A stretch of 64,000 bases of DNA, taken from IMG/VR virus record IMGVR_UViG_3300047319_000532, one strand, 5' to 3'. The translations under genes and the position numbers were made by a program. This stretch comes from a virus. Shown here piece by piece: positions 1-64,000 of this stretch (its first letter is position 1; each line of letters begins with the position of its first letter). The notes below the pieces were generated by a model that saw only the letters and a list, made by a program, of their open reading frames with translations, had not been told where the DNA came from and made no database searches.

Positions 1-942
1 AGCGCCATCATCGGCGCAACCCTGCCAAATGTGGACAGCGACGCCTCGAGGGAGGGCACGCGAATCCACGCCCTGATCGAGACCGCGATCTTTGGCGCGC
101 CCATCCCTGACGAGGAAAGCGACGACGTGGCCTATGGCGTCGAGCTGGTGCTGGACTTCATCCGGCAGCTGGGCGGGCCTACGTCGGTGCTGGTCGAGCG
201 TCAGGTGCGCCTCAATGACGACGTCTGGGGCACTGCTGACATCATGCAGCCCAAGCCTGACATCACCACGCTGGTTGATTACAAGAACGGCGCGATGGAC
301 ATCCTCGTCGATCAGAACATGCAGCTTATGACTTATGACGTGGCGATTCTGGAAGAATTTGGCCCGTCGAAATTCTACCGCAATGTGATCATTCAGCCGA
401 ACAGCCGGACAGCTGGCGATCAGCCCGACGTCAAGCAGACGATTGTGCCGCTCGAGGCGGTGGAGTTTCACCGCGAGCTGGTGCTCGATGCGGTCGATCG
501 CGGTCTCGGCGGCGAGGGACCGATCCCGGGCCGCCACTGCCGCTATTGCTCAGCTTTCGGCAACTGCCCGGCGACGCAGGAAATGCTGCCCATGATCATG
601 ACGTCGGTCAAATTCATGCCGACAGAAGTGCCGAGCGAGACGGCGGTGCGCCTGCTGCGCGTATTACGTGGCCTTGATGACTTCAGGAAAAATCTCGAGA
701 AGGATCTGATGCGGCGCTTTGCCGCGGGCCAGAAAGTGCCCGACGCCAGCGTGGGCATCACTTCGACACATCGCAAGTGGCAGGACGATCGGCTGGCGGT
801 CTCGCGGCTCATGACGGCCTTCGGGCTCAGCGGCGTGGATCCGGTCACACCGGCCACCGCAGAGAAAATGGGTGCGCAGGGCAAGGAAATTGTCAGCCAG
901 CTGGCCTTCAAGCCGCCGGGCAACGCCAAACTTGTGTATTGA
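1..942 (+). CDS. PD-(D/E)XK Cas4/RecB-like exonuclease (DUF2800-type), 5'-partial at window edge
   Basis: Frame is open from nt 1 (track ORF 31..942 starts at an internal GTG). Nuclease core GTADIMQPK...LVDYKNG and C-terminal Cys cluster CRYCSAFGNC. First gene of a DUF2800/DUF2815/PolA/primase phage replication module. Confidence 0.65.
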   Translation, partial: SAIIGATLPNVDSDASREGTRIHALIETAIFGAPIPDEESDDVAYGVELVLDFIRQLGGPTSVLVERQVRLNDDVWGTADIMQPKPDITTLVDYKNGAMDILVDQNMQLMTYDVAILEEFGPSKFYRNVIIQPNSRTAGDQPDVKQTIVPLEAVEFHRELVLDAVDRGLGGEGPIPGRHCRYCSAFGNCPATQEMLPMIMTSVKFMPTEVPSETAVRLLRVLRGLDDFRKNLEKDLMRRFAAGQKVPDASVGITSTHRKWQDDRLAVSRLMTAFGLSGVDPVTPATAEKMGAQGKEIVSQLAFKPPGNAKLVY

Positions 943-976
943 CAACCGCATACGCTCGTGAAACTCTGTATTTTCT

Positions 977-1016
977 ACTGTGTGACTGTGTGAATGTGCA
1001 ACAAAAACTGTGCAAC
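977..1016 (+). repeat. short direct repeats upstream of the SSB gene (possible operator)
   Basis: ACTGTGTG at 977-984 and 985-992; (A/C)TGTGCAAC at 994-1002 and 1008-1016. They end 15 nt before the SSB start codon. Confidence 0.4.
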
Positions 1017-1031
1017 GTAAGGATGTTAAAA

Positions 1032-1997
1032 ATGGCTCGTGATCTTGTAAGCATCTATCTTTTCAACGGGCAGGCCGTGTTCTCCAAGCGCCTGTTTGAA
1101 CCCGAAACCAAGGATATGGCGGGCAAGCCGCTCGACAGTCCCTCTTACAGCCTCCTCATCCGCTTCCCCAAGACTATGCCTAACTGGTATGATGAACCGG
1201 CGCTGCAGGGCTTCAAGGAAGCCTGCCAGACCGTCATGCTGCGCGAGCTGCCTAACGTGCCTTTCCCTTACATCGAATTTCCGGTTAAGGATGGCGACCG
1301 CCCGAACAGGAACGGCAAAATCCCTGACTGGGCTAAAGGCCACTGGTTTGTCCGGTCTTCGTCCACTTTCATCCCGACTGTCGAGCAGGTGGTCGGCGGC
1401 GTGAAAACTACGCTGCCCGCGCTCTCGATGGGCGGCAAGCGGCTGTGGGGCGACGGCGACATTGTGGCGGCTGCGCTGTCGCTCGGCAAACGCTTGAACG
1501 ACAATGTCGGCATCCGCTGCTATCTCAATGGCGCGCTGTTCACTGACCATGGACCGGAGCTGCAGACTGGCGGTGCCAACACCAACTGGGACGAGGCTAT
1601 CGCCATGGCCGAGGCGAAGGGCATCAAAATCCAGATGGGCACCAATAATGGTCCGGGTGGCAGCGGCTTCCCGCCGGGCGGCGCTCCGGGCGGCTTTGGT
1701 GGCTTCCCGCCGGGCGGCGGCCAGCAGGGCGGCTTTGGTGGCGGCTTCAACCCGGGCGCGCAGCAGCAGCAGCCGGGCGGCTTCCAGCAGGGCGCGCAGC
1801 CGGGCGGCTTCGGAGGCTTCCAGCAGGGCGCGCAGCAGCAGCCGGGCGGCTTCCCGTCAGGTGGCCAGCAGGGCGCGCAGCAGCCGGGCGGCTTCCCGTC
1901 GGGCGGCCAGCAGCAACAGCCGGGCGGCTTCAACCCGGGCGGCGGCCAGCAGGGCGGCTTCAATCCCGGCTACGACCCCAACAAGCCCCCCTTCTGA
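1032..1997 (+). CDS. ssDNA-binding protein, DUF2815-type, with long Gly/Gln-rich linker
   Basis: ATG 1032 (alternative 1023) inside track ORF 777..1997. N-terminal ~190 aa resemble phage DUF2815 SSBs (LLIRFPK..., FPVKDGDRPN). Then a GGFxxG/QQ low-complexity linker and a C-terminal tip DPNKPPF like the SSB interaction tip. Confidence 0.7.
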   Translation: MARDLVSIYLFNGQAVFSKRLFEPETKDMAGKPLDSPSYSLLIRFPKTMPNWYDEPALQGFKEACQTVMLRELPNVPFPYIEFPVKDGDRPNRNGKIPDWAKGHWFVRSSSTFIPTVEQVVGGVKTTLPALSMGGKRLWGDGDIVAAALSLGKRLNDNVGIRCYLNGALFTDHGPELQTGGANTNWDEAIAMAEAKGIKIQMGTNNGPGGSGFPPGGAPGGFGGFPPGGGQQGGFGGGFNPGAQQQQPGGFQQGAQPGGFGGFQQGAQQQPGGFPSGGQQGAQQPGGFPSGGQQQQPGGFNPGGGQQGGFNPGYDPNKPPF

Positions 1998-2066
1998 TCA
2001 AAACCCGATCAAATGTTGCCCCGGCGTTCGCGCCGGGGTTTCTAAACATGCCTGAAGGAGAACGTC

Positions 2067-2357
2067 ATGGCTGGGATAGGTGGGAAAAGCGGCCCCGGAG
2101 ACTGGGGCCCAGAAGAGAAAGAAGCAGCGAAAAAACAGCGTGTTCGCATCTGGAAGATCATGTGCGACTGGAACTGGCACACGCTCGCGGAGCTGGAGAA
2201 AATTACTAACGACCCCCAGCCTTCTATCTCTGCGCGCATACGTGACTTTAGAAAGAGAAAATTCGGCGGCCATGACGTGCGCCGCGAGCGCCTGCCGTTC
2301 TCGAGGCTCTACCACTATCGTATTGTTCAGCCCGCGGATTCCCATGATCCCGCTTGA
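2067..2357 (+). CDS. small winged-helix-like protein, function unknown
   Basis: 96 aa, RBS gaaggagaacgtcATG. The segment TLAELEKITNDPQPSISARIRDFRKRKFGGHDV looks like a wHTH recognition region. 3' end overlaps the next gene. Confidence 0.6.
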   Translation: MAGIGGKSGPGDWGPEEKEAAKKQRVRIWKIMCDWNWHTLAELEKITNDPQPSISARIRDFRKRKFGGHDVRRERLPFSRLYHYRIVQPADSHDPA

Positions 2358-2949
2358 TCGTTTCCTGAAGCTCGAGAAAAAGAAACAGCGGCGCGCCGAG
2401 CGTGAGATTGAGCTGGCTGGCCGTATCAGGGCTCTGCCAGAGCGAAGGTTTGGCGTGATCTATGCGGATCCGCCGTGGTCTTTCGAGACGTGGTCGGAGA
2501 ACGGCAACGATCGCGGCGCGGGCAATCACTATGCGACCAGCGCGCTCGACGTGATTTGCGATCTGAAGGTGCAGAACATTGCGGCCAAGGACTGCGTGCT
2601 GTTCCTGTGGGCGACCGCGCCCATGCTGATGGAGGCGATATGCGTGATGGAGTGCTGGGGCTTCGCCTACAAGACGCACACGGTCTGGCACAAGGCGCGC
2701 ATCGGCACCGGCTACTGGTTCCGCAGCCAACATGAACTGCTGCTGGTCGGCACGCGCGGCGACATTCCTGCGCCAGCCATGGGCACGCAGCACCCGTCGG
2801 TGCGCTGGCGTCCGGTCGGCGAGCACAGCGAGAAGCCTGAAATCTTTCACGAAATGATCGAAGACTATTTTCCAAACCTGCCCAAAATCGAGCTGTTTGC
2901 GAACACGTGGCGACCCGGCTGGACGACATGGGGCGCAGGCCATGACTGA
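2344..2949 (+). CDS. MT-A70 family DNA N6-adenine methyltransferase
   Basis: ATG 2344 inside track ORF 2080..2949. Catalytic DPPW motif (VIYADPPWSFETWS) and downstream LFLWAT / GYWFRSQHELLLVGTRG blocks typical of MT-A70. Confidence 0.85.
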   Translation: MIPLDRFLKLEKKKQRRAEREIELAGRIRALPERRFGVIYADPPWSFETWSENGNDRGAGNHYATSALDVICDLKVQNIAAKDCVLFLWATAPMLMEAICVMECWGFAYKTHTVWHKARIGTGYWFRSQHELLLVGTRGDIPAPAMGTQHPSVRWRPVGEHSEKPEIFHEMIEDYFPNLPKIELFANTWRPGWTTWGAGHD

Positions 2950-3370
2950 CGACAAGGACGTCTGTAAAAACAGACACGGCGGCAACGCAGAAAGTGTAGC
3001 AGCGAATAAGAAAGCGCCTAAAAAATCGCGTGATAACTCTCGTGATCGCATTTTCGAGCATGCAGCAGGAAAGGGATTCCATGGCGTTACGGCAAATGAA
3101 CTGTATTTTGATATTGGGGGAGGTTGCGAAACTTCAGGCAGTAAAATGAGCATATCTGGCGCTGGGGCAAGACTTAGTGAAATGAGTTTTGGCGACTACG
3201 GTGAACACTTGCGCATGTTCCCTATAGGCGAGAAGCGTTTTACGCGCACTCACGACGGCAAAACTTATTCAGGCCGCGTGCATGTCACTCCTCTTTACCA
3301 TCACTTGATGCTAATTGCCGGTGACAAAAGGGCGTTGTTTGTGAAGCCACCGAGAAAGTCGAAAAAATGA
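2942..3370 (+). CDS. hypothetical protein (possible wHTH), visibly lower-GC ORF
   Basis: ATG 2942 within track ORF 2897..3370; it overlaps the 3' end of the methylase gene (stop 2947-2949) by 8 nt. Composition is noticeably AT-richer than its neighbours. Confidence 0.55.
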   Translation: MTDDKDVCKNRHGGNAESVAANKKAPKKSRDNSRDRIFEHAAGKGFHGVTANELYFDIGGGCETSGSKMSISGAGARLSEMSFGDYGEHLRMFPIGEKRFTRTHDGKTYSGRVHVTPLYHHLMLIAGDKRALFVKPPRKSKK

Positions 3371-3795
3371 AAGAGACATCTCGCAAAATCTACATAAAGC
3401 TCAAATGCAGCGGTCGCATCGCCAGCATACAACGCAAGATTTGTGCGGCTATTCGCGACTATGGCGGAGGAGCTAACAGCCCCGGGCTGACAGCCAGACT
3501 GGCCTCGCTGGCCACCGGCGTCGATCTGCAGTCTGTCACCCAGCGTTTTGTCGAACTGCGGCGCATGGGGCTTATAGAGCCTGCGTATTTCAGCCCCGGC
3601 AAGACGGCGCTCGGCAAGACCAGCAACGAGTGCAGCTGGTACAGGCTGTCAAAAAACCCGCCGCCTAAGCACGCCATCTCGGAAGCTGAATTTTTGGAAT
3701 TGAGCGAAATGAACAACGAAGAGCGCCAGCAGGCCGCCGTTCGCGCTGGCGAAGTGGTGCTGGCCGCAGCGCCAGACTGGGAGCCCCGCCTGTGA
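3367..3795 (+). CDS. hypothetical MarR/winged-helix-like protein
   Basis: ATGA overlap with the previous gene. LTARLASLATGVDLQSVTQRFVELRRMGLIEP resembles a wHTH. Confidence 0.6.
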   Translation: MKETSRKIYIKLKCSGRIASIQRKICAAIRDYGGGANSPGLTARLASLATGVDLQSVTQRFVELRRMGLIEPAYFSPGKTALGKTSNECSWYRLSKNPPPKHAISEAEFLELSEMNNEERQQAAVRAGEVVLAAAPDWEPRL

Positions 3796-5741
3796 GAAAG
3801 CTTTTGATCGACGTCGAAACGCGGTCCCGGGTGGATCTGAAGGCTGCAGGCGCGCGTCGCTACGCCGCGGATCCATCGACCCAGATCACGACCGCGTGTT
3901 GGAAGTGGGCTCCCGAGCCGGTGGTGCACGACTGCTGCAACGTGCGCGGCCTCGAGCATCTGGGCCGCGATCGAATCAGCGACTTCAAGCTGGCGCTCGA
4001 GCAGGCCGATCACATCGTGGCGCATCACATCAATTTCGACGCCAACGTCATCATGTCCACCATGGGCCCCTGTGGGCTGCATTTGAACAAGCTGGACTGC
4101 ACCATGGCCCGGGCCCAGCGCATGAGCCTGCCGGGCGGCCTCGACGAGCTGTGCATGGCTCTGGGCAAGCCCGGCAAGAGCATGGACGGCCACCGCCTTG
4201 TCATGGCCACCTGCAAGCCTAAAAAGGATGGCACCTTTAACGAGGATCCGGCGATCTTCACCCAGCTGCTGGCCTACAACGTGCAGGACGTTTACTGCCT
4301 CCAGAGCGTCGATGAACTGCTGCCGCCGCTGCCAGCAGACGAGCTGGAAATCTGGCGTCGCACATGGCGCAAGAACGCTCATGGCCTGCCGCTTGACCTG
4401 CACCTGCTCGAGGCGGTGGCGGCCCGGCGCGACGACATTGAAAAGCAGCTGGCCAAGGATCTGCGTGACTTGACCAAAGGCGCGGCGGCGACGATCACCC
4501 AGCGCGCCAAGCTTCAGACGTGGTTCAGGGAAAACAACGTCAACATCCCCAACCTGCAGCGGGCGACGATCGAGGAGTGGCTCACCCACGACGGCCTGCC
4601 CTACAACGTCTATGCGGTCCTGCAGCGGCTTTTTGATTCGGGTGGATCCGCGCCAACTAAGGCGCAGGCGCTGCTCGATCGACACGTCTGGGGATTCTTT
4701 CAGGACGCGACCCGCTACTTTGGAGCGCGGTCTGGCCGCGGCACTTCCGAAGGCGTCAACACCTTCAACATCGCCCGGCCTTCTGGTCTTGGAAAGTTTA
4801 CGCCAGCACAACTCATCGAGCTGCTGAAAAACATGCCAGATCATGAGTTTAACAACACCCAACTGTCAGATGTGCTGCGCGGCGGCATTGTGGCCACGCC
4901 CGGCCATGCCGTGATCGACGTCGATCTTTCCAACATCGAGCTGCGCCTGTCGCTATGGTTCGCCGGTGACAAAGAGAAGCTGGACCTGCTGGCGCAGGAT
5001 AAAGACCTGTACGCCAAGACCGCGGGCTCGGCCATGGGCATCCCGAATCTGACCAAGACGAGCCATCCCAAAGAACGTCAAGCCTATAAGAAGGTCGTTT
5101 TGTCGGGAGGTTATCAGATTGGCGTCGATCGCCTGTTTGCGGCATTTAAGGCCGATCGCGATTTGCCTTTTGAATACCGCAACGAGCTGACCTTGGCCAA
5201 CGTGGCTGCAATCCATGCCGGTTACCGCGACGAGAACGTGCCGCTGCAAATGACGTGGAAGGGGCTCGACGAGGCGGCCCGCAATTCGCTCTACTATCCC
5301 GGCGTCAAGGTGCCCGTCTGCGACGGCAAGCTGGTGTTCTATTTCCGCAAGGACATTGACCAGCTCGAGCTGCACCTGCCCTCTGGCCGGGTCATCCCTC
5401 ACTACCGGCCCCGCATCAACGAAGACGGCGAGCTGACCTTCTGGCGGGCCCGCTACGGGCGCATGCTGGAGAGCCGCACCTTCGGCGGCGCGTGGCTCGA
5501 GATTGCCTGCCAGTCATCCGCGCGCGACATCCTGACCCGCGTCGAAGGGGCGATCGAGGCTGAAATGCCTGACGTGCGCCTGCTGCTCGATATTTATGAT
5601 TCGGTGGTGGCGCTGGCTCCAATCCCGGTCGCCGAAAAGCGCATGAACCAGATGCTGGACATCATGCGCCGCCCGGTGCCATGGGCCCCCGGCCTGCCGC
5701 TTAATGGCGAAGGCTACTTTGCAGAGAGGATGAAAAAATGA
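3792..5741 (+). CDS. family A DNA polymerase with N-terminal 3'-5' exonuclease domain
   Basis: GTG start overlapping the previous stop. Exo I motif LLIDVETRS; PolA motif A DVDLSNIELRL; motif B RQAYKKVVLSGGYQIG; motif C-like LLDIYDSVV. Confidence 0.9.
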   Translation: MRKLLIDVETRSRVDLKAAGARRYAADPSTQITTACWKWAPEPVVHDCCNVRGLEHLGRDRISDFKLALEQADHIVAHHINFDANVIMSTMGPCGLHLNKLDCTMARAQRMSLPGGLDELCMALGKPGKSMDGHRLVMATCKPKKDGTFNEDPAIFTQLLAYNVQDVYCLQSVDELLPPLPADELEIWRRTWRKNAHGLPLDLHLLEAVAARRDDIEKQLAKDLRDLTKGAAATITQRAKLQTWFRENNVNIPNLQRATIEEWLTHDGLPYNVYAVLQRLFDSGGSAPTKAQALLDRHVWGFFQDATRYFGARSGRGTSEGVNTFNIARPSGLGKFTPAQLIELLKNMPDHEFNNTQLSDVLRGGIVATPGHAVIDVDLSNIELRLSLWFAGDKEKLDLLAQDKDLYAKTAGSAMGIPNLTKTSHPKERQAYKKVVLSGGYQIGVDRLFAAFKADRDLPFEYRNELTLANVAAIHAGYRDENVPLQMTWKGLDEAARNSLYYPGVKVPVCDGKLVFYFRKDIDQLELHLPSGRVIPHYRPRINEDGELTFWRARYGRMLESRTFGGAWLEIACQSSARDILTRVEGAIEAEMPDVRLLLDIYDSVVALAPIPVAEKRMNQMLDIMRRPVPWAPGLPLNGEGYFAERMKK

Positions 5742-5974
5742 GGATTGTCTTGAGAAACCGCCCGGACGCGCTTGTGATCGAAGGTGTGGAGTTTTCCGAT
5801 CGGGAGGCGTTCGAAAAGTGGCGGAGGCAGGTCAACAAGGCGGCCAGTGTCCTGTGGCCGCCGACGCCGAAGAAAGTGAAAAATGAGCAGGCTCTAAAAG
5901 CCCCTCAAAGAATTTTTGACGCCCCTGTTCAGATGCGTCCCTTGCGCCGGGATCTGCCTCCGCTGCAGGACTGA
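5738..5974 (+). CDS. hypothetical protein
   Basis: 78-aa ORF, ATGA overlap with the polymerase stop. Confidence 0.5.
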   Translation: MRIVLRNRPDALVIEGVEFSDREAFEKWRRQVNKAASVLWPPTPKKVKNEQALKAPQRIFDAPVQMRPLRRDLPPLQD

Positions 5975-6003
5975 TTATTTTTGCAAAAATTACAAATTGG
6001 TGT

Positions 6004-6040
6004 TTGACAACGTAATACGGCTGTCGTAGTGTCTGGACAT
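6004..6040 (+). promoter_or_regulatory. sigma70-like promoter, conserved class I element
   Basis: TTGACA(6004-6009)-17 bp-TAGTGT(6027-6032), with an AT-rich stretch upstream. The 37-nt element TTGACAACGTAATACGGCTGTCGTAGTGTCTGGACAT recurs at 8433 (+) and 58078 (-). Confidence 0.6.
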
Positions 6041-6084
6041 GGCGGAAGGCAAACGGGCCCAACGCACCGAAGGAGAAACCGGAC

Positions 6085-6405
6085 ATGACCATCAACACTC
6101 TCGCCGACCGCTACGCCGCCGCCAAGAAAGTCCTCGACGATCAGGAAGCCATCGTCAAGGGCCTGAAGGCCGAAATCGTCGCTCTCGGCGTCGAAGAGGT
6201 CGAAGGCGCTCGCAACTTCGTCATAGTCGGCCTCCGCGAGCGCAACACGCTCGACACCAAGGCGGTCCTCGCCAAGCTGGGCGCGCTGTGGGTCAAGGCT
6301 AACACCAAGTCCACCGTTTACGAAAACCTCACCATCAAGGCCAAGCCGGTCAAAAAGCTGGTTGGCGAGGCGATCGAGGAGCTGCAGCAGGCCGCCGGGT
6401 TCTAA
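6085..6405 (+). CDS. hypothetical protein
   Basis: 106 aa, RBS gaaggagaaaccggacATG, first gene after the promoter at 6004. Confidence 0.65.
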   Translation: MTINTLADRYAAAKKVLDDQEAIVKGLKAEIVALGVEEVEGARNFVIVGLRERNTLDTKAVLAKLGALWVKANTKSTVYENLTIKAKPVKKLVGEAIEELQQAAGF

Positions 6406-6423
6406 GCTTCTGTCCCTCTGGAC

Positions 6424-6446
6424 CTGCCCCCTTGAGAAAGGGGCAG
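6424..6446 (+). terminator. GC hairpin without T-tract (weak terminator or attenuator)
   Basis: CTGCCCC(6424-6430) / GGGGCAG(6440-6446) with a 9-nt loop, directly after the 6405 stop. Confidence 0.3.
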
Positions 6447-6472
6447 ACCCGGAAGATCCGAAGGAGAAAATC

Positions 6473-6715
6473 ATGACACCCGCAAAATTCTACGCGGACC
6501 TGAACCCGCGCTACGTCGTCACCAACATCAAGGAGCGGCGCTGGCGCGTGTTCATCAGCTTCGACGTCAAGGGCATCACCAAGCGCGAGCGCCTGATCAA
6601 CATCGTCGAGGCCGCTGGCAGCACCTCCAACCGCCGCGTCGCCGAAAACAAGGCCAAGCTGCTGCAGGACGTCTTCGACGAGCTGAACGGCATCTTTGTC
6701 GAGGTGAAGGTATGA
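6473..6715 (+). CDS. hypothetical protein
   Basis: ATG 6473 with RBS gaaggagaaaatcATG inside track ORF 6362..6715. Confidence 0.65.
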   Translation: MTPAKFYADLNPRYVVTNIKERRWRVFISFDVKGITKRERLINIVEAAGSTSNRRVAENKAKLLQDVFDELNGIFVEVKV

Positions 6716-6915
6716 GCGCGCAGCTTGACGTCACCGTCGAAGACCACGGCACGATCTGGCTGTTCCGCCCGCTCACGCAGGCGGCCAAGGAGTGGATCGA
6801 CGACAATGTCACCGGCGGCGAGGATTGGTTCGCCGGGGCGCTCGCAGTCGAAGCCCGCTTTGTGCAGGCGCTGATCGAGGGCATGCAGCTCGACGGTCTG
6901 GAAGTGGGGAAATAG
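6712..6915 (+). CDS. hypothetical protein
   Basis: 67 aa, ATGA overlap with the previous gene. Confidence 0.6.
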   Translation: MSAQLDVTVEDHGTIWLFRPLTQAAKEWIDDNVTGGEDWFAGALAVEARFVQALIEGMQLDGLEVGK

Positions 6916-6917
6916 TC

Positions 6918-7484
6918 ATGGGCTGGCTTTACATGCAATCGCTGGGCGGCTTCAAGAGCCCCAAGGCGTACCTCGACAATCAATTCACCTGCGGCGGCGT
7001 CAACAAGGTGCTGAAGTCGGCCCTGTGCGGCATGCGGACCTATTACGCCGCGGTCCAACACGGCGAAGGCGAGGTCTTCGCGGTGGTCTGCCTTGTGCAA
7101 TACAACAAGCGCGCCAAGGACGGCTACGTCTTCGGCTACAAGGACATGGACGAGACCATGGGCCCTTGCGAGGCCGACTGCCCGGCGGCCATCCTCGATC
7201 TGCTGACGCCAACTGAGTCGGCCTACGCGATCGCGTGGCGCGAGCGGTGCCGCAAGCATCTCGATCGGCCCAAGACGAAGGTCGGCGACATCGTCGTGTT
7301 CGAAGCTCCCATCCGATTCTCCAATGGCGCTCTTCACGCAGCCTTCAAGCTGATTGCGCCGTGGTGGAATCAGAAGCTGGTGCGCTTGCAAGCGATCGAC
7401 GGCGGAGGCGGTCTATACCGAATCCCCAACTGGAAAAAGCGCAGTTTCAGGATTGTTGGAGAGAATGAGCATGCGAAAGTTTGA
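6918..7484 (+). CDS. conserved-looking phage protein, function unknown
   Basis: ATG 6918 inside track ORF 6792..7484. Contains the motif FGYKDMDETMGPCEADCPAAILDLLTP. Confidence 0.65.
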   Translation: MGWLYMQSLGGFKSPKAYLDNQFTCGGVNKVLKSALCGMRTYYAAVQHGEGEVFAVVCLVQYNKRAKDGYVFGYKDMDETMGPCEADCPAAILDLLTPTESAYAIAWRERCRKHLDRPKTKVGDIVVFEAPIRFSNGALHAAFKLIAPWWNQKLVRLQAIDGGGGLYRIPNWKKRSFRIVGENEHAKV

Positions 7485-7650
7485 AGTCACCGTCGAAGTC
7501 ACGCGCGAGGGGGCCCTGCGCCCTTTCCGCGTCTACCACAACGTCAACGCTGAATCGTTCGAACACGCCCGGCAGAAGGTACAGGCGCGCGTCTACAAGC
7601 ACGCCACCCACAAATTCATCCGCTTCATTGATTGGAAGAGAGACGCATGA
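7471..7650 (+). CDS. hypothetical protein
   Basis: ATG 7471 (alternative 7465) after ggagaga, inside track ORF 7354..7650. Confidence 0.55.
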   Translation: MRKFEVTVEVTREGALRPFRVYHNVNAESFEHARQKVQARVYKHATHKFIRFIDWKRDA

Positions 7651-7961
7651 AACGCCGTTATTTGACGAAGACCCAGAAGGCCGTGCTCAAGAGCATGGCC
7701 GATAACGGCGGGCGCGCGGTGATCGCCACCGGCACCCGGTGGAGCAGCTTCAGCCCCGGCGTCTGCCGCATGTTCGGTCAAGGGGTGCACTGCCTGCTTC
7801 ACAATCGTTGGGTCACCAGCCGTGGCCAGAATCAGGTCGGCTACTATGCTTGGACGACCGAAGGCCGTCTGGCGCATGAGCGCGGCTGGTTCATCCCGAA
7901 GGTCTGGGCCGAGCCCTATTGGTCCGATGAAAAACCCCTGCCTGACGAAGGAGTCGTTTGA
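7647..7961 (+). CDS. hypothetical protein
   Basis: ATGA overlap at 7647-7650, inside track ORF 7632..7961. Confidence 0.6.
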   Translation: MKRRYLTKTQKAVLKSMADNGGRAVIATGTRWSSFSPGVCRMFGQGVHCLLHNRWVTSRGQNQVGYYAWTTEGRLAHERGWFIPKVWAEPYWSDEKPLPDEGVV

Positions 7962-8194
7962 TGGCTATCCCGCACAAGACTATCGACATCATCGGCGCGA
8001 CCGCCTGCGCCGCCTCGCTGCGCTTCAAGGCGCATGACGCCTACGCCGTGCTCGGCGAAGACCTGAACGATCTGTGCGCCCTCGTGGTGCGCCTGCGCGC
8101 AGCCGTTGACGCCACCGGCGAGAGTTTCGAATGGTCCGATCGGCTGACCAAGATCCTCGACGAAGCCTTGCAATCCAACCTGTCGGAGAAATGA
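7961..8194 (+). CDS. hypothetical protein
   Basis: ATG 7961 after RBS gaaggag (7947-7953). The track lists 7958 (TTG). Confidence 0.6.
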   Translation: MAIPHKTIDIIGATACAASLRFKAHDAYAVLGEDLNDLCALVVRLRAAVDATGESFEWSDRLTKILDEALQSNLSEK

Positions 8195-8436
8195 ACGTGA
8201 TCAAGAAAAAAGACCGTGACGCCCGGCTGGTCGAGCTGACCGACATCACGACCAGTCGGCTCGATGAGCTGCGCGTGATCAGCAGCAGGCTGATCGACGC
8301 CCTGCGCAAGTCGCGTGACGCCGTCAATTATCTGGCGCTGCAGACGGAGCGCACGCACGAAAGTTCGGCCCACTGGGCGCGCGTGGCCGCCGACATCGAC
8401 GCGCTAATTGCCGAGGCGCTTAAAAATATCGATTGA
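8191..8436 (+). CDS. hypothetical coiled-coil-like protein
   Basis: ATGA overlap at 8191, inside track ORF 8131..8436. Confidence 0.6.
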   Translation: MNVIKKKDRDARLVELTDITTSRLDELRVISSRLIDALRKSRDAVNYLALQTERTHESSAHWARVAADIDALIAEALKNID

Positions 8437-8470
8437 CGGGCGTAATACGCCTGTCGTAGTGTATGGACAT
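8433..8470 (+). promoter_or_regulatory. sigma70-like promoter, conserved class I element (second copy)
   Basis: TTGACG(8433-8438)-18 bp-TAGTGT(8457-8462). TTGACGGGCGTAATACGCCTGTCGTAGTGTATGGACAT is nearly identical to the 6004 element. Confidence 0.6.
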
Positions 8471-8509
8471 CGGGGGCGGCAGTCGCCCCCGTACTGAGGA
8501 GCGCCCACC

Positions 8510-8746
8510 ATGGTCACCGTCTACACCGGCACCTATGAAATCCAGACCAAATTGTTCCGCACGCAGCGGTCTTTCCAATTCAAGACGCTCGAGCATCGCA
8601 TGGAGTTTGAGCGGCTGGCCGCGGCGATCGGCGTCAAGCGCGTCGCCTCCAACATCGATCACACCATGACCGCCGCCGAGGCGTTCGACGAGCTGGTCGA
8701 AGAGAAGCTGCGCTGCGACGACATCGCCCTTGGACGCATCGGCTGA
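8510..8746 (+). CDS. hypothetical protein
   Basis: 78 aa, RBS tgaggagcgcccaccATG. Confidence 0.65.
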   Translation: MVTVYTGTYEIQTKLFRTQRSFQFKTLEHRMEFERLAAAIGVKRVASNIDHTMTAAEAFDELVEEKLRCDDIALGRIG

Positions 8747-8829
8747 TGCGCCCGTTCTGGGTGGACGCCCTTTACGTCTTCGGCGCGACGATCGTCATGC
8801 TCGTCTACATCAATCTGGTTGGACCTTGA
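8746..8829 (+). CDS. tiny hydrophobic peptide (27 aa, one TM)
   Basis: TGATG stop/start coupling with the previous gene. MRPFWVDALYVFGATIVMLVYINLVGP. Below the track's ORF size cut-off; read by hand. Confidence 0.4.
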   Translation: MRPFWVDALYVFGATIVMLVYINLVGP

Positions 8830-8913
8830 GGTCGAAATGGTCCCACGGGGCCATAGTCGGGTATCTTTCCCGGCCTGATGAAAATCAGCCAGAATCAAAA
8901 AAGGAACACACGC

Positions 8914-9051
8914 ATGAACAAGATCATCGTTGGCGTCATTCTGGTCGCCTTGGGCGTCCTTGGCTATGTCGCCATGGCCAAGGCTGGCAGCTGCACCACC
9001 ACCTGCCAGACCTACGGCAACCAGCGCAGCTGCTACACCACCTGCTATTGA
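8914..9051 (+). CDS. secreted Cys-rich mini-protein (45-aa precursor, ~21-aa mature part)
   Basis: Hand-read ORF MNKIIVGVILVALGVLGYVAMAKA|GSCTTTCQTYGNQRSCYTTCY. It has a signal-peptide-like N-terminus with an A-x-A site, twin CxxxC motifs and RBS aaggaacacacgcATG. A terminator hairpin follows directly. Confidence 0.55.
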   Translation: MNKIIVGVILVALGVLGYVAMAKAGSCTTTCQTYGNQRSCYTTCY

Positions 9052-9057
9052 CCGGGC

Positions 9058-9080
9058 CGGGGGCTCGCGCCCCCGTTTCC
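9058..9080 (+). terminator. rho-independent terminator
   Basis: CGGGGGC(9058-9064)/GCCCCCG(9069-9075), 4-nt loop, then TTTCC. Confidence 0.6.
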
Positions 9081-9103
9081 CTCCCAACCGAAGGAGAACG
9101 AGG

Positions 9104-9229
9104 ATGGATCTGGAGGAATACGGCCCACTTTGCTTTATCGCGCTGGTCGCGTTCGGCATGTGGTTTTTCTGGCCTGATCGGGACGCGCCTGCGCCGACGC
9201 CGATCTTCACTTATGGAGCCAGAAAATGA
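9104..9229 (+). CDS. small membrane peptide (41 aa, one TM)
   Basis: RBS gaaggagaacgaggATG. MDLEEYGPLCFIALVAFGMWFFWPDRD.... Tail part of track ORF 8930..9229. Confidence 0.5.
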   Translation: MDLEEYGPLCFIALVAFGMWFFWPDRDAPAPTPIFTYGARK

Positions 9230-9441
9230 GCTGGCGGCCCGAAGTGAAAGTTGGCAACCACTGGGAGAAAAACAGCGTGGTGTTCGCCACCAAAGAGGAG
9301 GCGGCGGAAAACGCCCGCAATCTATTCAATAGCTGGACGACGGCGGATGACTATCGCGCCGTCGAAACTGACGAACCCGTAAATTACCAAATGGTTAACG
9401 GGCGCGCGCGCCTTGTCCCCTATCCTGAAGGAGAAAAGTAA
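9226..9441 (+). CDS. hypothetical protein
   Basis: 71 aa, ATGA overlap. Confidence 0.65.
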   Translation: MSWRPEVKVGNHWEKNSVVFATKEEAAENARNLFNSWTTADDYRAVETDEPVNYQMVNGRARLVPYPEGEK

Positions 9442-9752
9442 TGCATGAAGCCGTCCCCCCGATTTTCTACGGCAAGCTGTCCAAGATCGATCGGATTCGC
9501 TCGCTCACCTTGGGCGTGTTCATCACGCAGGCTTTTGACGGCGAGACGCCAGATTTCATGATTAACACTTCGATGCTGGCGATGGTCGCCGCCATGCACC
9601 ACAAGCTGAGCCCCCAGCACGCTCATGAGCCGATGGCTGTGGATGACGTCCTGAAGGAGTTTTGCGATTGCGTCAGGGCAACGCTTGGCAACCTCGAGGA
9701 GCATTGCGCCCACATGCACGCCATGAAGGAGGATCCGGCCAATGTCAGCTGA
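9441..9752 (+). CDS. hypothetical protein, paralog A of a tandem pair
   Basis: 103 aa. PPIFYGKLSKIDRIR...ETPDFMINTSMLAMVAAM aligns with the next ORF. Confidence 0.65.
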   Translation: MHEAVPPIFYGKLSKIDRIRSLTLGVFITQAFDGETPDFMINTSMLAMVAAMHHKLSPQHAHEPMAVDDVLKEFCDCVRATLGNLEEHCAHMHAMKEDPANVS

Positions 9753-10023
9753 GCTTTTCCCCTTTCCGCCAGTGTTTTACGGCGAGCCTGATGAGCACGA
9801 GAAGACTCGCATCACCATGGACGCGCATGTGTTCGGCTCCAGCATGTTCAACGAGACGCCCGAGCATGTGCTCAACGTCGCGATCATGCTGATGGTCATG
9901 GCCACCAGCGGCCTCGACGAAAAGCAGGACGTCGCCGACGTGATCAGCAAGGCCGCCGAGTGCGTCACCAAGTCTTATGATTCCTTTCTGGCGTGGCAGG
10001 CGGCGGGGGAGCCTGTGTCGTGA
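9742..10023 (+). CDS. hypothetical protein, paralog B of a tandem pair
   Basis: 93 aa. PPVFYGEPDEHEKTR...ETPEHVLNVAIMLMVMAT. Confidence 0.65.
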   Translation: MSAELFPFPPVFYGEPDEHEKTRITMDAHVFGSSMFNETPEHVLNVAIMLMVMATSGLDEKQDVADVISKAAECVTKSYDSFLAWQAAGEPVS

Positions 10024-10313
10024 TAGACCTGCGCAAGCCCCGGGAAGGCGCGCCACAGCTGCCGTTCGAGCTGGTTCGGGACGCCTGCGTGCTGCTCTAC
10101 GGGCCCGGCTGGCAGTCGGCGCTGGCGCGCGAGCTGCAGGTGTCTACGCGCACGGTGCATCGGTGGCTGTGGGGCAAGGGGGTCATGCCGATCGGGCTCG
10201 GCGAGCACCTGCAGCACAAATGCAGGGGACGCCGTCGGCAGCTGGATGTTGTGATCGCCATGCTGGCCCAACACGAGATGCAGTGTCTGGACTTTGACCG
10301 GTCGCGGGTCTAA
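10020..10313 (+). CDS. helix-turn-helix DNA-binding protein
   Basis: GTGA overlap start at 10020 (track alternative ATG 9993). HTH-like ALARELQVSTRTVHRWLWGKG. Last gene before a hairpin terminator. Confidence 0.6.
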   Translation: MIDLRKPREGAPQLPFELVRDACVLLYGPGWQSALARELQVSTRTVHRWLWGKGVMPIGLGEHLQHKCRGRRRQLDVVIAMLAQHEMQCLDFDRSRV

Positions 10314-10335
10314 TCTGGGCCCCCTCAAACGAAGA

Positions 10336-10358
10336 CCCCCCGGCTTTTGACCGGGGGG
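10336..10358 (+). terminator. GC hairpin terminator (no T-tract)
   Basis: CCCCCCGG(10336-10343)/CCGGGGGG(10351-10358), loop CTTTTGA. Confidence 0.45.
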
Positions 10359-10463
10359 CCCACGTACCGGGACACAGACGCACAAGCACACCGAAGGAGA
10401 ACTAAGGAAGCTCGCGAGATAGGATCAACCAGCCCGCGTTGAATCTAACTTGCCTCCCTTACA

Positions 10464-11249
10464 ATGTCAACGATGCTTAACCTGCTCTTTGCAGGCGCAG
10501 CGACCTATTGTCTGCAGGAGGCAGGAGTGGCGGTTTACAAGGCCGAGCTGGTCAAAAAGATATTGCGCATGGCGGAGAGCGAGCACGACGGCGAGGCCGC
10601 CGCGGCAATGCGTAAACTGACAGCCATGGCGAAGGAGCAGGGCCACAACCTTGATGAGATGATGGCGCACGTCTACGGCAATGGTTCGGCCAGCGAAAGC
10701 TCGAGGCCCAGCGGCAGGTATCGGGATCCTTTCGAGGATCTGTTCCGGCAGGCCCGGCGCGCGCAGGCGGCGGCGGCAGAAGCCCGGCGCGAGCGTGAAG
10801 AGGCCGAGGCTCAGGCGCAGCGCGATCGGGAGCAACGGGCTCGAGAGCGCGAGGCGTCCAACCGGGCCGAGCGCCGGGCGGCGGAATCAGACGCGCGCCG
10901 GGCCCGCACCGGCGGCTTCAACCCGGGCGGCTTCAATCCGGGCGGCTTCAAATGGGATTCCAGCCCATGGGCGTTTCAGGGCGAGCCGCCGCCATGGGCC
11001 AACAAGGGCGAGAGCGCGGGCGGCAGGCGGTTTTTCGAGCCGTTGCTGATGTCGGTGCAGGAGATGGTCGATCTGTGGGGCATCGGGCCGCTGACGCCTT
11101 GGGAGCAAAGCTTCGTCACCGACATTTTGTCACGCGGCATGAACTACCGGACGACGCCTGCGCAGGATGACGTGTTGCGCAAGATCCATGAAAAGTACCA
11201 GCGGCACGCCACACGCAACGGCGACGAAAAAGGCTTCTGGGGGAGATAA
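10464..11249 (+). CDS. DUF2786-like protein with Arg/Glu coiled coil and GGFNPGG repeats
   Basis: KKILRMAESEHDGEAAAAMRKLTAMAKEQGHNL resembles the DUF2786 signature. Followed by an RE-rich helix, GGFNPGGFNPGGF and a C-terminal globular part. No SD sequence ahead of the ATG. Confidence 0.7.
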   Translation: MSTMLNLLFAGAATYCLQEAGVAVYKAELVKKILRMAESEHDGEAAAAMRKLTAMAKEQGHNLDEMMAHVYGNGSASESSRPSGRYRDPFEDLFRQARRAQAAAAEARREREEAEAQAQRDREQRAREREASNRAERRAAESDARRARTGGFNPGGFNPGGFKWDSSPWAFQGEPPPWANKGESAGGRRFFEPLLMSVQEMVDLWGIGPLTPWEQSFVTDILSRGMNYRTTPAQDDVLRKIHEKYQRHATRNGDEKGFWGR

Positions 11250-11254
11250 AAGAA

Positions 11255-11288
11255 GGGCCCACGCTCGGGAGAGTGCGGGGCCCTTTTT
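11255..11288 (+). terminator. rho-independent terminator
   Basis: GGGCCC...GGGGCCC imperfect stem followed by TTTTT (11284-11288). Confidence 0.75.
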
Positions 11289-11315
11289 AGTTCACACGCC
11301 TACCAATCGTGAAAG

Positions 11316-14312
11316 ATGAACATGGCCGATACGACAGGAAATTACAAGCCTTTTGACATTCCTCCGCCCGGATCTTCGTTAAACGCCCAGCTGGCGGCGC
11401 TTCAGCTGCTTGACAGGGGCTGGCAGGTCATCCCGCTGGTCGGCAAAGCCCCGAGGGCTCCGGGCTGGCAGGACGCCCCCGATCGGCTGGCCTTCCTCAA
11501 GGAGCACCTGCAGCCTGACGGCAATCTCGGCGTGGTCTGCGGCCATCCTACCGGCGGCTTCGGCGTCGATGGGCCGCTGTTCATGGTCGGGCTCGACATT
11601 GACTTCACCGACCTCGAGGCTGCGGTCGCAGCGCACAAGATGCTGACTGGCATGGCCTACCGCGTTGGCGCTTTCCCGAAATTCATGATCGCGGCGCAGG
11701 TGTCGGGCGGCGATTCCTACAGCATGGACTATGAATGGGTCAAAGACGACAAGTCGATCAAGCTGCAGATCCTTGGCCGTTCCGATCAGCAGGGCCCCAA
11801 GCAATTCGTCAACTGGGGCATGCACCCGGACACGCGCACGGCCTATCGGCACGAGAAGAACGCCGATGGCATGACGCTGTTCGACCTGCGCCCGAGCGAA
11901 TTGCCGATCGTGCATCTGGCCAGTTTCTACGCCGATTTGAACATCATTTTAGGCGCGCTGGGCTGGCGCTGGGTGATTAAGGCGACCAACGAGCCCGGCG
12001 AGGGCGAGTTTGCTGGCGACATTTCGCCGGAGATGATCCAGCGCGCCAAAAACCTGTTCAAGCGCAAGCTGGTCGATCTGGCGGCGCGCGCCGCTGGCAC
12101 CGGGCGCGGCGACGACACCCACAGGCTTGGCCTGCAGATCGGCATGCACATCAAGCGCGGCCTGCTGAGCCTTGACGAGTGCGTGGCGGAGCTGCAGGCG
12201 GCGATGCCCGACAATCCCAACGCATGGACGCGCGAATTTCAGCGCGGCGTGCACGCCTCCACCGGCGAGATGCTGAAGGCTGACGCAGCCCGGGAAGAGG
12301 CGAAGAGCAATATCGACTGGGAAAGCGCAGCCGCGGCGCAGGGCGTGGACTGGGAGGCGATCAAGACGAGGAGCATGGGCAATGGAGCCCCGCCGGGCGG
12401 CGGCGCTGGCGGGGCGTGTACACCGCCGCCCGGGCCGCGCAAGAGCGGCTACGAGCTGGCCCTCGACATGCTGCACGACAAGGTTGAGAAGAAAAACGTG
12501 CTGATGCACGGCGGCGACACCAGCATGGCGGCGATCGTGGCCGAGGCCGCCACTGCGGCGATGTGTCGGCGCGTGTTCCGCGGCGCGGCCAATGATGTGG
12601 TGCGCGTGCTGCCGTCGGCTGGCGCGCATGGTCTGGCGGCGCTGGTTGCGCCCGACGGCGATTTCAACCTTTCAGCTTTGCCCACACCCAATGTGCGCGA
12701 ATCCATCCCGACTGACGCAGGCTGCAAGCTGTTGATCAGCGACGCGGTGCAATGCTGGTCTGCAATTAATTCCCCCGTCCGTGACGGCAACACCAGCGCG
12801 GCGACGGTTTCCGAGGATGGCGACACCATCACGTGGCAGGAAACTAATCAACGCGGCGCGGTGGTGATGCTGGAGGCCAAGACCCACCAGTGGGCGTTGC
12901 GCGAGGGCTATAACATCGGGCGCGCCGCATGGCTCGACAATCGCGATGTGTGGATCCGCTGCGGCCCGCCCAAGGGCGACACCATGAAGGAGGCGATCTG
13001 CAATTTCCGGCTGGGCTCGGGCACGGTCGGCACGCCTCGCCTCAACAGCGTTTCGACGGCCCCATCCTTTGGCAGGGAAGGCCGCCTGCTGCTCGACGAT
13101 GGCGTGCTCGACGTGGGGCCCGGCGAAGTGGTTTTCACGGCGCTGGGGCCGCTGCGTGGCCGCGTGCACGTCAATGGCGACGCCGATGCGGCCAAGGCGC
13201 GGCTGCGGGCGTTCCTGAAGGCTTTCCCCTTCGTCGATGAGGTGTCGGAAGGCGTGGCGTTGTCGCTGCTGTTCACGCTGATGGCGCGCGGCGCTTTCCC
13301 CATCCCGCCGGGCTATGCGATCGACGCGCCGGAATATGGCGCAGGCAAGACCTATCTGGCGCTGGTCATGGCTGCGGTGGCAGGCATGGGCTACAATGTC
13401 ATCCCGTGCGGATCCGATGCAGGAACAGATGAAGAGTTGGTCAAGCGTTTCGAAACGGCGTTGATGACTGGCTCGAGCGGCATGCTGCTGCTTGACGACG
13501 TGCCCGGCGGCAAGATGCCGAACTTCTCCACGCTGCGCACCTACCTGTCGGCGACGACGCCGGAAATAAAGATCCGGCGCTTTGGCAAGAATGATGATCA
13601 GGTCACGGTCCGCATCGATCGCTCGACCTTGGTGGTGACGGGCAACGCGATCGACGTCAGCAAGGACATGATCCGCCGCCTGCTGCGCTGCTACCTGTCG
13701 CAGGGCGTGGCCAACGAGGAGACCGGCTGGACGACTGAAAAAGGGCGCGCAATCATTGAAGACGGCGTGTTCAAGGATCCAAATAAGTGGGCGCAGCTGC
13801 TGTCTGACGCGCTTACCATCCTCAAGCATAACTGGGACCACCGCCCCTGTCAGCTCACGCCTACGCAGAACTATGAGGGCTGGTCTCGCGTGGTGCGCGA
13901 GGCGGTCAAGTTTGCGCTTGGCGTCGATGTTGATGATTCACGTGAGGAAATGGCCGAATTTGATGACGATCGCCAGCAGTGGCAGGAAACCATGGCGCGT
14001 GTGTTTAGCATCAAGGGCGAGGCGGTGTTTACGACGGTTGATATTGCCGAGCTGGCCAAGGGCACAACTAGGTCATCGTCGTTTTCAGTCAGCGCGGCGT
14101 CAGCGCCAAAGCCGATCGACGAGCTGGCGGAGGAATTTGAATTTCACCGTGGTGGGCAGGCGAAGTTCGTAACACGGCTGGGTAATTTTCTCAAAACGCA
14201 CAAGGACAGAGCATTTCCAGTGGGCACTGACGCCATGCGCTTACGTCGCATGCCACACAAAACGAAAAACAGCAATGAGAAGACGCGCTGGCATTTTGTG
14301 AAGGTGCGCTGA
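11316..14312 (+). CDS. bifunctional primase-polymerase (Prim-Pol) / P-loop helicase
   Basis: N-terminal Prim-Pol signature LQLLDRGWQVIPLVGKAPRAPGWQD. Walker A EYGAGKTYLA and Walker B MLLLDDVPG in the C-terminal half. 998 aa. Confidence 0.9.
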   Translation: MNMADTTGNYKPFDIPPPGSSLNAQLAALQLLDRGWQVIPLVGKAPRAPGWQDAPDRLAFLKEHLQPDGNLGVVCGHPTGGFGVDGPLFMVGLDIDFTDLEAAVAAHKMLTGMAYRVGAFPKFMIAAQVSGGDSYSMDYEWVKDDKSIKLQILGRSDQQGPKQFVNWGMHPDTRTAYRHEKNADGMTLFDLRPSELPIVHLASFYADLNIILGALGWRWVIKATNEPGEGEFAGDISPEMIQRAKNLFKRKLVDLAARAAGTGRGDDTHRLGLQIGMHIKRGLLSLDECVAELQAAMPDNPNAWTREFQRGVHASTGEMLKADAAREEAKSNIDWESAAAAQGVDWEAIKTRSMGNGAPPGGGAGGACTPPPGPRKSGYELALDMLHDKVEKKNVLMHGGDTSMAAIVAEAATAAMCRRVFRGAANDVVRVLPSAGAHGLAALVAPDGDFNLSALPTPNVRESIPTDAGCKLLISDAVQCWSAINSPVRDGNTSAATVSEDGDTITWQETNQRGAVVMLEAKTHQWALREGYNIGRAAWLDNRDVWIRCGPPKGDTMKEAICNFRLGSGTVGTPRLNSVSTAPSFGREGRLLLDDGVLDVGPGEVVFTALGPLRGRVHVNGDADAAKARLRAFLKAFPFVDEVSEGVALSLLFTLMARGAFPIPPGYAIDAPEYGAGKTYLALVMAAVAGMGYNVIPCGSDAGTDEELVKRFETALMTGSSGMLLLDDVPGGKMPNFSTLRTYLSATTPEIKIRRFGKNDDQVTVRIDRSTLVVTGNAIDVSKDMIRRLLRCYLSQGVANEETGWTTEKGRAIIEDGVFKDPNKWAQLLSDALTILKHNWDHRPCQLTPTQNYEGWSRVVREAVKFALGVDVDDSREEMAEFDDDRQQWQETMARVFSIKGEAVFTTVDIAELAKGTTRSSSFSVSAASAPKPIDELAEEFEFHRGGQAKFVTRLGNFLKTHKDRAFPVGTDAMRLRRMPHKTKNSNEKTRWHFVKVR

Positions 14313-14592
14313 GTGCCTCTTAGGTGCCTCTTGTATGGTTTTTTGGCTGTGTCACTAGAACTTCTAGGCTTACAGCCTGTTTTACTAAGAGGCGTAAGAG
14401 GCACTAAGAGGCACTTTCTCCCTCAAGGGAAATAATGGTTGTGAATAATACAAAACGAGTACGTTCTCTATATGTACTATTTCACATGCTTTTTTTTACG
14501 GGGTGTAGGTGCCTCTTAATGCCTCTTATGCGCCTCTTCTTTTTCAGGCTGTGTGCTTAGAAGTTCTAAGGACACAGCCATGTAAGAGGCAC
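14313..14592. repeat. iteron/hairpin array, candidate replication origin
   Basis: 10-mer TAAGAGGCAC or its complement at 14313, 14324, 14386, 14395, 14405, 14509, 14519, 14530 and 14583. Two related 33-nt hairpins at 14345-14377 and 14547-14579. An AT-rich ~95-bp core at 14415-14508. Lies immediately downstream of the primase-helicase gene. Confidence 0.6.
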
Positions 14593-14695
14593 TTTCTGGT
14601 CTGCTACGGTTCAGCTGTGTATTCGGTTGGTTATTTTGCAGTTTTAACGCGCGCATGCAAGAAAGTCGTCTAGCGCATACAGAAAGGAGGGTGAA

Positions 14696-14854
14696 ATGGT
14701 GAAAAAGACTAAAAAGTCACGTAAGCTGGTGGTTCAGGACATGACTGTGGATAATATGACGGAGAGTATGAAGAAAGAACAGGCTGCTGGCTGGGATTAC
14801 AGCGTGCTGATCAACAACCCGATTTTGCCCAGTGTTTTTAAGATTGTGAAATGA
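14696..14854 (+). CDS. small low-GC hypothetical protein (52 aa)
   Basis: Hand-read ORF MVKKTKKSRKLVVQDMTVDNMTESMKKEQAAGWDYSVLINNPILPSVFKIVK with strong RBS aaaggagggtgaaATG. AT-rich composition. Confidence 0.5.
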   Translation: MVKKTKKSRKLVVQDMTVDNMTESMKKEQAAGWDYSVLINNPILPSVFKIVK

Positions 14855-14877
14855 CAGTCGCCAGCCGAATACGCAAC

Positions 14878-14909
14878 AAAAAACCCCGGGGCTCTCGCTC
14901 CGGGGTTTT
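14878..14909. terminator. bidirectional rho-independent terminator
   Basis: AAAAAA-CCCCGG(14884-14889)...CCGGGG(14900-14905)-TTTT, between convergent genes. Confidence 0.8.
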
Positions 14910-14941
14910 CACTGTCATCAATTTTGCCGAATCCGTGACAG

Positions 14942-16057
14942 TCAGGCGGCGACCAGATCGAGCAGCTTGCCCGCGGCGCGCTCGATCGAGACGCGATCGT
15001 CCTGCCACTGGACGCCCTTGGCGGCGGCGGTCAGGCCGGTCACCACATCCCACACCGATTCCATCGGGCGGCCCTCTTCAGCCTCGTGGGAAGCCTGCGC
15101 GCGGGCGATCAGGCTCGAGGTGAACTTGCGCGACTTCAGAAACTCCTCGACGTTGTCCACCTTCTTATTCTGCGCGGCGATCAGTTTGGCCTCGACCGGG
15201 CTGGCCGCGCTGTGGCGATAGGTCTCGAGGACCGGCAGCGCCTGCTCGAGCCAACGATCGGGAGCGCCCGAGGTGTGGCGGATGGCGATGCGGCTGACGT
15301 CCTGCGCGCCCCAGACGATGCGGTTGCAGCAGGCGTAATCGAACAAGAAGGCGGTGATTTCGAGGATGCCAGCGCCGACTTCCGAGTTGCGGACGAAGAA
15401 ACCACGAGCCAGCGAGCCCTGACGACCACCGCGGCGGTTCGGCAGCACGATGCGGTTTTCCTCGTCGGCGAGGAACACGAACATATCGCGATCGCCCGCA
15501 TAGAGCGTGGTGTTGGCCTTGGTCACGTCGATGCGCTTGCCAAACTCGCCCGGCACGCGCCAGTCGCCGTCGATGCCATTGCCGAAGTTGGCCTTGAGCG
15601 CATCGGCGATCGTGGTGTTCCACACGCGGCCATAGTTCGGGCCAGTGGCGGCGTCGAGCGAGAAGCCCTCGTCGCCGCGGCGGAGGAGCAGGCCGACGTC
15701 GGCGACGTCGCGGGTGACCTTGAGGCCGAAGTTGACGCAGTCAGCAGCCAAAGACGGGTGTAGGGTGCGAAGGTAGCCAGCAGGCGCGCCAGCGAGGTTG
15801 GCCAGCTGGCCGAAGGCGAAGTGGGTCGGCGCGGCGGCGTTGCCCTTCTCGCCGACGATGTGCAGGCCGTTGTCGCCGTCCGGCTCGCAGGTGATCGAGC
15901 GGCTCGAGACGACCTTGCCCGCCGAGCGGACGCGCTGGTTGTAGCAATGTTCAGCCAGATCGTTGAGGTTGACGAAGCGTTCGTCGTTCGGGCGCGAAGC
16001 CCACTGGCGGGAAGCGGCGGTCAGGGTGGAGGTGTTCGCGAGAGCCATGATTTTCAT
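14942..16057 (-). CDS. DUF932 (phage/plasmid-like protein, TIGR03299-type)
   Basis: 371 aa. Blocks YGRVWNTTIADAL, TLYAGDRDMFVFL, LARGFFVRNSEVG and FLFDYACCNRIVWG match my memory of the DUF932 family. Confidence 0.8.
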   Translation of the reverse strand: MKIMALANTSTLTAASRQWASRPNDERFVNLNDLAEHCYNQRVRSAGKVVSSRSITCEPDGDNGLHIVGEKGNAAAPTHFAFGQLANLAGAPAGYLRTLHPSLAADCVNFGLKVTRDVADVGLLLRRGDEGFSLDAATGPNYGRVWNTTIADALKANFGNGIDGDWRVPGEFGKRIDVTKANTTLYAGDRDMFVFLADEENRIVLPNRRGGRQGSLARGFFVRNSEVGAGILEITAFLFDYACCNRIVWGAQDVSRIAIRHTSGAPDRWLEQALPVLETYRHSAASPVEAKLIAAQNKKVDNVEEFLKSRKFTSSLIARAQASHEAEEGRPMESVWDVVTGLTAAAKGVQWQDDRVSIERAAGKLLDLVAA

Positions 16058-16099
16058 CCTTCGGGTGTTTGCGGCGTCTTGCCGCGTTGAACTGTCTGT

Positions 16100-16128
16100 A
16101 CCTTAGAAGCTGCGTATTCGGCTGTCAA
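16100..16128 (-). promoter_or_regulatory. sigma70-like promoter (class II element) for the DUF932 gene
   Basis: Minus strand TTGACA(16128-16123)-17 bp-TAAGGT(16105-16100). Spacer GCCGAATACGCAGCTTC carries the shared CGnATACGC core. Confidence 0.55.
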
Positions 16129-16135
16129 TCTAATT

Positions 16136-16158
16136 CCACAGGATTTTAGATCCTGTGG
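16136..16158. promoter_or_regulatory. perfect 9-bp inverted repeat overlapping a DnaA box
   Basis: CCACAGGAT(16136-16144) TTTAG ATCCTGTGG(16150-16158), between the 16169 gene stop and the DUF932 promoter. Confidence 0.5.
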
Positions 16159-16162
16159 ATAA
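16154..16162 (-). promoter_or_regulatory. consensus DnaA box TTATCCACA
   Basis: Plus strand TGTGGATAA. It lies 25 bp upstream of the -35 at 16123-16128. Part of a 15-nt block CCTGTGGATAACTTT repeated at 16791-16805. Confidence 0.5.
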
Positions 16163-16168
16163 CTTTTT

Positions 16169-16441
16169 TCAGCGGTAGATGTTCAGCTTGTCGAGAGCGC
16201 GCTCGTCGTGCTTGGAGACGCAGCCTTGCAGGTTCTCGAGGATCCAGTTTGCGCCCTCGCCGGTGACCTGAAAGCCCTCGCGGGTGTTCTTGAGCAGGAT
16301 CGGGCCGACGCCGAAGACGACGCGCTGGTCGATGCTGCTGTCCCAGCCATAACGGATGTTGCCGTGGTCATCGAAGGCAAGGTCGCCCTTGGCCCCGTAG
16401 ATCAGGGCAGTGGCGATGCGATTGTGTTGGGTCTGGTTCAT
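16169..16441 (-). CDS. hypothetical protein
   Basis: 90 aa, RBS aggagaac (minus strand), 24 nt after the upstream gene. Confidence 0.65.
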   Translation of the reverse strand: MNQTQHNRIATALIYGAKGDLAFDDHGNIRYGWDSSIDQRVVFGVGPILLKNTREGFQVTGEGANWILENLQGCVSKHDERALDKLNIYR

Positions 16442-16465
16442 GCGTGTTCTCCTGTCGAGTGTGGT

Positions 16466-16708
16466 TCAGAAGCGGCTGCTGTCGATGCCGTGCTCAGCGG
16501 CGAGCGCCTTGCCTTCGGCGGTGAACTGGATCCAGACGCCATCATCATTGAAGGTCTTGATCAGGCCAGCCTGCTTGAGCTGGGTGAGGTTGCCGCGCTC
16601 TTCCTTGGAGCCGCCGACGTTGCCGCCGACCAGCGGCGTGCCGCTCCAGTTGTCGGCGTCATTGGCGTAGGCGAGGAAGACGCGAAGGGATTCGGTGGTG
16701 ATGGTCAT
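16466..16708 (-). CDS. hypothetical protein
   Basis: 80 aa, first gene of the leftward operon from the promoter at 16739-16767. Confidence 0.65.
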   Translation of the reverse strand: MTITTESLRVFLAYANDADNWSGTPLVGGNVGGSKEERGNLTQLKQAGLIKTFNDDGVWIQFTAEGKALAAEHGIDSSRF

Positions 16709-16738
16709 TTGCTTGCTCCGTTCAAATCAACTGTCCCT

Positions 16739-16767
16739 AACTTATCGACAGGCGCATACGCTGTCAA
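16739..16767 (-). promoter_or_regulatory. sigma70-like promoter (class II element)
   Basis: Minus strand TTGACA(16767-16762)-17 bp-TAAGTT(16744-16739). Spacer GCGTATGCGCCTGTCGA. Confidence 0.55.
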
Positions 16768-16792
16768 TCTAACTTTGTGAAAAATTAGAGCC

Positions 16793-16801
16793 TGTGGATA
16801 A
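16793..16801 (-). promoter_or_regulatory. consensus DnaA box TTATCCACA (second copy)
   Basis: Plus strand TGTGGATAA. Again 25 bp upstream of the leftward -35, and 11 bp from the rightward -35 at 16813. Confidence 0.5.
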
Positions 16802-16812
16802 CTTTCTCGCTG

Positions 16813-16841
16813 TTGACAGGCGCATACGCATGTCATAGGAT
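16813..16841 (+). promoter_or_regulatory. sigma70-like promoter (class II element), divergent from 16767
   Basis: TTGACA(16813-16818)-17 bp-TAGGAT(16836-16841). Spacer GGCGCATACGCATGTCA. Confidence 0.55.
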
Positions 16842-16871
16842 TGGGACAGGTTGAAGCGAAGGAGAACGCAG

Positions 16872-17105
16872 ATGCACAAGACCACCGAAACCCTGAAGGC
16901 CGAAGGCTCCTACCGCAAGGCGGGCGCGCTGGCCGCCCGGCAGGGCAAGCCCTGCTCCTACGGCTGTCACTACGGCATGCGCTCGAGCCGCGCGCTGGCC
17001 ATCGCCGAGTTTCACGAGGGCTACGCTAACGAGCGCGCCCTGCAAGTCATACAGGCTGGCGGCGAGCGTCTGGTCTGCTCCAACCGGATCATCTGGGGGC
17101 AGTGA
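16872..17105 (+). CDS. hypothetical protein
   Basis: ATG 16872 after gaaggagaacgcagATG, inside track ORF 16851..17105. Confidence 0.6.
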   Translation: MHKTTETLKAEGSYRKAGALAARQGKPCSYGCHYGMRSSRALAIAEFHEGYANERALQVIQAGGERLVCSNRIIWGQ

Positions 17106-17290
17106 TGGTCGAGCACATCATCCTCGCCCAGATCAGCGACCGCATCACGGTCGAGGAGTGGCCCGAGCAGACCTTCTGGCGCTGGGTCGTGGCTACTGAG
17201 CTGCCGTCGGGCCACTCGAGCCGCTGCCGCGAGATTCGCGCCTACGCCAGCAAGGCGGGCGCGCTGCGCGCCGGACGGAGGCGCAAATGA
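17102..17290 (+). CDS. hypothetical protein
   Basis: 62 aa, GTG 17102 or ATG 17105, overlapping the previous stop. Confidence 0.55.
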   Translation: MMVEHIILAQISDRITVEEWPEQTFWRWVVATELPSGHSSRCREIRAYASKAGALRAGRRRK

Positions 17291-17463
17291 GCGACAAATA
17301 TCTGGCGTCGCAGGTCAACTACCTGACGGCGGAGCAGGCCGAACGCTACAAGCGGAAGGGCTATGTCGTCGCCCGCGACAGCCGCGACGGCACATGGACT
17401 GCGACCCGGCTGGTCGATCAGCCGGTCCAGCCCGGCCAAGCCCCATGGAGCGGACGCAAATGA
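17287..17463 (+). CDS. hypothetical protein (58 aa)
   Basis: Hand-read ORF MSDKYLASQVNYLTAEQAERYKRKGYVVARDSRDGTWTATRLVDQ.... ATGA overlaps at both ends. Confidence 0.5.
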   Translation: MSDKYLASQVNYLTAEQAERYKRKGYVVARDSRDGTWTATRLVDQPVQPGQAPWSGRK

Positions 17464-17732
17464 GCGCGCGCAAGCCAATCGCCGCCGGGACGAGGTTCGC
17501 CCGGCTGGTGGTCATCACCCGGGCCGAGAACAATGATCGAGGCTCGACCCAGCACCTGTGCCGCTGCGACTGCGGCAAGGAGACCGTCGTCCGCGGCGGC
17601 AGCTTGCGCAACGGCAAGACGCGATCGTGCGGCTGTCTGGCCAGCGACGTGCACCGCACAGTGCTGAAGCGCGCCAAGCGCGTCGGCTTCTATAGTTCGG
17701 CTTGGATCGACGACAACGAATGGGACAGCTGA
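17460..17732 (+). CDS. zinc-ribbon-like phage protein
   Basis: ATG 17460 inside track ORF 17394..17732. GTRFARLVVI...HLCRCDCGKETVVRGGSLRNGKTRSCGC motif. Confidence 0.65.
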   Translation: MSARKPIAAGTRFARLVVITRAENNDRGSTQHLCRCDCGKETVVRGGSLRNGKTRSCGCLASDVHRTVLKRAKRVGFYSSAWIDDNEWDS

Positions 17733-18517
17733 TGCCTTATAAAACCATGACCAAAATCGAAGGCCGCGACGACTTGCTGCCCAGCCAGCTGGTGTTCGCG
17801 TGCCGGGAAGACATCGACGCCGCGGTCGCCTGCATGCGCGATCGCGTGCCGAACATCCAGCAGGTGATCGTCGTCGAGACGGAGGACGAGCCGACCCATC
17901 GCTGGGCGTTCGACGGCGTCTTGGCGGTCGAATCACGGCAGGCGCGCATCGATCGCCTTGTCGCCAACGCCCAGAATGTTGCGGCGCGGCTCAAGGAGGA
18001 GCGGCGGCAACAGGGCCCATGGTTCACCCTCAAACACACTGGCCCGGAGACGGTCGAGCTGCGCGAGCTGGGCGTGACCAATATCAAGGGCAAGCAGATC
18101 GGCGTCAGGATCCGCCGCACGCCCGGCGAATTTATCGAGGATCCTGATGGCGACTGGCGCAACTGGCGCAGCAGTGATGGGCGCAAGGCTGGCCCGGTGA
18201 TCACGCTGCACGCCGACTGGACGCTCGACGGGCGCATATCCAGCTCAGGGGCGATCTTTGAGGTTGAGCCGCCTGAAGCCTGCGAGGCGGCGCTCGAGCG
18301 GGGGATACAGCAGCGGATCGACAAGGCGCAGCGCCTGCACGACAAGGCGGCGGGCATAACTCCGCCAAAGCTTCACCAGCGGCTGACCGAGCTGGCCGAT
18401 CGCTTGGACAAGGGCGAATATGTCACGCTGGCGCAGGATGTAGCATTGATTCGCAAGGCCGCCATGGCGTTGAGCGGCGGCGCTATCAATCTGAAGAAGG
18501 AGAAAAAGCATGTTTGA
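17732..18517 (+). CDS. hypothetical protein
   Basis: ATG 17732 (TGATG coupling) inside track ORF 17702..18517. Confidence 0.65.
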   Translation: MPYKTMTKIEGRDDLLPSQLVFACREDIDAAVACMRDRVPNIQQVIVVETEDEPTHRWAFDGVLAVESRQARIDRLVANAQNVAARLKEERRQQGPWFTLKHTGPETVELRELGVTNIKGKQIGVRIRRTPGEFIEDPDGDWRNWRSSDGRKAGPVITLHADWTLDGRISSSGAIFEVEPPEACEAALERGIQQRIDKAQRLHDKAAGITPPKLHQRLTELADRLDKGEYVTLAQDVALIRKAAMALSGGAINLKKEKKHV

Positions 18518-18800
18518 CTGGCTGCGCAACAAGTTCAAGAAAAGATCGATGGTGATCACCTACGCGCCGCCGCCGCCTGAAGGCGCGCCTGAAGATCCGT
18601 ACACCACTTATCTGAAGCGGGGACAGAACTTCGTCTGCACCTACTGCGGCGGCATCGACTTTTACGACGGCCCGTCTGGCGGCATGAGCACCAACAAGCT
18701 GTGCGCCAACGAGGCGTGCCGCCACAAGTTCAACTATACAGCGTTCATCAACCGGGTTGATGACCTGCGCAGCACATGGGAGCGCCGCCTTGAAGACTGA
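18510..18800 (+). CDS. hypothetical Cys4 zinc-ribbon-like protein
   Basis: 96 aa. CTYCGG...CANEAC pattern. Confidence 0.6.
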   Translation: MFDWLRNKFKKRSMVITYAPPPPEGAPEDPYTTYLKRGQNFVCTYCGGIDFYDGPSGGMSTNKLCANEACRHKFNYTAFINRVDDLRSTWERRLED

Positions 18801-18978
18801 CACCTACACCGTTGAGCTGACCGTCAGCACGTGGTTCAGCATCGACGTCGAGGCGAGGAACCCCGATGAGGCTGAAGCGGCGGCGCTGGCCCGCTACCGG
18901 AGCAGCCCCAGCCCCCGGGCCGACTTCGCCTGCGGCGACGACGAGCCGACCGTCGATGGCGTGACCAAGACAAGCTGA
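18757..18978 (+). CDS. hypothetical protein (start uncertain)
   Basis: Track ORF. The real start is possibly an internal TTG near 18790. Overlaps the previous gene. Confidence 0.4.
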   Translation: MMTCAAHGSAALKTDTYTVELTVSTWFSIDVEARNPDEAEAAALARYRSSPSPRADFACGDDEPTVDGVTKTS

Positions 18979-18980
18979 TC

Positions 18981-19009
18981 TTGCGAAGCGTATGCGCCTG
19001 ATCCATAAT
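18981..19009 (+). promoter_or_regulatory. sigma70-like promoter (class II element) ahead of the packaging genes
   Basis: TTGCGA(18981-18986)-17 bp-CATAAT(19004-19009). Spacer AGCGTATGCGCCTGATC. The TerS ATG lies only 8 nt after the -10. Confidence 0.55.
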
Positions 19010-19016
19010 CGGGCGC

Positions 19017-19547
19017 ATGGGCACACCTCCTCTCGTTTACCGCACGCCGCGCAAGGATCCCTGCGAATACAAACTGCCGTGGCGTGCGGTCTATTCGCCC
19101 TTCGTCGCCGAGCGAATCTGTGACGAAGTGGCCTCGGGCCGCACCCTCGACCGCATCGCCATCGAAGAGCCATGGGCCCCGAGCGCCCGCCAGATGCGCT
19201 ACTGGCTCAACGAGCACCCTGATTTCAAAGTCATCTATTACGACGCCATGCACATGCGGGCCGAAAAGGCGGCGCAGGAGATTCTCGAGGTGGCCGACGA
19301 CCTGACGGTCGATCCCGAAGACCGCAAGATCATGATCGCCGCCCGGCAGTGGCTGGCGGGCAAGCTCAACCCGCGGGACTGGGGCGAGCGCAAGATCCTC
19401 GAGCAGAACATCAACGCCACCGTCAAGGCGGTGCAGCAGCTCGACGTCAGCCATCTGAGCACGCCGGAGCTGCATGCGGCCCGGGCGGCTCTGGCTTCGA
19501 TCGTTGACGTGGTCGAGGGGAGCGACGAGGATGACGACACCGATTAA
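19017..19547 (+). CDS. terS: terminase small subunit
   Basis: ERICDEVASGRTLDRIA...QMRYWLNEHPDFKVIYYDAMHMRAEKAAQEILEVAD...RQWLAGKLNPRDWGE matches the TerS pattern I know from podophages. Sits just upstream of TerL. Confidence 0.7.
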   Translation: MGTPPLVYRTPRKDPCEYKLPWRAVYSPFVAERICDEVASGRTLDRIAIEEPWAPSARQMRYWLNEHPDFKVIYYDAMHMRAEKAAQEILEVADDLTVDPEDRKIMIAARQWLAGKLNPRDWGERKILEQNINATVKAVQQLDVSHLSTPELHAARAALASIVDVVEGSDEDDDTD

Positions 19548-19743
19548 GACCCGCATCACGGTCGATATAGACGGCGAGAAGACCAGCGTGATGCCGCTGG
19601 GCCTTGAGTGGAACGGTGCCTGCTGGATTCTGCGCGGCTGGGAGACCGGCAAGGACGAGCCAGCGCGCGCCTTCGTCATCAAGGAAGTCAGCGTCAACGC
19701 CACGGAGGACAGCCATGGTCGATGTGTTGAACAAGATCCTTGA
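19531..19743 (+). CDS. hypothetical protein
   Basis: ATG 19531 inside track ORF 19474..19743. Confidence 0.55.
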   Translation: MTTPIKTRITVDIDGEKTSVMPLGLEWNGACWILRGWETGKDEPARAFVIKEVSVNATEDSHGRCVEQDP

Positions 19744-19921
19744 CTGGTGGGCTGGCCTCAAGCGCAGCGTTGACACCGACATCACGTGGCCGCTGATCAA
19801 GGTGCGCCATGAGACGCTCGAGGGCGCGCGGCACGAGTTTTGGACGCATGTCTGCGCCGACCCGGCGTGGCTGCGGCTGGGCCTCGACGAGGCGCACAAA
19901 CGCATTGAAGCCCTGAAATGA
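19715..19921 (+). CDS. hypothetical protein
   Basis: ATG 19715 after ggagga, inside track ORF 19604..19921. Confidence 0.55.
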   Translation: MVDVLNKILDWWAGLKRSVDTDITWPLIKVRHETLEGARHEFWTHVCADPAWLRLGLDEAHKRIEALK

Positions 19922-20025
19922 CCATGACTGACGCCCTGTGGCCGGTGCTGGCTGTTATCGTGCTGTTCAGTATCGGCGTTGGGCTCGAGGCGGCATACCA
20001 TGCCATTAAGAAGGCCCTGAAGTGA
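19918..20025 (+). CDS. tiny membrane peptide (35 aa)
   Basis: Hand-read MTMTDALWPVLAVIVLFSIGVGLEAAYHAIKKALK. ATGA overlap upstream and GTGA overlap with the TerL start. Confidence 0.45.
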   Translation: MTMTDALWPVLAVIVLFSIGVGLEAAYHAIKKALK

Positions 20026-21650
20026 CCACAATCAGCCTGCCCAGAACGATCGACGCCCACGCCCTGAAGCGGTCGATCGACAAGGAGCTGTGCGAGCGCA
20101 GTCTGGCTGATTTTGTCAAGATGGCGTGGAAGCACATCGAGCCCGGGCAGGTCTATTTTCACAACTGGCACATTGATTTCATCTGCCAGCATCTCGAGGC
20201 GATCGAGCGCGAGGAGCGCGTCGATGACGAAGTCTACAATCGTTTATTGATCAACGTCCCGCCCGGCATGATGAAGTCGATGCTGGTCGGCGTGTTCTTT
20301 CCGGCATGGCTGTGGGGGCCGCGCAACAAGGCGCACCTGCGCATCCTCGCCGTCAGCCACAACATCGAGCTGGCTGAGCGCGACAACATGCGGATGCGCC
20401 GCCTGATCGAGAGCGAGTGGTATCAGGATCTGTGGGGCGATCGCGTCATCCTGACCAGCGACCAGAACGCCAAGCGGCGCTACGAGAACACCGCCACCGG
20501 CTGGCGCATGGCGGTCGCCGCGGGCGGCGTCACCGGCTGGCGCGCCGACATCGTGATCGTCGATGACCCCCATAGCGTCAAGGGCGGCGACAGCGACGCC
20601 GATCGCCAGACCGTCTGCACGTGGTTCCGCGAATCCCTGCCGACCCGCCTCAACCGGCCCGACTCCAGCGCCATTATCGTGGTCATGCAGCGGGTGCACG
20701 AGAACGACGTCAGCGGCACCATCCTCGACGGCGACATGGGCTACGACCACATCATGCTGCCGATGCGCTTCGACCCCGACCGGGCCTGCGGGACCAGACT
20801 GGGCTACGAGGATCCGCGCCAGATCGACGGCGAGCTGCTGTTCCCGGCCCGCTTTCCGCTGGCGGTGGTCGATCGCGACGAGAAGATCCTCGGGCCCTAC
20901 GCCACCGCCGGGCAGATGCAGCAAGCGCCGACCCCTCGAGGCGGCGGCGTGGTCAAGGACGCCGACTGGCTGCTGTGGGTCCAGCCCGAGTACCCGCCGC
21001 TCGACTTTATTCTCGCCTCGATCGACACCGCCTACACCGAAAAGACCCAGAACGACTATAGCGCCATGACGGTGTGGGGCGTGTTCTCGGGCGAGCACGA
21101 CAAGATGACGACGCGCGGGGCCGATCGCTACGGCAAGCCGTTCCCGATGCCCAAGGGCGGCGGCCCTGAAGGCATGAGCAAGATCGTGCTGATGTTCGCA
21201 TGGCAGGACCGGCTGTCGATCCATGATCTGGTCAAACGGGTGGCCGAAACCTGCAAGTCGATGAAGGTCGATCGTCTGCTGATCGAGAGCAAGGCCAGCG
21301 GCATATCGGTGTCGCAGGAGCTGCGCCGCCTCTACGCGCATGAGCCATGGGCGGTCCACCTCATCAACCCGGGCAATCAGGACAAGCTGTCGCGGCTGCA
21401 CAGCGTCGAGCATTTCTTCGCCGAAGGTATGGTGTATGCGCCCAACAAATCATGGGCCGAGCTGGTGATCCGGCAGGTCGCCAGCTTTCCCAAGGCCAAG
21501 CACGATGATTTGACCGACACCGTCAGTCAGGCCATCCGCCACCTACGCGATTCCGGCCTGCTAATTCGCTCGGAAGAGCATCTGGCTGACCTTGCCAACG
21601 AGATGGATTTCAATAATGTTAAGCAGCCCCCGCCTCTGTATTCGGTTTGA
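20022..21650 (+). CDS. terL: terminase large subunit
   Basis: 542 aa. ATPase Walker A-like VPPGMMKS, Walker B IVIVDDPH and a C-terminal nuclease-type region (ASIDTAYT...KHDDLTDT). Confidence 0.9.
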   Translation: MTTISLPRTIDAHALKRSIDKELCERSLADFVKMAWKHIEPGQVYFHNWHIDFICQHLEAIEREERVDDEVYNRLLINVPPGMMKSMLVGVFFPAWLWGPRNKAHLRILAVSHNIELAERDNMRMRRLIESEWYQDLWGDRVILTSDQNAKRRYENTATGWRMAVAAGGVTGWRADIVIVDDPHSVKGGDSDADRQTVCTWFRESLPTRLNRPDSSAIIVVMQRVHENDVSGTILDGDMGYDHIMLPMRFDPDRACGTRLGYEDPRQIDGELLFPARFPLAVVDRDEKILGPYATAGQMQQAPTPRGGGVVKDADWLLWVQPEYPPLDFILASIDTAYTEKTQNDYSAMTVWGVFSGEHDKMTTRGADRYGKPFPMPKGGGPEGMSKIVLMFAWQDRLSIHDLVKRVAETCKSMKVDRLLIESKASGISVSQELRRLYAHEPWAVHLINPGNQDKLSRLHSVEHFFAEGMVYAPNKSWAELVIRQVASFPKAKHDDLTDTVSQAIRHLRDSGLLIRSEEHLADLANEMDFNNVKQPPPLYSV

Positions 21651-21663
21651 CAGGAGAACACCA

Positions 21664-22173
21664 ATGTCACGCTTCCCTCACAGCGTTGGGAATATCAAGT
21701 CTTCGATTGCTGATGCGCTCGACGAGACGCACCCGGGCGGCTACGGCGTGGGCGGCTTTGGCGCAGGGCCGACGCAGCCGGACGAAGGCCATCCGCTCCA
21801 GACGCCCGAGCAGCGCCAGAATATGGAGGAGCTGGCCCACGTCGCCGAGAATGATCGCATGCCGTCGATCCAAGGCGTCAATATGGACTTCGGCGCGGCC
21901 ATCCTGCTGATGGAGAGCGGTCTCAAGGTGCAGCGCGACGGCTGGAACGGCAAGGATATGTGGATCGCCCTGTCCGGCGTTAATGGAGCGCGCGAGGTGT
22001 ACAGCGAGAAGCTGTGGTCGAAGCCTGCCCGCGATTACGCCCGTCTGCAGCCCGGCGGCACGGTCAAAGTTTTGCCCTGCATCATCATGAAGACCGCCAC
22101 CGGCGAGCTGCTGATGGGTTGGCTCGCAAGCCAGAGCGACATGCTGGCCAAGGACTGGAGGGTTGTGCCGTGA
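21664..22173 (+). CDS. DUF2829 (Tad2-like) domain protein with a 75-aa N-terminal extension
   Basis: ATG 21664 inside track ORF 21592..22173. The C-terminal MDFGAAILLMESGLKVQRDGWNGKDMWIAL...IIMKTATGELLMGWLASQSDMLAKDWRVV is a close match to the DUF2829 signature. Confidence 0.8.
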   Translation: MSRFPHSVGNIKSSIADALDETHPGGYGVGGFGAGPTQPDEGHPLQTPEQRQNMEELAHVAENDRMPSIQGVNMDFGAAILLMESGLKVQRDGWNGKDMWIALSGVNGAREVYSEKLWSKPARDYARLQPGGTVKVLPCIIMKTATGELLMGWLASQSDMLAKDWRVVP

Positions 22174-22355
22174 CTGAAGACCAGCAGATTCAACTGCGCG
22201 TGCAGGCGCTCGCCTTCGCCAACAATCTGGCGAGCACGCTGCCGCCGCAGCAGGTCATCGAGGCGGCAGAAAAGTATTTTGCCTTTATGACAGGCGAAAA
22301 ACCGAAAAACGGAGAGGCGCGCCATGAGCCACGAGAGAGAAACCCCGAAGTTTGA
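22170..22355 (+). CDS. hypothetical protein
   Basis: GTGA overlap start, inside track ORF 22014..22355. Confidence 0.45.
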   Translation: MTEDQQIQLRVQALAFANNLASTLPPQQVIEAAEKYFAFMTGEKPKNGEARHEPRERNPEV

Positions 22356-22476
22356 TCCCAAGCCGCAGCGTCGCGAGCCTGAGCCCAAGCGCGCCGCGGC
22401 CAAGGAAGAGCCGCCGGTCGCCACCACGCGCGAGCGCAAGCCCAGATCGTGGATCGAAGGGCGGTTCAGGCAGTGA
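22324..22476 (+). CDS. hypothetical basic protein (50 aa)
   Basis: Hand-read ORF with RBS ggagagg. Overlaps the previous ORF out of frame, and its stop overlaps the next GTG start. Confidence 0.4.
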   Translation: MSHERETPKFDPKPQRREPEPKRAAAKEEPPVATTRERKPRSWIEGRFRQ

Positions 22477-22685
22477 GCGGCGAGTTTAAGCCGCCGCTGT
22501 TCACGCCGGTGCCGCCATTTGAGCCGGTGAAGCTGTGGATTGGCGTCTGTCGCGACGGGCCTTGGCAGGGCCTTCGCATGACAGCAGGTTCGCGATTTGT
22601 CTCGGCCCCTGAAGGCAATGAATATTGCAACGATGGGGCTGGTTTCTGGAATTGGGTGGAGCTGCATCATGACCGAAATCTCTGA
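22473..22685 (+). CDS. small protein with a GxCxDGPWxG module
   Basis: GTG 22473 inside track ORF 22449..22685. WIGVCRDGPWQGLRM resembles the modules in the ORF at 22953. Confidence 0.55.
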   Translation: MSGEFKPPLFTPVPPFEPVKLWIGVCRDGPWQGLRMTAGSRFVSAPEGNEYCNDGAGFWNWVELHHDRNL

Positions 22686-22956
22686 CAAAGTCGCGCCGAT
22701 CAGTGGCCTTGCTATCGATGTGGCGAAGACGCTGTGGTGCCCTTTTATCACGATCATTGCGGTGCCGCCGGTCAGCGGCACCCCCCATGTCGCCAACTCT
22801 CGCGGCATGCGGCTGGCCTACGGCGCGACTGATGAGGACATCCAGAAAAACATGAACTGCATCGCCACGCGCTGCATGTCGTGGATACCGGACGCCGTCG
22901 CGCCGACCACGCATGGCACTTGTCGGCTGATCACCGGCGTGGGAGTGAAAGCGTGA
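22669..22956 (+). CDS. Cys-motif protein (WCPF...CxxRCMSW...GTCRL), paralog of 63601..63825
   Basis: ATG 22669 inside track ORF 22597..22956. Confidence 0.6.
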   Translation: MTEISDKVAPISGLAIDVAKTLWCPFITIIAVPPVSGTPHVANSRGMRLAYGATDEDIQKNMNCIATRCMSWIPDAVAPTTHGTCRLITGVGVKA

Positions 22957-23657
22957 CTTATGCCGGGAGATGCTACGGCGGCCCATGGGATGGCCTGTGC
23001 TACGCCAACCACCTCCCGACCAAGGAGCTGTTGGCACCGGGCCCGATTTCGCTTGGCCAGTACCGGCATGACGCGACTGAAAAATGGCTGTGGGAGAGCA
23101 ATGACGTGCCGAATGTCTTTGAAAAGAACCTTAATGGCTTCCTGAACGGCGTCTGCCACGGCGGCCCGCTGCACGGCAAGGGCCTGACCCATGACAAGCC
23201 CGTCAAGGCGTTTGTCGCCACCAACACCGGCGGCTGGGATGGCGAATACCGTTACAACGATGAAATGCAGGATTGGCGGTGGAAAACCAGCAGCCAAGTC
23301 GAACTTGACGCCCTTGGCTGGGGCGGCTCCGATGTGAAGGAAAAGCCTATGAGCAGGTTAGCCGAAGAACAGGTTGAGATGCAGATCCGCGAAGGCGGCA
23401 AGACTGCGCCGCGTATTACGCCGGAAATTATCGACCAGCGCATCCGTCAGGTGAAATACTATCGCTTTCCTGACAGCACGCTGATGATCTGCGCCATCGA
23501 GCTGATGAACGGCTATCACGTCGTCGGCGAGGCTGGCTGCTCCTCGCCGATGACTTTCGATGAAACCATCGCCAAGCGCATCGCCTTCGACGACGCCCGG
23601 CGCAAGATTTGGGCGCTCGAGGGCTATGTGCTCCGCAACGTCCTGAAGGGTATGTGA
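22953..23657 (+). CDS. fusion of GxCxGGPxxG modules with an N4 Gp49 / Sf6 gp66-family domain
   Basis: GTG 22953 (track 22881). N-terminal GRCYGGPWDGLCY and GVCHGGPLHGKGL. C-terminal ...LMICAIELMNGYHVVGEAGCSSPMTFDETIAKRIAFDDARRKIWALEGYVL is the Gp49/gp66 signature. An internal ATG at 23349 could make this two genes. Confidence 0.7.
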   Translation: MTYAGRCYGGPWDGLCYANHLPTKELLAPGPISLGQYRHDATEKWLWESNDVPNVFEKNLNGFLNGVCHGGPLHGKGLTHDKPVKAFVATNTGGWDGEYRYNDEMQDWRWKTSSQVELDALGWGGSDVKEKPMSRLAEEQVEMQIREGGKTAPRITPEIIDQRIRQVKYYRFPDSTLMICAIELMNGYHVVGEAGCSSPMTFDETIAKRIAFDDARRKIWALEGYVLRNVLKGM

Positions 23658-23863
23658 TGATGAAAGCGCAGGCCACTGTCGATCGTTTCGTGTTTCCCAG
23701 CGGCATGCCGTCAAAGTCGATGTGGAAGGTCTATGTTTCGGACCCGTCACACGAGCACAGGCGCGACTACACCATCATCGCCGACGACGAAGACGCCGCG
23801 GCCAAGGAGGGATTGCGTCGTTTTCAGGCCGAACTGGACCCGGAGCCCCATCTGGACGTATAG
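23657..23863 (+). CDS. hypothetical protein
   Basis: ATG 23657 overlapping the previous stop, inside track ORF 23609..23863. Confidence 0.55.
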   Translation: MMKAQATVDRFVFPSGMPSKSMWKVYVSDPSHEHRRDYTIIADDEDAAAKEGLRRFQAELDPEPHLDV

Positions 23864-23892
23864 TCGGGCCAAACATCCCTCGAGGACGCGCC

Positions 23893-26400
23893 ATGCCGCT
23901 TGTGCCGGGACTGTCACCCTCTATCCGCGTCACCAACGAGGGAGTGCCCGGCGCGATCGCCCCCGGCCTCTCAATCAGGCACGACAACGAGAATTACGAA
24001 GGCGCGCCAGAAGTCGATAAATCCGGCGCGGTCATCAAGATCGAGCATGCCGATGGATCGGTCACTGTCTCCCTCGACGGCAACCCGCTGATCGGCGCGC
24101 CGGAAGACGAGAACGCAGGCTGGTTCGACAACCTAGCCGACAAGATCGAAGACAACGAGCTGGCGCGCATCGCCGACGACCTGCTGCGCGGCGTCGATGA
24201 CGACCTGCAGAGCCGCAGCGACTGGATCGAGGAGCGCGCCCAAGGCATCAAGCTGCTCGGGTTCAAGATCGAGCTGCCCAACGTGTCCGGCTCGACCGAC
24301 GGCGCTCCGGTCGAAGGCATGTCCAAGGTGCGGCACCCGCTGCTGCAGGAGGCCGTGCTGCGTTTTCAGGCCAACGCCCGCTCGGAAATGCTGCCGACCG
24401 ACGGCCCGGTCAAGATCCGCGACGACGGCAATCAGGGCAATATCCAGCAAGACACGGTGGCCAATGCGCTCCAGAAAGACCTCAACCACTATCTTACGGT
24501 CACCGCCACTGAATATTATCCCGACACGGATAAGATGTTTCTGCTGCTTGGATTCGGCGGCACCTCGTTCAAGAAAGTTTATAATTGTCCGCTACGAAAT
24601 CGGCCCGTGTCTGAATCGGTTGACGCCAACGACCTCATCGTCAACGACGCCGCCACCGACCTAGCCAACGCCAAGCGCGTCACCCATCGCATCCAGATGA
24701 AGCCGTCCACCGTCAAGCGCATGCAGATCATCGGCGCTTACCGCGACATCGATCTGGCGACGCCGCTCGAGCCCAAGACCGACGCGGCCAAGGAGGCGGC
24801 CAACAACCAGCAGGGCATCACGCCCAGCTCGATGCGCCCGGATGACCGCAACCGGGAAATCTACGAGTGCTATTGCGAGCTGGACATCAAGGGCTACGAA
24901 CACAAGCACAAGGGCAAAGTGTCCGGCCTCGAGGTGCCCTATTGCGTCACCATCGACGTGTCGTCGAAGCAAGTGCTGTCGGTCACCCGCAATTTTGACG
25001 AAGAGACGCGAAAATTGCCGGTCGCGCGCGAGAATTTCGTCAAATACACCTATGTGCCCGGGCTGGGCTTCTACGACCTCGGCCTGCTGCACATCCTTGG
25101 CAACACCACCAACGCAACGACGGCTGCATGGAGAGAAATGCTCGATGCTGGCATGTTCGCCAGTTTCCCCGGCTTCCTGATGGCAGACACGGGGGCTCGC
25201 CAGAACACCAATATCTTCCGCGTGCCGCCGGGCGGTGGCGCGTTGGTAAAGACCGGCGGGCTACCCATAAATCAGGCCATCATGCCCTTGCCTTACCAGC
25301 CGCCGAGCCCGGCGCTGATGCAGCTGATCGACAACATGGTGCAGACTGGCCAGCGTGTTGGCGGCACCGCCGAGATGCCGGTCGGCGAGGGCAAGGCCGA
25401 CATCCCGGTCGGCACTATCCTCGCCCTGATCGAGCAGGCGACCAAGGTGCTGAACGCGGTCCACAAGCGCATGCACGCCGCGCAGGCGCAAGAATTTCGC
25501 CTGATGGTCCGCTGTTTCAAGGAAAACCCCAAGGCGTTCTGGCGCGCCAACAAAAAGCCAGCCACGCAATGGGACGAGCAGACTTTCCTCGCCGCGCTCA
25601 ACAACAACGAGCTGACGCCGCAGGCCGACCCCAACACCTCGAGCTACGCCCAGCGCATCATGAAGATCATGGCGCTCAAGCAGCTGCAGCAGCAGAGCCC
25701 CGGGCTCTATGACCCGATCGCGATCGACACCGCGGCGGTGTCGGCGCTCGGCTTCACCAATCCGCAACAGTTCATGGCACCTCCGCAGGCGCAGGCCGCG
25801 CCGCCGCCCGAGCTGCTCAAGCAGCAGGCCGAGACGCAGGCCAAGCAGACGCAGGCGCAGGCCCAGATGATCAAGGCGCAGGCCGACGCCAAGGTGGCCG
25901 ACGCCAAGAGCCAGAGCCTGCTGGCGGAGGCGCAGGGGCAAGGGCTCGCCGGTGGCGGGCAGGTGGACACCGAAGTCGATCGCCACATGGCCGAAACCAA
26001 GCGCATGGAGGCCGAGACCGGCCAGACGGTCGCCGAACACAACATGACGATCGCGCAAGCCAAGGCGCAGGCCGAATTGCAGAACGCTGGGACGCGCGCC
26101 AAGGAGCTGCAGCTGAAGGTGGCGGGCACGCATATGGACGACGCCCACCACCAAGAGGAGCTGCAGGCCAAAGCCAAGGAAAACGCCGTCAATCTGGCCA
26201 AAGAAGTGCTGCAGACCAAGGCGGAAGACCACCGCACCATGGCGATCGAGGGCGCGGCCCACCAGCACGAGCGCGGCATGCAGGCTGAAGCCCACGCCCA
26301 CGAGCACGCGCTGGCCGACAAGGACAAGGAAAAGGCGATCGCGGTCGCCAGAGCCCGGCCAAAGCCTGCCGCCGCCAAGCCGAAAGGCAAAAAGCCATGA
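23893..26400 (+). CDS. portal protein with long Gln/Ala/Lys-rich C-terminal helix
   Basis: ATG 23893 inside track ORF 23722..26400, 835 aa. Assigned by position after TerL, size, and a C-terminal ~200-aa coiled helical region reminiscent of a P22-type portal barrel. Confidence 0.75.
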   Translation: MPLVPGLSPSIRVTNEGVPGAIAPGLSIRHDNENYEGAPEVDKSGAVIKIEHADGSVTVSLDGNPLIGAPEDENAGWFDNLADKIEDNELARIADDLLRGVDDDLQSRSDWIEERAQGIKLLGFKIELPNVSGSTDGAPVEGMSKVRHPLLQEAVLRFQANARSEMLPTDGPVKIRDDGNQGNIQQDTVANALQKDLNHYLTVTATEYYPDTDKMFLLLGFGGTSFKKVYNCPLRNRPVSESVDANDLIVNDAATDLANAKRVTHRIQMKPSTVKRMQIIGAYRDIDLATPLEPKTDAAKEAANNQQGITPSSMRPDDRNREIYECYCELDIKGYEHKHKGKVSGLEVPYCVTIDVSSKQVLSVTRNFDEETRKLPVARENFVKYTYVPGLGFYDLGLLHILGNTTNATTAAWREMLDAGMFASFPGFLMADTGARQNTNIFRVPPGGGALVKTGGLPINQAIMPLPYQPPSPALMQLIDNMVQTGQRVGGTAEMPVGEGKADIPVGTILALIEQATKVLNAVHKRMHAAQAQEFRLMVRCFKENPKAFWRANKKPATQWDEQTFLAALNNNELTPQADPNTSSYAQRIMKIMALKQLQQQSPGLYDPIAIDTAAVSALGFTNPQQFMAPPQAQAAPPPELLKQQAETQAKQTQAQAQMIKAQADAKVADAKSQSLLAEAQGQGLAGGGQVDTEVDRHMAETKRMEAETGQTVAEHNMTIAQAKAQAELQNAGTRAKELQLKVAGTHMDDAHHQEELQAKAKENAVNLAKEVLQTKAEDHRTMAIEGAAHQHERGMQAEAHAHEHALADKDKEKAIAVARARPKPAAAKPKGKKP

Positions 26401-29400
26401 ACAGGGCCATCCGCTCGGCGCTGCTGACGGCGCACAACCTCTACAAGCACATCCCGCATGTCGTCGGCGGCGGCGCGCCGATGCACAATGGCGGCATACC
26501 GGAAGGCTACGCCGACGGCGGCGCGGTCGATCCGACCATGCCGGAGCCGGAGAAGACGGTCAAAGCCTACAAGCTGTTCCGGCACAAGAACGGCAAGCTG
26601 TTCCCGCTCTACGTCAACGCCAACCAAGAGGTACCGATCGGCAAGTGGCTGAGCGCCGAAGCCGGTCCCCCGGGCAAGGACAAAGGCAAGGTTAAAAGCA
26701 AGCTCGGCGATCTGGCCTACCGGCCCGGCTGGCACTCTGGCGACATGCCGGTGGCCACGCACATCGGATCCAAAAGCCAGAAGGGGCTCACAGCGCCCGA
26801 CACGCGCCCGCCCGAGCATGTCTGGGCGGAAGTCGAGCACCCGGCAGACGTCGATTGGCAGAGCGTCGCCCACAATCGGGCTCAGATTATGAAAAGCGGC
26901 CTGCCCAATCTGGCCACCGCGCACATTACTGATCAGGTGCCGCACGGCGGCCACTATCGCTACAAGACCAACCCCAACATGACCGGCAACTGGATTATCA
27001 GCGGCGGCATGAAGGTCAATCGCGTGCTGCCGCACGAGGAAGTGCAGGCGCTTAACCAGCAGCATGGCGTCTATGACCTGCCGCGGCGCGAGCCTCAAAG
27101 CTTTGAACCCGATGAACGCCCCGGGCGTGACGTCGGCGGCCAGCTGACTGCGCCGCCGCCAGCTCCCGCTAAGCCGCCGATCGATCTATCCCGCTATCAG
27201 GATGCGCCGACCCAGAAGCTGCAGGATATGCCATGGCGGCCACTGGCCGACGTCCACGCCGATCTGGGCCACATGAGCGAAATTCCGTCGCATGTGCAGC
27301 ATTTTGGCCGCTTCATGGACGAGTCTGCCGAGAAGGCCGCCACCAAGGGCCTGACGCCGCGCGACCTGCTCAAGGCTTACGCCATCACACGCGCCTCGAT
27401 CGGTCGCGGCGCGCTGCCGCGCAAGACGCTCGAGGCCAATGGCTGGCAAGTGCCCGAAGGCGTGGACTCGCTCCGCCCCGAAGGAGCCATGGGCGAGTGG
27501 CTGCATACGCCAATGGGGCAGGAATACTTGCACCACGCCGAGCGTGGGCGCGTGCACGAGGGCGCGATCGCCGACGCCGTGCGCAAATTCAGGCCATTCG
27601 GCAAGCAAAACGACACCGAAGGCAAGGCGCTGGCGTGGGCCGCGCATAACCTGCCCGGCATGGAAGGCCACGTCTCCAAGATGGTGCAGGCGTCGCGCCA
27701 CAAAGACGCCAACCCTACCCTGTGGCGGCACTTCATCAAGACGGTCCCGGGCGTCAACATCGCCAAGGCGGGCTTTCTGGGCTCGATGCTGGGTATGGGC
27801 AACCAGCCGACGCTCGATGCGCGCCAGCTCATCCTCAACACCGGCAGGCCAACCAGCGAGGCGGCCAAGCCGATGTCGCGCGTAGGCGGCGCAGAGGAGG
27901 CGGTCGATCGTCTGGCTGCACGCCAGAAGGCGCTGCAGCTCGGCATACCGGAAGATTTGGAGCCTTATTACCAGCACCTTGCCCATCATGCGATCTGGGA
28001 CAAGTCGGCAGGCGAACAAACGACGCACGCCGACCTGATGCACGCCATGCGCTACGCAGCCAAGGGCGGCAGCATCATCAAAACCTCGGGCGGGACGTGG
28101 CCTGATCTAGGCAGTCATGAACTTGCACGCTCCATGCACGCAGTTTTTGGAGGCGCAGGCGGTCTGGGAGGCTTGTGGAAGGGCGCGAGCGACCAAAATG
28201 TGCGCGAACAGCTGCTAAACACGCCGGATTACGCCAATCCAAACCCAGAATTGGTTAAAAAGGCGCTGGCGCTGGCTCAAAAGACCCATGGCGTCAACCA
28301 AACCTTCGATTCGAAGTCGGGAATGTCGTATTCCAACTTCAAAGGCGGCACCAGACCGATCAGTGATGTCACTTCGACAGTAGAACCGATCCCGGGCGTC
28401 ACGCCGAAGCCTGTAAAACAGCTGGATTGGCAGGATTTCATCCGAAAAAACAAGGGCGCGAGCCTAATTAACGTCGGCGGCGACCGTTCGCGGCTGGGAC
28501 GACTGACTCACATCAACGACAAGGCGTTAGGCTGGCCTGTGGACCTGCATGCGGGCCCGGATTACATGCGCGAGCCAAATAAAGGCGCGGTTTGGGCCAA
28601 TGCCCAGAGCAACGCCAGCGGTTTTGCCAACACGGTCAAGAAACTTGGCGAACACGGCAAAGTTTTTGGCGTTTACAAGCCAATGGGCCCGCAGAGCGTC
28701 GATTCATCCCGCCAGATGAGCGACGCCCTGATGTCGCAGATCGCCGCGCAGCCGCTGGATCCCAAAGTGGCGCAGGAATTGGACGCCGAACTGAAAAAAG
28801 GCGCGCATGAGCCAGACGCAGCGGCGCGTGCCAAGGCGGTGGCGTCGATGGAAAACTGGCCCGGCTTCAGCAACCCGCGCGAGGCGCGCGATCACCTGCT
28901 CAAATTGCCCGGGACCGCGCGCAGCTTGGTCGTCAAGCACCTAGACAAGGCCGGGTGGCATGCAAAAGGCGTCCCGCATATCGGGCACACGCGCGTTGCG
29001 CTGACGGATCCGGCGGCGCTGACGACCCCCGGCCACATGCTCGGGCACCGCATCGTCGAATTGACGGGCGGGCACCCGGAAGCCTCCGCGTTCGAGCACA
29101 ATACATATCCCGTGCCCACCGGCGGTAGGTATGTCGGCGACGTGCCCAACGTGCTGGCGCACTACGCCATGCCGGAAGTGCAGCGTGGCTTCGCGCTCAA
29201 GCATCATGCTGCAGGCATGACGCATCCGCTGTCTGAAGCAGCTGGAGCGCGGTCGAGTTTTATCAAAATGATGGGCGAGCAGAAGAATGTTCAGCCGATC
29301 AATGAGGAAATGGCGCAGGGCGTTGGGCACGCGCAGGAAGTGCAGCAGGGCTTGAAACAAGCTGGCGTGCCCGGCTACGCCGAAGGCGGCGTGGTCGATA

Positions 29401-30917
29401 AGGCGCTGGCCATGACTGCTCCCCGCGCCCTCACGCCATCCGGCCTCTACAGTCAGGCGGGCGACGCCGCGGCTGCGCTGCCGCAGGCCAAGGGCTCGCC
29501 GCAGCAGATGATCGCCAGCATGAAGGGCGTCAAGCCGGAGGAGCTGGCGCACGCCAACCCCATGGGCAAGTTCGGCGATCAAAAAAGCGTGACGCGCGAC
29601 CAGCTTGCCGGGCACATGCGCTTCAACCTGCCGCGGATCAACGAGACCACGCACAGCGACGACGACATCGACGAGGATGACGAGGGCGAGCGCGCAGGCG
29701 GCCCGAAATATGAGGAATACTCAATCCCCGGCGGCCAGAATTATCGCGAGTTGGTGATGCACACGCCCAAGACGCCGACGCCACCGGCGACGCCGGAGAT
29801 GCAGGCGGCGCTCAAGCACCAGAACGACACTTACTGGGCGGCTAATGGCTGGCACATGCGCAACCAGTATGCGCTCGACAAAGATAATCCCGAGAAGATG
29901 GCCGAATACAAGACCCTGCATGACGCCCAGACTGCGGCGCAGCGCCATTACAGCCAGCTGCAGCAGGAGCATGTCGCCAAGGCCAAAGCGAAAGACTATC
30001 ATTCCAGCCATTGGGATGAGCCCAATGTGCTGGCCCACCTGCGCATGTCCGATCGCAAGCTGCCCAATGGCGAGAAGGCGCTCCACCTCGAGGAGCTGCA
30101 GAGCGACTGGGGGCAGGGTGCGCGTGAGCATGGCGTGCGCGGCGCAGAGCCGGAGCCCGACTGGCAGAAGAACCTCGAGGAAATGCGCAGCCGCCGTGGC
30201 AAAGAGGGCTTTGCCGACCCGGCGGAAGAGGCGCGCTTTCAGAAGCTACACAAACATGAGTGGGCGGTGCCTGCCGGTCCACATATTGGCTCGACCAACG
30301 GCTGGACCGATCTGGGGCTCAAGAGGGCTTTGATCGAGGCGGCTCGAGGCGGTCACGATCGGCTGGCGTGGACGCCGGGCGAAGAGCATGCCGATCGCTA
30401 CGGGATGCAGAAGCACTTCAGCGAAATACGCTATGAGCCTAGCCGGAAGCATCTTTATGCTTTCCAGCATGCTGGCGCTGGCGCGTCGCCGCAGGAAGTC
30501 GAACCAGACCAGCTGCACCAGTATGTCGGTCGCGATCTGGCCAACCGGCTGCTGTCCACCGAACCGAAGAGCGGCGCGCATGTGCTCACCGGCGACGATC
30601 TGCGCGGCGGCGGCGAAGGCATGAAGGCGTATTACGACAAGCTGGTGCCGACCCGGCTCAAGGAGATTCTCAAAAAGTTGGGGCATGAGGCTGATTTTGA
30701 ACCAGTAACCATCAAACACCCTTCCAAACACGGCAAGCGCGGCGACGACGCCCAGACCACGCTGCACTCAGTCAAGCTGCCGAAAGAGTTGCGTGAGAAG
30801 ATCAAAAAGGGCCTGCCTGCGTTCAGCACCGGCGGCGATGTCGATATGGTGAACCGTGCTTTGCGTGTCACGGCCAAACCTGCCAAACTACACGCCCAAC
30901 GCGCTTTGGGGAGTTAG
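26397..30917 (+). CDS. giant (1506 aa) virion-module protein, function unknown
   Basis: ATGA overlap with the portal stop. Continuous ORF with no family I can name. See findings. Confidence 0.85.
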   Translation: MNRAIRSALLTAHNLYKHIPHVVGGGAPMHNGGIPEGYADGGAVDPTMPEPEKTVKAYKLFRHKNGKLFPLYVNANQEVPIGKWLSAEAGPPGKDKGKVKSKLGDLAYRPGWHSGDMPVATHIGSKSQKGLTAPDTRPPEHVWAEVEHPADVDWQSVAHNRAQIMKSGLPNLATAHITDQVPHGGHYRYKTNPNMTGNWIISGGMKVNRVLPHEEVQALNQQHGVYDLPRREPQSFEPDERPGRDVGGQLTAPPPAPAKPPIDLSRYQDAPTQKLQDMPWRPLADVHADLGHMSEIPSHVQHFGRFMDESAEKAATKGLTPRDLLKAYAITRASIGRGALPRKTLEANGWQVPEGVDSLRPEGAMGEWLHTPMGQEYLHHAERGRVHEGAIADAVRKFRPFGKQNDTEGKALAWAAHNLPGMEGHVSKMVQASRHKDANPTLWRHFIKTVPGVNIAKAGFLGSMLGMGNQPTLDARQLILNTGRPTSEAAKPMSRVGGAEEAVDRLAARQKALQLGIPEDLEPYYQHLAHHAIWDKSAGEQTTHADLMHAMRYAAKGGSIIKTSGGTWPDLGSHELARSMHAVFGGAGGLGGLWKGASDQNVREQLLNTPDYANPNPELVKKALALAQKTHGVNQTFDSKSGMSYSNFKGGTRPISDVTSTVEPIPGVTPKPVKQLDWQDFIRKNKGASLINVGGDRSRLGRLTHINDKALGWPVDLHAGPDYMREPNKGAVWANAQSNASGFANTVKKLGEHGKVFGVYKPMGPQSVDSSRQMSDALMSQIAAQPLDPKVAQELDAELKKGAHEPDAAARAKAVASMENWPGFSNPREARDHLLKLPGTARSLVVKHLDKAGWHAKGVPHIGHTRVALTDPAALTTPGHMLGHRIVELTGGHPEASAFEHNTYPVPTGGRYVGDVPNVLAHYAMPEVQRGFALKHHAAGMTHPLSEAAGARSSFIKMMGEQKNVQPINEEMAQGVGHAQEVQQGLKQAGVPGYAEGGVVDKALAMTAPRALTPSGLYSQAGDAAAALPQAKGSPQQMIASMKGVKPEELAHANPMGKFGDQKSVTRDQLAGHMRFNLPRINETTHSDDDIDEDDEGERAGGPKYEEYSIPGGQNYRELVMHTPKTPTPPATPEMQAALKHQNDTYWAANGWHMRNQYALDKDNPEKMAEYKTLHDAQTAAQRHYSQLQQEHVAKAKAKDYHSSHWDEPNVLAHLRMSDRKLPNGEKALHLEELQSDWGQGAREHGVRGAEPEPDWQKNLEEMRSRRGKEGFADPAEEARFQKLHKHEWAVPAGPHIGSTNGWTDLGLKRALIEAARGGHDRLAWTPGEEHADRYGMQKHFSEIRYEPSRKHLYAFQHAGAGASPQEVEPDQLHQYVGRDLANRLLSTEPKSGAHVLTGDDLRGGGEGMKAYYDKLVPTRLKEILKKLGHEADFEPVTIKHPSKHGKRGDDAQTTLHSVKLPKELREKIKKGLPAFSTGGDVDMVNRALRVTAKPAKLHAQRALGS

Positions 30918-30921
30918 GATC

Positions 30922-31176
30922 ATGTGCTTTTCACTCGCTTGGCTGCAACAGCTGCTGATCTGGATCGTGATCGTCGGCGCAATCGTCGCCATCCTGCAGC
31001 TGTTCGTGCCGTGGGTGGTGGCCAATGCTGGCATTTTTGGTGATGCGGTGAACATCATCCTGCAGATCATCAAGATCGTCGTATGGGCGATCGTGGTCAT
31101 TTTTGTCATTTACGTCGCGTTCGATCTGATCAGCTGCCTGCTGTCGTCAGGCTCTCTCAAGTTGCCGCGGTCGTAA
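30922..31176 (+). CDS. polytopic small membrane protein (84 aa)
   Basis: ATG 30922 inside track ORF 30856..31176. Almost entirely hydrophobic (LLIWIVIVGAIVAIL..., IIKIVVWAIVVIFVIYVAF). Confidence 0.65.
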   Translation: MCFSLAWLQQLLIWIVIVGAIVAILQLFVPWVVANAGIFGDAVNIILQIIKIVVWAIVVIFVIYVAFDLISCLLSSGSLKLPRS

Positions 31177-31219
31177 CTTCCCGGCCCCCGGGGGCCAAAC
31201 ACCCGAGAGGACTAAAACC

Positions 31220-32377
31220 ATGTCCGCACAAGCAAAACAATACCGCGCAGCGATGAAGGCTAAAGCCCAAAGGCTGGGAGGCAATATGTCAGCTGGCAAG
31301 GTTGACGCCAGCTCATTCGGGCCTGTCGAGGGCTCGGATCCGCTCAACGCCGACATCAAGGCTGGCCTGCGCCCGGTCGCCCCACGCGCCTATCAGCGCG
31401 GCGGCGCGGTGACCGGCGAGGAGCACCATGCCCACGGTGGCCGCGTTGGCCGCAAGAGCGGCGGAGGCATGCCGAGAAAGATCGCCGATGAAATCGCCAT
31501 GAACGATGTGGTGGACGCCAACAAGTCGATCTATGGCAGCAAGCACGTCGGCGGCCTGAAGCGCGGCGGAAAGGCTGGCGGCGGCCCGCTGGGCGGCTTC
31601 AACGCCATCACCAGCCCGCAACAGGCTGCGGCGGCTGGGCAGGCCACGCAGAACGTCGCAGGCGTCGCTCCGCAGCGCATGCAGTTCGGTCAGGGCGCAC
31701 CCGGTTTGCTGCACGTCAAGAAGGGCGGCGCGGTAAAACGTGATGCGGGCGGATCCACCAAAGACAACGCTGATGTTGTGTTGCCGAAGAAGGGCGACGA
31801 TGGCTCGAGCGGCCCCGGACGTCTGCATGGGTACGCCGAAGACAACAGCGGCGGCGAGACCCCGAAAAAGCGCGGCGGCAAGGTCGAGCATCCATACAAG
31901 GCGGAAGACAAAGCTTGCGCCAAGAAACTGGCGCGGCACCACCGCGCTGCAGGCGGGGGAGAAGATCCCGACGAGGCGGAAGACAAGGCCGATCAGGCTG
32001 AGCAGGCTGAAAAGAAGTGCAGCGGCGGCTCGATGCGCGCCGCGCGCGCCCATGGCGGCAAGACTGGCAAGGGCAGGACCAATATCAACATCATCATCGG
32101 GGCGCACGCGCCCGGCGGTGAACAGCAGCAGCCTCCGGGCGGGCCTCCGGCTCCGCCGCCGCCGCGTCCGATTCCGGTGCCGCCTCCGGCAATGCCGGGC
32201 GGGCCGCCTCCGGGCGCAGGCGGGCCGCCTCCGATGGGCGGGCCGCCTCCGATGCCCATGCCTCCGCCGGGTGGCATGCCGCGCGCTTCCGGCGGGCGGG
32301 CTTATCCGATCCAGCATGCTGCAGGCGGCGGCAAGGGCCGCCTCGAGAAGATCAAAGCCTATGGAGAGAAACCATGA
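31220..32377 (+). CDS. very basic Gly-rich protein with repeated x-G-G-[K/R] motifs and a C-terminal poly-proline tract
   Basis: 385 aa, RBS gagaggactaaaaccATG. Motifs QRGGAV, AHGGRV, KRGGKA, KKGGAV, KRGGKV, AHGGKT, ASGGRA. PPGGPPAPPPPRPIPVPPPAMPGGPPPGAGGPPPMGGPPPMPMPPPGGMP. Confidence 0.7.
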   Translation: MSAQAKQYRAAMKAKAQRLGGNMSAGKVDASSFGPVEGSDPLNADIKAGLRPVAPRAYQRGGAVTGEEHHAHGGRVGRKSGGGMPRKIADEIAMNDVVDANKSIYGSKHVGGLKRGGKAGGGPLGGFNAITSPQQAAAAGQATQNVAGVAPQRMQFGQGAPGLLHVKKGGAVKRDAGGSTKDNADVVLPKKGDDGSSGPGRLHGYAEDNSGGETPKKRGGKVEHPYKAEDKACAKKLARHHRAAGGGEDPDEAEDKADQAEQAEKKCSGGSMRAARAHGGKTGKGRTNINIIIGAHAPGGEQQQPPGGPPAPPPPRPIPVPPPAMPGGPPPGAGGPPPMGGPPPMPMPPPGGMPRASGGRAYPIQHAAGGGKGRLEKIKAYGEKP

Positions 32378-32649
32378 GCTTCGAAAAAAGTGCAGCCAAC
32401 CATGCAATGGCCGTTGCTCTGGGGCTTCTGATCCTGCTGTTCGCTTTTGCAGGCTTCATCATTTCCGCCCGTTCCCAGCAGATCGAAATCGGACCGGGCG
32501 GCGTCCACGTGAATCCGCTGCCGGACTATGGTCGTCATCGCAGCTGGGGCCGCACATGCGAGGAGCTTCGTCTCGCATGCGAATACAAGTCGGAGCGCGG
32601 TGAGGAGGGCATGGGAAATTGCCGTCGCTACCGTGAAACATGCCAGTAA
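32374..32649 (+). CDS. signal-anchored small Cys-containing protein
   Basis: 91 aa, ATGA overlap. TM segment AVALGLLILLFAFAGFII, then a C-terminal CEELRLACEY...GNCRRYRETC. Confidence 0.6.
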   Translation: MSFEKSAANHAMAVALGLLILLFAFAGFIISARSQQIEIGPGGVHVNPLPDYGRHRSWGRTCEELRLACEYKSERGEEGMGNCRRYRETCQ

Positions 32650-32665
32650 TGAAACAGGGAGATGA

Positions 32666-33379
32666 ATGATGGTTTTGCGTCATGTTGTAATTCGCGGAGT
32701 GGCTGATATTGGCGACGTAGTCGGTCCCGGCTGGAGTCCAGTTGACCCCGGTTTCGGCCAGCCCGGCTGGCGTCCGGTTGATCCGGGCTTTGGCGCTGGC
32801 GCGCCGCCGGTGGATCCGGGCTTTGATCGCCCCACACATCCGCATCCCGATCAGGGCTTGCCCGGTTACGGCCATCCCGATCATGACCTGCCCGGCAGGC
32901 CGCCTCATCCTTCGCATGGCCTCCCCGGTTACGGCCATCCCGATCAGGGCTTGCCCGGCTACGGCCATCCCGACAACAGCCTGCCCGGCCTTCCGGTCTA
33001 CCCTTCGCAGGGTCCGATCCTTCCGGCACCTCCCGGCCATCCGATCCCCACGCCGCGCGTGCCGGTGGTGCAGGTCATCCAGCTGCCGATCGACGAGACG
33101 CTTCCGACTGAGCCCCCGCACCGGCCCGGCAGGATCTGCATCGTGGTCGATGGCGAAACCAAGGCGGTTGGCTGGCTGCAGGGTTCAGACGACCTTCCGG
33201 TCGCCGCGCCCAAGAGTGAAGCGCCGGTTGTCGGCGGCCACTGGGTTCCGGTCGAAGTCTATCCGCAGGCGGCACCCAAAAAGTGCAGCGACGGCAGCGA
33301 GGGCGTAGGCAAGACCGGCTTTGCGTGGGTGTTCGAAATCGACAAGGACTGGGGCGCGAAGCCGACGCCGACGGCGTAA
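32666..33379 (+). CDS. Pro/Gly/His-rich repeat protein
   Basis: 237 aa. PVDPGFG x3 and GLPGYGHPD x3 repeats, then a globular C-terminal half. Confidence 0.65.
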   Translation: MMVLRHVVIRGVADIGDVVGPGWSPVDPGFGQPGWRPVDPGFGAGAPPVDPGFDRPTHPHPDQGLPGYGHPDHDLPGRPPHPSHGLPGYGHPDQGLPGYGHPDNSLPGLPVYPSQGPILPAPPGHPIPTPRVPVVQVIQLPIDETLPTEPPHRPGRICIVVDGETKAVGWLQGSDDLPVAAPKSEAPVVGGHWVPVEVYPQAAPKKCSDGSEGVGKTGFAWVFEIDKDWGAKPTPTA

Positions 33380-33390
33380 AGACAAAATAA

Positions 33391-33430
33391 GGCCCCGCTC
33401 GCGTACATCCGGCGTAGCGGGGCCCTTTTT
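33391..33430 (+). terminator. strong rho-independent terminator
   Basis: GGCCCCGCT(33391-33399)/AGCGGGGCC(33416-33424), then C + TTTTT. Confidence 0.8.
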
Positions 33431-33489
33431 GTCACGGTTCCGGGGCAGGAACAAGGCGTCATACAGCAAGAACGTAGCAGGATCAAGCG

Positions 33490-33705
33490 ATGGCATTGAC
33501 AAGTCGGGCCGCGTTCGCACAAAGTATGCGGGAGCAGGTCCGCATACGGGTCGATGCTTTGAAAGACAATATGGCGTTTGGCGGCGGCGTGCCCACCTTT
33601 GAGGCGTACCGCGAGCTGGTCGGTCAAGTGAGGGGCCTGTATGAGGCCATCGAAATACTCGACGAGGCCGAACGCATTATCGAAGAACGTGAAAGAGGCC
33701 GCTGA
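33490..33705 (+). CDS. hypothetical protein
   Basis: 71 aa, first ORF after the terminator. Confidence 0.55.
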   Translation: MALTSRAAFAQSMREQVRIRVDALKDNMAFGGGVPTFEAYRELVGQVRGLYEAIEILDEAERIIEERERGR

Positions 33706-34091
33706 TGGCTTATGCCCAGATGGAGCATGAATTGGAGCCTCGTTTGAAGCTCCTGAAAGAATTGGGCGACATTTCGGGCATCGAGCTGTTCACCAACCAC
33801 GTGCTGGTTGCGGTCTACCAGCGTCCTGAAAAGACCAAGTCCGGCATCTTCCTGCCCGGCCAGACGCGAGATGAAGATCAATACCAATCCAAAGTCGGCC
33901 TCGTGATCAAGAAAGGGGCGCAGGCTTTTGTCAGCACCGGCGGCTGGAATTTCGAAGACGTCAATGTAGAGGACTGGGTCATCTTTCGCCCCTCCGACGG
34001 CTGGGCCACCGGCATCAATGGCGTCTACTGCCGCTTTCTCGTCGATACCTCCATCAAAGGGCGCGTCAGCTCGCCTGACCTGATCTGGTGA
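33705..34091 (+). CDS. GroES/Cpn10-like co-chaperonin
   Basis: NHVLVAVYQRPEKTKSGIFLPG...SKVGLVIKKG...VEDWVIFRP follows the Cpn10 pattern (mobile-loop-like KTKSGIxLP). Upstream of scaffold and capsid. Confidence 0.55.
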   Translation: MAYAQMEHELEPRLKLLKELGDISGIELFTNHVLVAVYQRPEKTKSGIFLPGQTRDEDQYQSKVGLVIKKGAQAFVSTGGWNFEDVNVEDWVIFRPSDGWATGINGVYCRFLVDTSIKGRVSSPDLIW

Positions 34092-34969
34092 ATCCCATGG
34101 CCAAAGACCCCAACATCGACCCAGACTGGACACCGCCGGTTGACAGGGCTGAACAGCAAACGCCGGATCCGATCGCCGAACTGAAGGCGCAGCTCGCCCG
34201 CGAGCAGGCGGCGCGCGCCGACGCCGAGAAGCGCGCCAACGAGCTGGCGCAGGCTGCGCACAGCTCGCAGAACGAAGTGGCCGACAGCCAGCTGCAGCTG
34301 GTCACCTCGGCGATCGAGCGCGTCAAGGAACAGCGCACGCTGATCCGCAACGCCAAGGCGCAGGCCGCGGCGGCAGGCGACTGGGACGCCGTCGCCGTGC
34401 TGGATGACCAGCTGGCTGACGAAGCCGCCAGACAACTGCAGCTGGAGAACGGCAAGGCCGCCATGGAGGCGCAGCCGAAGCCGCAAGCGCCGCAACCGAT
34501 CCGCACCATGTCGCAGGATCCGGTGGAGGCGCTGGCCAGCCAGCTGACGCCGCGCTCCGCCGCATGGGTTCGAGCCCATCCCGAATGTGCTCGAGACCAG
34601 AAACTCTATGCCAAGATGATCGCCGCCCACAATCTGGCGGTCGCCAATGACATCGAGCCGGATTCCGACGAATATTTTCACACGGTCGAGCAGACGATCT
34701 ACAACAAGAAGCCTGTCACGAACGTCGAAGAAAATGACGATGATGACGATGATGATCCGATGGCTGCCGCCGCCAAAGCGGTTCCGGCGCGCGCCGCGGC
34801 TCCGCCAGCAGCTCCAGTCAGCCGCGGCAGCGTCAACACTCGCAGTATGCGCCTGACGCCTGCCGAGCGCGAAGCTGCTGAAATTTCCGGCCAGACTGAG
34901 CAGGAATACGCGCAGGCGAAGGAAGACATGATCAAAGCGGGCCGCATTGGCCAAGGAAGGATTCACTGA
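34088..34969 (+). CDS. scaffolding-like protein
   Basis: Track start GTG 34088 (alternative ATG 34097). Coiled-coil Ala/Gln/Glu-rich with an acidic DDDDDDD patch. Position just before the capsid genes. Confidence 0.6.
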   Translation: MNPMAKDPNIDPDWTPPVDRAEQQTPDPIAELKAQLAREQAARADAEKRANELAQAAHSSQNEVADSQLQLVTSAIERVKEQRTLIRNAKAQAAAAGDWDAVAVLDDQLADEAARQLQLENGKAAMEAQPKPQAPQPIRTMSQDPVEALASQLTPRSAAWVRAHPECARDQKLYAKMIAAHNLAVANDIEPDSDEYFHTVEQTIYNKKPVTNVEENDDDDDDDPMAAAAKAVPARAAAPPAAPVSRGSVNTRSMRLTPAEREAAEISGQTEQEYAQAKEDMIKAGRIGQGRIH

Positions 34970-35511
34970 TGGCCGCCTCCAAGATCCCCGGGCTGGGCGC
35001 TCCTGAATTTGAGCGCGAGCCGATGCGCGAAAGCTTTGAGGACCACCTCAAGCGCGCTGCAGACCGTATGGCCGTATTACGCGGTCACTTTGGCGATGAA
35101 ATTCTTGACGCAGGCACCGACGAATTTTACATCGCGCCGTCCGACATTCCGCCGGGCTGGGATTACCAGTGGAAGCGTCACGTGTTGCTTGGCAAGGAAG
35201 ACCCGGCCTATCAGGTGCAGCTGGCGCGCGCTGGCTGGGAGCCGGTGAAAACCCGTCGCCATCCGCATTTCATGCCCGATGGCTCCAAAGACACCTTCAT
35301 CACCCGCAAGGGCATGATCCTGATGGAGCGTCCGCTGGAGCTGACCCGGCAGGCCGAGCGTGCCGAGCGCGACAAGGCCCGCAAGCAGGTTCGCAACAAG
35401 GAAGAGCAGATCACTGCTGCGCCTCCCGGGCAGTTCGACCGCAGCAACAAGGGCGATTCAATGACCAGCGTCAAGAAGGGCTACGTGCCCATGCCGGTCC
35501 CTGAAGGATAG
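34969..35511 (+). CDS. hypothetical head-module protein
   Basis: 180 aa. DIPPGWDYQWKRHVLLGKEDPAYQVQLARAGWEPV motif. Confidence 0.65.
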   Translation: MAASKIPGLGAPEFEREPMRESFEDHLKRAADRMAVLRGHFGDEILDAGTDEFYIAPSDIPPGWDYQWKRHVLLGKEDPAYQVQLARAGWEPVKTRRHPHFMPDGSKDTFITRKGMILMERPLELTRQAERAERDKARKQVRNKEEQITAAPPGQFDRSNKGDSMTSVKKGYVPMPVPEG

Positions 35512-35520
35512 TTTTTACAA

Positions 35521-35545
35521 ACCCCGCTTGACGGCGGGGTTCATT
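35521..35545 (+). terminator. hairpin terminator/attenuator before the capsid genes
   Basis: ACCCCGC(35521-35527)/GCGGGGT(35534-35540), then TCATT. The loop contains TTGACG, which could double as a -35 (TTGACG-17-GTAAAT, 35528-35556). Confidence 0.45.
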
Positions 35546-35653
35546 CGGCAGTAAATACGCGAATACGCCGCCCTCGGGGGTGGTTCAACAACTCCCGGTC
35601 TCCTATTCGCCCCGGTGCGCGATGACGAGCCTCCTAGCAGAGGTTTGCGCGCT

Positions 35654-36259
35654 ATGCCGAACATCAACGCTCCCTTCGGATTCCGCCACTTCAGGGGTAA
35701 CGGCTCGGCCCCGACCTATGAGCAGGTCGAGTACGCGATCACCGTTACCGCGCCTGCGATCTATTTCGGCGACCCCGTCGTCGCGCAGGCCGACGGTTCG
35801 ATCGCCGCTCCGACCGCATCTTCGGGCAACACGCCCGCCGTCCTCGGCATCGCTGGCATCTTTCAGGGCTGCAAATATCTCTCCATCGCGCAGAAACGTG
35901 TCGTCTGGTCGAACTACTGGCCGGGCAGCGATGCTGTGGCCGGTTCCGCCAGAGGCTATGTCGTCAACGATCCGAACGCCCAGTTCGTCGCCCAGTCCGA
36001 CGCCACCGGCGCGGCGCTGGTCGATGTCAACGCCACGGTCGGCTTCATTTTCGCCGCGGGCAACGCCTTCAACGGCATTTCCGCTTACACTCTCGACATG
36101 ACCGCAGGCAACCTGAACGTGGCCAACAACCCCTTCAGGATCGTGGCGATCATCAACGATCCGCCCGGCGCGCAGGGCACGCTCAGCAATGGTCAGCCCT
36201 ACGACTGGGCCGTGGTGGCGTTCAACACCGTCAACACTCGCAACTTCACCGGCGTGTAA
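35654..36259 (+). CDS. capsid-associated protein (decoration/cement candidate)
   Basis: ATG 35654 inside track ORF 35615..36259. 201 aa, immediately upstream of the major capsid gene. Functional call is by position only. Confidence 0.6.
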   Translation: MPNINAPFGFRHFRGNGSAPTYEQVEYAITVTAPAIYFGDPVVAQADGSIAAPTASSGNTPAVLGIAGIFQGCKYLSIAQKRVVWSNYWPGSDAVAGSARGYVVNDPNAQFVAQSDATGAALVDVNATVGFIFAAGNAFNGISAYTLDMTAGNLNVANNPFRIVAIINDPPGAQGTLSNGQPYDWAVVAFNTVNTRNFTGV

Positions 36260-36319
36260 TCAACGGCCAAACCGCCTCGCAAGGGGCGGTTTTTGGCGCT
36301 TTAATTGGAGTGAACCAAA

Positions 36320-37234
36320 ATGGCCGTCAATCTCAGCGCCATCAAAGACCTTCTGCTTCCGGGCTTGCGCGGTGTTGAGGGCAAATACGAGATGATCCCG
36401 TCGCAATACGACAAGGTCTTCACGAAACACACCTCCAAGCTGGCGCTCGAGCGCACCGCTGAAATGCGGTATCTCGGCCTCGCCCAGCTGAAGACTGAAG
36501 GCGGCCAGACCTCCTTCGACAACGGCGCTGGCGAACGCTACGTCTACAATCAGGAGCACACCGAAATCGGTCTCGGCTATGCGATGACCCGCAAGGCCAT
36601 CGACGACAACCTCTACAAGACCCAGTTCCATCCGTCGAACCTCGGCCTGATCGAGTCATTTCAGCAAACCAAGGAAATCTACGGCGCGAACATCCTGAAC
36701 ACGGCGACGACCTACAACGCCAACATCGGCGGAGACGGTCAGGCGCTCTGTGCCGTGGCGCATCCGATCGACGGCGCGACGGTTGGCAACATGCCAGCGG
36801 TGCAAGTCGATCTGAGTGAATCCACCCTGCTCAACAGCATGATCGCAACTCGCACGAACTTCAAGGATCAGGCGGGCTTGAAGGTGTTTGCGCGCGCTCG
36901 CAAACTGATCGTGCCGCCCCAGCTGGAGCCGGTGGCCATCCGCCTGACCAAAACCGAGCTGCGGCCCGGAACAGCAGACAACGACGTCAACGCAATATTG
37001 ACCACTTCGGGGGGACTGCCCGAAGGCTATATCGTCAACGACTTCTTGACGTCTGCTTTCGCTTGGTTCCTTCTCACCAATATTGACGGTCTGTCATTCA
37101 TGGAGAGAATTAAGTTCGAAACCGATATGCAAGTCGATTTCGTGACCGATAACTTGCTGGTGAAAGGATACGAGCGTTATTCGTTCGGCTACTACAACTG
37201 GCGGGCGATCTACGGCAACTTCCCGACCTCGTAA
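36320..37234 (+). CDS. major capsid protein
   Basis: 304 aa. Assigned by position after scaffold and by size and composition typical of HK97-fold coat proteins (…AERTAEMRYLGLAQLKTEGG…). Confidence 0.8.
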   Translation: MAVNLSAIKDLLLPGLRGVEGKYEMIPSQYDKVFTKHTSKLALERTAEMRYLGLAQLKTEGGQTSFDNGAGERYVYNQEHTEIGLGYAMTRKAIDDNLYKTQFHPSNLGLIESFQQTKEIYGANILNTATTYNANIGGDGQALCAVAHPIDGATVGNMPAVQVDLSESTLLNSMIATRTNFKDQAGLKVFARARKLIVPPQLEPVAIRLTKTELRPGTADNDVNAILTTSGGLPEGYIVNDFLTSAFAWFLLTNIDGLSFMERIKFETDMQVDFVTDNLLVKGYERYSFGYYNWRAIYGNFPTS

Positions 37235-37258
37235 TACTGGCACAGAAGGAAAAAGCAC

Positions 37259-37726
37259 ATGGGTGCGACACACTTCACTGGGCCGGTCATCACAGGCGAC
37301 CTCGATCAAGGTCAGGTCGGCGGCCCAAATAAAGGGTTCATCGAGTCCTATCAGGACACTGTGATCCTTAATACTGGCGCTGGCACTACCGACACTGTGC
37401 TCAATATTCCGGCGGGCTCCGTGATCATGGGGTTCGAAGTCGCCACGTTCACGGCGTGGAATAGCGCCACCTCCTCGACGCTCACCATTGGCAACGTGGC
37501 TGGCGGCGCGCAATATGTCGGCGCGACCGATCTGAAGGCGGCGGCTCCGTTCCCGGCCATGACGCAGAGCGCCGCCAACGTCGCCGCCCAGCGCGGCTAC
37601 ACGGCGGCGGGCGTTCCTGCGCCGGTCACTGGGCCGATTTTCATTCGCGTCGTCAATGTCGGCGCGGGCAACGCGGGCGCGGCGCTGGTCTCCGTCCACT
37701 ATGTCCAGACCACGTCATCGAGCTAA
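37259..37726 (+). CDS. virion structural protein, unknown role
   Basis: 155 aa, Gly/Thr/Ala/Val-rich beta-type composition. Confidence 0.65.
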   Translation: MGATHFTGPVITGDLDQGQVGGPNKGFIESYQDTVILNTGAGTTDTVLNIPAGSVIMGFEVATFTAWNSATSSTLTIGNVAGGAQYVGATDLKAAAPFPAMTQSAANVAAQRGYTAAGVPAPVTGPIFIRVVNVGAGNAGAALVSVHYVQTTSSS

Positions 37727-37739
37727 GGGGTGCCCTGTC

Positions 37740-38051
37740 ATGAAAGCAACTGCGCGCAAGTTCGGCGGCCCCACCAAGGGCGACAAAGTCGAAGCTAAAG
37801 ACGTCAAAAACAAAGAGATGAAGCACTCCGAGAAGGAAGACGAAGTGCACGAGGAAGCCGATGAATTTCACGCCAAGAAGGGCGGGAAGGTCAAGAAGCA
37901 GGTCGGCGGTCCGGTCGGGGCTTCAGCGCGCGCCCACGGCGGTCGCGCCGCGCGCAAGAGCGGCGGCTCCTGTGAAGACAGCCCGTTCTCTTCGGCTCGA
38001 GCTGGCACCGCAGCGCCGGGCAGGAAGCTGCAAAAGACCACGATGGATTGA
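37740..38051 (+). CDS. small basic protein with KKGGKV / AHGGRA motifs
   Basis: ATG 37740 inside track ORF 37656..38051. Confidence 0.6.
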   Translation: MKATARKFGGPTKGDKVEAKDVKNKEMKHSEKEDEVHEEADEFHAKKGGKVKKQVGGPVGASARAHGGRAARKSGGSCEDSPFSSARAGTAAPGRKLQKTTMD

Positions 38052-38069
38052 CCAGATCCGGTCTAAAAA

Positions 38070-38089
38070 CAGGGGCCGAAAGGCCCCTG
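38070..38089 (+). terminator. hairpin terminator with GAAA loop
   Basis: CAGGGGCC(38070-38077) GAAA GGCCCCTG(38082-38089), then AACTTCTTT. Confidence 0.55.
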
Positions 38090-38109
38090 AACTTCTTTAG
38101 GAGCGCATC

Positions 38110-38772
38110 ATGGGTCGTCCGATTGTAGTTACCGCCGCGCCCCTCGCCGCGCTTGTCACGAACGGCATTTGCCTGTCGCAGACGCCACCGGCGGGCCCGC
38201 TGCTGTTGAACGGCTCCAAAGTCGTCAATGGCGTCGCCGTCCTCGATCAGGCGCGCCAGATCGCTTTTGCCTCCACCGGCAACAACTCCAACACCACTTT
38301 CACGATCACCGGCACCGATTTCTTCGGAGCCGTGCAAAGCGAAGCCATCGTTGGCGGCAACATCGCCACGGTGGTCAGCACCAAAAACTACAAGACGGTC
38401 ACCTCGATCACCAGCTCGGCGGCGAGTGTGGCGGGCCTGACGGTCGGCACCAACGCCAGCCCGGCGATCACTTCATCGACATGGGTGCGCTTTGATGACT
38501 GGAACGCCAATGGCGTCGCGATTCAGGTGACCGCCAATGGCACGGTCAACTGGACAATTCAGCAGACGCTCGATGATCCGAACAGTCCGACGGATCCGGT
38601 TCTCCCAGCCAATGTGACGTGGCTTCCGCATCCTGACGCCACGCTGGTCGGCGCGACGACGTCGTTGCAGGGAAACTATGCATTTCCGCCGATGTTCGCT
38701 CGCGTGTTGCTGAACAGCGGCACCGGTTCGGTCACCGCCACCTTCAAGCAACCTGACAGCGGAAATTACTGA
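38110..38772 (+). CDS. virion structural protein, unknown role
   Basis: 220 aa, RBS taggagcgcatcATG. Confidence 0.65.
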   Translation: MGRPIVVTAAPLAALVTNGICLSQTPPAGPLLLNGSKVVNGVAVLDQARQIAFASTGNNSNTTFTITGTDFFGAVQSEAIVGGNIATVVSTKNYKTVTSITSSAASVAGLTVGTNASPAITSSTWVRFDDWNANGVAIQVTANGTVNWTIQQTLDDPNSPTDPVLPANVTWLPHPDATLVGATTSLQGNYAFPPMFARVLLNSGTGSVTATFKQPDSGNY

Positions 38773-38969
38773 TGGCCAACCAAGGGCTCTCGAACGGTCA
38801 CCACAAGCTGGCTTCGTCGCCCGGTCTGGCAAGTTTGAAAGGGCTGGGCGGCACTGCTGGGTTCGGAAGTTTGATGGCTGGAGACGCCGCGAGTATGATC
38901 GAGGCGACGCAATCGATCAAAGGAGCGCGTAATGCCAACAGCACTCGGCGGGACAAGCGGAACCTATAG
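38772..38969 (+). CDS. possible small protein (65 aa)
   Basis: TGATG coupling to the previous gene, but it overlaps the next well-supported start by 38 nt. Confidence 0.35.
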   Translation: MANQGLSNGHHKLASSPGLASLKGLGGTAGFGSLMAGDAASMIEATQSIKGARNANSTRRDKRNL

Positions 38970-39633
38970 CTACGCGCCGAGTGTCGGCGAGCTGGTTCTC
39001 TATTCCTACGGCCTGTGCGGCGTGCGCCGCACCGCCATCCTTCAAGAGCACATGGCTGACGCCAGCATCGCCGCCAACCTGTTGCTGGGCGACTGGAGCC
39101 TGAAGGGCGTCAATCTCTGGCAGGTGGACAAGATCACGATCCCGCTGCTCGAGGGCCAAGCCACTTATGACCTCGATCCCGACATCGTCGTCATGCTGGA
39201 CACCTACATCACGCATGGGCCGCCGTGGGCGCTGCTCGATCGCATCATCCTGCCGGTCGGCAGGACCGAATATGCGAGCTACCCCAACAAGGTGCAGGAA
39301 GGCTTCCCGACTGTTTTCTGGATGGACCGCCAGCTCGCGCCGACAGTGAGCATATGGCCGGTCCCGCCCGATGACACTTACGATCTGACGGCCTATGTGC
39401 TGCGGCAGGCGCAAGACGCCAATCTTGACAACGCCCAGATCCCGGCGATACCGGTGGTCTGGCTCAATGCTTTTGCGGTTGGCCTCGCAGCCAAACTGGC
39501 GATGAGCTGGGCACCCGATCGGCTGGCCATGCTGGGGCCTGCCGCCGATGCGGCCTACGCCGCCGCCGCCGCTAATAACGTCGAAACCGCGCAGCAATAT
39601 ATTGCGCCCCAGCTGCAGGGGTATTTCAGATGA
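38932..39633 (+). CDS. virion protein (head-tail adaptor/completion candidate)
   Basis: 233 aa, RBS aaaggagcgcgtaATG. Functional call is by position only. Confidence 0.6.
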   Translation: MPTALGGTSGTYSYAPSVGELVLYSYGLCGVRRTAILQEHMADASIAANLLLGDWSLKGVNLWQVDKITIPLLEGQATYDLDPDIVVMLDTYITHGPPWALLDRIILPVGRTEYASYPNKVQEGFPTVFWMDRQLAPTVSIWPVPPDDTYDLTAYVLRQAQDANLDNAQIPAIPVVWLNAFAVGLAAKLAMSWAPDRLAMLGPAADAAYAAAAANNVETAQQYIAPQLQGYFR

Positions 39634-40097
39634 GCTACGCCAGCAAGTTTGGCAGGGCGAGGGTCAATTCACGTGATCCGCAGGCGTTTGCGATCTGCGA
39701 TCGCTGTGGCTTTGGCTACAATCATGTCGATCTGCGCTGGCAGATGGACTATGCGGGCGCGGCGCTGATCAACAAGCGGATCCTCGTCTGCAGCCATTGC
39801 TATGACACGCCGAACGAGCAGCTGCGCGCGATCGTGCTGCCCGCGGATCCGATGCCGATCATGAATCCGCGCGTGTCGGATTTCAAGAAACTCGAGTCAA
39901 GCGTCCGGGCCACCAGCGCACCGCCGACGTCTGACGCGCGCACTGGCATCCCGGTCCCCGGCGGAGAGCCGCGCGCCACTCAGGATGGCGCTCGCCGCAC
40001 TGCGCAGCAGACCGGAGAGCCTCCTGCTGGCCTCAATGAGACGCCCGGCGTGCCTTACGACAATGTTGACGTGCCCCGGACAGGAAACCTGACATGA
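39630..40097 (+). CDS. Cys4 zinc-binding virion-module protein
   Basis: 155 aa. CDRCG...CSHCYD pattern, ATGA overlaps on both sides. Confidence 0.65.
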   Translation: MSYASKFGRARVNSRDPQAFAICDRCGFGYNHVDLRWQMDYAGAALINKRILVCSHCYDTPNEQLRAIVLPADPMPIMNPRVSDFKKLESSVRATSAPPTSDARTGIPVPGGEPRATQDGARRTAQQTGEPPAGLNETPGVPYDNVDVPRTGNLT

Positions 40098-43000
40098 CTA
40101 CTGTCGTCCAGATTCCAAACCTGCCTGCGGCGATCAGTCTGTCCGGTTCGGAGATGATGGAGGTTGTGCAGGCTGGCGTTTCGTCACGCGCCACAGTGCA
40201 GCAAGTGGCCGATGTCGCCGTAGCAGAAGGTGCTGGCGTCTATGTGAAGAAAACCGGCGACACCATGACCGGCAATCTGACGATCAACGACGCCATCCCG
40301 ACTTTGTTTTTGAACAGCACCAACGCAGCCAATGCATGCAGCATCGTTGGCCAGAAGCTGGGCGGCTTCCGCTGGAAAGTGAATATTGTTGACAGCGCAG
40401 CAGAAACTGGCGGAAACGTCGGATCCGATCTGAATTTTTACCGCTATGACGACAGCGGCAATGTTATCGGGCAGGTGCTCAATCTAAGACGCTCCGATGG
40501 CGCGGTCCGCGTCAATAATGACTTCTATGTGATGCAGACAAGCACTTTTGAGAGTGCTGTTCTATTTAACGGACCGGCTGTATTTGGCGACACTTTAACA
40601 GCTTACTCTGGCGCTGACGTATCTGGTGGCCTCACTGCCGACAGCATCACCACTGGAGCTTTGACTGCGACCGGCACGGTCTCCGGCGCTGGTTTTACCG
40701 CGCTGCTCGCGCCTTACGCCAAGATCAACTCTCAGGTCTTCACCGGCACGCCTTCGCTGCCGACCGGCACGATCGGCGTGACGCAAGCACCCGGCGACAG
40801 CTCGACCAAGTTGGCCACCACGGCTTTTGTCGGCGCGGCGACCACGGCGCTCGGCCTCGGCACTATGGCGACGCAAAACGCCAACAATGTCACGATCACC
40901 GGGGGAACGATAAATGGAACGTCCGTTGGCGCGACGACGCCTAGCACAGGAAAGTTCACCACGCTGGCGGCGTCAGGCGTGGTGTCTGGTGTTGGCTTCA
41001 CCAACTTACTCGCACCTTATGCCTTGGTGGATTCTCAGGTTTTCACCGGAACCCCCTCACTGCCCACCGGCACGATCGGCGTAACGCAGCTGACGGCTGA
41101 CAGCACGACCAAGCTGGCCACCACGGCCTTCGTCAAGGCGCAGGGCTATGCGACCACAGCGTCGCTCGGCACCATGTCAACGCAGAACGCCAACAGTGTC
41201 GCAATCACCGGAGGCGCGATCGATGGCGTCGCCATTGGCGCTACGACGCGCAGCAGCGGCGCTTTCACCACGCTGGCGGCAAATGGCGCGGCGACCTTCA
41301 CAGGCTCGCTGACGGCCTCGCCAGCCAACGCCAACGTCACGTTTTCGCCGACCGGCACCGGCACGGTCACCATCAACCCGGCGACGCTCGGCCATGTGGA
41401 CAACACGGCGATCGGCGCGACGACGGCGAGTACGGGCGCGTTCACCACTTTGAGCGCCACCACCAGCGCCAATTTCACCACGTCCGGCACGGTCACGATC
41501 AATCCGACTACGCTCGGCAACATCAACAATACGACGATCGGCGGCACCACGGCGGCGGCTGGCACTTTCACCAATCTGACCGCGACCGGCACGGTAAGCG
41601 GCGCGGGTTTCACCACGCTGCTGAATCCCTACGCGCTGGTCAATTCGCAAGTTTTCACCGGGACGCCTTCGCTGCCGACTGGCACCATTGGCGTGACGCA
41701 GGCAGCGGCCACTAACAACACGACGCTGGCCACCACGGCTTATGTGAAGTCGCAGAACTATCTGACCGCCAACCAGAGCATTGCGCTTACCGGCGACGTC
41801 ACCGGGTCTGGGACCACGTCGATCGCCTCGACAGTCGTTCAGCTTCAGGGCCGACCGCTGTCGGCCTCCCTGCCCGCCAGCGGCAACCTGATGGGCTGGA
41901 ATGGCACGACGTGGGGGCCGGTCGCGGCTGGCGCGGCTGCGGCTGGCGGCACCGCCAATCAGATCCAGTATAACAACGGCGGCGTCCTCGGCGGCCTCCC
42001 CACCACCGGCACTTTTGCTGGCAGCAATGTGGTGATGAGCATCGCGCCGACGCTCACCAATTCGCTCAATATCACGGGCGCGGCGTCGAACGATTCCACG
42101 CTCGTGATGAACAAGTCGGCGTCCTTGCAGCAATGCCGGATTAATGCGCAGATGGGCGGCGTCTCTCGCTGGCAGATGATGCTTGGCGATACGACGGCGG
42201 AAGGCGGCAGCAACGCCGGTTCCGATTTTACCCTGTCCCGCTTTACTGATGCAGGCGGCGCGCTCGACAGCCCGCTCAAAATCATTCGCTCGACCGGCGT
42301 TGCGACTTTCACGCAGGCGTTGTTTTCAGCCAACCACACAATCACAGGCGCAGCGGGCAACAACGCCGCTGTGATCGTAAACAAGGCTGCGGCTGGGTTT
42401 TACAGCGGCATCGACGGACAGACTGCTGGGTCGAGGCGCTGGCTGATGATGCTCGGCAACGCCACGGCGGAAGGCGGTAGCAACGCCGGTTCAGATTTTA
42501 TGATCAACCGGTACACTGATGCGGCGGGATTTATTGACACGCCTTTGACGATCACGCGCTCATCCGGCGACGCCACGTTTTCTGCCGGTCTTTACGTTCT
42601 CAATTCAGCAGTCACCGCCAAACAGATTGTGATCAATGGCGCGGCGCTCGGCAGTGTCGCGGGCAACATTCAAACTGTTTTTGCGGCAGGATCGACCACC
42701 ACCAATGGCGAGCAACTGCGCTCTGAGGTGCAGCGCAAGTCGGCTGGTTCTGACTGGACGACTGCTGCTTGGCAGACTTACCGCGTCGTCGATGGCACCA
42801 AGATGGGCTATGTCGAGTATGGCAGTCAGGCTGTCAAGCCGATTGCTTTTGGCGTCGCCACTACTGAGCTTGCGTCAATCAGCAGCACAGGCGTTTTCAC
42901 AGCCGCATCGACGCTTGTAGGCACAGGCGCTGTGTTAAATGCTCCAGCCGCCACCGATTCCGTGCTGTGGCTGAACAAACCGGCGTCTGGTCGAGCCAAC

Positions 43001-44404
43001 GCAGTCTACGGGCAGATGGCCGCGAGCAATCGCTGGGCGTTGACGCTTGGCGACACAACGGCTGAAAGCGGCAGCAATCTCGGCTCCAATTACGTCCTGT
43101 CCACCTTCACTGATGCGGGCGCTTTTCTGGGCAACCCGCTCGTTGTCTCGCGCGCGAGCGGCTATGCGTATTTTAATGCAAACGGCGCAACGTCTGCCCT
43201 TTCTTATGACGCCGCTCCGTATGGTCATTCTGCAATCAGAGTGAATAAAGCTGGGTCCGGTAAAACGTCTCAGATAGCTGGGCTGAATAATGGCTTGGTT
43301 CGCTGGGTCGTTGATATGGGTAACGGAAATACAGAAACCGGCACTGGAAATACCGGATCTGATTTCGTCATATCTCGTTGCAATGACGCTGGCGCTGGCC
43401 TTGATTCACCATTACAAATTCTTCGTTCGACTGGAGTTGTAACTTTTGTCAGACCTATAACCATACAGAATTTTGACAACTTAGGTCATCTTCGCCTCGT
43501 TGGTGGAAATTATGGCGCTACCATTCGCAACGATGGCTCGGCTTGTTACCTTTTGCAAACTGCGTCAGGCGACCAGTATGGAGCATTTAACTCCGCCCGC
43601 CCGTTCTCGTGGAACTTGTCCAGCGGTGCTGTGAACATAGACGGCGGCGCTGCTGGAACTACGTTTGGTGGCCCTATAACTACAACAGGTCAAATATTTA
43701 CTAGCGGAAATGTAATTGGCGGCAGTCTTTATGCTTCTAATGGTCAGATTACCACTTATGCCGCTGCGGCAAATGGATTTTATAACCTGTGCGACGGAGC
43801 CGGAAACAACGGCCAAGTGTGTACTATGACCTTTCGCGGCCTTGGGTCGGGGTTCAGCGCGCAAGTCAACTTAGCTCAGATAACATTTGCTGCGGTTGCT
43901 GCTACAGCCAACGGGACGCTAGACGTTCTCGGCGGCGAGAATGGCCGCCAAGGTCCGTATGGAACCCAAGGCCAAGTCAACACCGCTTTCTGGAACGGCG
44001 CTAACCTAGAGTGGCGCATTGGCGGCACCTTCGTTGGTTACGTTCAATTCATCTCCGATTATCGCGTCAAGCAGAATGTGGCGGCGCTGCCGTCGATGTG
44101 GGACCGCATCAAGGCGCTGAATCCGATCAGCTATGAATTGCAAGACTACACGCCGCCGGAAGGCGCGCGCAATATAGCTGGCGGCAGAGACAATCCAAAA
44201 CAGTTGATCGTTGCAGACGGCAAGGAGCGTTGGGGCTTCGTCGCGCATGAGCTTCAAGAGGCGTTGACTGAAGACGCGGCGACCGGCGTCAAGGATGCGC
44301 CGGATATGTTGCAGGCACCTAACCCGTGGACGGTGATCGCGGCGCTGACCAAGGCGCTGCAAGAGGCGATGGCGCGCATCGAGGCGCTGGAGGCAAGAGC
44401 ATGA
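40094..44404 (+). CDS. tail fibre with C-terminal S74 intramolecular chaperone
   Basis: 1436 aa. Three copies of ...SQVFTGTPSLPTGTIGVTQ...TKLATTAFV. Five ~75-aa repeats of the type ...NK.A......G...RW...LG..TAE.G.N.GSDF...R..DAG....PL.I.R..G. C-terminal ISDYRVKQNV...GFVAHELQEA...EAMARIEALE is an S74-type domain. Confidence 0.85.
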   Translation: MTTVVQIPNLPAAISLSGSEMMEVVQAGVSSRATVQQVADVAVAEGAGVYVKKTGDTMTGNLTINDAIPTLFLNSTNAANACSIVGQKLGGFRWKVNIVDSAAETGGNVGSDLNFYRYDDSGNVIGQVLNLRRSDGAVRVNNDFYVMQTSTFESAVLFNGPAVFGDTLTAYSGADVSGGLTADSITTGALTATGTVSGAGFTALLAPYAKINSQVFTGTPSLPTGTIGVTQAPGDSSTKLATTAFVGAATTALGLGTMATQNANNVTITGGTINGTSVGATTPSTGKFTTLAASGVVSGVGFTNLLAPYALVDSQVFTGTPSLPTGTIGVTQLTADSTTKLATTAFVKAQGYATTASLGTMSTQNANSVAITGGAIDGVAIGATTRSSGAFTTLAANGAATFTGSLTASPANANVTFSPTGTGTVTINPATLGHVDNTAIGATTASTGAFTTLSATTSANFTTSGTVTINPTTLGNINNTTIGGTTAAAGTFTNLTATGTVSGAGFTTLLNPYALVNSQVFTGTPSLPTGTIGVTQAAATNNTTLATTAYVKSQNYLTANQSIALTGDVTGSGTTSIASTVVQLQGRPLSASLPASGNLMGWNGTTWGPVAAGAAAAGGTANQIQYNNGGVLGGLPTTGTFAGSNVVMSIAPTLTNSLNITGAASNDSTLVMNKSASLQQCRINAQMGGVSRWQMMLGDTTAEGGSNAGSDFTLSRFTDAGGALDSPLKIIRSTGVATFTQALFSANHTITGAAGNNAAVIVNKAAAGFYSGIDGQTAGSRRWLMMLGNATAEGGSNAGSDFMINRYTDAAGFIDTPLTITRSSGDATFSAGLYVLNSAVTAKQIVINGAALGSVAGNIQTVFAAGSTTTNGEQLRSEVQRKSAGSDWTTAAWQTYRVVDGTKMGYVEYGSQAVKPIAFGVATTELASISSTGVFTAASTLVGTGAVLNAPAATDSVLWLNKPASGRANAVYGQMAASNRWALTLGDTTAESGSNLGSNYVLSTFTDAGAFLGNPLVVSRASGYAYFNANGATSALSYDAAPYGHSAIRVNKAGSGKTSQIAGLNNGLVRWVVDMGNGNTETGTGNTGSDFVISRCNDAGAGLDSPLQILRSTGVVTFVRPITIQNFDNLGHLRLVGGNYGATIRNDGSACYLLQTASGDQYGAFNSARPFSWNLSSGAVNIDGGAAGTTFGGPITTTGQIFTSGNVIGGSLYASNGQITTYAAAANGFYNLCDGAGNNGQVCTMTFRGLGSGFSAQVNLAQITFAAVAATANGTLDVLGGENGRQGPYGTQGQVNTAFWNGANLEWRIGGTFVGYVQFISDYRVKQNVAALPSMWDRIKALNPISYELQDYTPPEGARNIAGGRDNPKQLIVADGKERWGFVAHELQEALTEDAATGVKDAPDMLQAPNPWTVIAALTKALQEAMARIEALEARA

Positions 44405-45006
44405 CGATCGACCGCGAATATTTTTTCGACACCGTCCGCGACGAGCTGTTCAGCGGCGGGATGGCGCAGTCTCAAGTGGACGGCATGAACAATCTGCTGA
44501 ACATCTGGGAGGCCGACTATGCCGCCGCCAATCCGCGTGACGGCAAGATGTGGCTGTCCTACGGGCTGGCGACCGTGTACCACGAGAGCGCGCAGACCAT
44601 GCAGCCCATCGAGGAATACGGCAAGGGTGAGGGCCACAGCTACGCTGACCCGACCGGCCCTTATGGCCAGTCCTATTATGGGCGCGGCCATGTCCAGCTG
44701 ACGTGGTATGACAATTATGTCAAAGGCGAGGAAGTCTTCAAAACCAAGTTCGATCGCATTGTGCCGATGGTCAAATATCCGCATCGCATGCTCGAGGAAG
44801 AGACGTCGGCGGTGATCCTGTTCGAAGGCATGATCGATGGCTGGTTCACCGGCGTCGGCCTGCCTGATTATTTCAGCGATGCGAACGAGGAGGAAGACCC
44901 CTACAACGCTCGCAAGATCATCAACGGGCTCGACAGGGCTGAGACCATCGAGGGCTATTACTGGCAGTTCAAAGGGGCGATTCGAAATGCGGAGAGCGGT
45001 GTTTAA
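44401..45006 (+). CDS. GH19 (chitinase-like) endolysin
   Basis: ATG 44401 (ATGA overlap). LATVYHESAQTMQPIEEYG and YYGRGHVQLTWYDNY are the GH19 catalytic blocks. Confidence 0.8.
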   Translation: MTIDREYFFDTVRDELFSGGMAQSQVDGMNNLLNIWEADYAAANPRDGKMWLSYGLATVYHESAQTMQPIEEYGKGEGHSYADPTGPYGQSYYGRGHVQLTWYDNYVKGEEVFKTKFDRIVPMVKYPHRMLEEETSAVILFEGMIDGWFTGVGLPDYFSDANEEEDPYNARKIINGLDRAETIEGYYWQFKGAIRNAESGV

Positions 45007-45211
45007 TGGATCGGTCATTGTCGCCGTCCTGACTGCCGCCGCCAACGGCTCCATCGAGTGGCCGGGGGTTCTCGTCACGCCTGAACATATCGTGCAGATC
45101 CAGAAAGTGCTGGTCGCCGCTCTAAGCATTTGGGCAGTCGCATTGCCCTTTATCTTAAAGGCGAGCAATAATATTGACGATGCTGCCGCTAAGAGGAAGC
45201 TGCCGCCATGA
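44987..45211 (+). CDS. holin-like two-TM protein
   Basis: ATG 44987 inside track ORF 44837..45211. 74 aa, two hydrophobic segments and a charged C-terminus. Overlaps the endolysin 3' end. Confidence 0.45.
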   Translation: MRRAVFNGSVIVAVLTAAANGSIEWPGVLVTPEHIVQIQKVLVAALSIWAVALPFILKASNNIDDAAAKRKLPP

Positions 45212-45990
45212 CCACGACGCCCGGCGTAACGCCGCTCTCCTATGACAGCTACATCCAGAACTTGGCTGTCCTCGCCGTGATCAACATTGACACGTCGAGC
45301 GGCTCAACACGTTCGGTCGATCCAAACTTCAACGCCCTCATCCCGCAGATGCTCAATTACGCCGAGCTGCGGATCCAGCGCGACCTCGACCTGATGCCGC
45401 TGCAGACCACCAATGACAGCTATCTCATGCAAGCGGGCAATAACATCCTGCCGATTTCAGTGAATGATTTCGTCGCGGTGCAGAATATTCTGGTGGTCAG
45501 CGGGACGCGCAAAAAGCGCCTGCTGCCGGTCTCTAAGGAGTTTATTCAAGAGGTTTACCCGGACAGCGACGCCAAGGGCATGCCGAAATTCTTTGCTCCT
45601 TATGGCGGCGACCCGGTGACCAGCGGCAACACGTGGATGAATTTCCTCATCGGTCCCAACCCGGACATCAACTACTCACTGTCGATCGTGGGCTCGACGC
45701 GCATGAACAGTCTGGCTTGGTACGCCAATACGTCGCAATCGGCGACCGGCACCACATTCATTTCGACCTTCCTGCCTGACCTGCTGCTGATGGCCAGCAT
45801 GGTTTATATTTCGGGATACCAGCGCAATTTCAGCGCCGCCAGTGACGACCCCAATATGGCGGTCAATTACGAGAAGCAATACCAGACGCTGCTGAAAGGC
45901 GCGATGGTCGAGGAGGCGCGCAAACGCTTCCGGGCGTCGGCATGGTCTTCCGAGCCGCCTGCGCCAGTCGCCTCGCCGGTGAGGGCCTAA
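45208..45990 (+). CDS. tail adaptor / tubular protein A-like (by position)
   Basis: 260 aa, ATGA overlap. Immediately precedes a ~700-aa nozzle-sized protein, as in T7-type tails. Confidence 0.55.
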   Translation: MTTTPGVTPLSYDSYIQNLAVLAVINIDTSSGSTRSVDPNFNALIPQMLNYAELRIQRDLDLMPLQTTNDSYLMQAGNNILPISVNDFVAVQNILVVSGTRKKRLLPVSKEFIQEVYPDSDAKGMPKFFAPYGGDPVTSGNTWMNFLIGPNPDINYSLSIVGSTRMNSLAWYANTSQSATGTTFISTFLPDLLLMASMVYISGYQRNFSAASDDPNMAVNYEKQYQTLLKGAMVEEARKRFRASAWSSEPPAPVASPVRA

Positions 45991-45992
45991 AC

Positions 45993-48119
45993 ATGCCGCA
46001 CCAGACTTTCAAGATCAAACCCGGCGTCGAAGTCAATGAAACGCCTGTCCTCAATCAGTCAGGCATTTCCGACTGCCAGCTGATCCGGTTCAAATTTGAT
46101 TCTCAGGGTGGCGGGCTGGTCGAGAAACTCGGCGGCTGGACACGTTACGCCCCGCCGATCCAGATCCCGTCCCCACCACGCGCCATGTGGGCGTGGGAGG
46201 ATCTTGACGCCGATTCATGGTTTGTGGTGGGCATGGAATCCTATTCGCCGCCGCTCACCGGCCCGTCTGGCCTCGTCACTTATTCTGCAACTGAGGAGGC
46301 GGGCGAGGGTGGCCCCTTCGACATCACGCCGCTCTATCTGGGCGACGACAGCACGGTCAATTTTGCGACCACGGCTGGCAGTCCCATTGTCACGATCATC
46401 GACTCCAACACGCCAGCTTTAACCATCTATGACACGGTCTACATTACGGAGCAGGTCGCGATCGGCGGCATTGTCCTGTTTGGCCAATATCCGATCTACG
46501 CTTTTATCACTGCTGGCAAATTTCAGATCATAGCCAAGAACCTGCTCGGCGCGCCGAATCCGGCGATCACGACGGTGGCCGCGCCGGGCGGCGCTGTTCC
46601 TTCCATCACCACGACAGCGGCCACGGCCTATGCCGCCGTGCATCTGGCGGCGCATGGCTATGCGGTTGGAAACACGTTTACGGTCCTCGTCGCCACCACG
46701 GTCGGCGGCGTGGTTCTGTTTGGCGACTACACCATCTATTCGGTGCAAGGCGTCAATGACTTCACGATCGCCATCCCGACGACAGCGGCCACCACGCAGA
46801 CGGCGTCGATCAATGGCGGCAATATCAGGTTGATTTACAACATTGGCGGCACTCCAGCCACTAGCGCGACCGGCTACGGCGTTGGCCCCTTTGGCGGCGG
46901 CGGCTACGGCACTGGCGTGACCGTTCCGGTCAATCCCGGCAGCAAGGTCAACGCGACAGACTGGGCGCTCGACAACTGGGGGCAGACGCTGTTGGTTTGC
47001 CCGGAAAATTCGGCGGTGCTGGGCATCCCGGTGTCCGGCATTTATGAGTGGACGCCGGACGGCGGTCAGGCGTTGGCGACGCTTATTCCGCAAGCACCGC
47101 CGGTCAACGATGGTTTTTTTCTCGCCATGCCGCAGCGTCAGGTTGTCGCATGGGGCTCGACCTTCACTGGCATCCAAGATCCGCTGCTGATCCGTTGGTG
47201 CGACGTGAATGACTACAACGACTGGACCGCCACCATCACCAATCAGGCCGGATCCTATCGCATCCCCAAGGGCTCCAAGATCGTCGCCTGCCTGCAAAGC
47301 TCGCAACAGGCGCTCATCTGGACCGACATCGCCGTGTGGTCGATGCAGTATATTTCGCAGCCATACATCTACGGCTTCAACGAGATTTCGACCGGCTGCG
47401 GGCTGATCGCTCAGAAGGCTTGCGGCACGCTGTTTGGCGTCACTTACTGGATGAGTCAATCGCAGTTTTTCAAGCTGGGCGCTGGGGGCGTCGAGCCTAT
47501 GCCCTGTCCGATCTGGGACGTGATTTTTCAGAACCTGAACAAGGCGCAGACCGACAAGATCCGCTTTGCGCCCAATTCACAGTTCAATGAGGTGGCGTGG
47601 TATTACCCGTCAAAAAACAGCGCCGAGAATGACTCCTATGTCAAATACAACACGCTGCTCAATGCGTGGGATTTTGGCTCGCTGCCGCGCTCGGCGTGGA
47701 TCAACCAGAGCGTGCTCGGGCCGCCGATCGGCGCAGATCCGAAGGCGCTGGTCCTCTATCAGCATGAGACCTCGCCGGACGCCGCCGGTCAGCCGTTGGT
47801 GTCATGGTTCAAGACCGGCTTCTTTGCGCTCTCCGACGCCGATCTGAAGACCTTTATCGACGAAGTCTGGCCCGACATGAAGTGGGGCTATTATGGCTCC
47901 CAGCCCAGCGCCACGGTCAAACTCAGCTTTGGCGTCAAGGATTTCCCGAGCCAGCAGCCTTACATCATCGGGCCTTTCAACCTGACGCAAAGCACAGATT
48001 TCATCTCGCCGCGCGTTCGCGGTCGGCTGGTTCAAATAACTCTCCTCAGTAATGATCTTGGCACTTTTTGGCGAACAGGCGGCTTGCGTTACAGAGGAGC
48101 GCCAGATGGCCGGTATTAG
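45993..48119 (+). CDS. tail nozzle / tubular protein B-like (by position and size)
   Basis: ATG 45993 inside track ORF 45942..48119, 708 aa. Confidence 0.6.
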   Translation: MPHQTFKIKPGVEVNETPVLNQSGISDCQLIRFKFDSQGGGLVEKLGGWTRYAPPIQIPSPPRAMWAWEDLDADSWFVVGMESYSPPLTGPSGLVTYSATEEAGEGGPFDITPLYLGDDSTVNFATTAGSPIVTIIDSNTPALTIYDTVYITEQVAIGGIVLFGQYPIYAFITAGKFQIIAKNLLGAPNPAITTVAAPGGAVPSITTTAATAYAAVHLAAHGYAVGNTFTVLVATTVGGVVLFGDYTIYSVQGVNDFTIAIPTTAATTQTASINGGNIRLIYNIGGTPATSATGYGVGPFGGGGYGTGVTVPVNPGSKVNATDWALDNWGQTLLVCPENSAVLGIPVSGIYEWTPDGGQALATLIPQAPPVNDGFFLAMPQRQVVAWGSTFTGIQDPLLIRWCDVNDYNDWTATITNQAGSYRIPKGSKIVACLQSSQQALIWTDIAVWSMQYISQPYIYGFNEISTGCGLIAQKACGTLFGVTYWMSQSQFFKLGAGGVEPMPCPIWDVIFQNLNKAQTDKIRFAPNSQFNEVAWYYPSKNSAENDSYVKYNTLLNAWDFGSLPRSAWINQSVLGPPIGADPKALVLYQHETSPDAAGQPLVSWFKTGFFALSDADLKTFIDEVWPDMKWGYYGSQPSATVKLSFGVKDFPSQQPYIIGPFNLTQSTDFISPRVRGRLVQITLLSNDLGTFWRTGGLRYRGAPDGRY

Positions 48120-48204
48120 CGCAAAAATCTGGTTCGACCTTGTTCTGCTCACAGTGATTTGCGTCCTGCTTTTGGTCCTGATCAATCGCGGCATGAGAGG
48201 CTGA
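48106..48204 (+). CDS. tiny membrane peptide (32 aa)
   Basis: Hand-read MAGISAKIWFDLVLLTVICVLLLVLINRGMRG, RBS agaggag. Confidence 0.4.
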   Translation: MAGISAKIWFDLVLLTVICVLLLVLINRGMRG

Positions 48205-48207
48205 TCG

Positions 48208-48585
48208 ATGACGTCGTCAATGAATGATCTGCTCACGGTCGCCAAGAATATCGTCACGGCGATCAACGACCAATCGCGCCAGACCCTGCTGATCGCCGGT
48301 TCGCAGGTAGCAGAAGCTTTGGCTGGTCCTGCGCTCATAGCATCCGGGTCTGGCCGCCTGTGCGTCGTAAGCGTGATCAACGCGGGAAGCACTCCCGGCT
48401 ACTTTTATGATCGCGCCGACGCCCTAACTTTTCCAAATTCTCAGCTGCTCTACACAATTCCAGCAACGGTTGGCGTGTATCGGGTGGACCTTCCATTTAA
48501 TCTTGGTCTAGCCGTCAACCCCGGCACTGGCTGCATCGTGACTACCAGCTACTCTATCGGCAACGTCGCAAGGGGAGGCCAGTGA
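48208..48585 (+). CDS. hypothetical virion-module protein
   Basis: 125 aa. Confidence 0.6.
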   Translation: MTSSMNDLLTVAKNIVTAINDQSRQTLLIAGSQVAEALAGPALIASGSGRLCVVSVINAGSTPGYFYDRADALTFPNSQLLYTIPATVGVYRVDLPFNLGLAVNPGTGCIVTTSYSIGNVARGGQ

Positions 48586-49274
48586 TGCCCCTCATCAAAT
48601 CAGCCAGCAAAGCGGCGATTTCGAACAATATCTCTGAAATGATCAAGGCCGGGCATCCGCGCAATCAGGCGATCGCCGCGGCCATGGACACTGCGCGCCG
48701 GGCGCATCGAGCGCCGGGCGGAGGCTTTCCAGCGTCAATCCCTCCGCCGAAGGATCTGCCAGCTCCGCCCAGCGGGCTGCTCGGCGGCCAAGCGAAGATC
48801 CACACTGGCCCGATCCACAGCGCGGTCGCTGGCCGCACCGATCACCTGCCGGTCCATGTGCCATCGGGCAGCTACGTCATCCCGGCAGACATCGTCTCCG
48901 GCATCGGCGAGGGCAACACCATGGCCGGGTTCAAGAACCTGAAGCAGGTTTTCGCCGGGCTTCCTCGAGGCGCTGGCGCGGCCCCTTATGATCACAAGGG
49001 AGGCCCCTATGGGGCGGGAAGCAGTCCTTACAACCGCGACGTGGGAAAGCCTTATGGCGCGACAATGCCCGGCCACGCCGCCGGAGGCAAAACCGGCTCC
49101 GATGTCAAAGTTGTGGTGGCGGGCGGCGAATACACGCTCACGCCTGAAGAGGTGCAAGCGGTAGGCGATGGCGATATGGAGCGCGGCCACCGCGTGCTTG
49201 ACGACTTTGTGAAACAATATCGCGCCCATACTATCAAGACTTTGAGCAAGCTCCCGGGGCCTCGCCATGACTGA
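48582..49274 (+). CDS. internal virion protein candidate
   Basis: 230 aa. N-terminal SASKAAISNNISEMIKAGHPRNQAIAAAM motif, also HAAGGKT. Confidence 0.6.
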   Translation: MMPLIKSASKAAISNNISEMIKAGHPRNQAIAAAMDTARRAHRAPGGGFPASIPPPKDLPAPPSGLLGGQAKIHTGPIHSAVAGRTDHLPVHVPSGSYVIPADIVSGIGEGNTMAGFKNLKQVFAGLPRGAGAAPYDHKGGPYGAGSSPYNRDVGKPYGATMPGHAAGGKTGSDVKVVVAGGEYTLTPEEVQAVGDGDMERGHRVLDDFVKQYRAHTIKTLSKLPGPRHD

Positions 49275-49758
49275 GGATGTGAAAGTTCGTTTCGGCGTGC
49301 CAGATGACGTCCACAACTTCATGGACCTCACCTTCATGTGCGCGGAAGAAAACGGCCTGCTGTCGATGAGCACTCCGAAGGTGCTCAAGGAGGTGTGGGC
49401 CAGCCTCAACAATGATCACGGTCTCATAGGCGTGATCGAGAGCAGCGAAGGCGTGCTCGAGGCGGGCATCCTGTTGCGCGTTGACACCATGCCATACAGC
49501 GAAGACCCAGTCATATGCGAGCGTGCGATCTTCGTCAGACCGGAGTTTCGCGCCGCCAAGGGCGGGCGCGCCAGTCGGCTGTGTGAATTTGCCAAAGTCG
49601 TCTCGGACAAGCTGGAGATGCCGCTGCTAATCGGTGTTTTGTCAACGCATCGCGCTGCTGGTAAGGTGCGTCTATACGAGCGTCATTTTGGAAAGCCAGC
49701 CGGAGCCTACTGGCTATACGGGGCCAACACTGGCCCAGAACAAGAAGCGGCGGAGTAG
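49267..49758 (+). CDS. GNAT-like N-acetyltransferase
   Basis: 163 aa. ERAIFVRPEFRAAKGGRASRLCEFAKV resembles the acetyl-CoA binding motif A. Confidence 0.55.
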   Translation: MTEDVKVRFGVPDDVHNFMDLTFMCAEENGLLSMSTPKVLKEVWASLNNDHGLIGVIESSEGVLEAGILLRVDTMPYSEDPVICERAIFVRPEFRAAKGGRASRLCEFAKVVSDKLEMPLLIGVLSTHRAAGKVRLYERHFGKPAGAYWLYGANTGPEQEAAE

Positions 49759-49762
49759 GGCG

Positions 49763-52700
49763 ATGGGAGGCAAGTCACAGACTTCGTCGCAGCAAGTCAC
49801 GATACCGCCAGAGGTGCTGGCCCGCTACAATGCGGTCAACGCCAACGCGCAGCAGGTCTCGCAGACGCCGTTCCAGCAATATTCGAGCGACCCCAACGCC
49901 TTTGTCGCGCCGCTGACGGCGGCGCAAAATCAAGGATTGCAGGCGACTTCAGATTACGCCAACGCGGCCCAGCCGGGCGTACAATCGGCCATGGGCATGA
50001 CGCAGGGCGCGATGGGCGCGGCCAACCCGAGCGATCTGAACGCCGACGCCATCAACAAATATATGAATCCCTACACTCAGAACGTCACCAACCAGATGAC
50101 GCAGCTGATGAATCAGCAGAATCAGGTGGCGCAATCCGGCCAGATGGGCAACGCCATCAAGAGCGGCGCGTTCGGCGGCGATCGTTCCGGGCTGGCGGCG
50201 ATGAACCTCGCCGGGCAGCAGTCGCTGGCCTACGGCAACGCTATGGCTCCAGTCCTCCAGCAGGGCTACAACACCGCGCTTTCAACCGCCCAGCAGCAGC
50301 AGGGCGTCGATCTGCAGGCCCAGCAGGCCAACCTACAGCGTCAGATGGCTGGCGCGAGCCAGTACGGCCAGCTGGCTGGCATGGGGCAGCAATATGGCCT
50401 CGCAGGCGCGCAGGCTTTGATGGGGGCCGGGCAGGTCCAGCAGCAGACGCAGCAGGCGGGCAACACCGCGCTCTACAACCAATTCCTGCAGCAGCAGTCC
50501 TATCCGTTCCAGACCGCGCAATTCCTCGCCAACATCGCCGAAGGCACCGGCGCGCTGTCCGGCCAGACCACGACATCGACCCAGCCCTCGAGCTTTTTCT
50601 CCGATCGTCGCCTCAAGGAAAACGTCAAGCGCATCGGCACCGCCAAGAACGGTCTGCCGATCCATAGCTTCAACTACAAGGATGATCCCGACAAACTCAC
50701 CCGGCTCGGCTTCATGGCTGACGAGGTGGAGAAGAAACACCCGGAGGCGGTCGGCCTCGCAGGCGGCTACAAGACGGTCGATTATGGCCGGGCGGCGCGC
50801 GCCAGCGGCGGCGGCACGGTGACCGATTTCGATCATGGCCGCGGCTTCGACCTCGGCGGCGGCATCGGCTCCATGTATGACCCGAGCTGGTCTGGCATCG
50901 ACACAAAAGAAGCAAACGTCCTTGGTCATGCAGGATCTGCCGCTGCGCCGGGGCTCGATCCTTACACTGCCGCCAATCGTCACGTCCCCAAGCAATCGAC
51001 TGCAGCTCCGACACATCGCATGCTGACGCCCGGCACGATGCCGCAGCAACAGAAGAGCGGATTGCAGCAGGCCGCCGGTCTCGTGCAGAGCGGCCTTGGC
51101 ATGTACAAAGATGTCAAGGGCATGGCGGGCGACGCCAAGAGCGCATACCACGATGCGACTGGAGGCGGCGGAGAAGCTCCTGCAGCTGGTCATGCGGCCC
51201 CTGCAGCGGGCGGCAGCGGTGACAATCCTTTTAGCGTCAAGTCTGCTGAACCGGCTGCGCCTGCTGCTCCGGCAGCTGCGGCTCCGGCAGCTCCAGTGCA
51301 TGAGGGCGCGCTCGAGACTGCTGCGCCAGAAACGAAAGTTACGGAGCTGCTCCCTCAAGACGTTCCTGACGTCAGCGGGTTGGCAGGCGCAATTCCCGAT
51401 GTTGGCTTTGGCGCGCGCGGCGGTCGCATCGGGCGTGACATGGGTGGCGGTCTGGCCGCATCCATGCCTCCGCCCATGATGCCCGAGACCAGTCAAGCGA
51501 GCATGATGCAGAACGAGGCCAAGATGCGGCAGAGCACGCCGCCGACATGGAACGGTCCCTTTGCGCATGGCGGTCTGGCCGATGGCGGCCAGCCTGCGCC
51601 TGTCGTCACTGGCGCGCCGACCCACGGGCCGGACGTCGTGTCGCCCACCGCTGACTACCTGAAGGGGCTCGGCGAGGCGCAGGAGGCCCAGCAGCGCGCC
51701 AACGATGTGCAGGAGAAACAGCACGCCGTCCAGCAGGCCAATCCGTTCATGTACTCGCCCGATCTGTCGCCGTTCGGCCAGATGATGAACGCGCGCGGCT
51801 TGATGCAGGCTTCGCAGGCGCAGGGCCAAGAGGGCATGTACAGCCCGTCTTACAACGGGAAGCCGCTTGGCTTTGTGCGCGGCGGTCTGGCTGGAGGAGG
51901 AGAAGGAGGAGGCGATGTGCCGTACCAAGACACTGGCGGCCTCGACATTCCCGACGACAAAAGCTGGCAGCAGGACAAATCCGAACAGAAGTCAATGGAG
52001 CCCGCGCCACAGAAGAGCGGTGACAGTGGCGGCGGCGGCGGCGCGATGGGTGCGCTGGGCTCGATCGCCGGTGTGATAGGCAAGATCGCGCCGCTGTTCA
52101 TGCTGGCCAAAGGCGGCGGCGTGCAGGATGGCGACGAAATTCCGATGGGCGCGGTTCAGCGCGAAGACGATGACGATCTTCCGCTGCTCGAGCGCGAAGG
52201 CGGCCTGCTGCCGAAAGAAAATGCGCCGCTGCCTCCCGAGCGCCCGGCTGGTCTTGGCCACGCGCTGCCCGATCACTTCGCAGAGCCCGATCGCTTTGCG
52301 CCTGCGGGCGAACATAGCAGGAGCATGGCCCCGGAAGGCTTCACGCCGAACGGACCAGACAATCCGCTGCCCGAGCCTTTCGATCGTGCGAAACGGTTCA
52401 CGCTTGAAGACACGCACTCGAGGGACATGGCCCCGGAAGGCTTCACGCCGAACAAGCCAGATAATCCGTTGCCCGAGCCCTTTGCAGCTGGTCTTGCAGG
52501 AGACCGCACGGCCATGGCTGACGCCTTGCGTGGCGATAATTCTGTTGCAGCCATGGCTCCTGACAATTTCACGCCCGGCAGGCCGCCGTCGCCACTTGAT
52601 CGGAGCGAACTTGAGGGTAGCCCGTTTGCGGGCTACGAGAAGGGGTTGGGAGCCGATCCGCTGAAGGCAGACCTTCAACAGAACCCGCCGCGCGTCATGC

Positions 52701-53551
52701 CCGGGCTGGATCCTCGAGTCGCCAATAGGGCGCTCAATCAGGAAGACATTGGCGGCAACCCCGATCAGCCCGGCGCAAAGCTTCCCAATCGCGTGCCGAC
52801 CCCAATGCCTCCGGGGCCAGTGCGCGCTGATGTCAATGAGCCCCCGCGGCCACTGCCGCCGCCCGACGCCGGGCTTGTGAAGAAAGCTGCGCCTGCGCCT
52901 GTGACGCCGCCGGTGCGTCCGGCAGCGGCTGGGCTCAACCCTTCTGCGCCGCTGCAGCCGCATATCGTGCACACGGTCCCGGTGGCTCCGCAGCCCGCAA
53001 GGCAGATCCCCGGAGCGATGCAGCCTTCGTATGGGGCCAACGCCTACGCGCCGACGCCTCGGATTGCGCCCGCGCAGCAGGCGATCGAGCAGGGAATCCC
53101 CGGCGCGCGTGGCCGCAACGTCAGCCCCAGCTCACCGGCGACGATCCACGACTATGGCGGTTGGCAGGCTCCGTCTGTCGGGCAGGTGTTCAACCGTGCG
53201 GCTGAAATTGCCCGTCAATACGGCATCGACCCGCATCTTTTCCAGCGCATGATTCAGCAGGAAAGCGGCGGTCTGATCGACAACATCGGCGACGGCAGGT
53301 CTTCATTTGGGGTGATCCAAGCGCACTTTGGCGGCATCAATCCGAAGATGCCTCATGCGGGCATGGGTGATGACATGCGGCGCGCTGGCATCGATGTCTT
53401 CGATCCGAGCACATGGGAGAAGCAGCTGGCCTTTGCGGCCAATCACATCCGCAACAGCGGCTGGTCGGCGTGGACGACCACCATGCGCAAACTGGGATAT
53501 AATTATGCTTCAGGCGGTCTCGTGCCGCCGCGCAGAGATGAAGAGGCTTGA
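49763..53551 (+). CDS. internal/ejection protein with Gln-rich N-terminus, internal S74 chaperone domain and C-terminal lytic transglycosylase
   Basis: ATG 49763 inside track ORF 49634..53551, 1262 aa. FFSDRRLKENVKRIG...RLGFMADEVEKKHPEAVG...TVDY (about nt 50594-50800). SLT-type AEIARQYGIDPHLFQRMIQQESGG near the C-terminus. Confidence 0.8.
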   Translation: MGGKSQTSSQQVTIPPEVLARYNAVNANAQQVSQTPFQQYSSDPNAFVAPLTAAQNQGLQATSDYANAAQPGVQSAMGMTQGAMGAANPSDLNADAINKYMNPYTQNVTNQMTQLMNQQNQVAQSGQMGNAIKSGAFGGDRSGLAAMNLAGQQSLAYGNAMAPVLQQGYNTALSTAQQQQGVDLQAQQANLQRQMAGASQYGQLAGMGQQYGLAGAQALMGAGQVQQQTQQAGNTALYNQFLQQQSYPFQTAQFLANIAEGTGALSGQTTTSTQPSSFFSDRRLKENVKRIGTAKNGLPIHSFNYKDDPDKLTRLGFMADEVEKKHPEAVGLAGGYKTVDYGRAARASGGGTVTDFDHGRGFDLGGGIGSMYDPSWSGIDTKEANVLGHAGSAAAPGLDPYTAANRHVPKQSTAAPTHRMLTPGTMPQQQKSGLQQAAGLVQSGLGMYKDVKGMAGDAKSAYHDATGGGGEAPAAGHAAPAAGGSGDNPFSVKSAEPAAPAAPAAAAPAAPVHEGALETAAPETKVTELLPQDVPDVSGLAGAIPDVGFGARGGRIGRDMGGGLAASMPPPMMPETSQASMMQNEAKMRQSTPPTWNGPFAHGGLADGGQPAPVVTGAPTHGPDVVSPTADYLKGLGEAQEAQQRANDVQEKQHAVQQANPFMYSPDLSPFGQMMNARGLMQASQAQGQEGMYSPSYNGKPLGFVRGGLAGGGEGGGDVPYQDTGGLDIPDDKSWQQDKSEQKSMEPAPQKSGDSGGGGGAMGALGSIAGVIGKIAPLFMLAKGGGVQDGDEIPMGAVQREDDDDLPLLEREGGLLPKENAPLPPERPAGLGHALPDHFAEPDRFAPAGEHSRSMAPEGFTPNGPDNPLPEPFDRAKRFTLEDTHSRDMAPEGFTPNKPDNPLPEPFAAGLAGDRTAMADALRGDNSVAAMAPDNFTPGRPPSPLDRSELEGSPFAGYEKGLGADPLKADLQQNPPRVMPGLDPRVANRALNQEDIGGNPDQPGAKLPNRVPTPMPPGPVRADVNEPPRPLPPPDAGLVKKAAPAPVTPPVRPAAAGLNPSAPLQPHIVHTVPVAPQPARQIPGAMQPSYGANAYAPTPRIAPAQQAIEQGIPGARGRNVSPSSPATIHDYGGWQAPSVGQVFNRAAEIARQYGIDPHLFQRMIQQESGGLIDNIGDGRSSFGVIQAHFGGINPKMPHAGMGDDMRRAGIDVFDPSTWEKQLAFAANHIRNSGWSAWTTTMRKLGYNYASGGLVPPRRDEEA

Positions 53552-53553
53552 CG

Positions 53554-55188
53554 ATGGCCGATCTACCTAGCGACGTTGCCTTTGCGCAGCCGGATCCTGC
53601 GGTGCTTGCGGCGAACAAGCTTACGGAGCCGCCGCCTGATGCAGCTATCCCTAACGCCCGTCGCACGGCGCAGGAAGTTCTTGCACCTACGCCTGCTTCT
53701 GTTCCAAGGGGCGGCGGGGCGGCTTCTGCTCGCTACAGCGACAATTATGGCGGCGGCAAAGGGCCTGATGCTGCGGTCAATCAAAGCTTGAAAATTGCCA
53801 ATGCTGCAACTGAAGAAGGCCCCAACTGGATGGACAAGCATCGGAGCATGGTCATTCCGATCTTGACCGGGCTTGGCGCAATGGCCTCGTCCGACAGTCG
53901 CTATCTAGGCTCGGCGATGCTGCAGGGGCTGGGCGCTGGCGCGCAGGCTTATGGCAAGGAGCGTGACGAGGAAATTGCGCAGGCGCACGGCGCTACCAAC
54001 ATCGGAAAGACGGGTGCGGAAATCGGAAGAGAGCAGCAGGGCACTAAAGAAAGCGCAGCCCGCACGGCAGGTGAGGTTGCGGCCAACTGGCAGCGCGGCA
54101 CCATCACGCAGAACTGGGCTGGCACGCCGTTCAGCAGCCACATCTGGGACACGCCGCAAGGGCCGCGTGTTGTGAAAGACGTGGAGGCGGATGAATTTCA
54201 AAAAGCGTATCCCGGGGCTGCTTGGCGTGACCCTAATACGCTTGGCGGCGTCACTCCAGTTCCTTGGGAATCGCCAACCAAAAGAGGCGCAGTAACTCCT
54301 GTTGCTAAACCGGATGAGGGTGGAGGCGGCGCTCCGGTCACTGGCGGTGGCGCGCATGTCGTTGATACTGGGGAACGCAAGGTGTCAGATTTGATGCCGG
54401 GCGTGGTGTACCCGGACAAGGCGCTGGACACAGATAAGTCGGAGCGTGCGCTGGCTTTGGAAAACAAAAGCACGGCTGGGGCCGCCATGGCCAAGAAAAA
54501 TGAAGTGGCTGCTCTTGCCAATACAGCCAGAGAGACAGACAGCCGTCTTCATTCGTATGCTTCGCATGTTGCTGACGCCAATGCTCAAGGCGTGGGTGGT
54601 CCGCAGGCCGGTAATATCGCAAATGCTTATGCGCTATACATGCAGCTGTTGAAGCAGGCTGGCTATAAAGACCCTATACCAGCATTTACTGACGCCAATG
54701 CTGCGCAGCAATTCATGGCCAAGAACCAAGATTTTTTGGCCGCTCAGACTTCAGATGCTTTTGGGCAGCACTCAAACGCTGCACGGCAAGCTTTGGCCAT
54801 GAGCCTGCCCAATATCGACATGCAGCCTGAAGTGCGCTCTGCTATGATGGCGCAGCTGCTGGTCGATCAGCAGCGCGTCAAGGAGCTGGATTCGGCTTAC
54901 AAATATTCGTCCACCAAAGCAGGAGGGCCGCAGCGTTCATTTGAAAATGTTCCCACCAATTATGACAACGCCAATAAAGGTCGCCTTAATGCTGCTAAGC
55001 AGCAGCTAACTTCTTTGATGATGCATCCGAGTGACTTCATGAAGCGGGCGTTCAATGGCGAGTTTACGGAAGCAGAAATTGAGCGTCGCCTAGCCGGTAA
55101 TGGCGACCCGAGAAAGGCCATGCCGGGTTATGATCCCAGCATGCACATCAGCAGTTTCTTCCCGCATAAAGCGCCGCCCAGACAGTGA
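53554..55188 (+). CDS. internal virion protein candidate
   Basis: ATG 53554 (track TTG 53548), 544 aa. Confidence 0.65.
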   Translation: MADLPSDVAFAQPDPAVLAANKLTEPPPDAAIPNARRTAQEVLAPTPASVPRGGGAASARYSDNYGGGKGPDAAVNQSLKIANAATEEGPNWMDKHRSMVIPILTGLGAMASSDSRYLGSAMLQGLGAGAQAYGKERDEEIAQAHGATNIGKTGAEIGREQQGTKESAARTAGEVAANWQRGTITQNWAGTPFSSHIWDTPQGPRVVKDVEADEFQKAYPGAAWRDPNTLGGVTPVPWESPTKRGAVTPVAKPDEGGGGAPVTGGGAHVVDTGERKVSDLMPGVVYPDKALDTDKSERALALENKSTAGAAMAKKNEVAALANTARETDSRLHSYASHVADANAQGVGGPQAGNIANAYALYMQLLKQAGYKDPIPAFTDANAAQQFMAKNQDFLAAQTSDAFGQHSNAARQALAMSLPNIDMQPEVRSAMMAQLLVDQQRVKELDSAYKYSSTKAGGPQRSFENVPTNYDNANKGRLNAAKQQLTSLMMHPSDFMKRAFNGEFTEAEIERRLAGNGDPRKAMPGYDPSMHISSFFPHKAPPRQ

Positions 55189-55206
55189 AAGCCGGAGTGA
55201 ACAGCC

Positions 55207-57414
55207 ATGGCTGAAGACTATGATTTTTCTGGCGTGGGGGCGAAGCCGCCAGCAGCACGAGAAGCTCCGGTTCAGTCTGACCAAGGCGGAGACGCAGGCT
55301 ATGATTTTTCTTCTCTTGGCTTGCCCGGGAAAAGCGAGCCCAGAGACGATCGACCAGTCACGAGTGACTCTTTTCAACCAGTTTTTCCAGTGCGTCCCAA
55401 CGAGCCGTGGAGCGAGGTGTTGGCCAAAGCACCGGCTAACATTCCCGGCGCTGCTGCAAGGACGGCGGTTGGCGCTTATCGTGGCGCTGAGAATACGCTC
55501 AATTCGCTGAATCCGGTTGGCAATATGATTTCCATGGCCTCCGGCGACAAAGAAGCGGCAAAAGAGGGGGCAAAGCATCTCACCGACAACCCTTTGGTGT
55601 CCGGCGCGCTTGCTGCAACTCGCGCATATCAGAACCCCGGCAGTGTCGTCGAGAGCGCGAAAGAGGCAGGTAAAAACTTTTACAACAAATGGCTGACCAG
55701 CGAGGGCTGGAAAAAGAACATCGGCGAGGACATTCCGGGGACCGCGTTGGACATTGCGTCTGTTGCAGATCCAGCTTTGCGCGGCACGCGCATGCTCACA
55801 GCAGTGCGTGGGGCTGACCTAGCCAATGACGCACGGCTGGCCTCTACGCTGTCTCGCACCGGCCTTGGCATCTCACCAGCGGATCTTACGCCAGCTCAAC
55901 TTACGGCCCTTGCTGAAAACATCAACACCAAAGGCATGACGCCTGCAACCGTGCGTGAATCGATAATGCAGTCGTCTACTGGAGTGGCCCCGCCGCGTGG
56001 CGCGGCTACGGGATATGCGCCAGTGGCTGGCGCAGAGTCTGCAGCGAGCGCCCGGTCAGGAGCTGGAGCTGCTGCAGCGACTGAGCGGATCCAAGGCATG
56101 GGCGGCACGCCGTCGGCACCTGTCGATCTTGGGCAGGCGTGGCATGATGCGCGACAAGCCCATAAAGGAGACACCAAGGCAGCTTATGACGCTTGGAGGC
56201 AGAATCCGGGTGAATTTTCTCCCGAAGCTGCTCCTTACCTCAGTCAATGGGTGCAGAGTAGCGCAGCTGGAGCTGATCGAGCTTTCTTCAATCCAGACTA
56301 TGCACGTGGCGCAGACAAGTGGGGCCCGACGCAAGCGGCGCTAGACAGGTTTCATGCAGGGCTGACCAATACGCCAACTGGTGTTCTTGATCTGTCACAC
56401 ATCGATGAGCTACGTCAAAACCTTCGTGCGGCGACTAAGAGCGGGATGGGTGTGCCCGGCGCTGATTCACGTGTCATTGAAAAAGCTATCAATGGGCTGG
56501 ATCAAGGTGTTTCGCATGCTGTTGCTCACCCTCCTTTTTTCAGCAACAGCGCCAATGGTCCGGCGATCAACAAGCAATTACTAGACGCCCGGGCGGCTCA
56601 CGCCAAAGAGCGAACTTTGTTTGGCGATGACGCTCCGACAGCAGTCACGGGGGCTCATGGGGCTCTTGACGCCAGCAATGGTCCTGATTTGCATCTGGCT
56701 GGGGCAAAACTGGAAGACGCCCTGCTCAACAAAAAGACAGGCCCGGGACTATACAGTCATATGTCATCTGCTGGTCTCGGCAGCACGGTGGACGACTACC
56801 TGCGCAATCGGCTTTTGAGCGGCGACTCAGCTAAAATCGATCAAGTCATGTCTTCGCCTGTCGGCAAACAGGTTTTCTCCAACCCTGCGGACCGTGCGCA
56901 GATCAACACACTGAACGCCAGCCGAAAAGCGTTTGAGGCGCAACACGGGACGCCTGAACCTGTTTCAGTGGGCTCGAGGGTCGCAAGCGTCGCCAAACCT
57001 CTTGCAGCTGCAGGAGCTATGGGAGCGGCGTCACATTTTCTTGGCCACAATCCGATAACTGCGCTTGGCATTGGCGCAGCCAGCGGCATCGGCGAAAAGC
57101 TTGGCGAGCATTTCTTTGGCAATCCGGCGAGAAAAGAGTTGGCTGGCGCGCCTGCCTCTTTTGGCAATCGCGCGGCAAACGTCGCACAGCCTACGCTTGA
57201 CATGATGACCGGAGCCAACGCGGCCCGGCTCAACGAACCAGACTTGCCCGGACACGCTCGAGGCGGCAGAGTAGGCCATCAGCATCTGGTCGATCGCCTG
57301 TTCACGCACATCGAGAAAGCAAAAAAGGCGGAGAAGAGCCGCACGTCGGTCCTCCTCCACCAGCCTGATGAACACATCGCCAAGGCGCTCAACGTCGCGC
57401 AGGCGGCGATCTAA
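55207..57414 (+). CDS. internal virion protein candidate
   Basis: 735 aa. HARGGRVGH motif near the C-terminus. Last rightward gene of the virion operon. Confidence 0.65.
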   Translation: MAEDYDFSGVGAKPPAAREAPVQSDQGGDAGYDFSSLGLPGKSEPRDDRPVTSDSFQPVFPVRPNEPWSEVLAKAPANIPGAAARTAVGAYRGAENTLNSLNPVGNMISMASGDKEAAKEGAKHLTDNPLVSGALAATRAYQNPGSVVESAKEAGKNFYNKWLTSEGWKKNIGEDIPGTALDIASVADPALRGTRMLTAVRGADLANDARLASTLSRTGLGISPADLTPAQLTALAENINTKGMTPATVRESIMQSSTGVAPPRGAATGYAPVAGAESAASARSGAGAAAATERIQGMGGTPSAPVDLGQAWHDARQAHKGDTKAAYDAWRQNPGEFSPEAAPYLSQWVQSSAAGADRAFFNPDYARGADKWGPTQAALDRFHAGLTNTPTGVLDLSHIDELRQNLRAATKSGMGVPGADSRVIEKAINGLDQGVSHAVAHPPFFSNSANGPAINKQLLDARAAHAKERTLFGDDAPTAVTGAHGALDASNGPDLHLAGAKLEDALLNKKTGPGLYSHMSSAGLGSTVDDYLRNRLLSGDSAKIDQVMSSPVGKQVFSNPADRAQINTLNASRKAFEAQHGTPEPVSVGSRVASVAKPLAAAGAMGAASHFLGHNPITALGIGAASGIGEKLGEHFFGNPARKELAGAPASFGNRAANVAQPTLDMMTGANAARLNEPDLPGHARGGRVGHQHLVDRLFTHIEKAKKAEKSRTSVLLHQPDEHIAKALNVAQAAI

Positions 57415-57496
57415 AAATAAGGAGCAGGGTGGCCCCGATCAGGAGCCAAGGGGCTGCAGTGAACATGAGCCACAGCAGGCTGAAGAGCAGCTCCAT
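57389..57496 (-). CDS. tiny membrane peptide (35 aa), tentative
   Basis: Hand-read MELLFSLLWLMFTAAPWLLIGATLLLIFRSPPARR. TAAgATG coupling to the upstream tiny ORF. Its 3' end overlaps the convergent 55207 gene. Confidence 0.3.
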   Translation of the reverse strand: MELLFSLLWLMFTAAPWLLIGATLLLIFRSPPARR

Positions 57497-57497
57497 C

Positions 57498-57569
57498 TTA
57501 GCCACACCTGCTGAATAGAAAGCCCATAAAAAGGCCGAAGAGGATACTTCCGATAAGCATGCCACACAT
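57498..57569 (-). CDS. tiny hydrophobic peptide (23 aa)
   Basis: Hand-read MCGMLIGSILFGLFMGFLFSRCG with RBS gaaggagaacaaaATG. Confidence 0.4.
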   Translation of the reverse strand: MCGMLIGSILFGLFMGFLFSRCG

Positions 57570-57580
57570 TTTGTTCTCCT

Positions 57581-57769
57581 TCAGACCATAACGAGGCCGA
57601 TGTGCTCGCCAGTCTCACGTTTCATGATTTCGATGCGCCAGCAGCCGTTGATCCGCTTGCTGGACCGGATCGGCTTGTGAGCGCGGTCCGGGTGTCTGCC
57701 GTCGAGAATTTCAGCAATGCGCTTGGCGTCCTCGAGGCGGATGATCTTGTAGGGGACCGGGCCCGGCAT
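57581..57769 (-). CDS. hypothetical protein
   Basis: 62 aa, TGATG coupling to the upstream gene. Confidence 0.55.
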   Translation of the reverse strand: MPGPVPYKIIRLEDAKRIAEILDGRHPDRAHKPIRSSKRINGCWRIEIMKRETGEHIGLVMV

Positions 57770-58026
57770 CAGCGGATCTTGGTCTGCAGATTGAAAGCCC
57801 GGTCATTGGCCTTGATGTATTTGCGCAGCTTGCGGTCTGCTTTTTCTTGGGCGATGCGCCAGTTGATGCGAGCCTCGTCCAGCTCAGTGAACCGAATTTC
57901 GGTAGGCGGAACGCCACTCTCTATACATTTCGCGATGACGTCTTTTGCAAGCTGTTCAGTTGGTTCGGTCGCCGCCACGACCCAGTATTTTTTGCCCTTG
58001 GGCTTCACATCAATCAAAAACGGCAT
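57769..58026 (-). CDS. hypothetical protein
   Basis: 85 aa, RBS ggaaggagaacgatATG, directly downstream of the class I promoter. Confidence 0.6.
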   Translation of the reverse strand: MPFLIDVKPKGKKYWVVAATEPTEQLAKDVIAKCIESGVPPTEIRFTELDEARINWRIAQEKADRKLRKYIKANDRAFNLQTKIR

Positions 58027-58041
58027 ATCGTTCTCCTTCCG

Positions 58042-58078
58042 ATGTCCATAAGCTACGACAGCCGTATTCGCCTGTCAA
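58042..58078 (-). promoter_or_regulatory. sigma70-like promoter, conserved class I element (third copy, leftward)
   Basis: Minus strand TTGACAGGCGAATACGGCTGTCGTAGCTTATGGACAT: TTGACA(58078-58073)-17 bp-TAGCTT(58055-58050). Confidence 0.6.
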
Positions 58079-58113
58079 CTATCTTCTAAGGGGGCGCTGC
58101 GGAGGGCCCGGCC

Positions 58114-59121
58114 ATGGTCAACAGCTTCACCTACACCACGAACAAAAACATCATAAAGCCAGCGTTCAACAACACTGGCTGGGATGTGCCCCTCAATCAG
58201 AATTTTGACATGATCGATGCTGCGCTTGGTGCGACGCAGGCTATGAATCTCCAAGGAAACCTTCTTACCGATATTCTTCTCACAAAGACGTGGCCACTAG
58301 ATCCGGGCGGGGTTCTTGCTAACGCGAGTTGCATCCCCATGAGATTGGCGCTGACTGGCGCAGTGACTCAGAACACGTACATCCACGTCCCAGCAGCGAC
58401 CAATGGCCTTTGGGTTGTGTCAAATAACACTACATCAGCAAGTGGCTTTAACGTATTTTTTGGCGGATCTGCGACCCAGATATTGGTTTCGAGAAACCAG
58501 TCTACGCTAATATGGTGTGACGGCGGCGGGGCGCTTCTGCTTGGCTCTTCTGGCATCACTTCCGCAACTTTTGCAGTCGGAGACTACAAGCACTCCGCGG
58601 CTCCAGCTGCACAAAGTGGGTGGCTTCTGTGCAACGGTCAGGCAGTTCCTCGCACAACGTACAGCGCATTGTTTGCGGCCATCGGCGGCTATTACGGCGT
58701 TGGCGACGGCTCGACCACTTTCAACGTCCCGAATCTGATTGGTCGCGTGCTGTCTCATGCTGACCAGAATCAAGGCGTCACGCCGGGCGTTAATTTCGCT
58801 CAAGCTGGCGGTGTTTCAGCTGTCACTTTGGACATCAGCCAGATCCCTTACCATGACCATGGCGGCGGCAACCATCTTCATGGCGCATATCAAGCCGCCC
58901 ACCAGCATGGCATCGGAGGAATCCTCTCCAACCAAAACCAAGCGCCGGGGGCTCAGTACGGTCCCAGCTGGCAGTTCCAGACTGTTTACTCTGACTGGCA
59001 GCAGCCAGCTGTCACTATCGGCTACAGCGGCAACACCATAGGCGGTCAAGGCAGCAACGGCGGCCACACCAACGTGCAGCCGTCGCTTGGCTGTTACATT
59101 TTCATCTACGCAGGCGTGTGA
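58114..59121 (+). CDS. tail fibre/receptor-binding protein with phage Tail Collar domain
   Basis: 335 aa. SGWLLCNGQAVPRTTYSALFAAIGGYYGVGDGSTTFNVPNLIGR is the Tail Collar signature. His/Gly-rich C-terminus. Confidence 0.8.
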   Translation: MVNSFTYTTNKNIIKPAFNNTGWDVPLNQNFDMIDAALGATQAMNLQGNLLTDILLTKTWPLDPGGVLANASCIPMRLALTGAVTQNTYIHVPAATNGLWVVSNNTTSASGFNVFFGGSATQILVSRNQSTLIWCDGGGALLLGSSGITSATFAVGDYKHSAAPAAQSGWLLCNGQAVPRTTYSALFAAIGGYYGVGDGSTTFNVPNLIGRVLSHADQNQGVTPGVNFAQAGGVSAVTLDISQIPYHDHGGGNHLHGAYQAAHQHGIGGILSNQNQAPGAQYGPSWQFQTVYSDWQQPAVTIGYSGNTIGGQGSNGGHTNVQPSLGCYIFIYAGV

Positions 59122-59542
59122 ACGGGGCGGCGTAGGCGATCGAGCTGTGATGCTCGCAGTAGGGCGGATCATATGTGGTCACGCCGCAATAGCGCATACT
59201 GAGCTTGACGCCCTCGATCGGCCACCGGCATGACGTGTTTTTCAGCTCATAGATCCCCAAGCCTTCCGGCGGCGGCGGAGGCGGCTCTGGCGCTTTTGGC
59301 ACCTTCGGCGGTCTCGGCGGCCTCGGCGGCGGGCGCTTGAACGTCAGGGGCCGGTGGCCGCGAGTGATCGCCACCCTGCCCCGCAGACGATGGACAACCC
59401 CCGAGACTGCGCTGCGCGTCATGCCAAGCTCGCCAGCAATGATGCCAGTGCTTTTGCCCTCGTTCCACAGCTCGATGACTTTCAGGCTTCTCTCGGGGAT
59501 TGGCTCGGGTTCGAGCGTCAATAGGACAGCGTACCGGCCCAA
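59102..59542 (-). CDS. gcrA: GcrA-family cell-cycle regulator homologue
   Basis: N-terminal VIELWNEGKSTGIIAGELGMTRSAVSGVVHRL, Pro-rich linker, C-terminal CRWPIEG...YCGVTTYDPPYCEHHSSIAY. This is the same architecture as alphaproteobacterial GcrA. Confidence 0.8.
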   Translation of the reverse strand: MGRYAVLLTLEPEPIPERSLKVIELWNEGKSTGIIAGELGMTRSAVSGVVHRLRGRVAITRGHRPLTFKRPPPRPPRPPKVPKAPEPPPPPPEGLGIYELKNTSCRWPIEGVKLSMRYCGVTTYDPPYCEHHSSIAYAAPFTRLRR

Positions 59543-59904
59543 GGAGCCGCCTTCGAAAAGTGGTCGGTAGGCATCCGCGGCGCAGGATCGAACAGCAGCG
59601 AGTGATCAAACACCAGCGGCGCGACTACCTTGACCTTGGCCAGCTTGTATTCGGCAGGCTTCTGCGCAGTGATGGCGGGCTCGACGGGCTCGGGCATGGG
59701 CGCAGGCTCGACATAGCGCCGGTGGTGGCGACGGTGCCATACCTGCAGCCCGGGGGCCGCTGCATGGAACACAGGGGCCGCGTGGCGCACGTGGACGCCG
59801 CGGCTCATGCCATAGAGGCTGAGCTGCCCATGGTTGTGGTGCCGGGCCTGCGCCCCGCTCGAAATGAGGACTGTGGCGAAAACGACTAGAGTGATGCGGC
59901 GCAT
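59518..59904 (-). CDS. secreted His-rich protein
   Basis: 128 aa. Signal peptide MRRITLVVFATVLISSGAQA, then RHHNHG...HRRHHRR. RBS gaaggagaaatcATG. Confidence 0.6.
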   Translation of the reverse strand: MRRITLVVFATVLISSGAQARHHNHGQLSLYGMSRGVHVRHAAPVFHAAAPGLQVWHRRHHRRYVEPAPMPEPVEPAITAQKPAEYKLAKVKVVAPLVFDHSLLFDPAPRMPTDHFSKAAPWAGTLSY

Positions 59905-59914
59905 GATTTCTCCT

Positions 59915-59998
59915 TCATTGCGTGACTAGGATGATGATGGCGATCAGGATTACGATGGGGGCGACGATGAAGCCGCAGATGAAGCCGATCCAGAACAT
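59915..59998 (-). CDS. tiny membrane peptide (27 aa), tentative
   Basis: Hand-read MFWIGFICGFIVAPIVILIAIIILVTQ, RBS gagagg. It is the tail of track ORF 59915..60130 and overlaps the 3' end of 59950..60225. Confidence 0.35.
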   Translation of the reverse strand: MFWIGFICGFIVAPIVILIAIIILVTQ

Positions 59999-60225
59999 TT
60001 CAGGGCCTCTCGGACGTCGTGGGCAAACTGGTTGTTGATCTTGGCCAGTTCGATCATGGCGTGCCGACGGTTGTAGCAGAAACAATCGTTGCCGTGGTGT
60101 CGTCCGGCGTTGGTCGGGATTAGCATGCAATCGGAGCTGGCGCAGGGTGTGAGCTTACTGATGGCGGCGTCTCGAGCCCACAAGGCTACGGTGATCCAGT
60201 CAGTATGGTCAGGGGCCTGCGCCAT
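59950..60225 (-). CDS. hypothetical Cys-containing protein
   Basis: 91-aa track ORF. Confidence 0.5.
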   Translation of the reverse strand: MAQAPDHTDWITVALWARDAAISKLTPCASSDCMLIPTNAGRHHGNDCFCYNRRHAMIELAKINNQFAHDVREALKCSGSASSAASSSPPS

Positions 60226-60234
60226 CTTTGCCTC

Positions 60235-60741
60235 CTACGCACGGCGATCGGGGCGCACAAAGGCCACGACGCGGTTCATGGTATAGACGCGCCGGTTGAC
60301 GTTATGATTCTGGTTGCCGCCGAGCCCCACGATGCGGCCCATCTTGTCGAAGCCCGCAAAGATCGTGACGTGGTGCCTCATGACGACCAGATCACCCGGG
60401 ACCGGGTTGGTCACACGTTGCCCATCATAAAGCTTATCGATCGCCGCGAGCGAATCATTATGCTTATATCCGGCCTCCGACATAATCTTATTGGTGAAGG
60501 CGGCGCACCACTTTCCGTTGAAGCCGGTGACATTGCCGCGGCCTACGTAGTGTTCTGCGACCTCGAGGAGGCCGGTGCGGCCCATGACCATGCGTGGCGC
60601 GAACAGGGCTGCAAAAGCCTCGAAGGGATTTGAGAACGCAGACGCTGCTGGAGGGGCTGCGTGATGGCGATGAAGGTGGGGCCGGGCATACGCCTGCGAT
60701 GCCGCCATGATGATGGCGACAGCCAACAAAATTTTCTTCAC
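60235..60741 (-). CDS. secreted TIGR02594/CHAP-like peptidoglycan hydrolase
   Basis: GTG 60741 six nt after GGAG (track TTG 60753). Signal peptide VKKILLAVAIIMAASQAYA, then His-rich RPHLHRHH. NGKWCAAFTNKIM...PGDLVVMRHHVTIFAG...GLGGNQNHNV matches the TIGR02594 pattern. Confidence 0.75.
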   Translation of the reverse strand: MKKILLAVAIIMAASQAYARPHLHRHHAAPPAASAFSNPFEAFAALFAPRMVMGRTGLLEVAEHYVGRGNVTGFNGKWCAAFTNKIMSEAGYKHNDSLAAIDKLYDGQRVTNPVPGDLVVMRHHVTIFAGFDKMGRIVGLGGNQNHNVNRRVYTMNRVVAFVRPDRRA

Positions 60742-60811
60742 GATGCACTCCAAGGGATTTTATAGGGGAGGGGAAGGCCGCTGGGGAAGGCTCCCAGCGG
60801 CCCCGGTCAGG

Positions 60812-61180
60812 TTAGTGACCCGCGACGCCGCCACCGACAGCGATCACGCTCGAGCCGCCCGACGTGGTCGAACCGGCGATGCCATTGCCCGAAGACGCGG
60901 CAAGGGTGCTGGAGGTGGACGAAGCCGTGCCAGCTCCGCCACCGCCCGCGATGGACGGACCGAAGAAGCCGCCAACGGCGACGCCGCCACCACCGGCAAC
61001 GCCGGTCGCGCCAGCGGTCGTGCCGCCGATCGCGGAGGCATGACCCAGCGAGCCCGTCACGGTCGTGGAGTGCGAGTTGGTGATGACGGCCCCGCCGCCA
61101 ACGCCGAACGCAGTGACCTGCGCGAAAGCCGGAGCCGCGAACAGAGCCAGCGCGCTGGCGAGAACAAGGATCTTTTTCAT
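60812..61180 (-). CDS. secreted Gly/Ser/Thr/Ala-rich protein
   Basis: ATG 61180 inside track ORF 60812..61249. Signal peptide MKKILVLASALALFAAPAFA, the remainder is low-complexity Gly-rich. Confidence 0.6.
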   Translation of the reverse strand: MKKILVLASALALFAAPAFAQVTAFGVGGGAVITNSHSTTVTGSLGHASAIGGTTAGATGVAGGGGVAVGGFFGPSIAGGGGAGTASSTSSTLAASSGNGIAGSTTSGGSSVIAVGGGVAGH

Positions 61181-61245
61181 GCGTATTTTCCTTAACTTCA
61201 CGTGAATTACCGGGGAGACCGCCCCGGCGCGGATTCCTTTCAAGA

Positions 61246-61490
61246 CCACTGGCCAACCTGAAACCGCGTAGGAAGGGTCGGCCAGTGGCTTGCTTGCTTT
61301 CGTGCTAGACCCGTTCAGTAAAATCCAACACGCCTCGGCTCTCCACAGAGGGACGCAAGTTCGAAACTCATGGCCGCCGATCTGGGAGGGGTCAAGCCCT
61401 TCTCCCTACGCGATCGGCGGCCAGCTTGCTTTCGTGGCAGCTGATGAGCTAACCCGCCACGCCCGCCAGTTGCAAAAGCGGGGACGCAAG
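61246..61490. repeat. tandem pair of ~130-nt structured non-coding units
   Basis: Each unit has a long GC hairpin (61246-61288; 61372-61422), then CTTGCTTTCGTG (61293-61304; 61425-61436), ~45 variable nt and GGGACGCAAG (61350-61359; 61481-61490). ACGCAAG can pair with CTTG..CGT. Confidence 0.5.
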
Positions 61491-61491
61491 A

Positions 61492-62286
61492 TTAGTTGGA
61501 GGCCATCTTCACGCAGACGCCCGCGTCAGCGGACTTGCGCGCCCCCTTTTCGCCGCAAGAGGCGACGACATACTGGTGCCCTTTCTTGTCGAAGTAAGCG
61601 GCGGCCTTCAGATCGGTCGCCTTCAGCTCACGAGACTTTTCGCCGGGGACCGGGCCATGGTACTCGCCCTTGAAGACCGGGTGGCCATAGGGCTCGGCGA
61701 CGGCGACCGTGGCATAGCGACCGACGCGGCAGCGGACGCCGCCAGCGGTCATCGAGACGGCCAGCTCATCGTCCATACAGAGCGTCTGCAACGCGGCTTC
61801 GCGCTGTCCAAAAGCCCACAAGGTACGGGCATTGAGCCTTTTGTTGCAGGGGCCATCCTGCCAAGGAAAACCCAGCGCGCCGCCGCCTCCCACAGCGGCA
61901 CCGCCCAGCGAGACGGAGCCGTTGCAGGACTCGATGCCCGCGGCGCTCATGCCGGGCGCAAACACCGCCGGGGACTGGCCGGTGGTGGTCGAGTTGAAAG
62001 TGTTGGTGTTGGCCGCGCCAGACTGGTTGGCGTTGACCGAACGGACGCCGACATTCTGGCTCGAATTGATCCGCGAATTGACGTTGGAGCGCGAGGCCGA
62101 ATTGGAGTTGGAGTTTGCCCCGGAGAACGCGGTGTTGCGATTGTTCTGGACGGGGTCGGCGACAGCAGCGGAGCTGGAGCGCGAGTTGGAGATACCGGTT
62201 CCGACGCCGATGGCGTTCTGCGCCAGCGAAGGGGTGACGCCGATCGCGATCATCGCGAAAGCGGTAGCAATGCTCTTAACTTTCAT
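61492..62286 (-). CDS. secreted Asn/Ser-rich protein with Cys-containing C-terminal domain
   Basis: 264 aa. Signal peptide MKVKSIATAFAMIAIGVTPSLA, an N/S-rich ~100-aa region, then a globular part with 6 Cys. Confidence 0.65.
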   Translation of the reverse strand: MKVKSIATAFAMIAIGVTPSLAQNAIGVGTGISNSRSSSAAVADPVQNNRNTAFSGANSNSNSASRSNVNSRINSSQNVGVRSVNANQSGAANTNTFNSTTTGQSPAVFAPGMSAAGIESCNGSVSLGGAAVGGGGALGFPWQDGPCNKRLNARTLWAFGQREAALQTLCMDDELAVSMTAGGVRCRVGRYATVAVAEPYGHPVFKGEYHGPVPGEKSRELKATDLKAAAYFDKKGHQYVVASCGEKGARKSADAGVCVKMASN

Positions 62287-62326
62287 ACTTTCTTCCTCCG
62301 GTGTCCATGGCGATGGCCATGTTTCT

Positions 62327-62566
62327 TCATGATTCGGCTATAGTCAAGTCAGGTTCTGTTTCCCCAATGTCATACTTCACGCCACAAAAGGGGCAGAACG
62401 TCGGAACTACGAGTGGCAGTTTTTGCGGCCCGTAGCGATTAATTTTTTCAGTCGATAGCAGCGTAGGAATCGCCACCAAATGACCTCTGACGATGCGGAA
62501 AGCGCAAGCCAGCCTAGTGTTCTTTTCAACCAGCATCTCGTTCATGTTGCTGGCGCAGTCACACAT
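62327..62566 (-). CDS. small Cys-motif (zinc-ribbon-like) protein
   Basis: ATG 62566 (MCDCASNMNEML...FCPFCGVKYD) inside track ORF 62327..62596. TAGaATG coupling to the upstream gene. Confidence 0.55.
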   Translation of the reverse strand: MCDCASNMNEMLVEKNTRLACAFRIVRGHLVAIPTLLSTEKINRYGPQKLPLVVPTFCPFCGVKYDIGETEPDLTIAES

Positions 62567-62567
62567 T

Positions 62568-62723
62568 CTAGTGCTTCCCCAAGATCCAGCCGCCAAAGAC
62601 CCATCCGGCTGCGCCGAACGCGATGATGTCGATGGCGATCAGCAGGATCAGCGCGGTCCCGATCATGCGATCGTTCCGGCTCATGTGCCGTTCCAACTGT
62701 TCTAGTTGCTCGGCGTCGATCAT
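62568..62723 (-). CDS. small membrane protein (51 aa)
   Basis: Hand-read MIDAEQLEQLERHMSRNDRMIGTALILLIAIDIIAFGAAGWVFGGWILGKH. ATGA overlap with the MazG stop. Confidence 0.5.
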   Translation of the reverse strand: MIDAEQLEQLERHMSRNDRMIGTALILLIAIDIIAFGAAGWVFGGWILGKH

Positions 62724-63184
62724 CCGTGCAGCCTCGTCCTGAAGCCCAGCTTTTCGCTGGTCGCATTGAATTTTTCGAAGATGGCCCGGTCAAGGTCGAT
62801 GCCAGACTTGATGGCCAGCAGCGAGACGTAGATCACCACATCGGCCAGTTCAGTGGCCAGATCGGCGATGGTGGCGCGCGAGCCCTCGAGGCCAAGGCGT
62901 TCACGCTCGAGCTTTTTGACGACGTTGCAGGCTTCGCCCATCTCACCGGCGGCGGCGTTGCCGAAGTAGGACAGGTCGAGCTTGTCGCTGTTTTTCCATT
63001 CGAGCTGGCGGGCGATGTTGGCCTGCTCCAGCGTGTCATAGAAAATGGGCGGATTCTGCTCGGGCTCGAGCTTCCCCTTCGTCTCTTCGATGGCGTCAGC
63101 GATCATGCGGTAGGCAACGCCATGAGCCAATCCCGCCTGCTGGGAAAGGACGGTGGCGGCGGCTACGATTTCCACGTGCTTCAT
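62720..63184 (-). CDS. mazG: MazG-like nucleoside triphosphate pyrophosphohydrolase
   Basis: AAGEMGEACNVVKKLERERLGL...LATELADVVIYVSLLAIKSGIDLDRAIFEKFN is the all-alpha NTP-PPase (MazG) signature. Confidence 0.75.
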   Translation of the reverse strand: MKHVEIVAAATVLSQQAGLAHGVAYRMIADAIEETKGKLEPEQNPPIFYDTLEQANIARQLEWKNSDKLDLSYFGNAAAGEMGEACNVVKKLERERLGLEGSRATIADLATELADVVIYVSLLAIKSGIDLDRAIFEKFNATSEKLGFRTRLHG

Positions 63185-63387
63185 TTCGCGTTTTCCTTGT
63201 TGACGATGACCAAGTCGCGGCGGATTTTCTGACGCCGGGCGGCCTCAATGTCAGCGGCCCAGTTGTCAATGTTGTGTTTCATGTAGCAGCGGGCGCGGGC
63301 CAGCACGGATTCAAGGTCGGGACAGTCATCGAGCGCCTTGCACATGGCCACGATGTTGGCTTCTCTTTCGACGTAAGGCGATGCCAT
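63181..63387 (-). CDS. hypothetical protein
   Basis: ATG 63387 (TAAcATG coupling), inside track ORF 63181..63408. Confidence 0.5.
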   Translation of the reverse strand: MASPYVEREANIVAMCKALDDCPDLESVLARARCYMKHNIDNWAADIEAARRQKIRRDLVIVNKENAK

Positions 63388-63388
63388 G

Positions 63389-63598
63389 TTAAGCGGTCTC
63401 TCTTGCATTTCGGATGAATCGCCGCGTCAGGGCGATGGTGTTGGCGAGGCCGCGGTAATCCGACGACGTTTTGGGGCAGACGATCATTGGGATGCCGGGG
63501 GCTCTGATCTTGAAGTTTTTCCCGAACGTCACCTCTGGTTGGTGGCCAGCTTGCACGAGCAGCTCCACCGCGGCTTTGGCTTCCTTGGATAGCCTCAT
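63389..63598 (-). CDS. hypothetical protein, weak HicA-like pattern
   Basis: Internal ATG 63598 of track ORF 63389..63679. ELLVQAGHQPEVTFGKNFKIRAPGIPMIVCPKTSSDYRGLANTIALTRRFI loosely follows the HicA layout. Not verified. Confidence 0.45.
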   Translation of the reverse strand: MRLSKEAKAAVELLVQAGHQPEVTFGKNFKIRAPGIPMIVCPKTSSDYRGLANTIALTRRFIRNARETA

Positions 63599-63600
63599 GG

Positions 63601-63825
63601 TCAGCGCACCAAGCCGCAGGAGCCGCTGCGCTCGGAACTGACGAGCCAAGCCATGCAGTCTTTGCCGACGCACCGGCACAGCTCCCTGTCCTGTGCAAAA
63701 GAAGTCTGGGATGTCATGCGGTCGCCGCGGTTGGTGATGGTTAGAGAATCAATGTTTGGGGCTGCACTGACGCTGGTGAAAGGGCACCATTTTTCTTTGG
63801 CCTCTTTTTCTAAAATCACTGCCAC
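63601..63825 (-). CDS. Cys-motif protein (WCPF...CRCVGKDCMAW...GSCGL), paralog of 22669..22956
   Basis: 74 aa, GTG start after gaaggagaacggc. Confidence 0.6.
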   Translation of the reverse strand: MAVILEKEAKEKWCPFTSVSAAPNIDSLTITNRGDRMTSQTSFAQDRELCRCVGKDCMAWLVSSERSGSCGLVR

Positions 63826-63850
63826 GCCGTTCTCCTTCGGTGTCGTAGCG

Positions 63851-63874
63851 CCGGGAGGACGAGACGCCTCCCGG
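63851..63874 (-). terminator. GC hairpin after the partial upstream gene
   Basis: CCGGGAGG(63851-63858)/CCTCCCGG(63867-63874). An alternative 11-bp stem is GACGAGACGCC/GGCGTCTCGTC (63858-63868 / 63891-63901). Confidence 0.4.
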
Positions 63875-63886
63875 GCATTGCATATT

Positions 63887-64000
63887 TCAGGGCGTCTCGT
63901 CAGTGGCCTCCATGTCGGCGACCACGCCCAAATCCAAGTTCAACTTGAGGCTGATCCTGAAAGTCTTGAAGAAAGTCTTGAGGAAGGCGAGAATTTCGAA
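63887..64000 (-). CDS. 3' end of a leftward gene continuing beyond the window
   Basis: Open frame from nt 64000 down to the stop at 63889-63887: ...FEILAFLKTFFKTFRISLKLNLDLGVVADMEATDETP*. Confidence 0.5.
   Translation of the reverse strand, partial: FEILAFLKTFFKTFRISLKLNLDLGVVADMEATDETP

What the first reader, a model, noticed from the sequence alone, without database searches (positions are those of the whole stretch)
8746..9229. Secreted 4-Cys mini-peptide flanked by two tiny membrane peptides in the early operon
Three unannotated mini-ORFs lie in a row. The first is a 27-aa TM peptide (8746..8829, TGATG-coupled). The second is a 45-aa precursor, MNKIIVGVILVALGVLGYVAMAKA-GSCTTTCQTYGNQRSCYTTCY (8914..9051), with a signal peptide, an A-x-A cleavage site and a 21-aa Thr/Tyr-rich mature part. 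That mature part has twin CxxxC motifs (a hairpin-with-two-disulfides pattern) and its own terminator (9058-9080). The third is a 41-aa TM peptide (9104..9229) with a strong RBS. An exported disulfide peptide made early by a phage of a Gram-negative host could be a communication signal, a bacteriocin-like or exclusion factor, or an envelope modulator. I know of no described equivalent.
Basis: seen in the sequence. Interest (0 to 1): 0.65.

Follow-up and report, generated by a model that had tools for sequence, protein, structure and literature searches.

The report
Phage-encoded secreted two-disulfide hairpin mini-peptide
A 45-codon phage gene encodes a signal peptide plus a 21-residue, four-cysteine peptide that belongs to a previously undescribed family found so far only in bacteriophages, predicted to fold into a disulfide-stapled beta-hairpin in the host cell envelope; its function is unknown, and the two neighbouring tiny membrane-peptide genes are unrelated to it.

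Summary
In detail: all three mini-ORFs are at the stated coordinates, and each scores as coding above all 179 wrong-frame ORFs.

The 45-aa ORF (8914..9051) is a real, conserved gene. About 39 unnamed relatives were found, with no significant Pfam, NCBIfam, PHROGs, PDB or BFVD match. In 31 aligned members:
- the signal peptide is divergent but always has [A/V]-x-A 2-3 residues before Cys1;
- the core x2-C-x3-C-x8-C-x3-C-aromatic-stop is indel-free.

All eight long-contig contexts are phage DNA, of at least five genome types. A motif scan of 185,579 reference prokaryotic genomes gave no true hit.

AlphaFold2 predicts strand 27-34, a G35-N36 turn and strand 37-44. That places the Cys pairs 27/44 and 31/40 opposite each other. 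This is the framework of the animal peptide arenicin-3, but the phage peptides are polar and nearly uncharged.

The gene is a stand-alone cassette: strong ribosome-binding site, downstream GC hairpin, no conserved neighbour.

The "trio" is coincidental. The 27-aa ORF is a separate conserved micro-protein, and the 41-aa ORF has only positional analogues.

The likeliest role is a periplasmic ligand of a host envelope target, for example superinfection exclusion. This is inferred, not shown.

The parts
8914..9051 (+). Precursor gene of the secreted four-Cys mini-peptide (45 codons plus TGA)
   Evidence: ORF present. Coding score +12.3 bits, above all 179 null ORFs. Member of a family of about 39 proteins. 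Syntenic homologues in related phages.
8914..8985 (+). Sec-type signal peptide, 24 codons: MNK / IIVGVILVALGVLGYV / AMAKA, predicted cleavage after A-K-A24
   Evidence: 31 of 31 aligned family members have [A/V]-x-A 2-3 residues before Cys1, although the signal peptides are otherwise divergent. Some h-regions are only 12-14 residues, too short for a membrane anchor. AlphaFold2 gives a helix at 4-15. No signal-peptide predictor was available, so cleavage is inferred.
8986..9048 (+). Mature peptide GSCTTTCQTYGNQRSCYTTCY (21 aa; Cys27, 31, 40, 44; G35-N36 turn; C-terminal Tyr)
   Evidence: The Cys positions are invariant and there are no indels in 31 members. AlphaFold2 predicts strands 27-34 and 37-44 with a 2-residue turn, pLDDT about 86 (residues 31-40) and 77 (41-45). 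The best PDB match is arenicin-3 over 21/21 columns, rmsd 1.4 A, with a non-significant E-value. Scaffold codons have pN/pS 0.30.
8901..8905 (+). Shine-Dalgarno sequence AAGGA, 8 nt before the ATG
   Evidence: Read from the sequence. Every one of 11 family genes with DNA in hand has GGAG or AGGA 6-9 nt upstream.
8837..8889 (+). Three small stem-loops (8837-8854, 8856-8874, 8875-8889) between the 27-aa ORF and the peptide gene
   Evidence: RNA fold of 8825-8915, -25.9 kcal/mol, z = -1.5, not significant. Relatives also carry one or two hairpins upstream of the gene. Function not shown.
9058..9075 (+). GC-rich stem-loop CGGGGGC-UCGC-GCCCCCG followed by UUUCCC: weak intrinsic terminator or mRNA 3'-end stabiliser
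   Evidence: A stable GC stem-loop lies within about 5-35 nt after the stop codon in all 11 family genes examined. Some have clear T-tracts (L029, L018/L033).
8746..8829 (+). Neighbour, not part of the cassette: conserved 27-aa single-helix membrane micro-protein, translationally coupled (TGATG) to the 78-aa gene upstream
   Evidence: Coding score +11.2 bits. A 52%-identical homologue (MRPFWQDALLFLAGALAVLGYINFV...) lies in L018 at 13712-13816, 3.6 kb from that phage's Cys-peptide gene. The same TGATGCGCC junction occurs in the window, L018 and L021.
9104..9229 (+). Neighbour, not part of the cassette: 41-aa hydrophobic mini-ORF coupled (ATGA) to the 71-aa gene downstream
   Evidence: Coding score +10.7 bits and a strong SD. 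No sequence homologue was found. In L018 an unrelated 41-aa membrane ORF (15518-15643) is coupled in the same way to the homologue of the 71-aa gene. In L021 a 244-aa gene occupies that position.

Best explanation
The 45-codon gene at 8914..9051 is a self-contained accessory cassette of a phage of an alphaproteobacterial (diderm) host.

Proposed biogenesis:
1. The gene is translated from its own strong ribosome-binding site.
2. The Sec pathway exports the precursor, and signal peptidase I cuts it after Ala24.
3. The released 21-residue peptide, GSCTTTCQTYGNQRSCYTTCY, is oxidised in the periplasm to two nested disulfides (Cys27-Cys44 and Cys31-Cys40).

The product is a rigid two-stranded beta-hairpin with a two-residue Gly-Asn turn. 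It has a conserved tip (T-Y-G-N-Q-T/R), a conserved Thr/cystine face, and a variable opposite face.

The peptide is polar and almost uncharged, so it is not a membrane-disrupting peptide. It most likely acts as a small, protease-resistant ligand or inhibitor of a conserved host envelope component. The effect would be to change the infected cell's envelope to the phage's advantage. Superinfection exclusion, receptor masking, or inhibition of a periplasmic enzyme are the most probable roles, by analogy with other small exported phage proteins.

Shown here: the gene is real, conserved, phage-restricted and stand-alone, and the signal-peptide and Cys architecture hold across the family.

Predicted: the hairpin fold, the disulfide pairing and the cleavage site.

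Inferred only: the target and the biological role.

My confidence is about 0.85 for the biogenesis and structure, and about 0.35-0.4 for the envelope-ligand or exclusion role. The overall figure of 0.5 is for the whole statement.
For: Coding:
- The codon score exceeds 179 of 179 null ORFs.

Family:
- An exhaustive phmmer search of 1.84 billion representatives gave 10 hits (best E = 2e-8), all 42-67 aa with the same architecture.
- A profile search gave 39 proteins.
- The 31-member alignment has no indels in the mature part, invariant Cys, and at least 90% conservation of A(-1), T29 and G35. It always ends with Cys4 plus one residue and then stop; that residue is aromatic in 30 of 31 (Leu in P0005).
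- [A/V]-x-A is present in 31 of 31. The mature parts contain no Asp, Glu or Lys, and net charge is 0 to +2.

Fold:
- AlphaFold2 gives strands 27-34 and 37-44 with a G35-N36 turn.
- The Cys pairs are symmetric about the turn (i + j = 71) and fall on non-hydrogen-bonded positions (reasoned from the sequence).
- The top PDB match is arenicin-3. Its published framework, C3-C20 and C7-C16 with a turn at residues 11-12 in 21 residues, is identical (PMC7311426).

Phage restriction and mobility:
- Eight of eight long contexts are phage contigs, of at least five architectures.
- There were 9 IMG/VR hits.
- There were no true hits in 185,579 reference genomes.
- The same mature peptide occurs behind unrelated signal peptides (L032 versus L033). 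The same signal peptide occurs with a swapped 3' half (L026 versus L033).

Cassette:
- An SD upstream and a GC hairpin downstream in 11 of 11 genes. No neighbour gene is conserved across contexts.

Selection:
- Scaffold pN/pS is 0.30, against about 1.0 for the surface positions.

Host:
- A GcrA homologue at 59102-59542.
- The nearest terminases of cultured phages are from Paracoccus, Roseobacter, Rhizobium and Erythrobacter phages.
- This phage encodes several other proteins whose N-termini look like Sec signal peptides by eye.

Precedent:
- T4 Spackle is a phage-encoded protein with a cleaved signal peptide. It acts in the periplasm by 1:1 binding of a target (PMC7650644).
Against: - There is no expression, cleavage, disulfide or activity data. 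All family members are metagenomic and the host is not identified.
- No signal-peptide predictor could be run.
- In the window's copy the hydrophobic stretch is 16-19 residues long, so an uncleaved anchor is conceivable for this member.
- AlphaFold2 confidence is moderate (mean pLDDT 68.7). The structural match to arenicin-3 is not statistically significant (E = 4.8), as expected for a 21-residue fold.
- DsbA tends to join consecutive cysteines, so nested pairing may need isomerisation.
- Nothing in the data points to a particular target. The exclusion role rests on analogy and on the prior that most characterised small exported phage proteins do this.
- The same very stable fold would suit an extracellular role equally well.
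Confidence: 0.5

Rival explanations
1. Extracellular effector. The peptide accumulates in the periplasm and is released at lysis (or leaks out). It then acts on other cells, either as a phage-phage or phage-host communication signal or as a bacteriocin-like or anti-competitor peptide.
For: - A 21-residue hairpin with two disulfides is the kind of very stable scaffold typical of extracellular peptides. It has the exact Cys framework of arenicin-3.
- Different phages from the same sample series carry an identical mature peptide behind unrelated signal peptides (L032 versus L033), as expected for a shared signal or a shared target.
- The surface positions vary at pN/pS of about 1, which is compatible with an arms race.
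Against: - No receptor or immunity gene is conserved next to it in any of 8 contexts. Arbitrium aimP always sits next to aimR, and bacteriocins sit next to immunity genes.
- The peptides have no Asp, Glu or Lys, net charge 0 to +2, and almost no aliphatic residues. They therefore lack the cationic amphipathic character that makes arenicin and tachyplesin membrane-active.
- No dedicated route across the outer membrane is evident.
Confidence: 0.2
2. Uncleaved membrane-anchored micro-protein. The N-terminal hydrophobic segment stays in the inner membrane and displays the disulfide hairpin on the periplasmic side. There it modulates a membrane sensor, transporter or the Sec/Bam machinery, as the 47-aa MgrB does with PhoQ (MgrB facts are from my own knowledge).
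For: - In the window's copy the hydrophobic run I4-A22 is up to 19 residues. The best 15-residue window has a mean Kyte-Doolittle value of 2.73, which is long enough to span a membrane.
- The gene lies between two other membrane mini-ORFs.
Against: - Family-wide conservation of [A/V]-x-A at a fixed 2-3 residues before Cys1 in 31 of 31 members, while the rest of the N-terminal segment is not conserved. This is the signature of a cleaved signal peptide, not of a functional membrane helix.
- Several members have h-regions of only 12-14 residues (P0020, P0026, P0028, P0029).
- The adjacency to the membrane mini-ORFs is not conserved.
Confidence: 0.1
3. Precursor of a post-translationally modified peptide (RiPP). 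The Thr/Ser-rich, Cys-rich core would be converted to thioether (lanthionine-type) rings or glycosylated rather than disulfide-bonded.
For: The core has 6 Thr, 2 Ser and 4 Cys in 21 residues. N-x-S/T sequons are frequent in the family (for example G-N-Q-T).
Against: - No dehydratase, cyclase, radical-SAM or glycosyltransferase gene lies next to the gene in any of eight different phage contexts. The neighbours are small unrelated ORFs.
- The N-terminal part is a classical Sec signal with a signal-peptidase site, not a RiPP leader.
- The Cys positions are exactly those needed for cross-strand disulfides in a 2-residue-turn hairpin.
Confidence: 0.03
4. Lipoprotein. Cleavage would occur directly before Cys27 by signal peptidase II, giving a lipid-anchored 19-aa peptide like the small exclusion lipoproteins of other phages (T5 Llp, Cor; from my own knowledge).
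For: A Cys lies 3 residues after the A-x-A. Small phage lipoproteins are known exclusion factors.
Against: - The residues before Cys1 do not form a lipobox and are not conserved. Position -1 is T, S, Q, N, Y or A; position -2 is G, R, Y, Q or S; position -3 is the Ala of the A-x-A site; and position -4 is often charged or polar (K, H, E, Q).
- The window's K-A-G-S-C fails the PROSITE-type lipobox rule (my reading of the rule).
Confidence: 0.02
5. Not a functional gene: a chance ORF in GC-rich intergenic DNA.
For: It is very short, and high-GC genomes carry many spurious ORFs. Two long overlapping ORFs exist on other frames.
Against: - The codon score is above all null ORFs.
- The amino-acid sequence is conserved with synonymous change across phages whose flanking genes are 35-60% diverged.
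- No indel or stop occurs in 31 members.
Confidence: 0.02

Closest known systems
Arenicin-3, and the tachyplesin / polyphemusin / gomesin class of animal beta-hairpin antimicrobial peptides
   Same: - 21 residues.
- Cys at mature positions 3, 7, 16 and 20.
- A two-residue turn at positions 11-12 (N-G in arenicin-3, G-N here).
- Nested C1-C4 and C2-C3 pairing, shown for arenicin-3 and predicted here.
- Top Foldseek match over all 21 columns, rmsd 1.4 A, 33% identity (PMC7311426).
   Different: - No detectable homology; the structural E-value of 4.8 is not significant.
- Arenicin-3 is of animal origin. The literature search lists such worm hairpin peptides as BRICHOS-related; arenicin-3's own precursor was not checked.
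- It is strongly cationic and amphipathic (4 Arg; Trp, Val and Tyr) and is membrane-active.
- The phage peptides have net charge 0 to +2, no Asp, Glu or Lys, and are rich in Thr, Asn, Gln and Tyr. A membrane-lytic mechanism is therefore unlikely.
T4 Spackle (gp61.3), and other small exported phage exclusion proteins (T4 Imm, T5 Llp, phi80 Cor)
   Same: - Phage-encoded, with a cleaved N-terminal signal peptide.
- Acts in the periplasm of the infected cell by binding a target 1:1 (PMC7650644).
- An accessory gene, not part of the virion.
   Different: - Spackle is a 75-residue helical protein with one non-essential Cys pair.
- There is no sequence or fold similarity. Only weak signal-peptide-level hits to PF25676 and phrog_1586 were found.
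- No target is known for the present family.
Thanatin (21-residue insect beta-hairpin, one disulfide)
   Same: - The same size and hairpin shape.
- It is reported to act on a periplasmic protein target rather than only on membranes. The Lpt-binding mechanism is from my own knowledge; a review was listed but not read.
- It is a model for how a small hairpin could block an envelope machine by strand addition.
   Different: It is an animal peptide, cationic, with a single disulfide and an unrelated sequence. It is applied from outside, not made by a virus inside the cell.
Arbitrium AimP (phage communication peptide)
   Same: A phage-encoded small precursor with an N-terminal secretion signal, processed to a short mature peptide (from my own knowledge).
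   Different: - AimP works in phages of Gram-positive hosts. It matures to a linear 6-mer without cysteines, and its gene is always next to the receptor gene aimR.
- Here there is no conserved neighbour, the mature peptide is a 21-residue folded hairpin, and the host is diderm.
MgrB-type small membrane regulators
   Same: About 45 aa, with an N-terminal hydrophobic segment and a periplasmic C-terminal part carrying functionally important cysteines (from my own knowledge).
   Different: MgrB is bacterial, is not cleaved, and has 2 periplasmic Cys. The present family has a conserved signal-peptidase motif and non-conserved hydrophobic segments.
Plant alpha-hairpinins (CX3C-Xn-CX3C) and pediocin-like class IIa bacteriocins (YGNGV box)
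   Same: - Alpha-hairpinins have twin CX3C motifs with nested disulfides.
- Pediocin-like bacteriocins have a Y-G-N turn motif next to a disulfide.
- Both resemblances are from my own knowledge.
   Different: - Alpha-hairpinins are helix-loop-helix with longer loops. Here the fold is predicted to be beta, and the sequence is rich in beta-branched Thr.
- Pediocin-like peptides have YGNGVxCxxxxC, a single N-terminal disulfide and a long C-terminal membrane domain, and come from Gram-positive bacteria.
- No Pfam hit to either group.

Membership tests
Sec / signal peptidase I secreted precursor | Positively charged n-region, hydrophobic h-region of about 10-16 residues, and small residues at -3 and -1 before the cleavage site | tested here: met
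   Window copy: MNK / IIVGVILVALGVLGYV / AMAKA|G. In the family, 31 of 31 have [A/V]-x-A 2-3 residues before Cys1, a Lys or Arg lies near the N-terminus in most, and signal peptides are 19-31 residues from the likely start. No SignalP-type predictor was run.
Sec / signal peptidase I secreted precursor | Actual cleavage and periplasmic location of the product | not testable with these tools
   Needs mass spectrometry or N-terminal sequencing. The predicted products are 2335.86 Da (21 aa, two disulfides) or 2534.99 Da (23 aa).
Bacterial lipoprotein (signal peptidase II) | Lipobox [LVI][ASTVI][GAS]C directly before the first Cys | tested here: not met
   Position -1 is T, S, Q, N, Y or A; position -2 is G, R, Y, Q or S; position -3 is the Ala of the A-x-A site, preceded by a polar or charged residue.
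Beta-hairpin antimicrobial peptides (arenicin / tachyplesin class) | Two antiparallel strands joined by a tight turn and stapled by nested disulfides | tested here: met
   Met by prediction only. AlphaFold2 gives E27-34, turn 35-36 and E37-44. The Cys framework is identical to arenicin-3.
Beta-hairpin antimicrobial peptides (arenicin / tachyplesin class) | Strongly cationic, amphipathic surface | tested here: not met
   Net charge is 0 to +2, and aliphatic residues are almost absent. The composition is dominated by Thr, Ser, Asn, Gln and Tyr in 29 distinct mature sequences.
Beta-hairpin antimicrobial peptides (arenicin / tachyplesin class) | Antimicrobial or membrane-permeabilising activity | not testable with these tools
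   Needs the synthetic peptide and MIC or permeabilisation assays.
Arbitrium-type phage communication system | Peptide gene adjacent to a cognate intracellular receptor gene (AimR-like) | tested here: not met
   The neighbours differ in all eight contexts and are small unrelated ORFs without Pfam domains.
RiPP precursor | Modifying enzyme gene(s) in the same cluster, and a leader peptide recognised by them | tested here: not met
   No such enzyme domain lies within 10 kb in the contexts examined. The N-terminal part is a Sec signal.
Phage 'moron' (autonomous accessory cassette) | A gene inserted between conserved genes, with its own promoter and terminator and variable presence and position among related phages | tested here: inconclusive
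   - Variable position among related phages: the gene lies right after PolA in L018 and L026, but after the 78-aa/TM pair in the window and L021.
- It forms part of small opposite-strand islets in L028 and L029.
- A downstream GC hairpin is present in 11 of 11 genes.
- The synonymous distance of the cassette is lower than that of the flanking genes.
- No sigma-70-like promoter lies upstream in the window, and promoters of this host and phage are unknown.
Superinfection-exclusion proteins (functional class) | Expression protects the cell against secondary infection | not testable with these tools
   Needs efficiency-of-plating assays with cells expressing the gene.
Any curated protein family (Pfam-A, NCBIfam, PHROGs) or solved structure | Significant profile or sequence match | tested here: not met
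   Only sub-threshold, signal-peptide-level hits were found for all 31 members. PDB profile and sequence searches were negative. Foldseek against PDB and BFVD gave nothing at E <= 0.001.

The most novel reading that the evidence does not exclude
Tailed phages of Gram-negative bacteria encode their own disulfide-stapled, defensin-like mini-hairpins that work outside the producing cell. On release at lysis, the 21-residue peptide would act on neighbouring bacteria or on rival phages, as a diffusible signal or as a receptor-blocking or antibacterial agent. That would make it the first virus-encoded counterpart of the animal beta-hairpin host-defence peptides, and a new class of phage 'public goods'. 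The variable face of the hairpin would then be a specificity determinant evolving in an arms race.
Probability: 0.2. Interest if true: 0.85.

Novelty: new variant of a known kind. Interest (0 to 1): 0.62.

Why it matters
Small exported phage proteins are among the least understood parts of phage genomes. The few that have been studied (Spackle, Imm, Llp, Cor) control who can infect an already infected cell.

This family is unusually tractable:
- The active part is only 21 residues, can be made chemically, and has a predicted rigid fold.
- It has a clearly conserved tip and face that can be mutated.
- It is present in several unrelated phage lineages, which implies a conserved and probably important host envelope target.

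Finding that target could reveal a new weak point of the alphaproteobacterial envelope, or a new exclusion mechanism.

A naturally evolved, uncharged, two-disulfide hairpin that folds in the bacterial periplasm would also be a useful scaffold for peptide engineering.

The work also shows that a 45-codon ORF absent from the curated libraries searched (Pfam, NCBIfam, PHROGs) can be validated purely by exhaustive search of metagenomic proteins.

Tried and rejected
1. **Close relatives for dN/dS.** Fourteen contigs carrying the exact peptide (L001-L014) are 99.97-100% identical to the window over up to 10 kb. They are clonal and uninformative.

2. **Relatives in deposited phages.**
   - megablast and blastn of 7000-12000 found nothing.
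   - tblastn with the primase found only a 27% partial hit.
   - tblastn with the 45-aa peptide found nothing, but this search is insensitive for so short a query.
   - The nearest deposited phage by terminase (MW202675.1, 58%) has no family member by regex in its first 50 kb.

3. **Anchor-gene searches.**
   - The 71-aa gene and the primase found nothing in IMG/VR.
   - The only primase homologue (58%) and the only close PolA homologue (47%) sit on contigs too short to reach the region.

4. The search for related loci rejected the 45-aa query and the family alignment as too short or too variable. I replaced it with back-translated motif scans.

5. **Reference-genome scan.** The two hits (Clostridia and Ruminococcus MAGs) are false. 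They have an in-frame stop inside the motif and no signal peptide.

6. **The trio as one system.** Rejected on synteny.

7. **Positive selection.** The surface positions show pN/pS of about 1. They were chosen after seeing that they vary, and the sequences are short and near saturation. I make no claim of positive selection.

8. **Hairpins as a repeated phage-specific element.** GGGGS-N3-9-SCCCC occurs at three sites in the window (5 overlapping matches against 3.6 expected), which is not significant.

9. **Known RNAs.** No Rfam family and no tRNA in the window.

10. **Virion lysozyme as a Spackle-like target.** No lysozyme or transglycosylase domain was detected in the large virion proteins. 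Only a weak CHAP-like secreted protein was found, at 60235-60753.

11. **Literature.** The motif strings (TYGNQ, YGNQT, CNTYGN and others) occur in no relevant paper. General searches for small secreted Cys-rich phage peptides found nothing pertinent.
Full report
**1. The observation**

- The 27-aa ORF (8746..8829) starts at the A of the stop codon of a 78-aa ORF (CGGCTGATGCGCC).
- The 45-aa ORF (8914..9051) has AAGGA 8 nt upstream. It encodes MNKIIVGVILVALGVLGYVAMAKA-GSCTTTCQTYGNQRSCYTTCY.
- A 7-bp GC stem with a UCGC loop (9058-9075) follows, and then UUUCCC.
- The 41-aa ORF (9104..9229) has AAGGAG 7 nt upstream and overlaps (ATGA) the next gene, 9226..9441.

I trained a codon model on 12 long genes of the same genome. 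Each mini-ORF scores 10.7-12.3 bits above the best of the five other frames. None of 179 wrong-frame ORFs of 25-60 aa inside long genes reaches these values (null maximum 8.8). The 12 extra codons of the alternative 57-aa start (8878) are not coding-like. The two long overlapping ORFs on other frames are not supported as genes: 8730..9332(+) scores about 71 bits below the best alternative frame, and 8659..9210(-) only marginally above it.

**2. The genome and host**

The window is most of a phage genome of about 67 kb.
- On the + strand lie a PD-(D/E)XK nuclease, an MT-A70 methylase, a family-A DNA polymerase (3792-5741), a run of small ORFs, a primase (11316-14312), the large terminase (20022-21650), the portal (23722-26400), and tail and fibre genes.
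- The finding lies in the replication module. 'Early' expression is therefore plausible but only inferred.
- The phage has no nucleotide relatives among 50,697 deposited phages.
- Its terminase is closest to an uncultured spring-water phage (58%). Next come phages of Paracoccus, Roseobacter, Aeromonas, Rhizobium and Erythrobacter at 31-40%.
- It encodes a GcrA cell-cycle regulator homologue (59102-59542, minus strand; E = 6e-16). To my knowledge this protein is confined to Alphaproteobacteria and their phages.
- GC content is about 61%.

A diderm alphaproteobacterial host, with an oxidising periplasm, is therefore likely.

**3. The 45-aa ORF belongs to a real, undescribed family**

Contigs carrying the identical peptide are clonal copies of the same phage and say nothing about selection. 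An exhaustive phmmer search of 1.84 billion representative proteins gave 10 hits (best E = 2e-8). All are 42-67 aa with the same build. A profile search of the 5.8-billion-protein collection then gave 39 proteins. All are metagenomic. None carries a meaningful name (one has a generic automatic label), and none has a Pfam domain.

In an alignment of 31 four-Cys members:
- The mature part has no insertion or deletion.
- Cys27, 31, 40 and 44 are invariant.
- A(-1), T29 and G35 are at least 90% conserved.
- Every protein ends exactly one residue after Cys4. That residue is Tyr, Trp or Phe in 30 of 31 (Leu in P0005).
- The N-terminal parts are highly divergent. Even so, 31 of 31 keep [A/V]-x-A 2-3 residues before Cys1. 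Several have hydrophobic cores of only 12-14 residues.

This is the pattern of a cleaved Sec signal peptide, not of a functional membrane helix or a lipobox.

The 29 distinct mature sequences contain no Asp, Glu or Lys, have net charge 0 to +2, and consist mostly of Thr, Ser, Asn, Gln and Tyr.

Some relatives have two four-Cys modules (P0010). Others have two or three copies of a two-Cys unit, C-x-T-Y-G-N-Q-T-x-C (P0033, P0036, P0037, P0039, P0040, L041, L042). The disulfide-closed TYGNQT tip is therefore the basic unit.

No member gives a significant hit in Pfam, NCBIfam or PHROGs or in the PDB by sequence. The motif strings occur in no relevant paper.

**4. Structure**

The cysteines are symmetric about G35-N36 (27+44 = 31+40 = 35+36 = 71). 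In a hairpin with a two-residue turn, both Cys pairs therefore face each other on non-hydrogen-bonded positions, which is where cross-strand disulfides fit. This is my reasoning from the sequence.

AlphaFold2 with the 31-sequence alignment independently predicts a helix at 4-15 (the signal peptide), a strand at 27-34, the turn at 35-36, and a strand at 37-44. Block pLDDT is 86 (residues 31-40) and 77 (residues 41-45), with a mean of 68.7.

Foldseek finds nothing significant, which is unavoidable for a 21-residue fold. Its first PDB match is arenicin-3, aligned over all 21 residues at 1.4 A and 33% identity. The published arenicin-3 sequence is GFCWYVCVYRNGVRVCYRRCN, with Cys3-Cys20, Cys7-Cys16 and a turn at Asn11/Gly12 (PMC7311426). 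It has the same length, the same Cys positions and the same turn position as the predicted mature phage peptide. The chemistry is opposite: arenicin is cationic and amphipathic, while the phage peptide is polar and nearly neutral.

Mapping conservation onto the hairpin:
- The Cys face is conserved: C27, T29, C31, T33 opposite T/R38, C40, T42, C44. The tip is also conserved, as are T30, Y34 and the C-terminal aromatic residue.
- The rest of the other face is variable.
- Scaffold codons have pN/pS of 0.30. The remaining ten positions have about 1.0, against 0.35-0.5 for neighbouring genes at the same divergence.
- The variable set was chosen post hoc, so this shows relaxed or diversifying evolution, not proven positive selection.

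**5. Distribution and genomic behaviour**

All eight long contexts I could fetch are phage contigs, of at least five genome types:
- the window's own clade, with the gene either just after PolA (L018-L020, L026) or after the 78-aa gene (L021/L022);
- a DUF5906-primase phage (L023/L024);
- a Toprim-primase / DEAD-helicase phage (L025);
- an SSB/ParB/YqaJ phage (L027);
- a NusG/Dam phage (L028);
- a capsid/terminase/ThyX phage carrying a two-Cys repeat member (L029).

A back-translated motif of about 42 bits found 7 true copies in IMG/VR. In 185,579 reference prokaryotic genomes it found only two false hits, each with an in-frame stop. A tip motif found two more IMG/VR members. A regex finds exactly one copy per phage locus.

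No neighbouring gene is conserved across contexts. Every gene with DNA in hand (11 of 11) has a good Shine-Dalgarno sequence and a stable GC stem-loop within about 5-35 nt after the stop. Most also have a hairpin upstream. In L028 and L029 the gene lies in a short islet of opposite orientation to its surroundings.

The gene is mosaic:
- L032 and L033 have identical mature peptides behind unrelated signal peptides.
- L026 and L033 share the signal peptide (97% nucleotide identity), but the 3' half of the mature part and the downstream region are swapped.

Synonymous distance of the cassette among three PolA-clade phages (0.29-0.39) is lower than that of their flanking genes (0.5-0.86). This hints at more recent exchange, although the gene is short.

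Together this describes a mobile, self-contained accessory cassette. It is moron-like, but no promoter has been shown.

**6. The two flanking mini-ORFs are separate matters**

The 27-aa ORF has a clear homologue in L018 (MRPFWQDALLFLAGALAVLGYINFV..., 52% over 25 residues). That homologue is 3.6 kb from that phage's Cys-peptide gene and lies behind an unrelated 104-aa gene. A 36-aa hydrophobic ORF occupies the same coupled position after the 78-aa homologue in L021. All three share the junction TGATGCGCC. The 27-aa ORF is therefore a real, conserved membrane micro-protein that is translationally coupled to whatever gene precedes it.

The 41-aa ORF has no sequence homologue. In L018 an unrelated 41-aa hydrophobic ORF is coupled by ATGA to the homologue of the 71-aa gene, 5.5 kb from the Cys-peptide gene. 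In L021 a 244-aa gene occupies that position.

The 'three in a row' arrangement is thus an accident of this genome and of L021, not a system.

**7. How it most likely works**

The chain best supported by the evidence is:
1. Sec export of the precursor.
2. Cleavage after A-K-A24.
3. Oxidation to nested disulfides.
4. A rigid 21-residue hairpin in the periplasm.

Its composition excludes an arenicin-like membrane attack. Several features point to a conserved host envelope target that the hairpin binds, perhaps by strand addition or by inserting its tip:
- strict conservation of the tip and of one face;
- spread across unrelated phages;
- absence of a partner gene;
- an identical mature peptide in different phages.

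Most characterised small exported phage proteins protect the infected cell against further infection or against premature wall damage. An example is T4 Spackle, which has a 22-residue cleaved signal and inhibits the virion lysozyme 1:1 in the periplasm (PMC7650644). I therefore rank superinfection exclusion or envelope modulation first, at about 0.35-0.4.

The rivals, in order:
- an extracellular signal or bacteriocin-like role after lysis (0.2);
- an uncleaved MgrB-like membrane regulator (0.1);
- a RiPP precursor (0.03);
- a lipoprotein (0.02);
- a non-gene (0.02).

None of the functional options is tested by anything available here.

**8. Comparison and novelty**

In shape, the peptide resembles the animal two-disulfide beta-hairpin peptides. 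In biology, it most resembles the small Sec-exported accessory proteins of phages. It is a member of neither group: the defining cationic amphipathicity is absent, and there is no homology to any exclusion protein. It matches no family in the curated libraries searched (Pfam, NCBIfam, PHROGs). I rate it a new variant of known kinds, namely an undescribed phage-restricted family with a distinctive architecture and unknown function.

**9. Verdict**

The core interpretation, a secreted four-Cys mini-peptide that is conserved and undescribed, is supported. The idea of a three-gene unit is rejected, and the function remains open. Interest is 0.62. The family is a well-defined, experimentally very tractable new phage peptide family, but its importance depends on a target that is not yet known.

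Noticed in passing
window 8746..8829; L018 13712-13816; L021 9797-9907: The 27-aa ORF is itself a conserved phage membrane micro-protein (MRPFW.DAL...YIN.V). It always starts at a TGATGCGCC junction overlapping the stop of the preceding gene, although that preceding gene differs between phages (78 aa in the window, 104 aa in L018).
   Followed up: partly
window 9441..9752 and 9742..10023; L018 15950-16234 and 16231-16521: There are two adjacent paralogous genes (103 and 93 aa) sharing a PP[IV]FYG...[ML]...V.A motif. The tandem pair is also present in the related phage L018, while L021 has a single copy. No Pfam match; function unknown.
   Followed up: partly
window 9226..9441; L021 10171-10905: The 71-aa gene (MSW[RK]PEVK...VFATKEEA...) is conserved in L018 and L021. 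The N-terminus of the 244-aa protein that precedes it in L021 is a distant paralogue of the same domain (26% over 57 residues to the L018 homologue; 24% over 62 to the window's 71-aa protein).
   Followed up: no
window 59102..59542 (-): A phage-encoded homologue of the alphaproteobacterial cell-cycle regulator GcrA (PF07750, E = 6e-16). It is a host marker and a possible host-takeover gene.
   Followed up: partly
window 59518..62286 (-): A minus-strand cluster encodes at least four proteins whose N-termini look like Sec signal peptides (judged by eye; no predictor was run). They are a 128-aa His-rich protein, a 172-aa protein with a weak CHAP domain (possible exported wall hydrolase or endolysin), a 145-aa Gly-rich protein and a 264-aa Ser/Asn-rich protein. 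This phage appears to export several proteins to the envelope.
   Followed up: partly
window 8472-8490 and 38072-38087: Two further strong GC hairpins of the same style as the one after the peptide gene: GGGGGC-GGCAGTC-GCCCCC before the 78-aa gene, and GGGGCC-GAAA-GGCCCC before the gene at 38110. The count is not above chance, but the positions are intergenic.
   Followed up: partly
L032 and L033 (IMGVR_UViG_3300046559_000446, 138 kb): One 138-kb viral contig carries two family genes with identical mature peptides but unrelated signal peptides. The size is about twice that of the related 67-kb phages, so it may be a chimeric or concatenated assembly of two related phages.
   Followed up: no
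L020 1-4400 (ERZ25039534 contig_13962): In one related contig the phage region (truncated DUF2800 nuclease gene) abuts a DDE transposase and bacterial-looking genes (beta-lactamase fold, Rieske ring-hydroxylating dioxygenase, cupin). This is either a misassembly or a clue to the host or to integration.
   Followed up: no
L018/L026/L032/L033, about 30-70 nt upstream of the peptide gene: A conserved upstream non-coding element (GTGGGGG...CCCCCAC hairpin, then CGGAC-ACTTTC-GTCCG hairpin, then GGAGAACA) travels with the gene in several phages, even where the signal-peptide coding part differs. The window has a comparable small hairpin with a CTTT-containing loop at 8856-8874. It may be a regulatory or RNA-processing element.
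   Followed up: partly

Follow-up and report, generated by a model that had tools for sequence, protein, structure and literature searches.

A candidate iteron-type replication origin attached to a Prim-Pol/SF3 helicase gene in a tailed phage and its relatives

What is encoded in the 383-bp gap that separates a phage primase-helicase gene, whose stop codon ends at 14312, from the next open reading frame, which starts at 14696? A sequence-only reading of the region had proposed that the part of this gap from 14313 to 14592 is a replication origin, in which two iteron-hairpin-iteron units flank an AT-rich core. Comparison of five lineages, which carries the most weight, the initiator-type protein encoded directly upstream and the match to the layout of SaPI origins all support that proposal, and we regard it as likely that the element is the phage's iteron-type replication origin, on which the primase-helicase would act in cis.

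The window (that is, the whole 64,000-nucleotide stretch of viral DNA analysed here) represents the whole or a large part of a phage genome: it has a GC content of 61%, carries nearly all of its genes on the plus strand and, in addition to the genes for replication, packaging and portal proteins listed in Table 1, contains recognisable tail genes. The nearest deposited relative of its large terminase belongs to an uncultured spring-water phage (58% identity); because phages of Paracoccus, Roseobacter, Rhizobium and Erythrobacter come next, an alphaproteobacterium is the probable host. A near-identity DNA search of deposited phages with the primase-helicase gene and the origin region found no match. 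Cumulative GC skew, which had been proposed as a check on the origin, has no inflection at 14.4 kb of the window; since nearly all genes of the phage lie on one strand, this outcome is uninformative and counts neither for nor against an origin.

Table 1. Features of the window and of the candidate origin, in order of position; mismatches are counted against TAAGAGGCAC.
Feature	Position	Strand	Remarks
DNA methyltransferase gene	2080–2949		
Family-A DNA polymerase gene	3792–5741		
Gene for a 261-aa protein	10464–11249		directly upstream of the primase-helicase gene
Primase-helicase gene	11316–14312	+	998 aa, Prim-Pol/SF3 (D5-like) helicase; presumed self-loading initiator
Outer-left iterons	14313–14333 (14313–14322, 14324–14333)	−	two complement copies 11 bp apart; 0 and 1 mismatches
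Palindrome P1	14345–14377		GGCTGTGTCACTAGAACTTCTAGGCTTACAGCC; DNA fold −7.5 kcal/mol, z −3.7
Inner-left array	14386–14414	+	three direct copies (14386, 14395, 14405), spacing 9–10 bp, facing the core; 2, 0 and 0 mismatches
AT-rich core	14415–14508		presumed DNA-unwinding element; 35% GC
Inner-right array	14509–14539	−	three complement copies (14509, 14519, 14530), spacing 10–11 bp, facing the core; 0, 1 and 2 mismatches
Palindrome P2	14547–14579		GGCTGTGTGCTTAGAAGTTCTAAGGACACAGCC; DNA fold −14.9 kcal/mol, z −7.4
Outer-right iteron	14583–14592	+	one direct copy; 0 mismatches
52-aa open reading frame	14696–14854		strong ribosome-binding site
Small terminase gene	19017–19547		
Large terminase gene	20022–21650		
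Portal gene	23722–26400		

Architecture of the 280-bp element

The element starts directly after the primase-helicase gene, as had been noted, with no nucleotide between the TGA and the first iteron. All nine iteron positions and orientations given by the sequence-only reading hold, although its count of about 10 copies has to be lowered to nine. The core AAGAGGC is found in every one of them; five are perfect copies of TAAGAGGCAC, two carry a single mismatch and the remaining two carry two, the iteron of the window's lineage being AAGAGGCA. Part of their surroundings is repeated as well: CACTTTCT trails both the outer-right iteron and the inner-left array, and a 15-nt direct repeat, TAAGAGGCACTTTCT, is found at 14405 and again at 14583.

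The clustering of these repeats is far above chance. Seven of the window's eight matches to TAAGAGGCAC with at most one mismatch fall within the 280 bp, compared with 1.88 expected per 64 kb, and a total of eight was reached in none of 100 shuffles. The AAGAGGC 7-mer behaves likewise, with 9 of its 21 occurrences in the same 280 bp, where the density outside the element predicts 0.05 (Poisson P about 8e-18). Because the other 12 copies are scattered and near the chance expectation, which is 9.1 for the whole window, the window holds no second iteron cluster, and a second site of the kind used by P4 was dropped from consideration.

The core that lies between the facing inner arrays is 94 bp long and, as claimed, AT-rich (35% GC against the 61% of the window); it overlaps the lowest-GC 94-bp stretch of the entire window (14405–14498, 33% GC). 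The division of the element into two units about 202 bp apart also stands. Since each unit is palindromic in itself, however, the whole can equally be read as a single imperfect dyad of about 280 bp, which is centred near 14462 and has arms of 36 nt and 31 nt at 86% and 84% complementarity, the shorter of them pairing the inner-right array (14509–14539) with 14392–14422 as an inverted repeat. Folded as single-stranded DNA, the complete region reaches −73 kcal/mol (z −13). A search of the element against Rfam gave only sub-threshold hits to miRNA precursors and sRNAs (20–29 bits, with cut-offs of 45–114), and its interpretation as a known RNA family was set aside.

Both 33-nt hairpins of the sequence-only reading, here called P1 and P2, are found where it had placed them, between the outer and the inner iterons. 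A terminator-like sub-hairpin is flagged at 14365–14379, within or adjoining P1. Because a run of T follows P1 (TGTTTT in the window), this palindrome may double as the terminator of the primase-helicase transcript; P2 is accompanied by a T-run on neither strand.

The element in related lineages

Relatives of the locus were obtained through profile-based searches only; searches with the single protein in viral, genome and metagenome collections were mostly empty. Word-indexed protein searches returned just two proteins and a single metagenome scan just two distant helicases, and alignments of the wider helicase family contained no stretch conserved enough to search with. Among 50,697 deposited phage records there is no close homologue of the primase-helicase, the best match covering a quarter of the protein at 27% identity. 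A HMMER scan of 1.84 billion representative proteins identified 5,551 relatives, of which only about 20 score below E 1e-30; roughly 1,500 relatives have an E of 1e-10 or lower.

The resulting comparison comprises, next to the window, a metagenome contig whose protein is 58% identical to that of the window (L001), eight IMG/VR contigs that represent two near-identical variants of one lineage (L004–L011, 40–45% identity), and two contigs of alphaproteobacterial metagenome-assembled genomes with 32% identity over the helicase part (L012 and L013). This is a small set in which a single group of phages accounts for three lineages out of five: those of the window, L001 and L004/L005 are related overall, with large terminases that are 63% identical and a syntenic 261-aa gene upstream of the primase-helicase.

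Table 2. Iterons of the five lineages; inner-array positions are in bp past the primase-helicase gene's stop codon.
Lineage	Iteron	Copies	Inner arrays
Window	AAGAGGCA	9	+84/94 and +198/208
L001	GGGGGTCA	at least 7 (element truncated by contig end)	+78/88 and +205/215
L004/L005	AGGGGTTT	11–12	+106/115 and +210/219 (L004)
L012	GCAGGACAT	11	+99/108 and +237/246
L013	ATGGCGCG	7	spacing less regular

In all five lineages the first iteron lies 0–11 bp past the stop codon of the primase-helicase gene, and short repeats in both orientations are grouped around an AT-rich stretch, with a repeat sequence that differs in each (Table 2). The four most regular lineages share inner tandem arrays that are oriented towards each other, with a core of about 95–120 bp in between, and consist of copies 9–11 bp apart, the inner-left array being positioned 78–115 bp past the stop codon in L001, L004/L005 and L012; in L013, too, an AT-rich stretch is surrounded by iterons of both orientations, but their spacing is less regular. 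In every case, an iteron of opposite orientation is found 35–60 bp outside each inner array. How thoroughly the repeats have been replaced is illustrated by L001, which at the positions aligned to the outer-left iterons of the window carries two copies of TGACCCCC.

The genes that surround the element differ in L012 and L013, yet the element is still attached to the primase-helicase gene, which is the only gene linked to it in all five lineages; as far as these sequences go, the layout is tied to this gene and not to that of the terminase. Each lineage's element has an iteron of its own, which co-varies with the initiator while the geometry stays fixed, and the combination of a changed iteron, a fixed geometry and linkage to one gene is the signature of a cis site that co-evolves with a specific DNA-binding protein. 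The layout was not seen in the two most distant relatives examined: there is no iteron cluster after the gene of a protein with 25% identity (L014), nor in the 90 bp that follow the gene of the deposited phage TPWB-08 (27% identity).

The palindromes have a narrower distribution. The core is flanked by two of them in the window and by one in L001 before the contig ends, where P1 is retained at 3599–3631 and followed by the stronger T-run TTTTTTT. The two palindromes of the window and that of L001 are about 80% identical to one another, next to iterons that are unrelated between the two phages. Two paired changes preserve the dyad (G-C to A-T in L001 at positions 1 and 33, and C-G in P1 to T-A in P2 at positions 11 and 23), which with three sequences in all is no more than suggestive. 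Because the equivalent spacers of L004, L012 and L013 show no folding advantage over shuffled sequence (z −1.2 to +0.5), the stable hairpins are a feature of the window/L001 clade and not part of the design as a whole, and a search of IMG/VR with the conserved hairpin pattern produced no match. The arrangement had been called unusual; this applies to the embedded stable palindromes, within the window and its closest relative, but not to the overall architecture.

Two smaller elements of the core were also compared. A small dyad at its left edge (14415–14432, TTTCTCCC..GGGAAA) is shared with L001 in the alignment of the two. A scan for DnaA boxes detected a single relaxed match within the core of the window (TTATTCACA, 14440–14448, minus strand) and three perfect boxes 0.3–2.3 kb downstream; by eye, the cores of L001 and L004 contain none.

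The upstream primase-helicase

The only Pfam domain found in the 998-residue protein is a Prim-Pol domain (PF09250, residues 28–128, E 2e-7). The helicase part is not covered by a Pfam model, and PHROGs matches consist of a family annotated as 'DNA primase' and an unannotated family over residues 622–965; in profile searches against PDB sequences, weak matches to AAA+ proteins (Vps4) were the only ones. From the translation, GAGKT can be read as Walker A, LLLDD as Walker B and VVTGN as motif C. An AlphaFold2 model of residues 540–998, calculated from a 53-sequence alignment of the C-terminal half, has a pLDDT of 91.3 and a pTM of 0.86, and took the place of a full-length model from a two-sequence alignment (pLDDT 34), which was set aside.

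The best Foldseek matches of this model in the PDB are ASFV PrimPol, MPXV E5 and vaccinia D5, the C-terminal region of NrS-1 and the SaPI5 PriRep protein (7ola), every one of them a primase-helicase with an SF3 motor (E 5e-7 to 7e-5, probability 1.00); the TM-scores of 0.33–0.43 are modest, as expected for multi-domain chains. As modelled, the C-terminal half is an SF3/D5-like helicase fold. Its last 90 or so residues (approximately 907–996) are predicted to follow the order helix-helix-helix-strand-strand-strand, and this succession, the sole basis for the assignment, fits a winged-helix-like domain.

In its relatives the helicase module is repeatedly found joined to Prim-Pol, PriCT_2, Toprim, RepB_primase (2 of 53 relatives) or NrS-1-type domains. 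The Prim-Pol domain of the window is 28% identical to that of Bbp29 of phage BPP-1, while BLASTP yields no alignment between the helicase parts of the two proteins. The window and L001 share 83% identity in the helicase core. Where lineages differ in their iterons, divergence is seen in the N-terminal Prim-Pol domain as well as in the C-terminal domain, and identity calculated domain by domain picked out no single one as the reader of the iterons. On the strength of the domain match and the model, the protein is a Prim-Pol joined to an SF3/D5-like helicase, presumably of the self-loading initiator type.

Candidate origin, known counterparts and other readings

The closest known match to the element is the SaPI origin, which lies directly downstream of rep and consists of 6–12 iterons, at least two on each side and in opposite directions, around an AT-rich centre; the cognate Rep, an SF3 helicase, uses a winged-helix domain at its C terminus for binding, self-loads and, in SaPI5, is fused to a primase (PMC9371898). 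At the level of sequence, every feature of this design appears in the window: the candidate origin directly follows the open reading frame of an initiator helicase; its nine iterons include three direct copies to the left and three complement copies to the right of a 94-bp core; and the iteron seems to be specific to each element, with five different ones in five lineages. The predicted SF3 fold of the initiator, with SaPI5 PriRep among its structural matches, points in the same direction. The two systems differ in that the window comes from a tailed phage of roughly 64 kb with a probable alphaproteobacterial host, whereas SaPIs are satellites of phages of Gram-positive bacteria; in the length of the iterons, which is 8–10 bp in the window lineages and 5–6 bp in SaPIs; and in the presence of extra outer iterons of opposite orientation and of two stable 33-bp palindromes between these and the inner iterons. 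Sequence similarity between them is not detectable, and the helicase part has no Pfam model.

The P4 alpha protein has a primase of the bacterial Toprim type, and P4 depends on a further iteron site at a distance (crr), whereas the primase of the window is a Prim-Pol (AEP) and its iterons form one cluster. What the two share is the presence of a primase, an SF3 helicase and a C-terminal origin-binding domain, putative in the window, in one polypeptide, together with repeats in both orientations (PMC4234260). A further likeness, to plasmid pRN1 and to the Bordetella phages BIP-1 and BPP-1, concerns both the protein, since the order AEP Prim-Pol, SF3 helicase and (putative in the window) C-terminal DNA-binding domain is also that of pRN1 ORF904, and the DNA: in pRN1 and BIP-1 a large stem-loop, essential for replication in pRN1, lies 3' of the Prim-Pol/SF3 gene (PMC4234260), and the cis element of the window, just 3' of its gene, is readable as a large dyad or stem-loop. 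Origins of this type, with a stem-loop of about 100 nt, are described as iteron-less (PMC4234260), whereas the large dyad of the window is built from iterons and resembles a stem-loop because these are arranged as mirror images; the helicase parts cannot be aligned by BLASTP. The element of the window links the iteron origin of SaPIs with the stem-loop of pRN1 and BIP-1 as likely views of one design.

How such an origin would work can be sketched from these characterised analogues, from which we infer the replication function of the element as well as binding by the primase-helicase, melting, loading, priming and directionality. The Prim-Pol/SF3 helicase would recognise the 8–10-bp iterons, most likely, if SaPI Rep, P4 alpha and pRN1 ORF904 are a guide, through its winged-helix-like C-terminal domain, and tandem copies one helical turn apart would let it bind cooperatively along a single face of the DNA. 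Because the inner arrays point towards each other from either side of the 94-bp core, two helicase assemblies of opposite orientation would form on them; the AT-rich core would then melt and the SF3 rings load themselves. First primers would be laid by the Prim-Pol domain and extended by the family-A DNA polymerase of the phage, resulting in bidirectional replication. The outer, oppositely oriented iterons and the palindromes would probably assist assembly or melting, by wrapping or by cruciform extrusion, and P1 would probably also end transcription of the primase-helicase gene.

The same repeats could instead belong to a region of transcriptional control, with the iterons as operators for a lineage-specific regulator and the palindromes as terminators or operators bound by a dimer, serving for example the autoregulation of a replication operon or the control of the small gene at 14696–14854. 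The setting between the end of a rightward primase-helicase gene and a small open reading frame with a strong ribosome-binding site would suit this role, as would the T-run after P1, which is strong in L001; operators, too, are short repeats able to co-evolve with their repressor. We nevertheless consider it improbable. At the thresholds of the scan there is no sigma-70-like promoter within 14313–14695, and the downstream open reading frame is not conserved in L004/L005, where the element is. The lack of a T-run beside P2 goes against a terminator there, and a terminator at P1 is as compatible with an origin, which is the better fit for 9–12 sites of either orientation that surround the most AT-rich stretch of the genome and in each case follow the 3' end of the primase-helicase gene. 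More improbable still is a packaging site (pac or cos), a genome end, a centromere for partition or an attP, even though short repeats in both orientations can make up any of these and, in L012, a gene judged terminase-like from a Walker A motif in its sequence is found some 1 kb downstream. In the window the small terminase gene is 4.5 kb distant, and in L004 3.3 kb; the constant neighbour is the primase-helicase gene. The element is found in the interior of long contigs; terminal repeats are lacking in the window, so that a terminal-repeat reading was dropped; and the open reading frames screened, which are a part of the total, include no integrase and no ParA or ParB domain.

A different question is which protein reads the iterons of the origin. 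The product of the gene at 10464–11249, or else a host factor, might bind them and recruit the primase-helicase, just as RepC recruits RepA and RepB' at the oriV of IncQ plasmids. The 261-aa gene lies directly upstream of the primase-helicase gene in the window, L001 and L004/L005, its product is as divergent (29–33% identity) as are the iterons, and the domain-wise comparison singled out no iteron-reading part of the primase-helicase itself. Against this, tblastn finds no homologue of the 261-aa protein beside the genes of L012 and L013, both of which have iterons, and neither Pfam nor PHROGs identifies a DNA-binding domain in the protein; among characterised systems, furthermore, the closest are ones whose helicase itself reads the iterons (PMC9371898; for P4 alpha, PMC4234260). 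A separate reader is accordingly about as unlikely, in our estimate, as control of transcription, and the reading we prefer remains an origin bound by the adjacent primase-helicase.

Understood as such an origin, the element belongs to a known type, supplemented with conserved palindromes that are specific to one clade, and introduces no new principle. It does provide a precise pair of origin and initiator for a group of phages that has no cultured relative. The most useful product of the comparison is the set of five iteron specificities on one scaffold, a natural series in which five initiators of one family are combined with a common origin geometry and five recognition sequences, and which could serve both to study how self-loading SF3 helicases read DNA and to build orthogonal replicons.

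A role for P1 and P2 beyond assembly is suggested by the oriV of the IncQ plasmid RSF1010, in which iterons and an AT-rich segment are accompanied by the hairpins ssiA and ssiB, primed by RepB' (PMC8567376; PMC4234260). Both elements thus combine iterons with an AT-rich stretch and a pair of hairpin-forming inverted repeats, and the hairpins of RSF1010 are used by an AEP-like primase; RSF1010, on the other hand, employs three separate proteins (RepC, RepA and RepB') and has direct-repeat iterons on one side only, and hairpins are missing from three of the five lineages compared here. Among the systems considered, RSF1010 is the sole precedent for origin hairpins that act as priming signals (PMC8567376). 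By analogy, P1 and P2 might be strand-specific initiation signals, extruded as hairpins once the core has opened and acting as defined priming sites for the Prim-Pol domain; we hold this to be doubtful, if somewhat less so than the rival readings above. Such a function would explain why the palindromes have been kept between two phages whose iterons have changed completely, and it would amount to a leading-strand start resembling that at ssiA and ssiB of IncQ plasmids, for which a tailed phage would use just one polypeptide.

DnaA boxes and promoter-like elements downstream of the candidate origin

The window contains three perfect matches to the DnaA-box consensus TTATCCACA, as against 0.06 expected, accompanied by two further relaxed matches nearby, and with an additional site at 16776-16784; five of the six relaxed matches in the window fall within the 2.4 kb immediately downstream of the candidate iteron origin (14313-14592). 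The two distal perfect boxes lie inside an approximately 45-bp element that is present twice and that, when its minus strand is read by eye, presents TTGACA followed after 17 nt by TAAGGT or TAAGTT. This arrangement is promoter-like and would serve the leftward genes 14942-16057 and 16466-16708. A perfect palindrome in the same region, likewise read by eye, looks like an operator. A rightward TTGACA-17 nt-TAGGAT is also present. Just past the origin, the stretch CAGCTGTGTATTCGGTTGG is similar to the spacer in the promoter-like element that faces left (16110-16130, GCTGCGTATTCGGCTGTCAA). This stretch could represent a promoter in degenerate form, directed leftward into the origin, and it is also flagged as terminator-like on the plus strand.

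Sequence elements downstream of the candidate origin and in Bordetella phage BPP-1
Feature	Coordinates	Strand or direction	Remark
Perfect DnaA box	14746-14754	minus	
Perfect DnaA box	16154-16162	minus	
Perfect DnaA box	16793-16801	minus	
Repeated element, GCTGTCAATCTAA..CCTGTGGATAACTTT	16118-16166		read by eye
Repeated element, GCTGTCAATCTAA..CCTGTGGATAACTTT	16762-16806		read by eye
Palindrome, CCACAGGAT-N5-ATCCTGTGG	16137-16159		
TTGACA-17 nt-TAGGAT	~16814-16842	rightward	read by eye
Possible degenerate promoter	14611-14632	leftward	
BPP-1 dyad, 104 bp	L015 (BPP-1 locus) 3608-3711; AY029185 ~26607-26710		

The helicase module and the dyad of phage BPP-1

The SF3/D5-like helicase module of the primase-helicase (window 12933-14309, residues 540-998) is without any Pfam model; a library of 1.84 billion proteins nevertheless holds 5,551 relatives. 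Fusions of relatives to primase domains of five or more kinds occur. In BPP-1, a dyad made up of two copies each of TTGCCTCGT and ACGAGGCAA flanking an AT-rich centre is found between bbp27 and bbp28, approximately 470 bp past the 3' end of the Prim-Pol/helicase gene bbp29, and its repeat has TGCCTC/GAGGCA in common with the window iteron. A stem-loop has been put forward as the BPP-1 origin (PMC4234260); the dyad may be the better candidate.

Gly/Phe/Pro/Asn-rich repeats of the GGFNPGG type, encoded at window positions 1659-1978 and 10911-10966, are shared by the product of a 406-aa ORF (777-1997) and the 261-aa protein encoded immediately upstream of the primase-helicase.

Peculiarities of related loci

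The 138,254-bp record IMGVR_UViG_3300046559_000446 carries the primase-helicase and origin locus twice, approximately 69 kb apart, and the two copies (L009 and L010) correspond to the two sequence variants found among other contigs; the record is probably a chimeric assembly of two related ~69-kb genomes joined end-to-end.

Among the alphaproteobacterial MAG contigs, the element core of L012 (7327-7372) includes a pair of direct repeats of 20 bp each, AGTCCCCTAACTGTAGTCAC and AGCCTCCAAACTGTAGTCAC, that are not present in the other lineages and may constitute a site for an additional factor. In L013, the primase-helicase relative (4990-7438) is matched by tblastn in two pieces and is broken across two or more reading frames, with ORFs at 4990-6819 and 6941-7438. 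The split suggests either a frameshift or a faulty assembly; the iterons 3' of this gene are intact.
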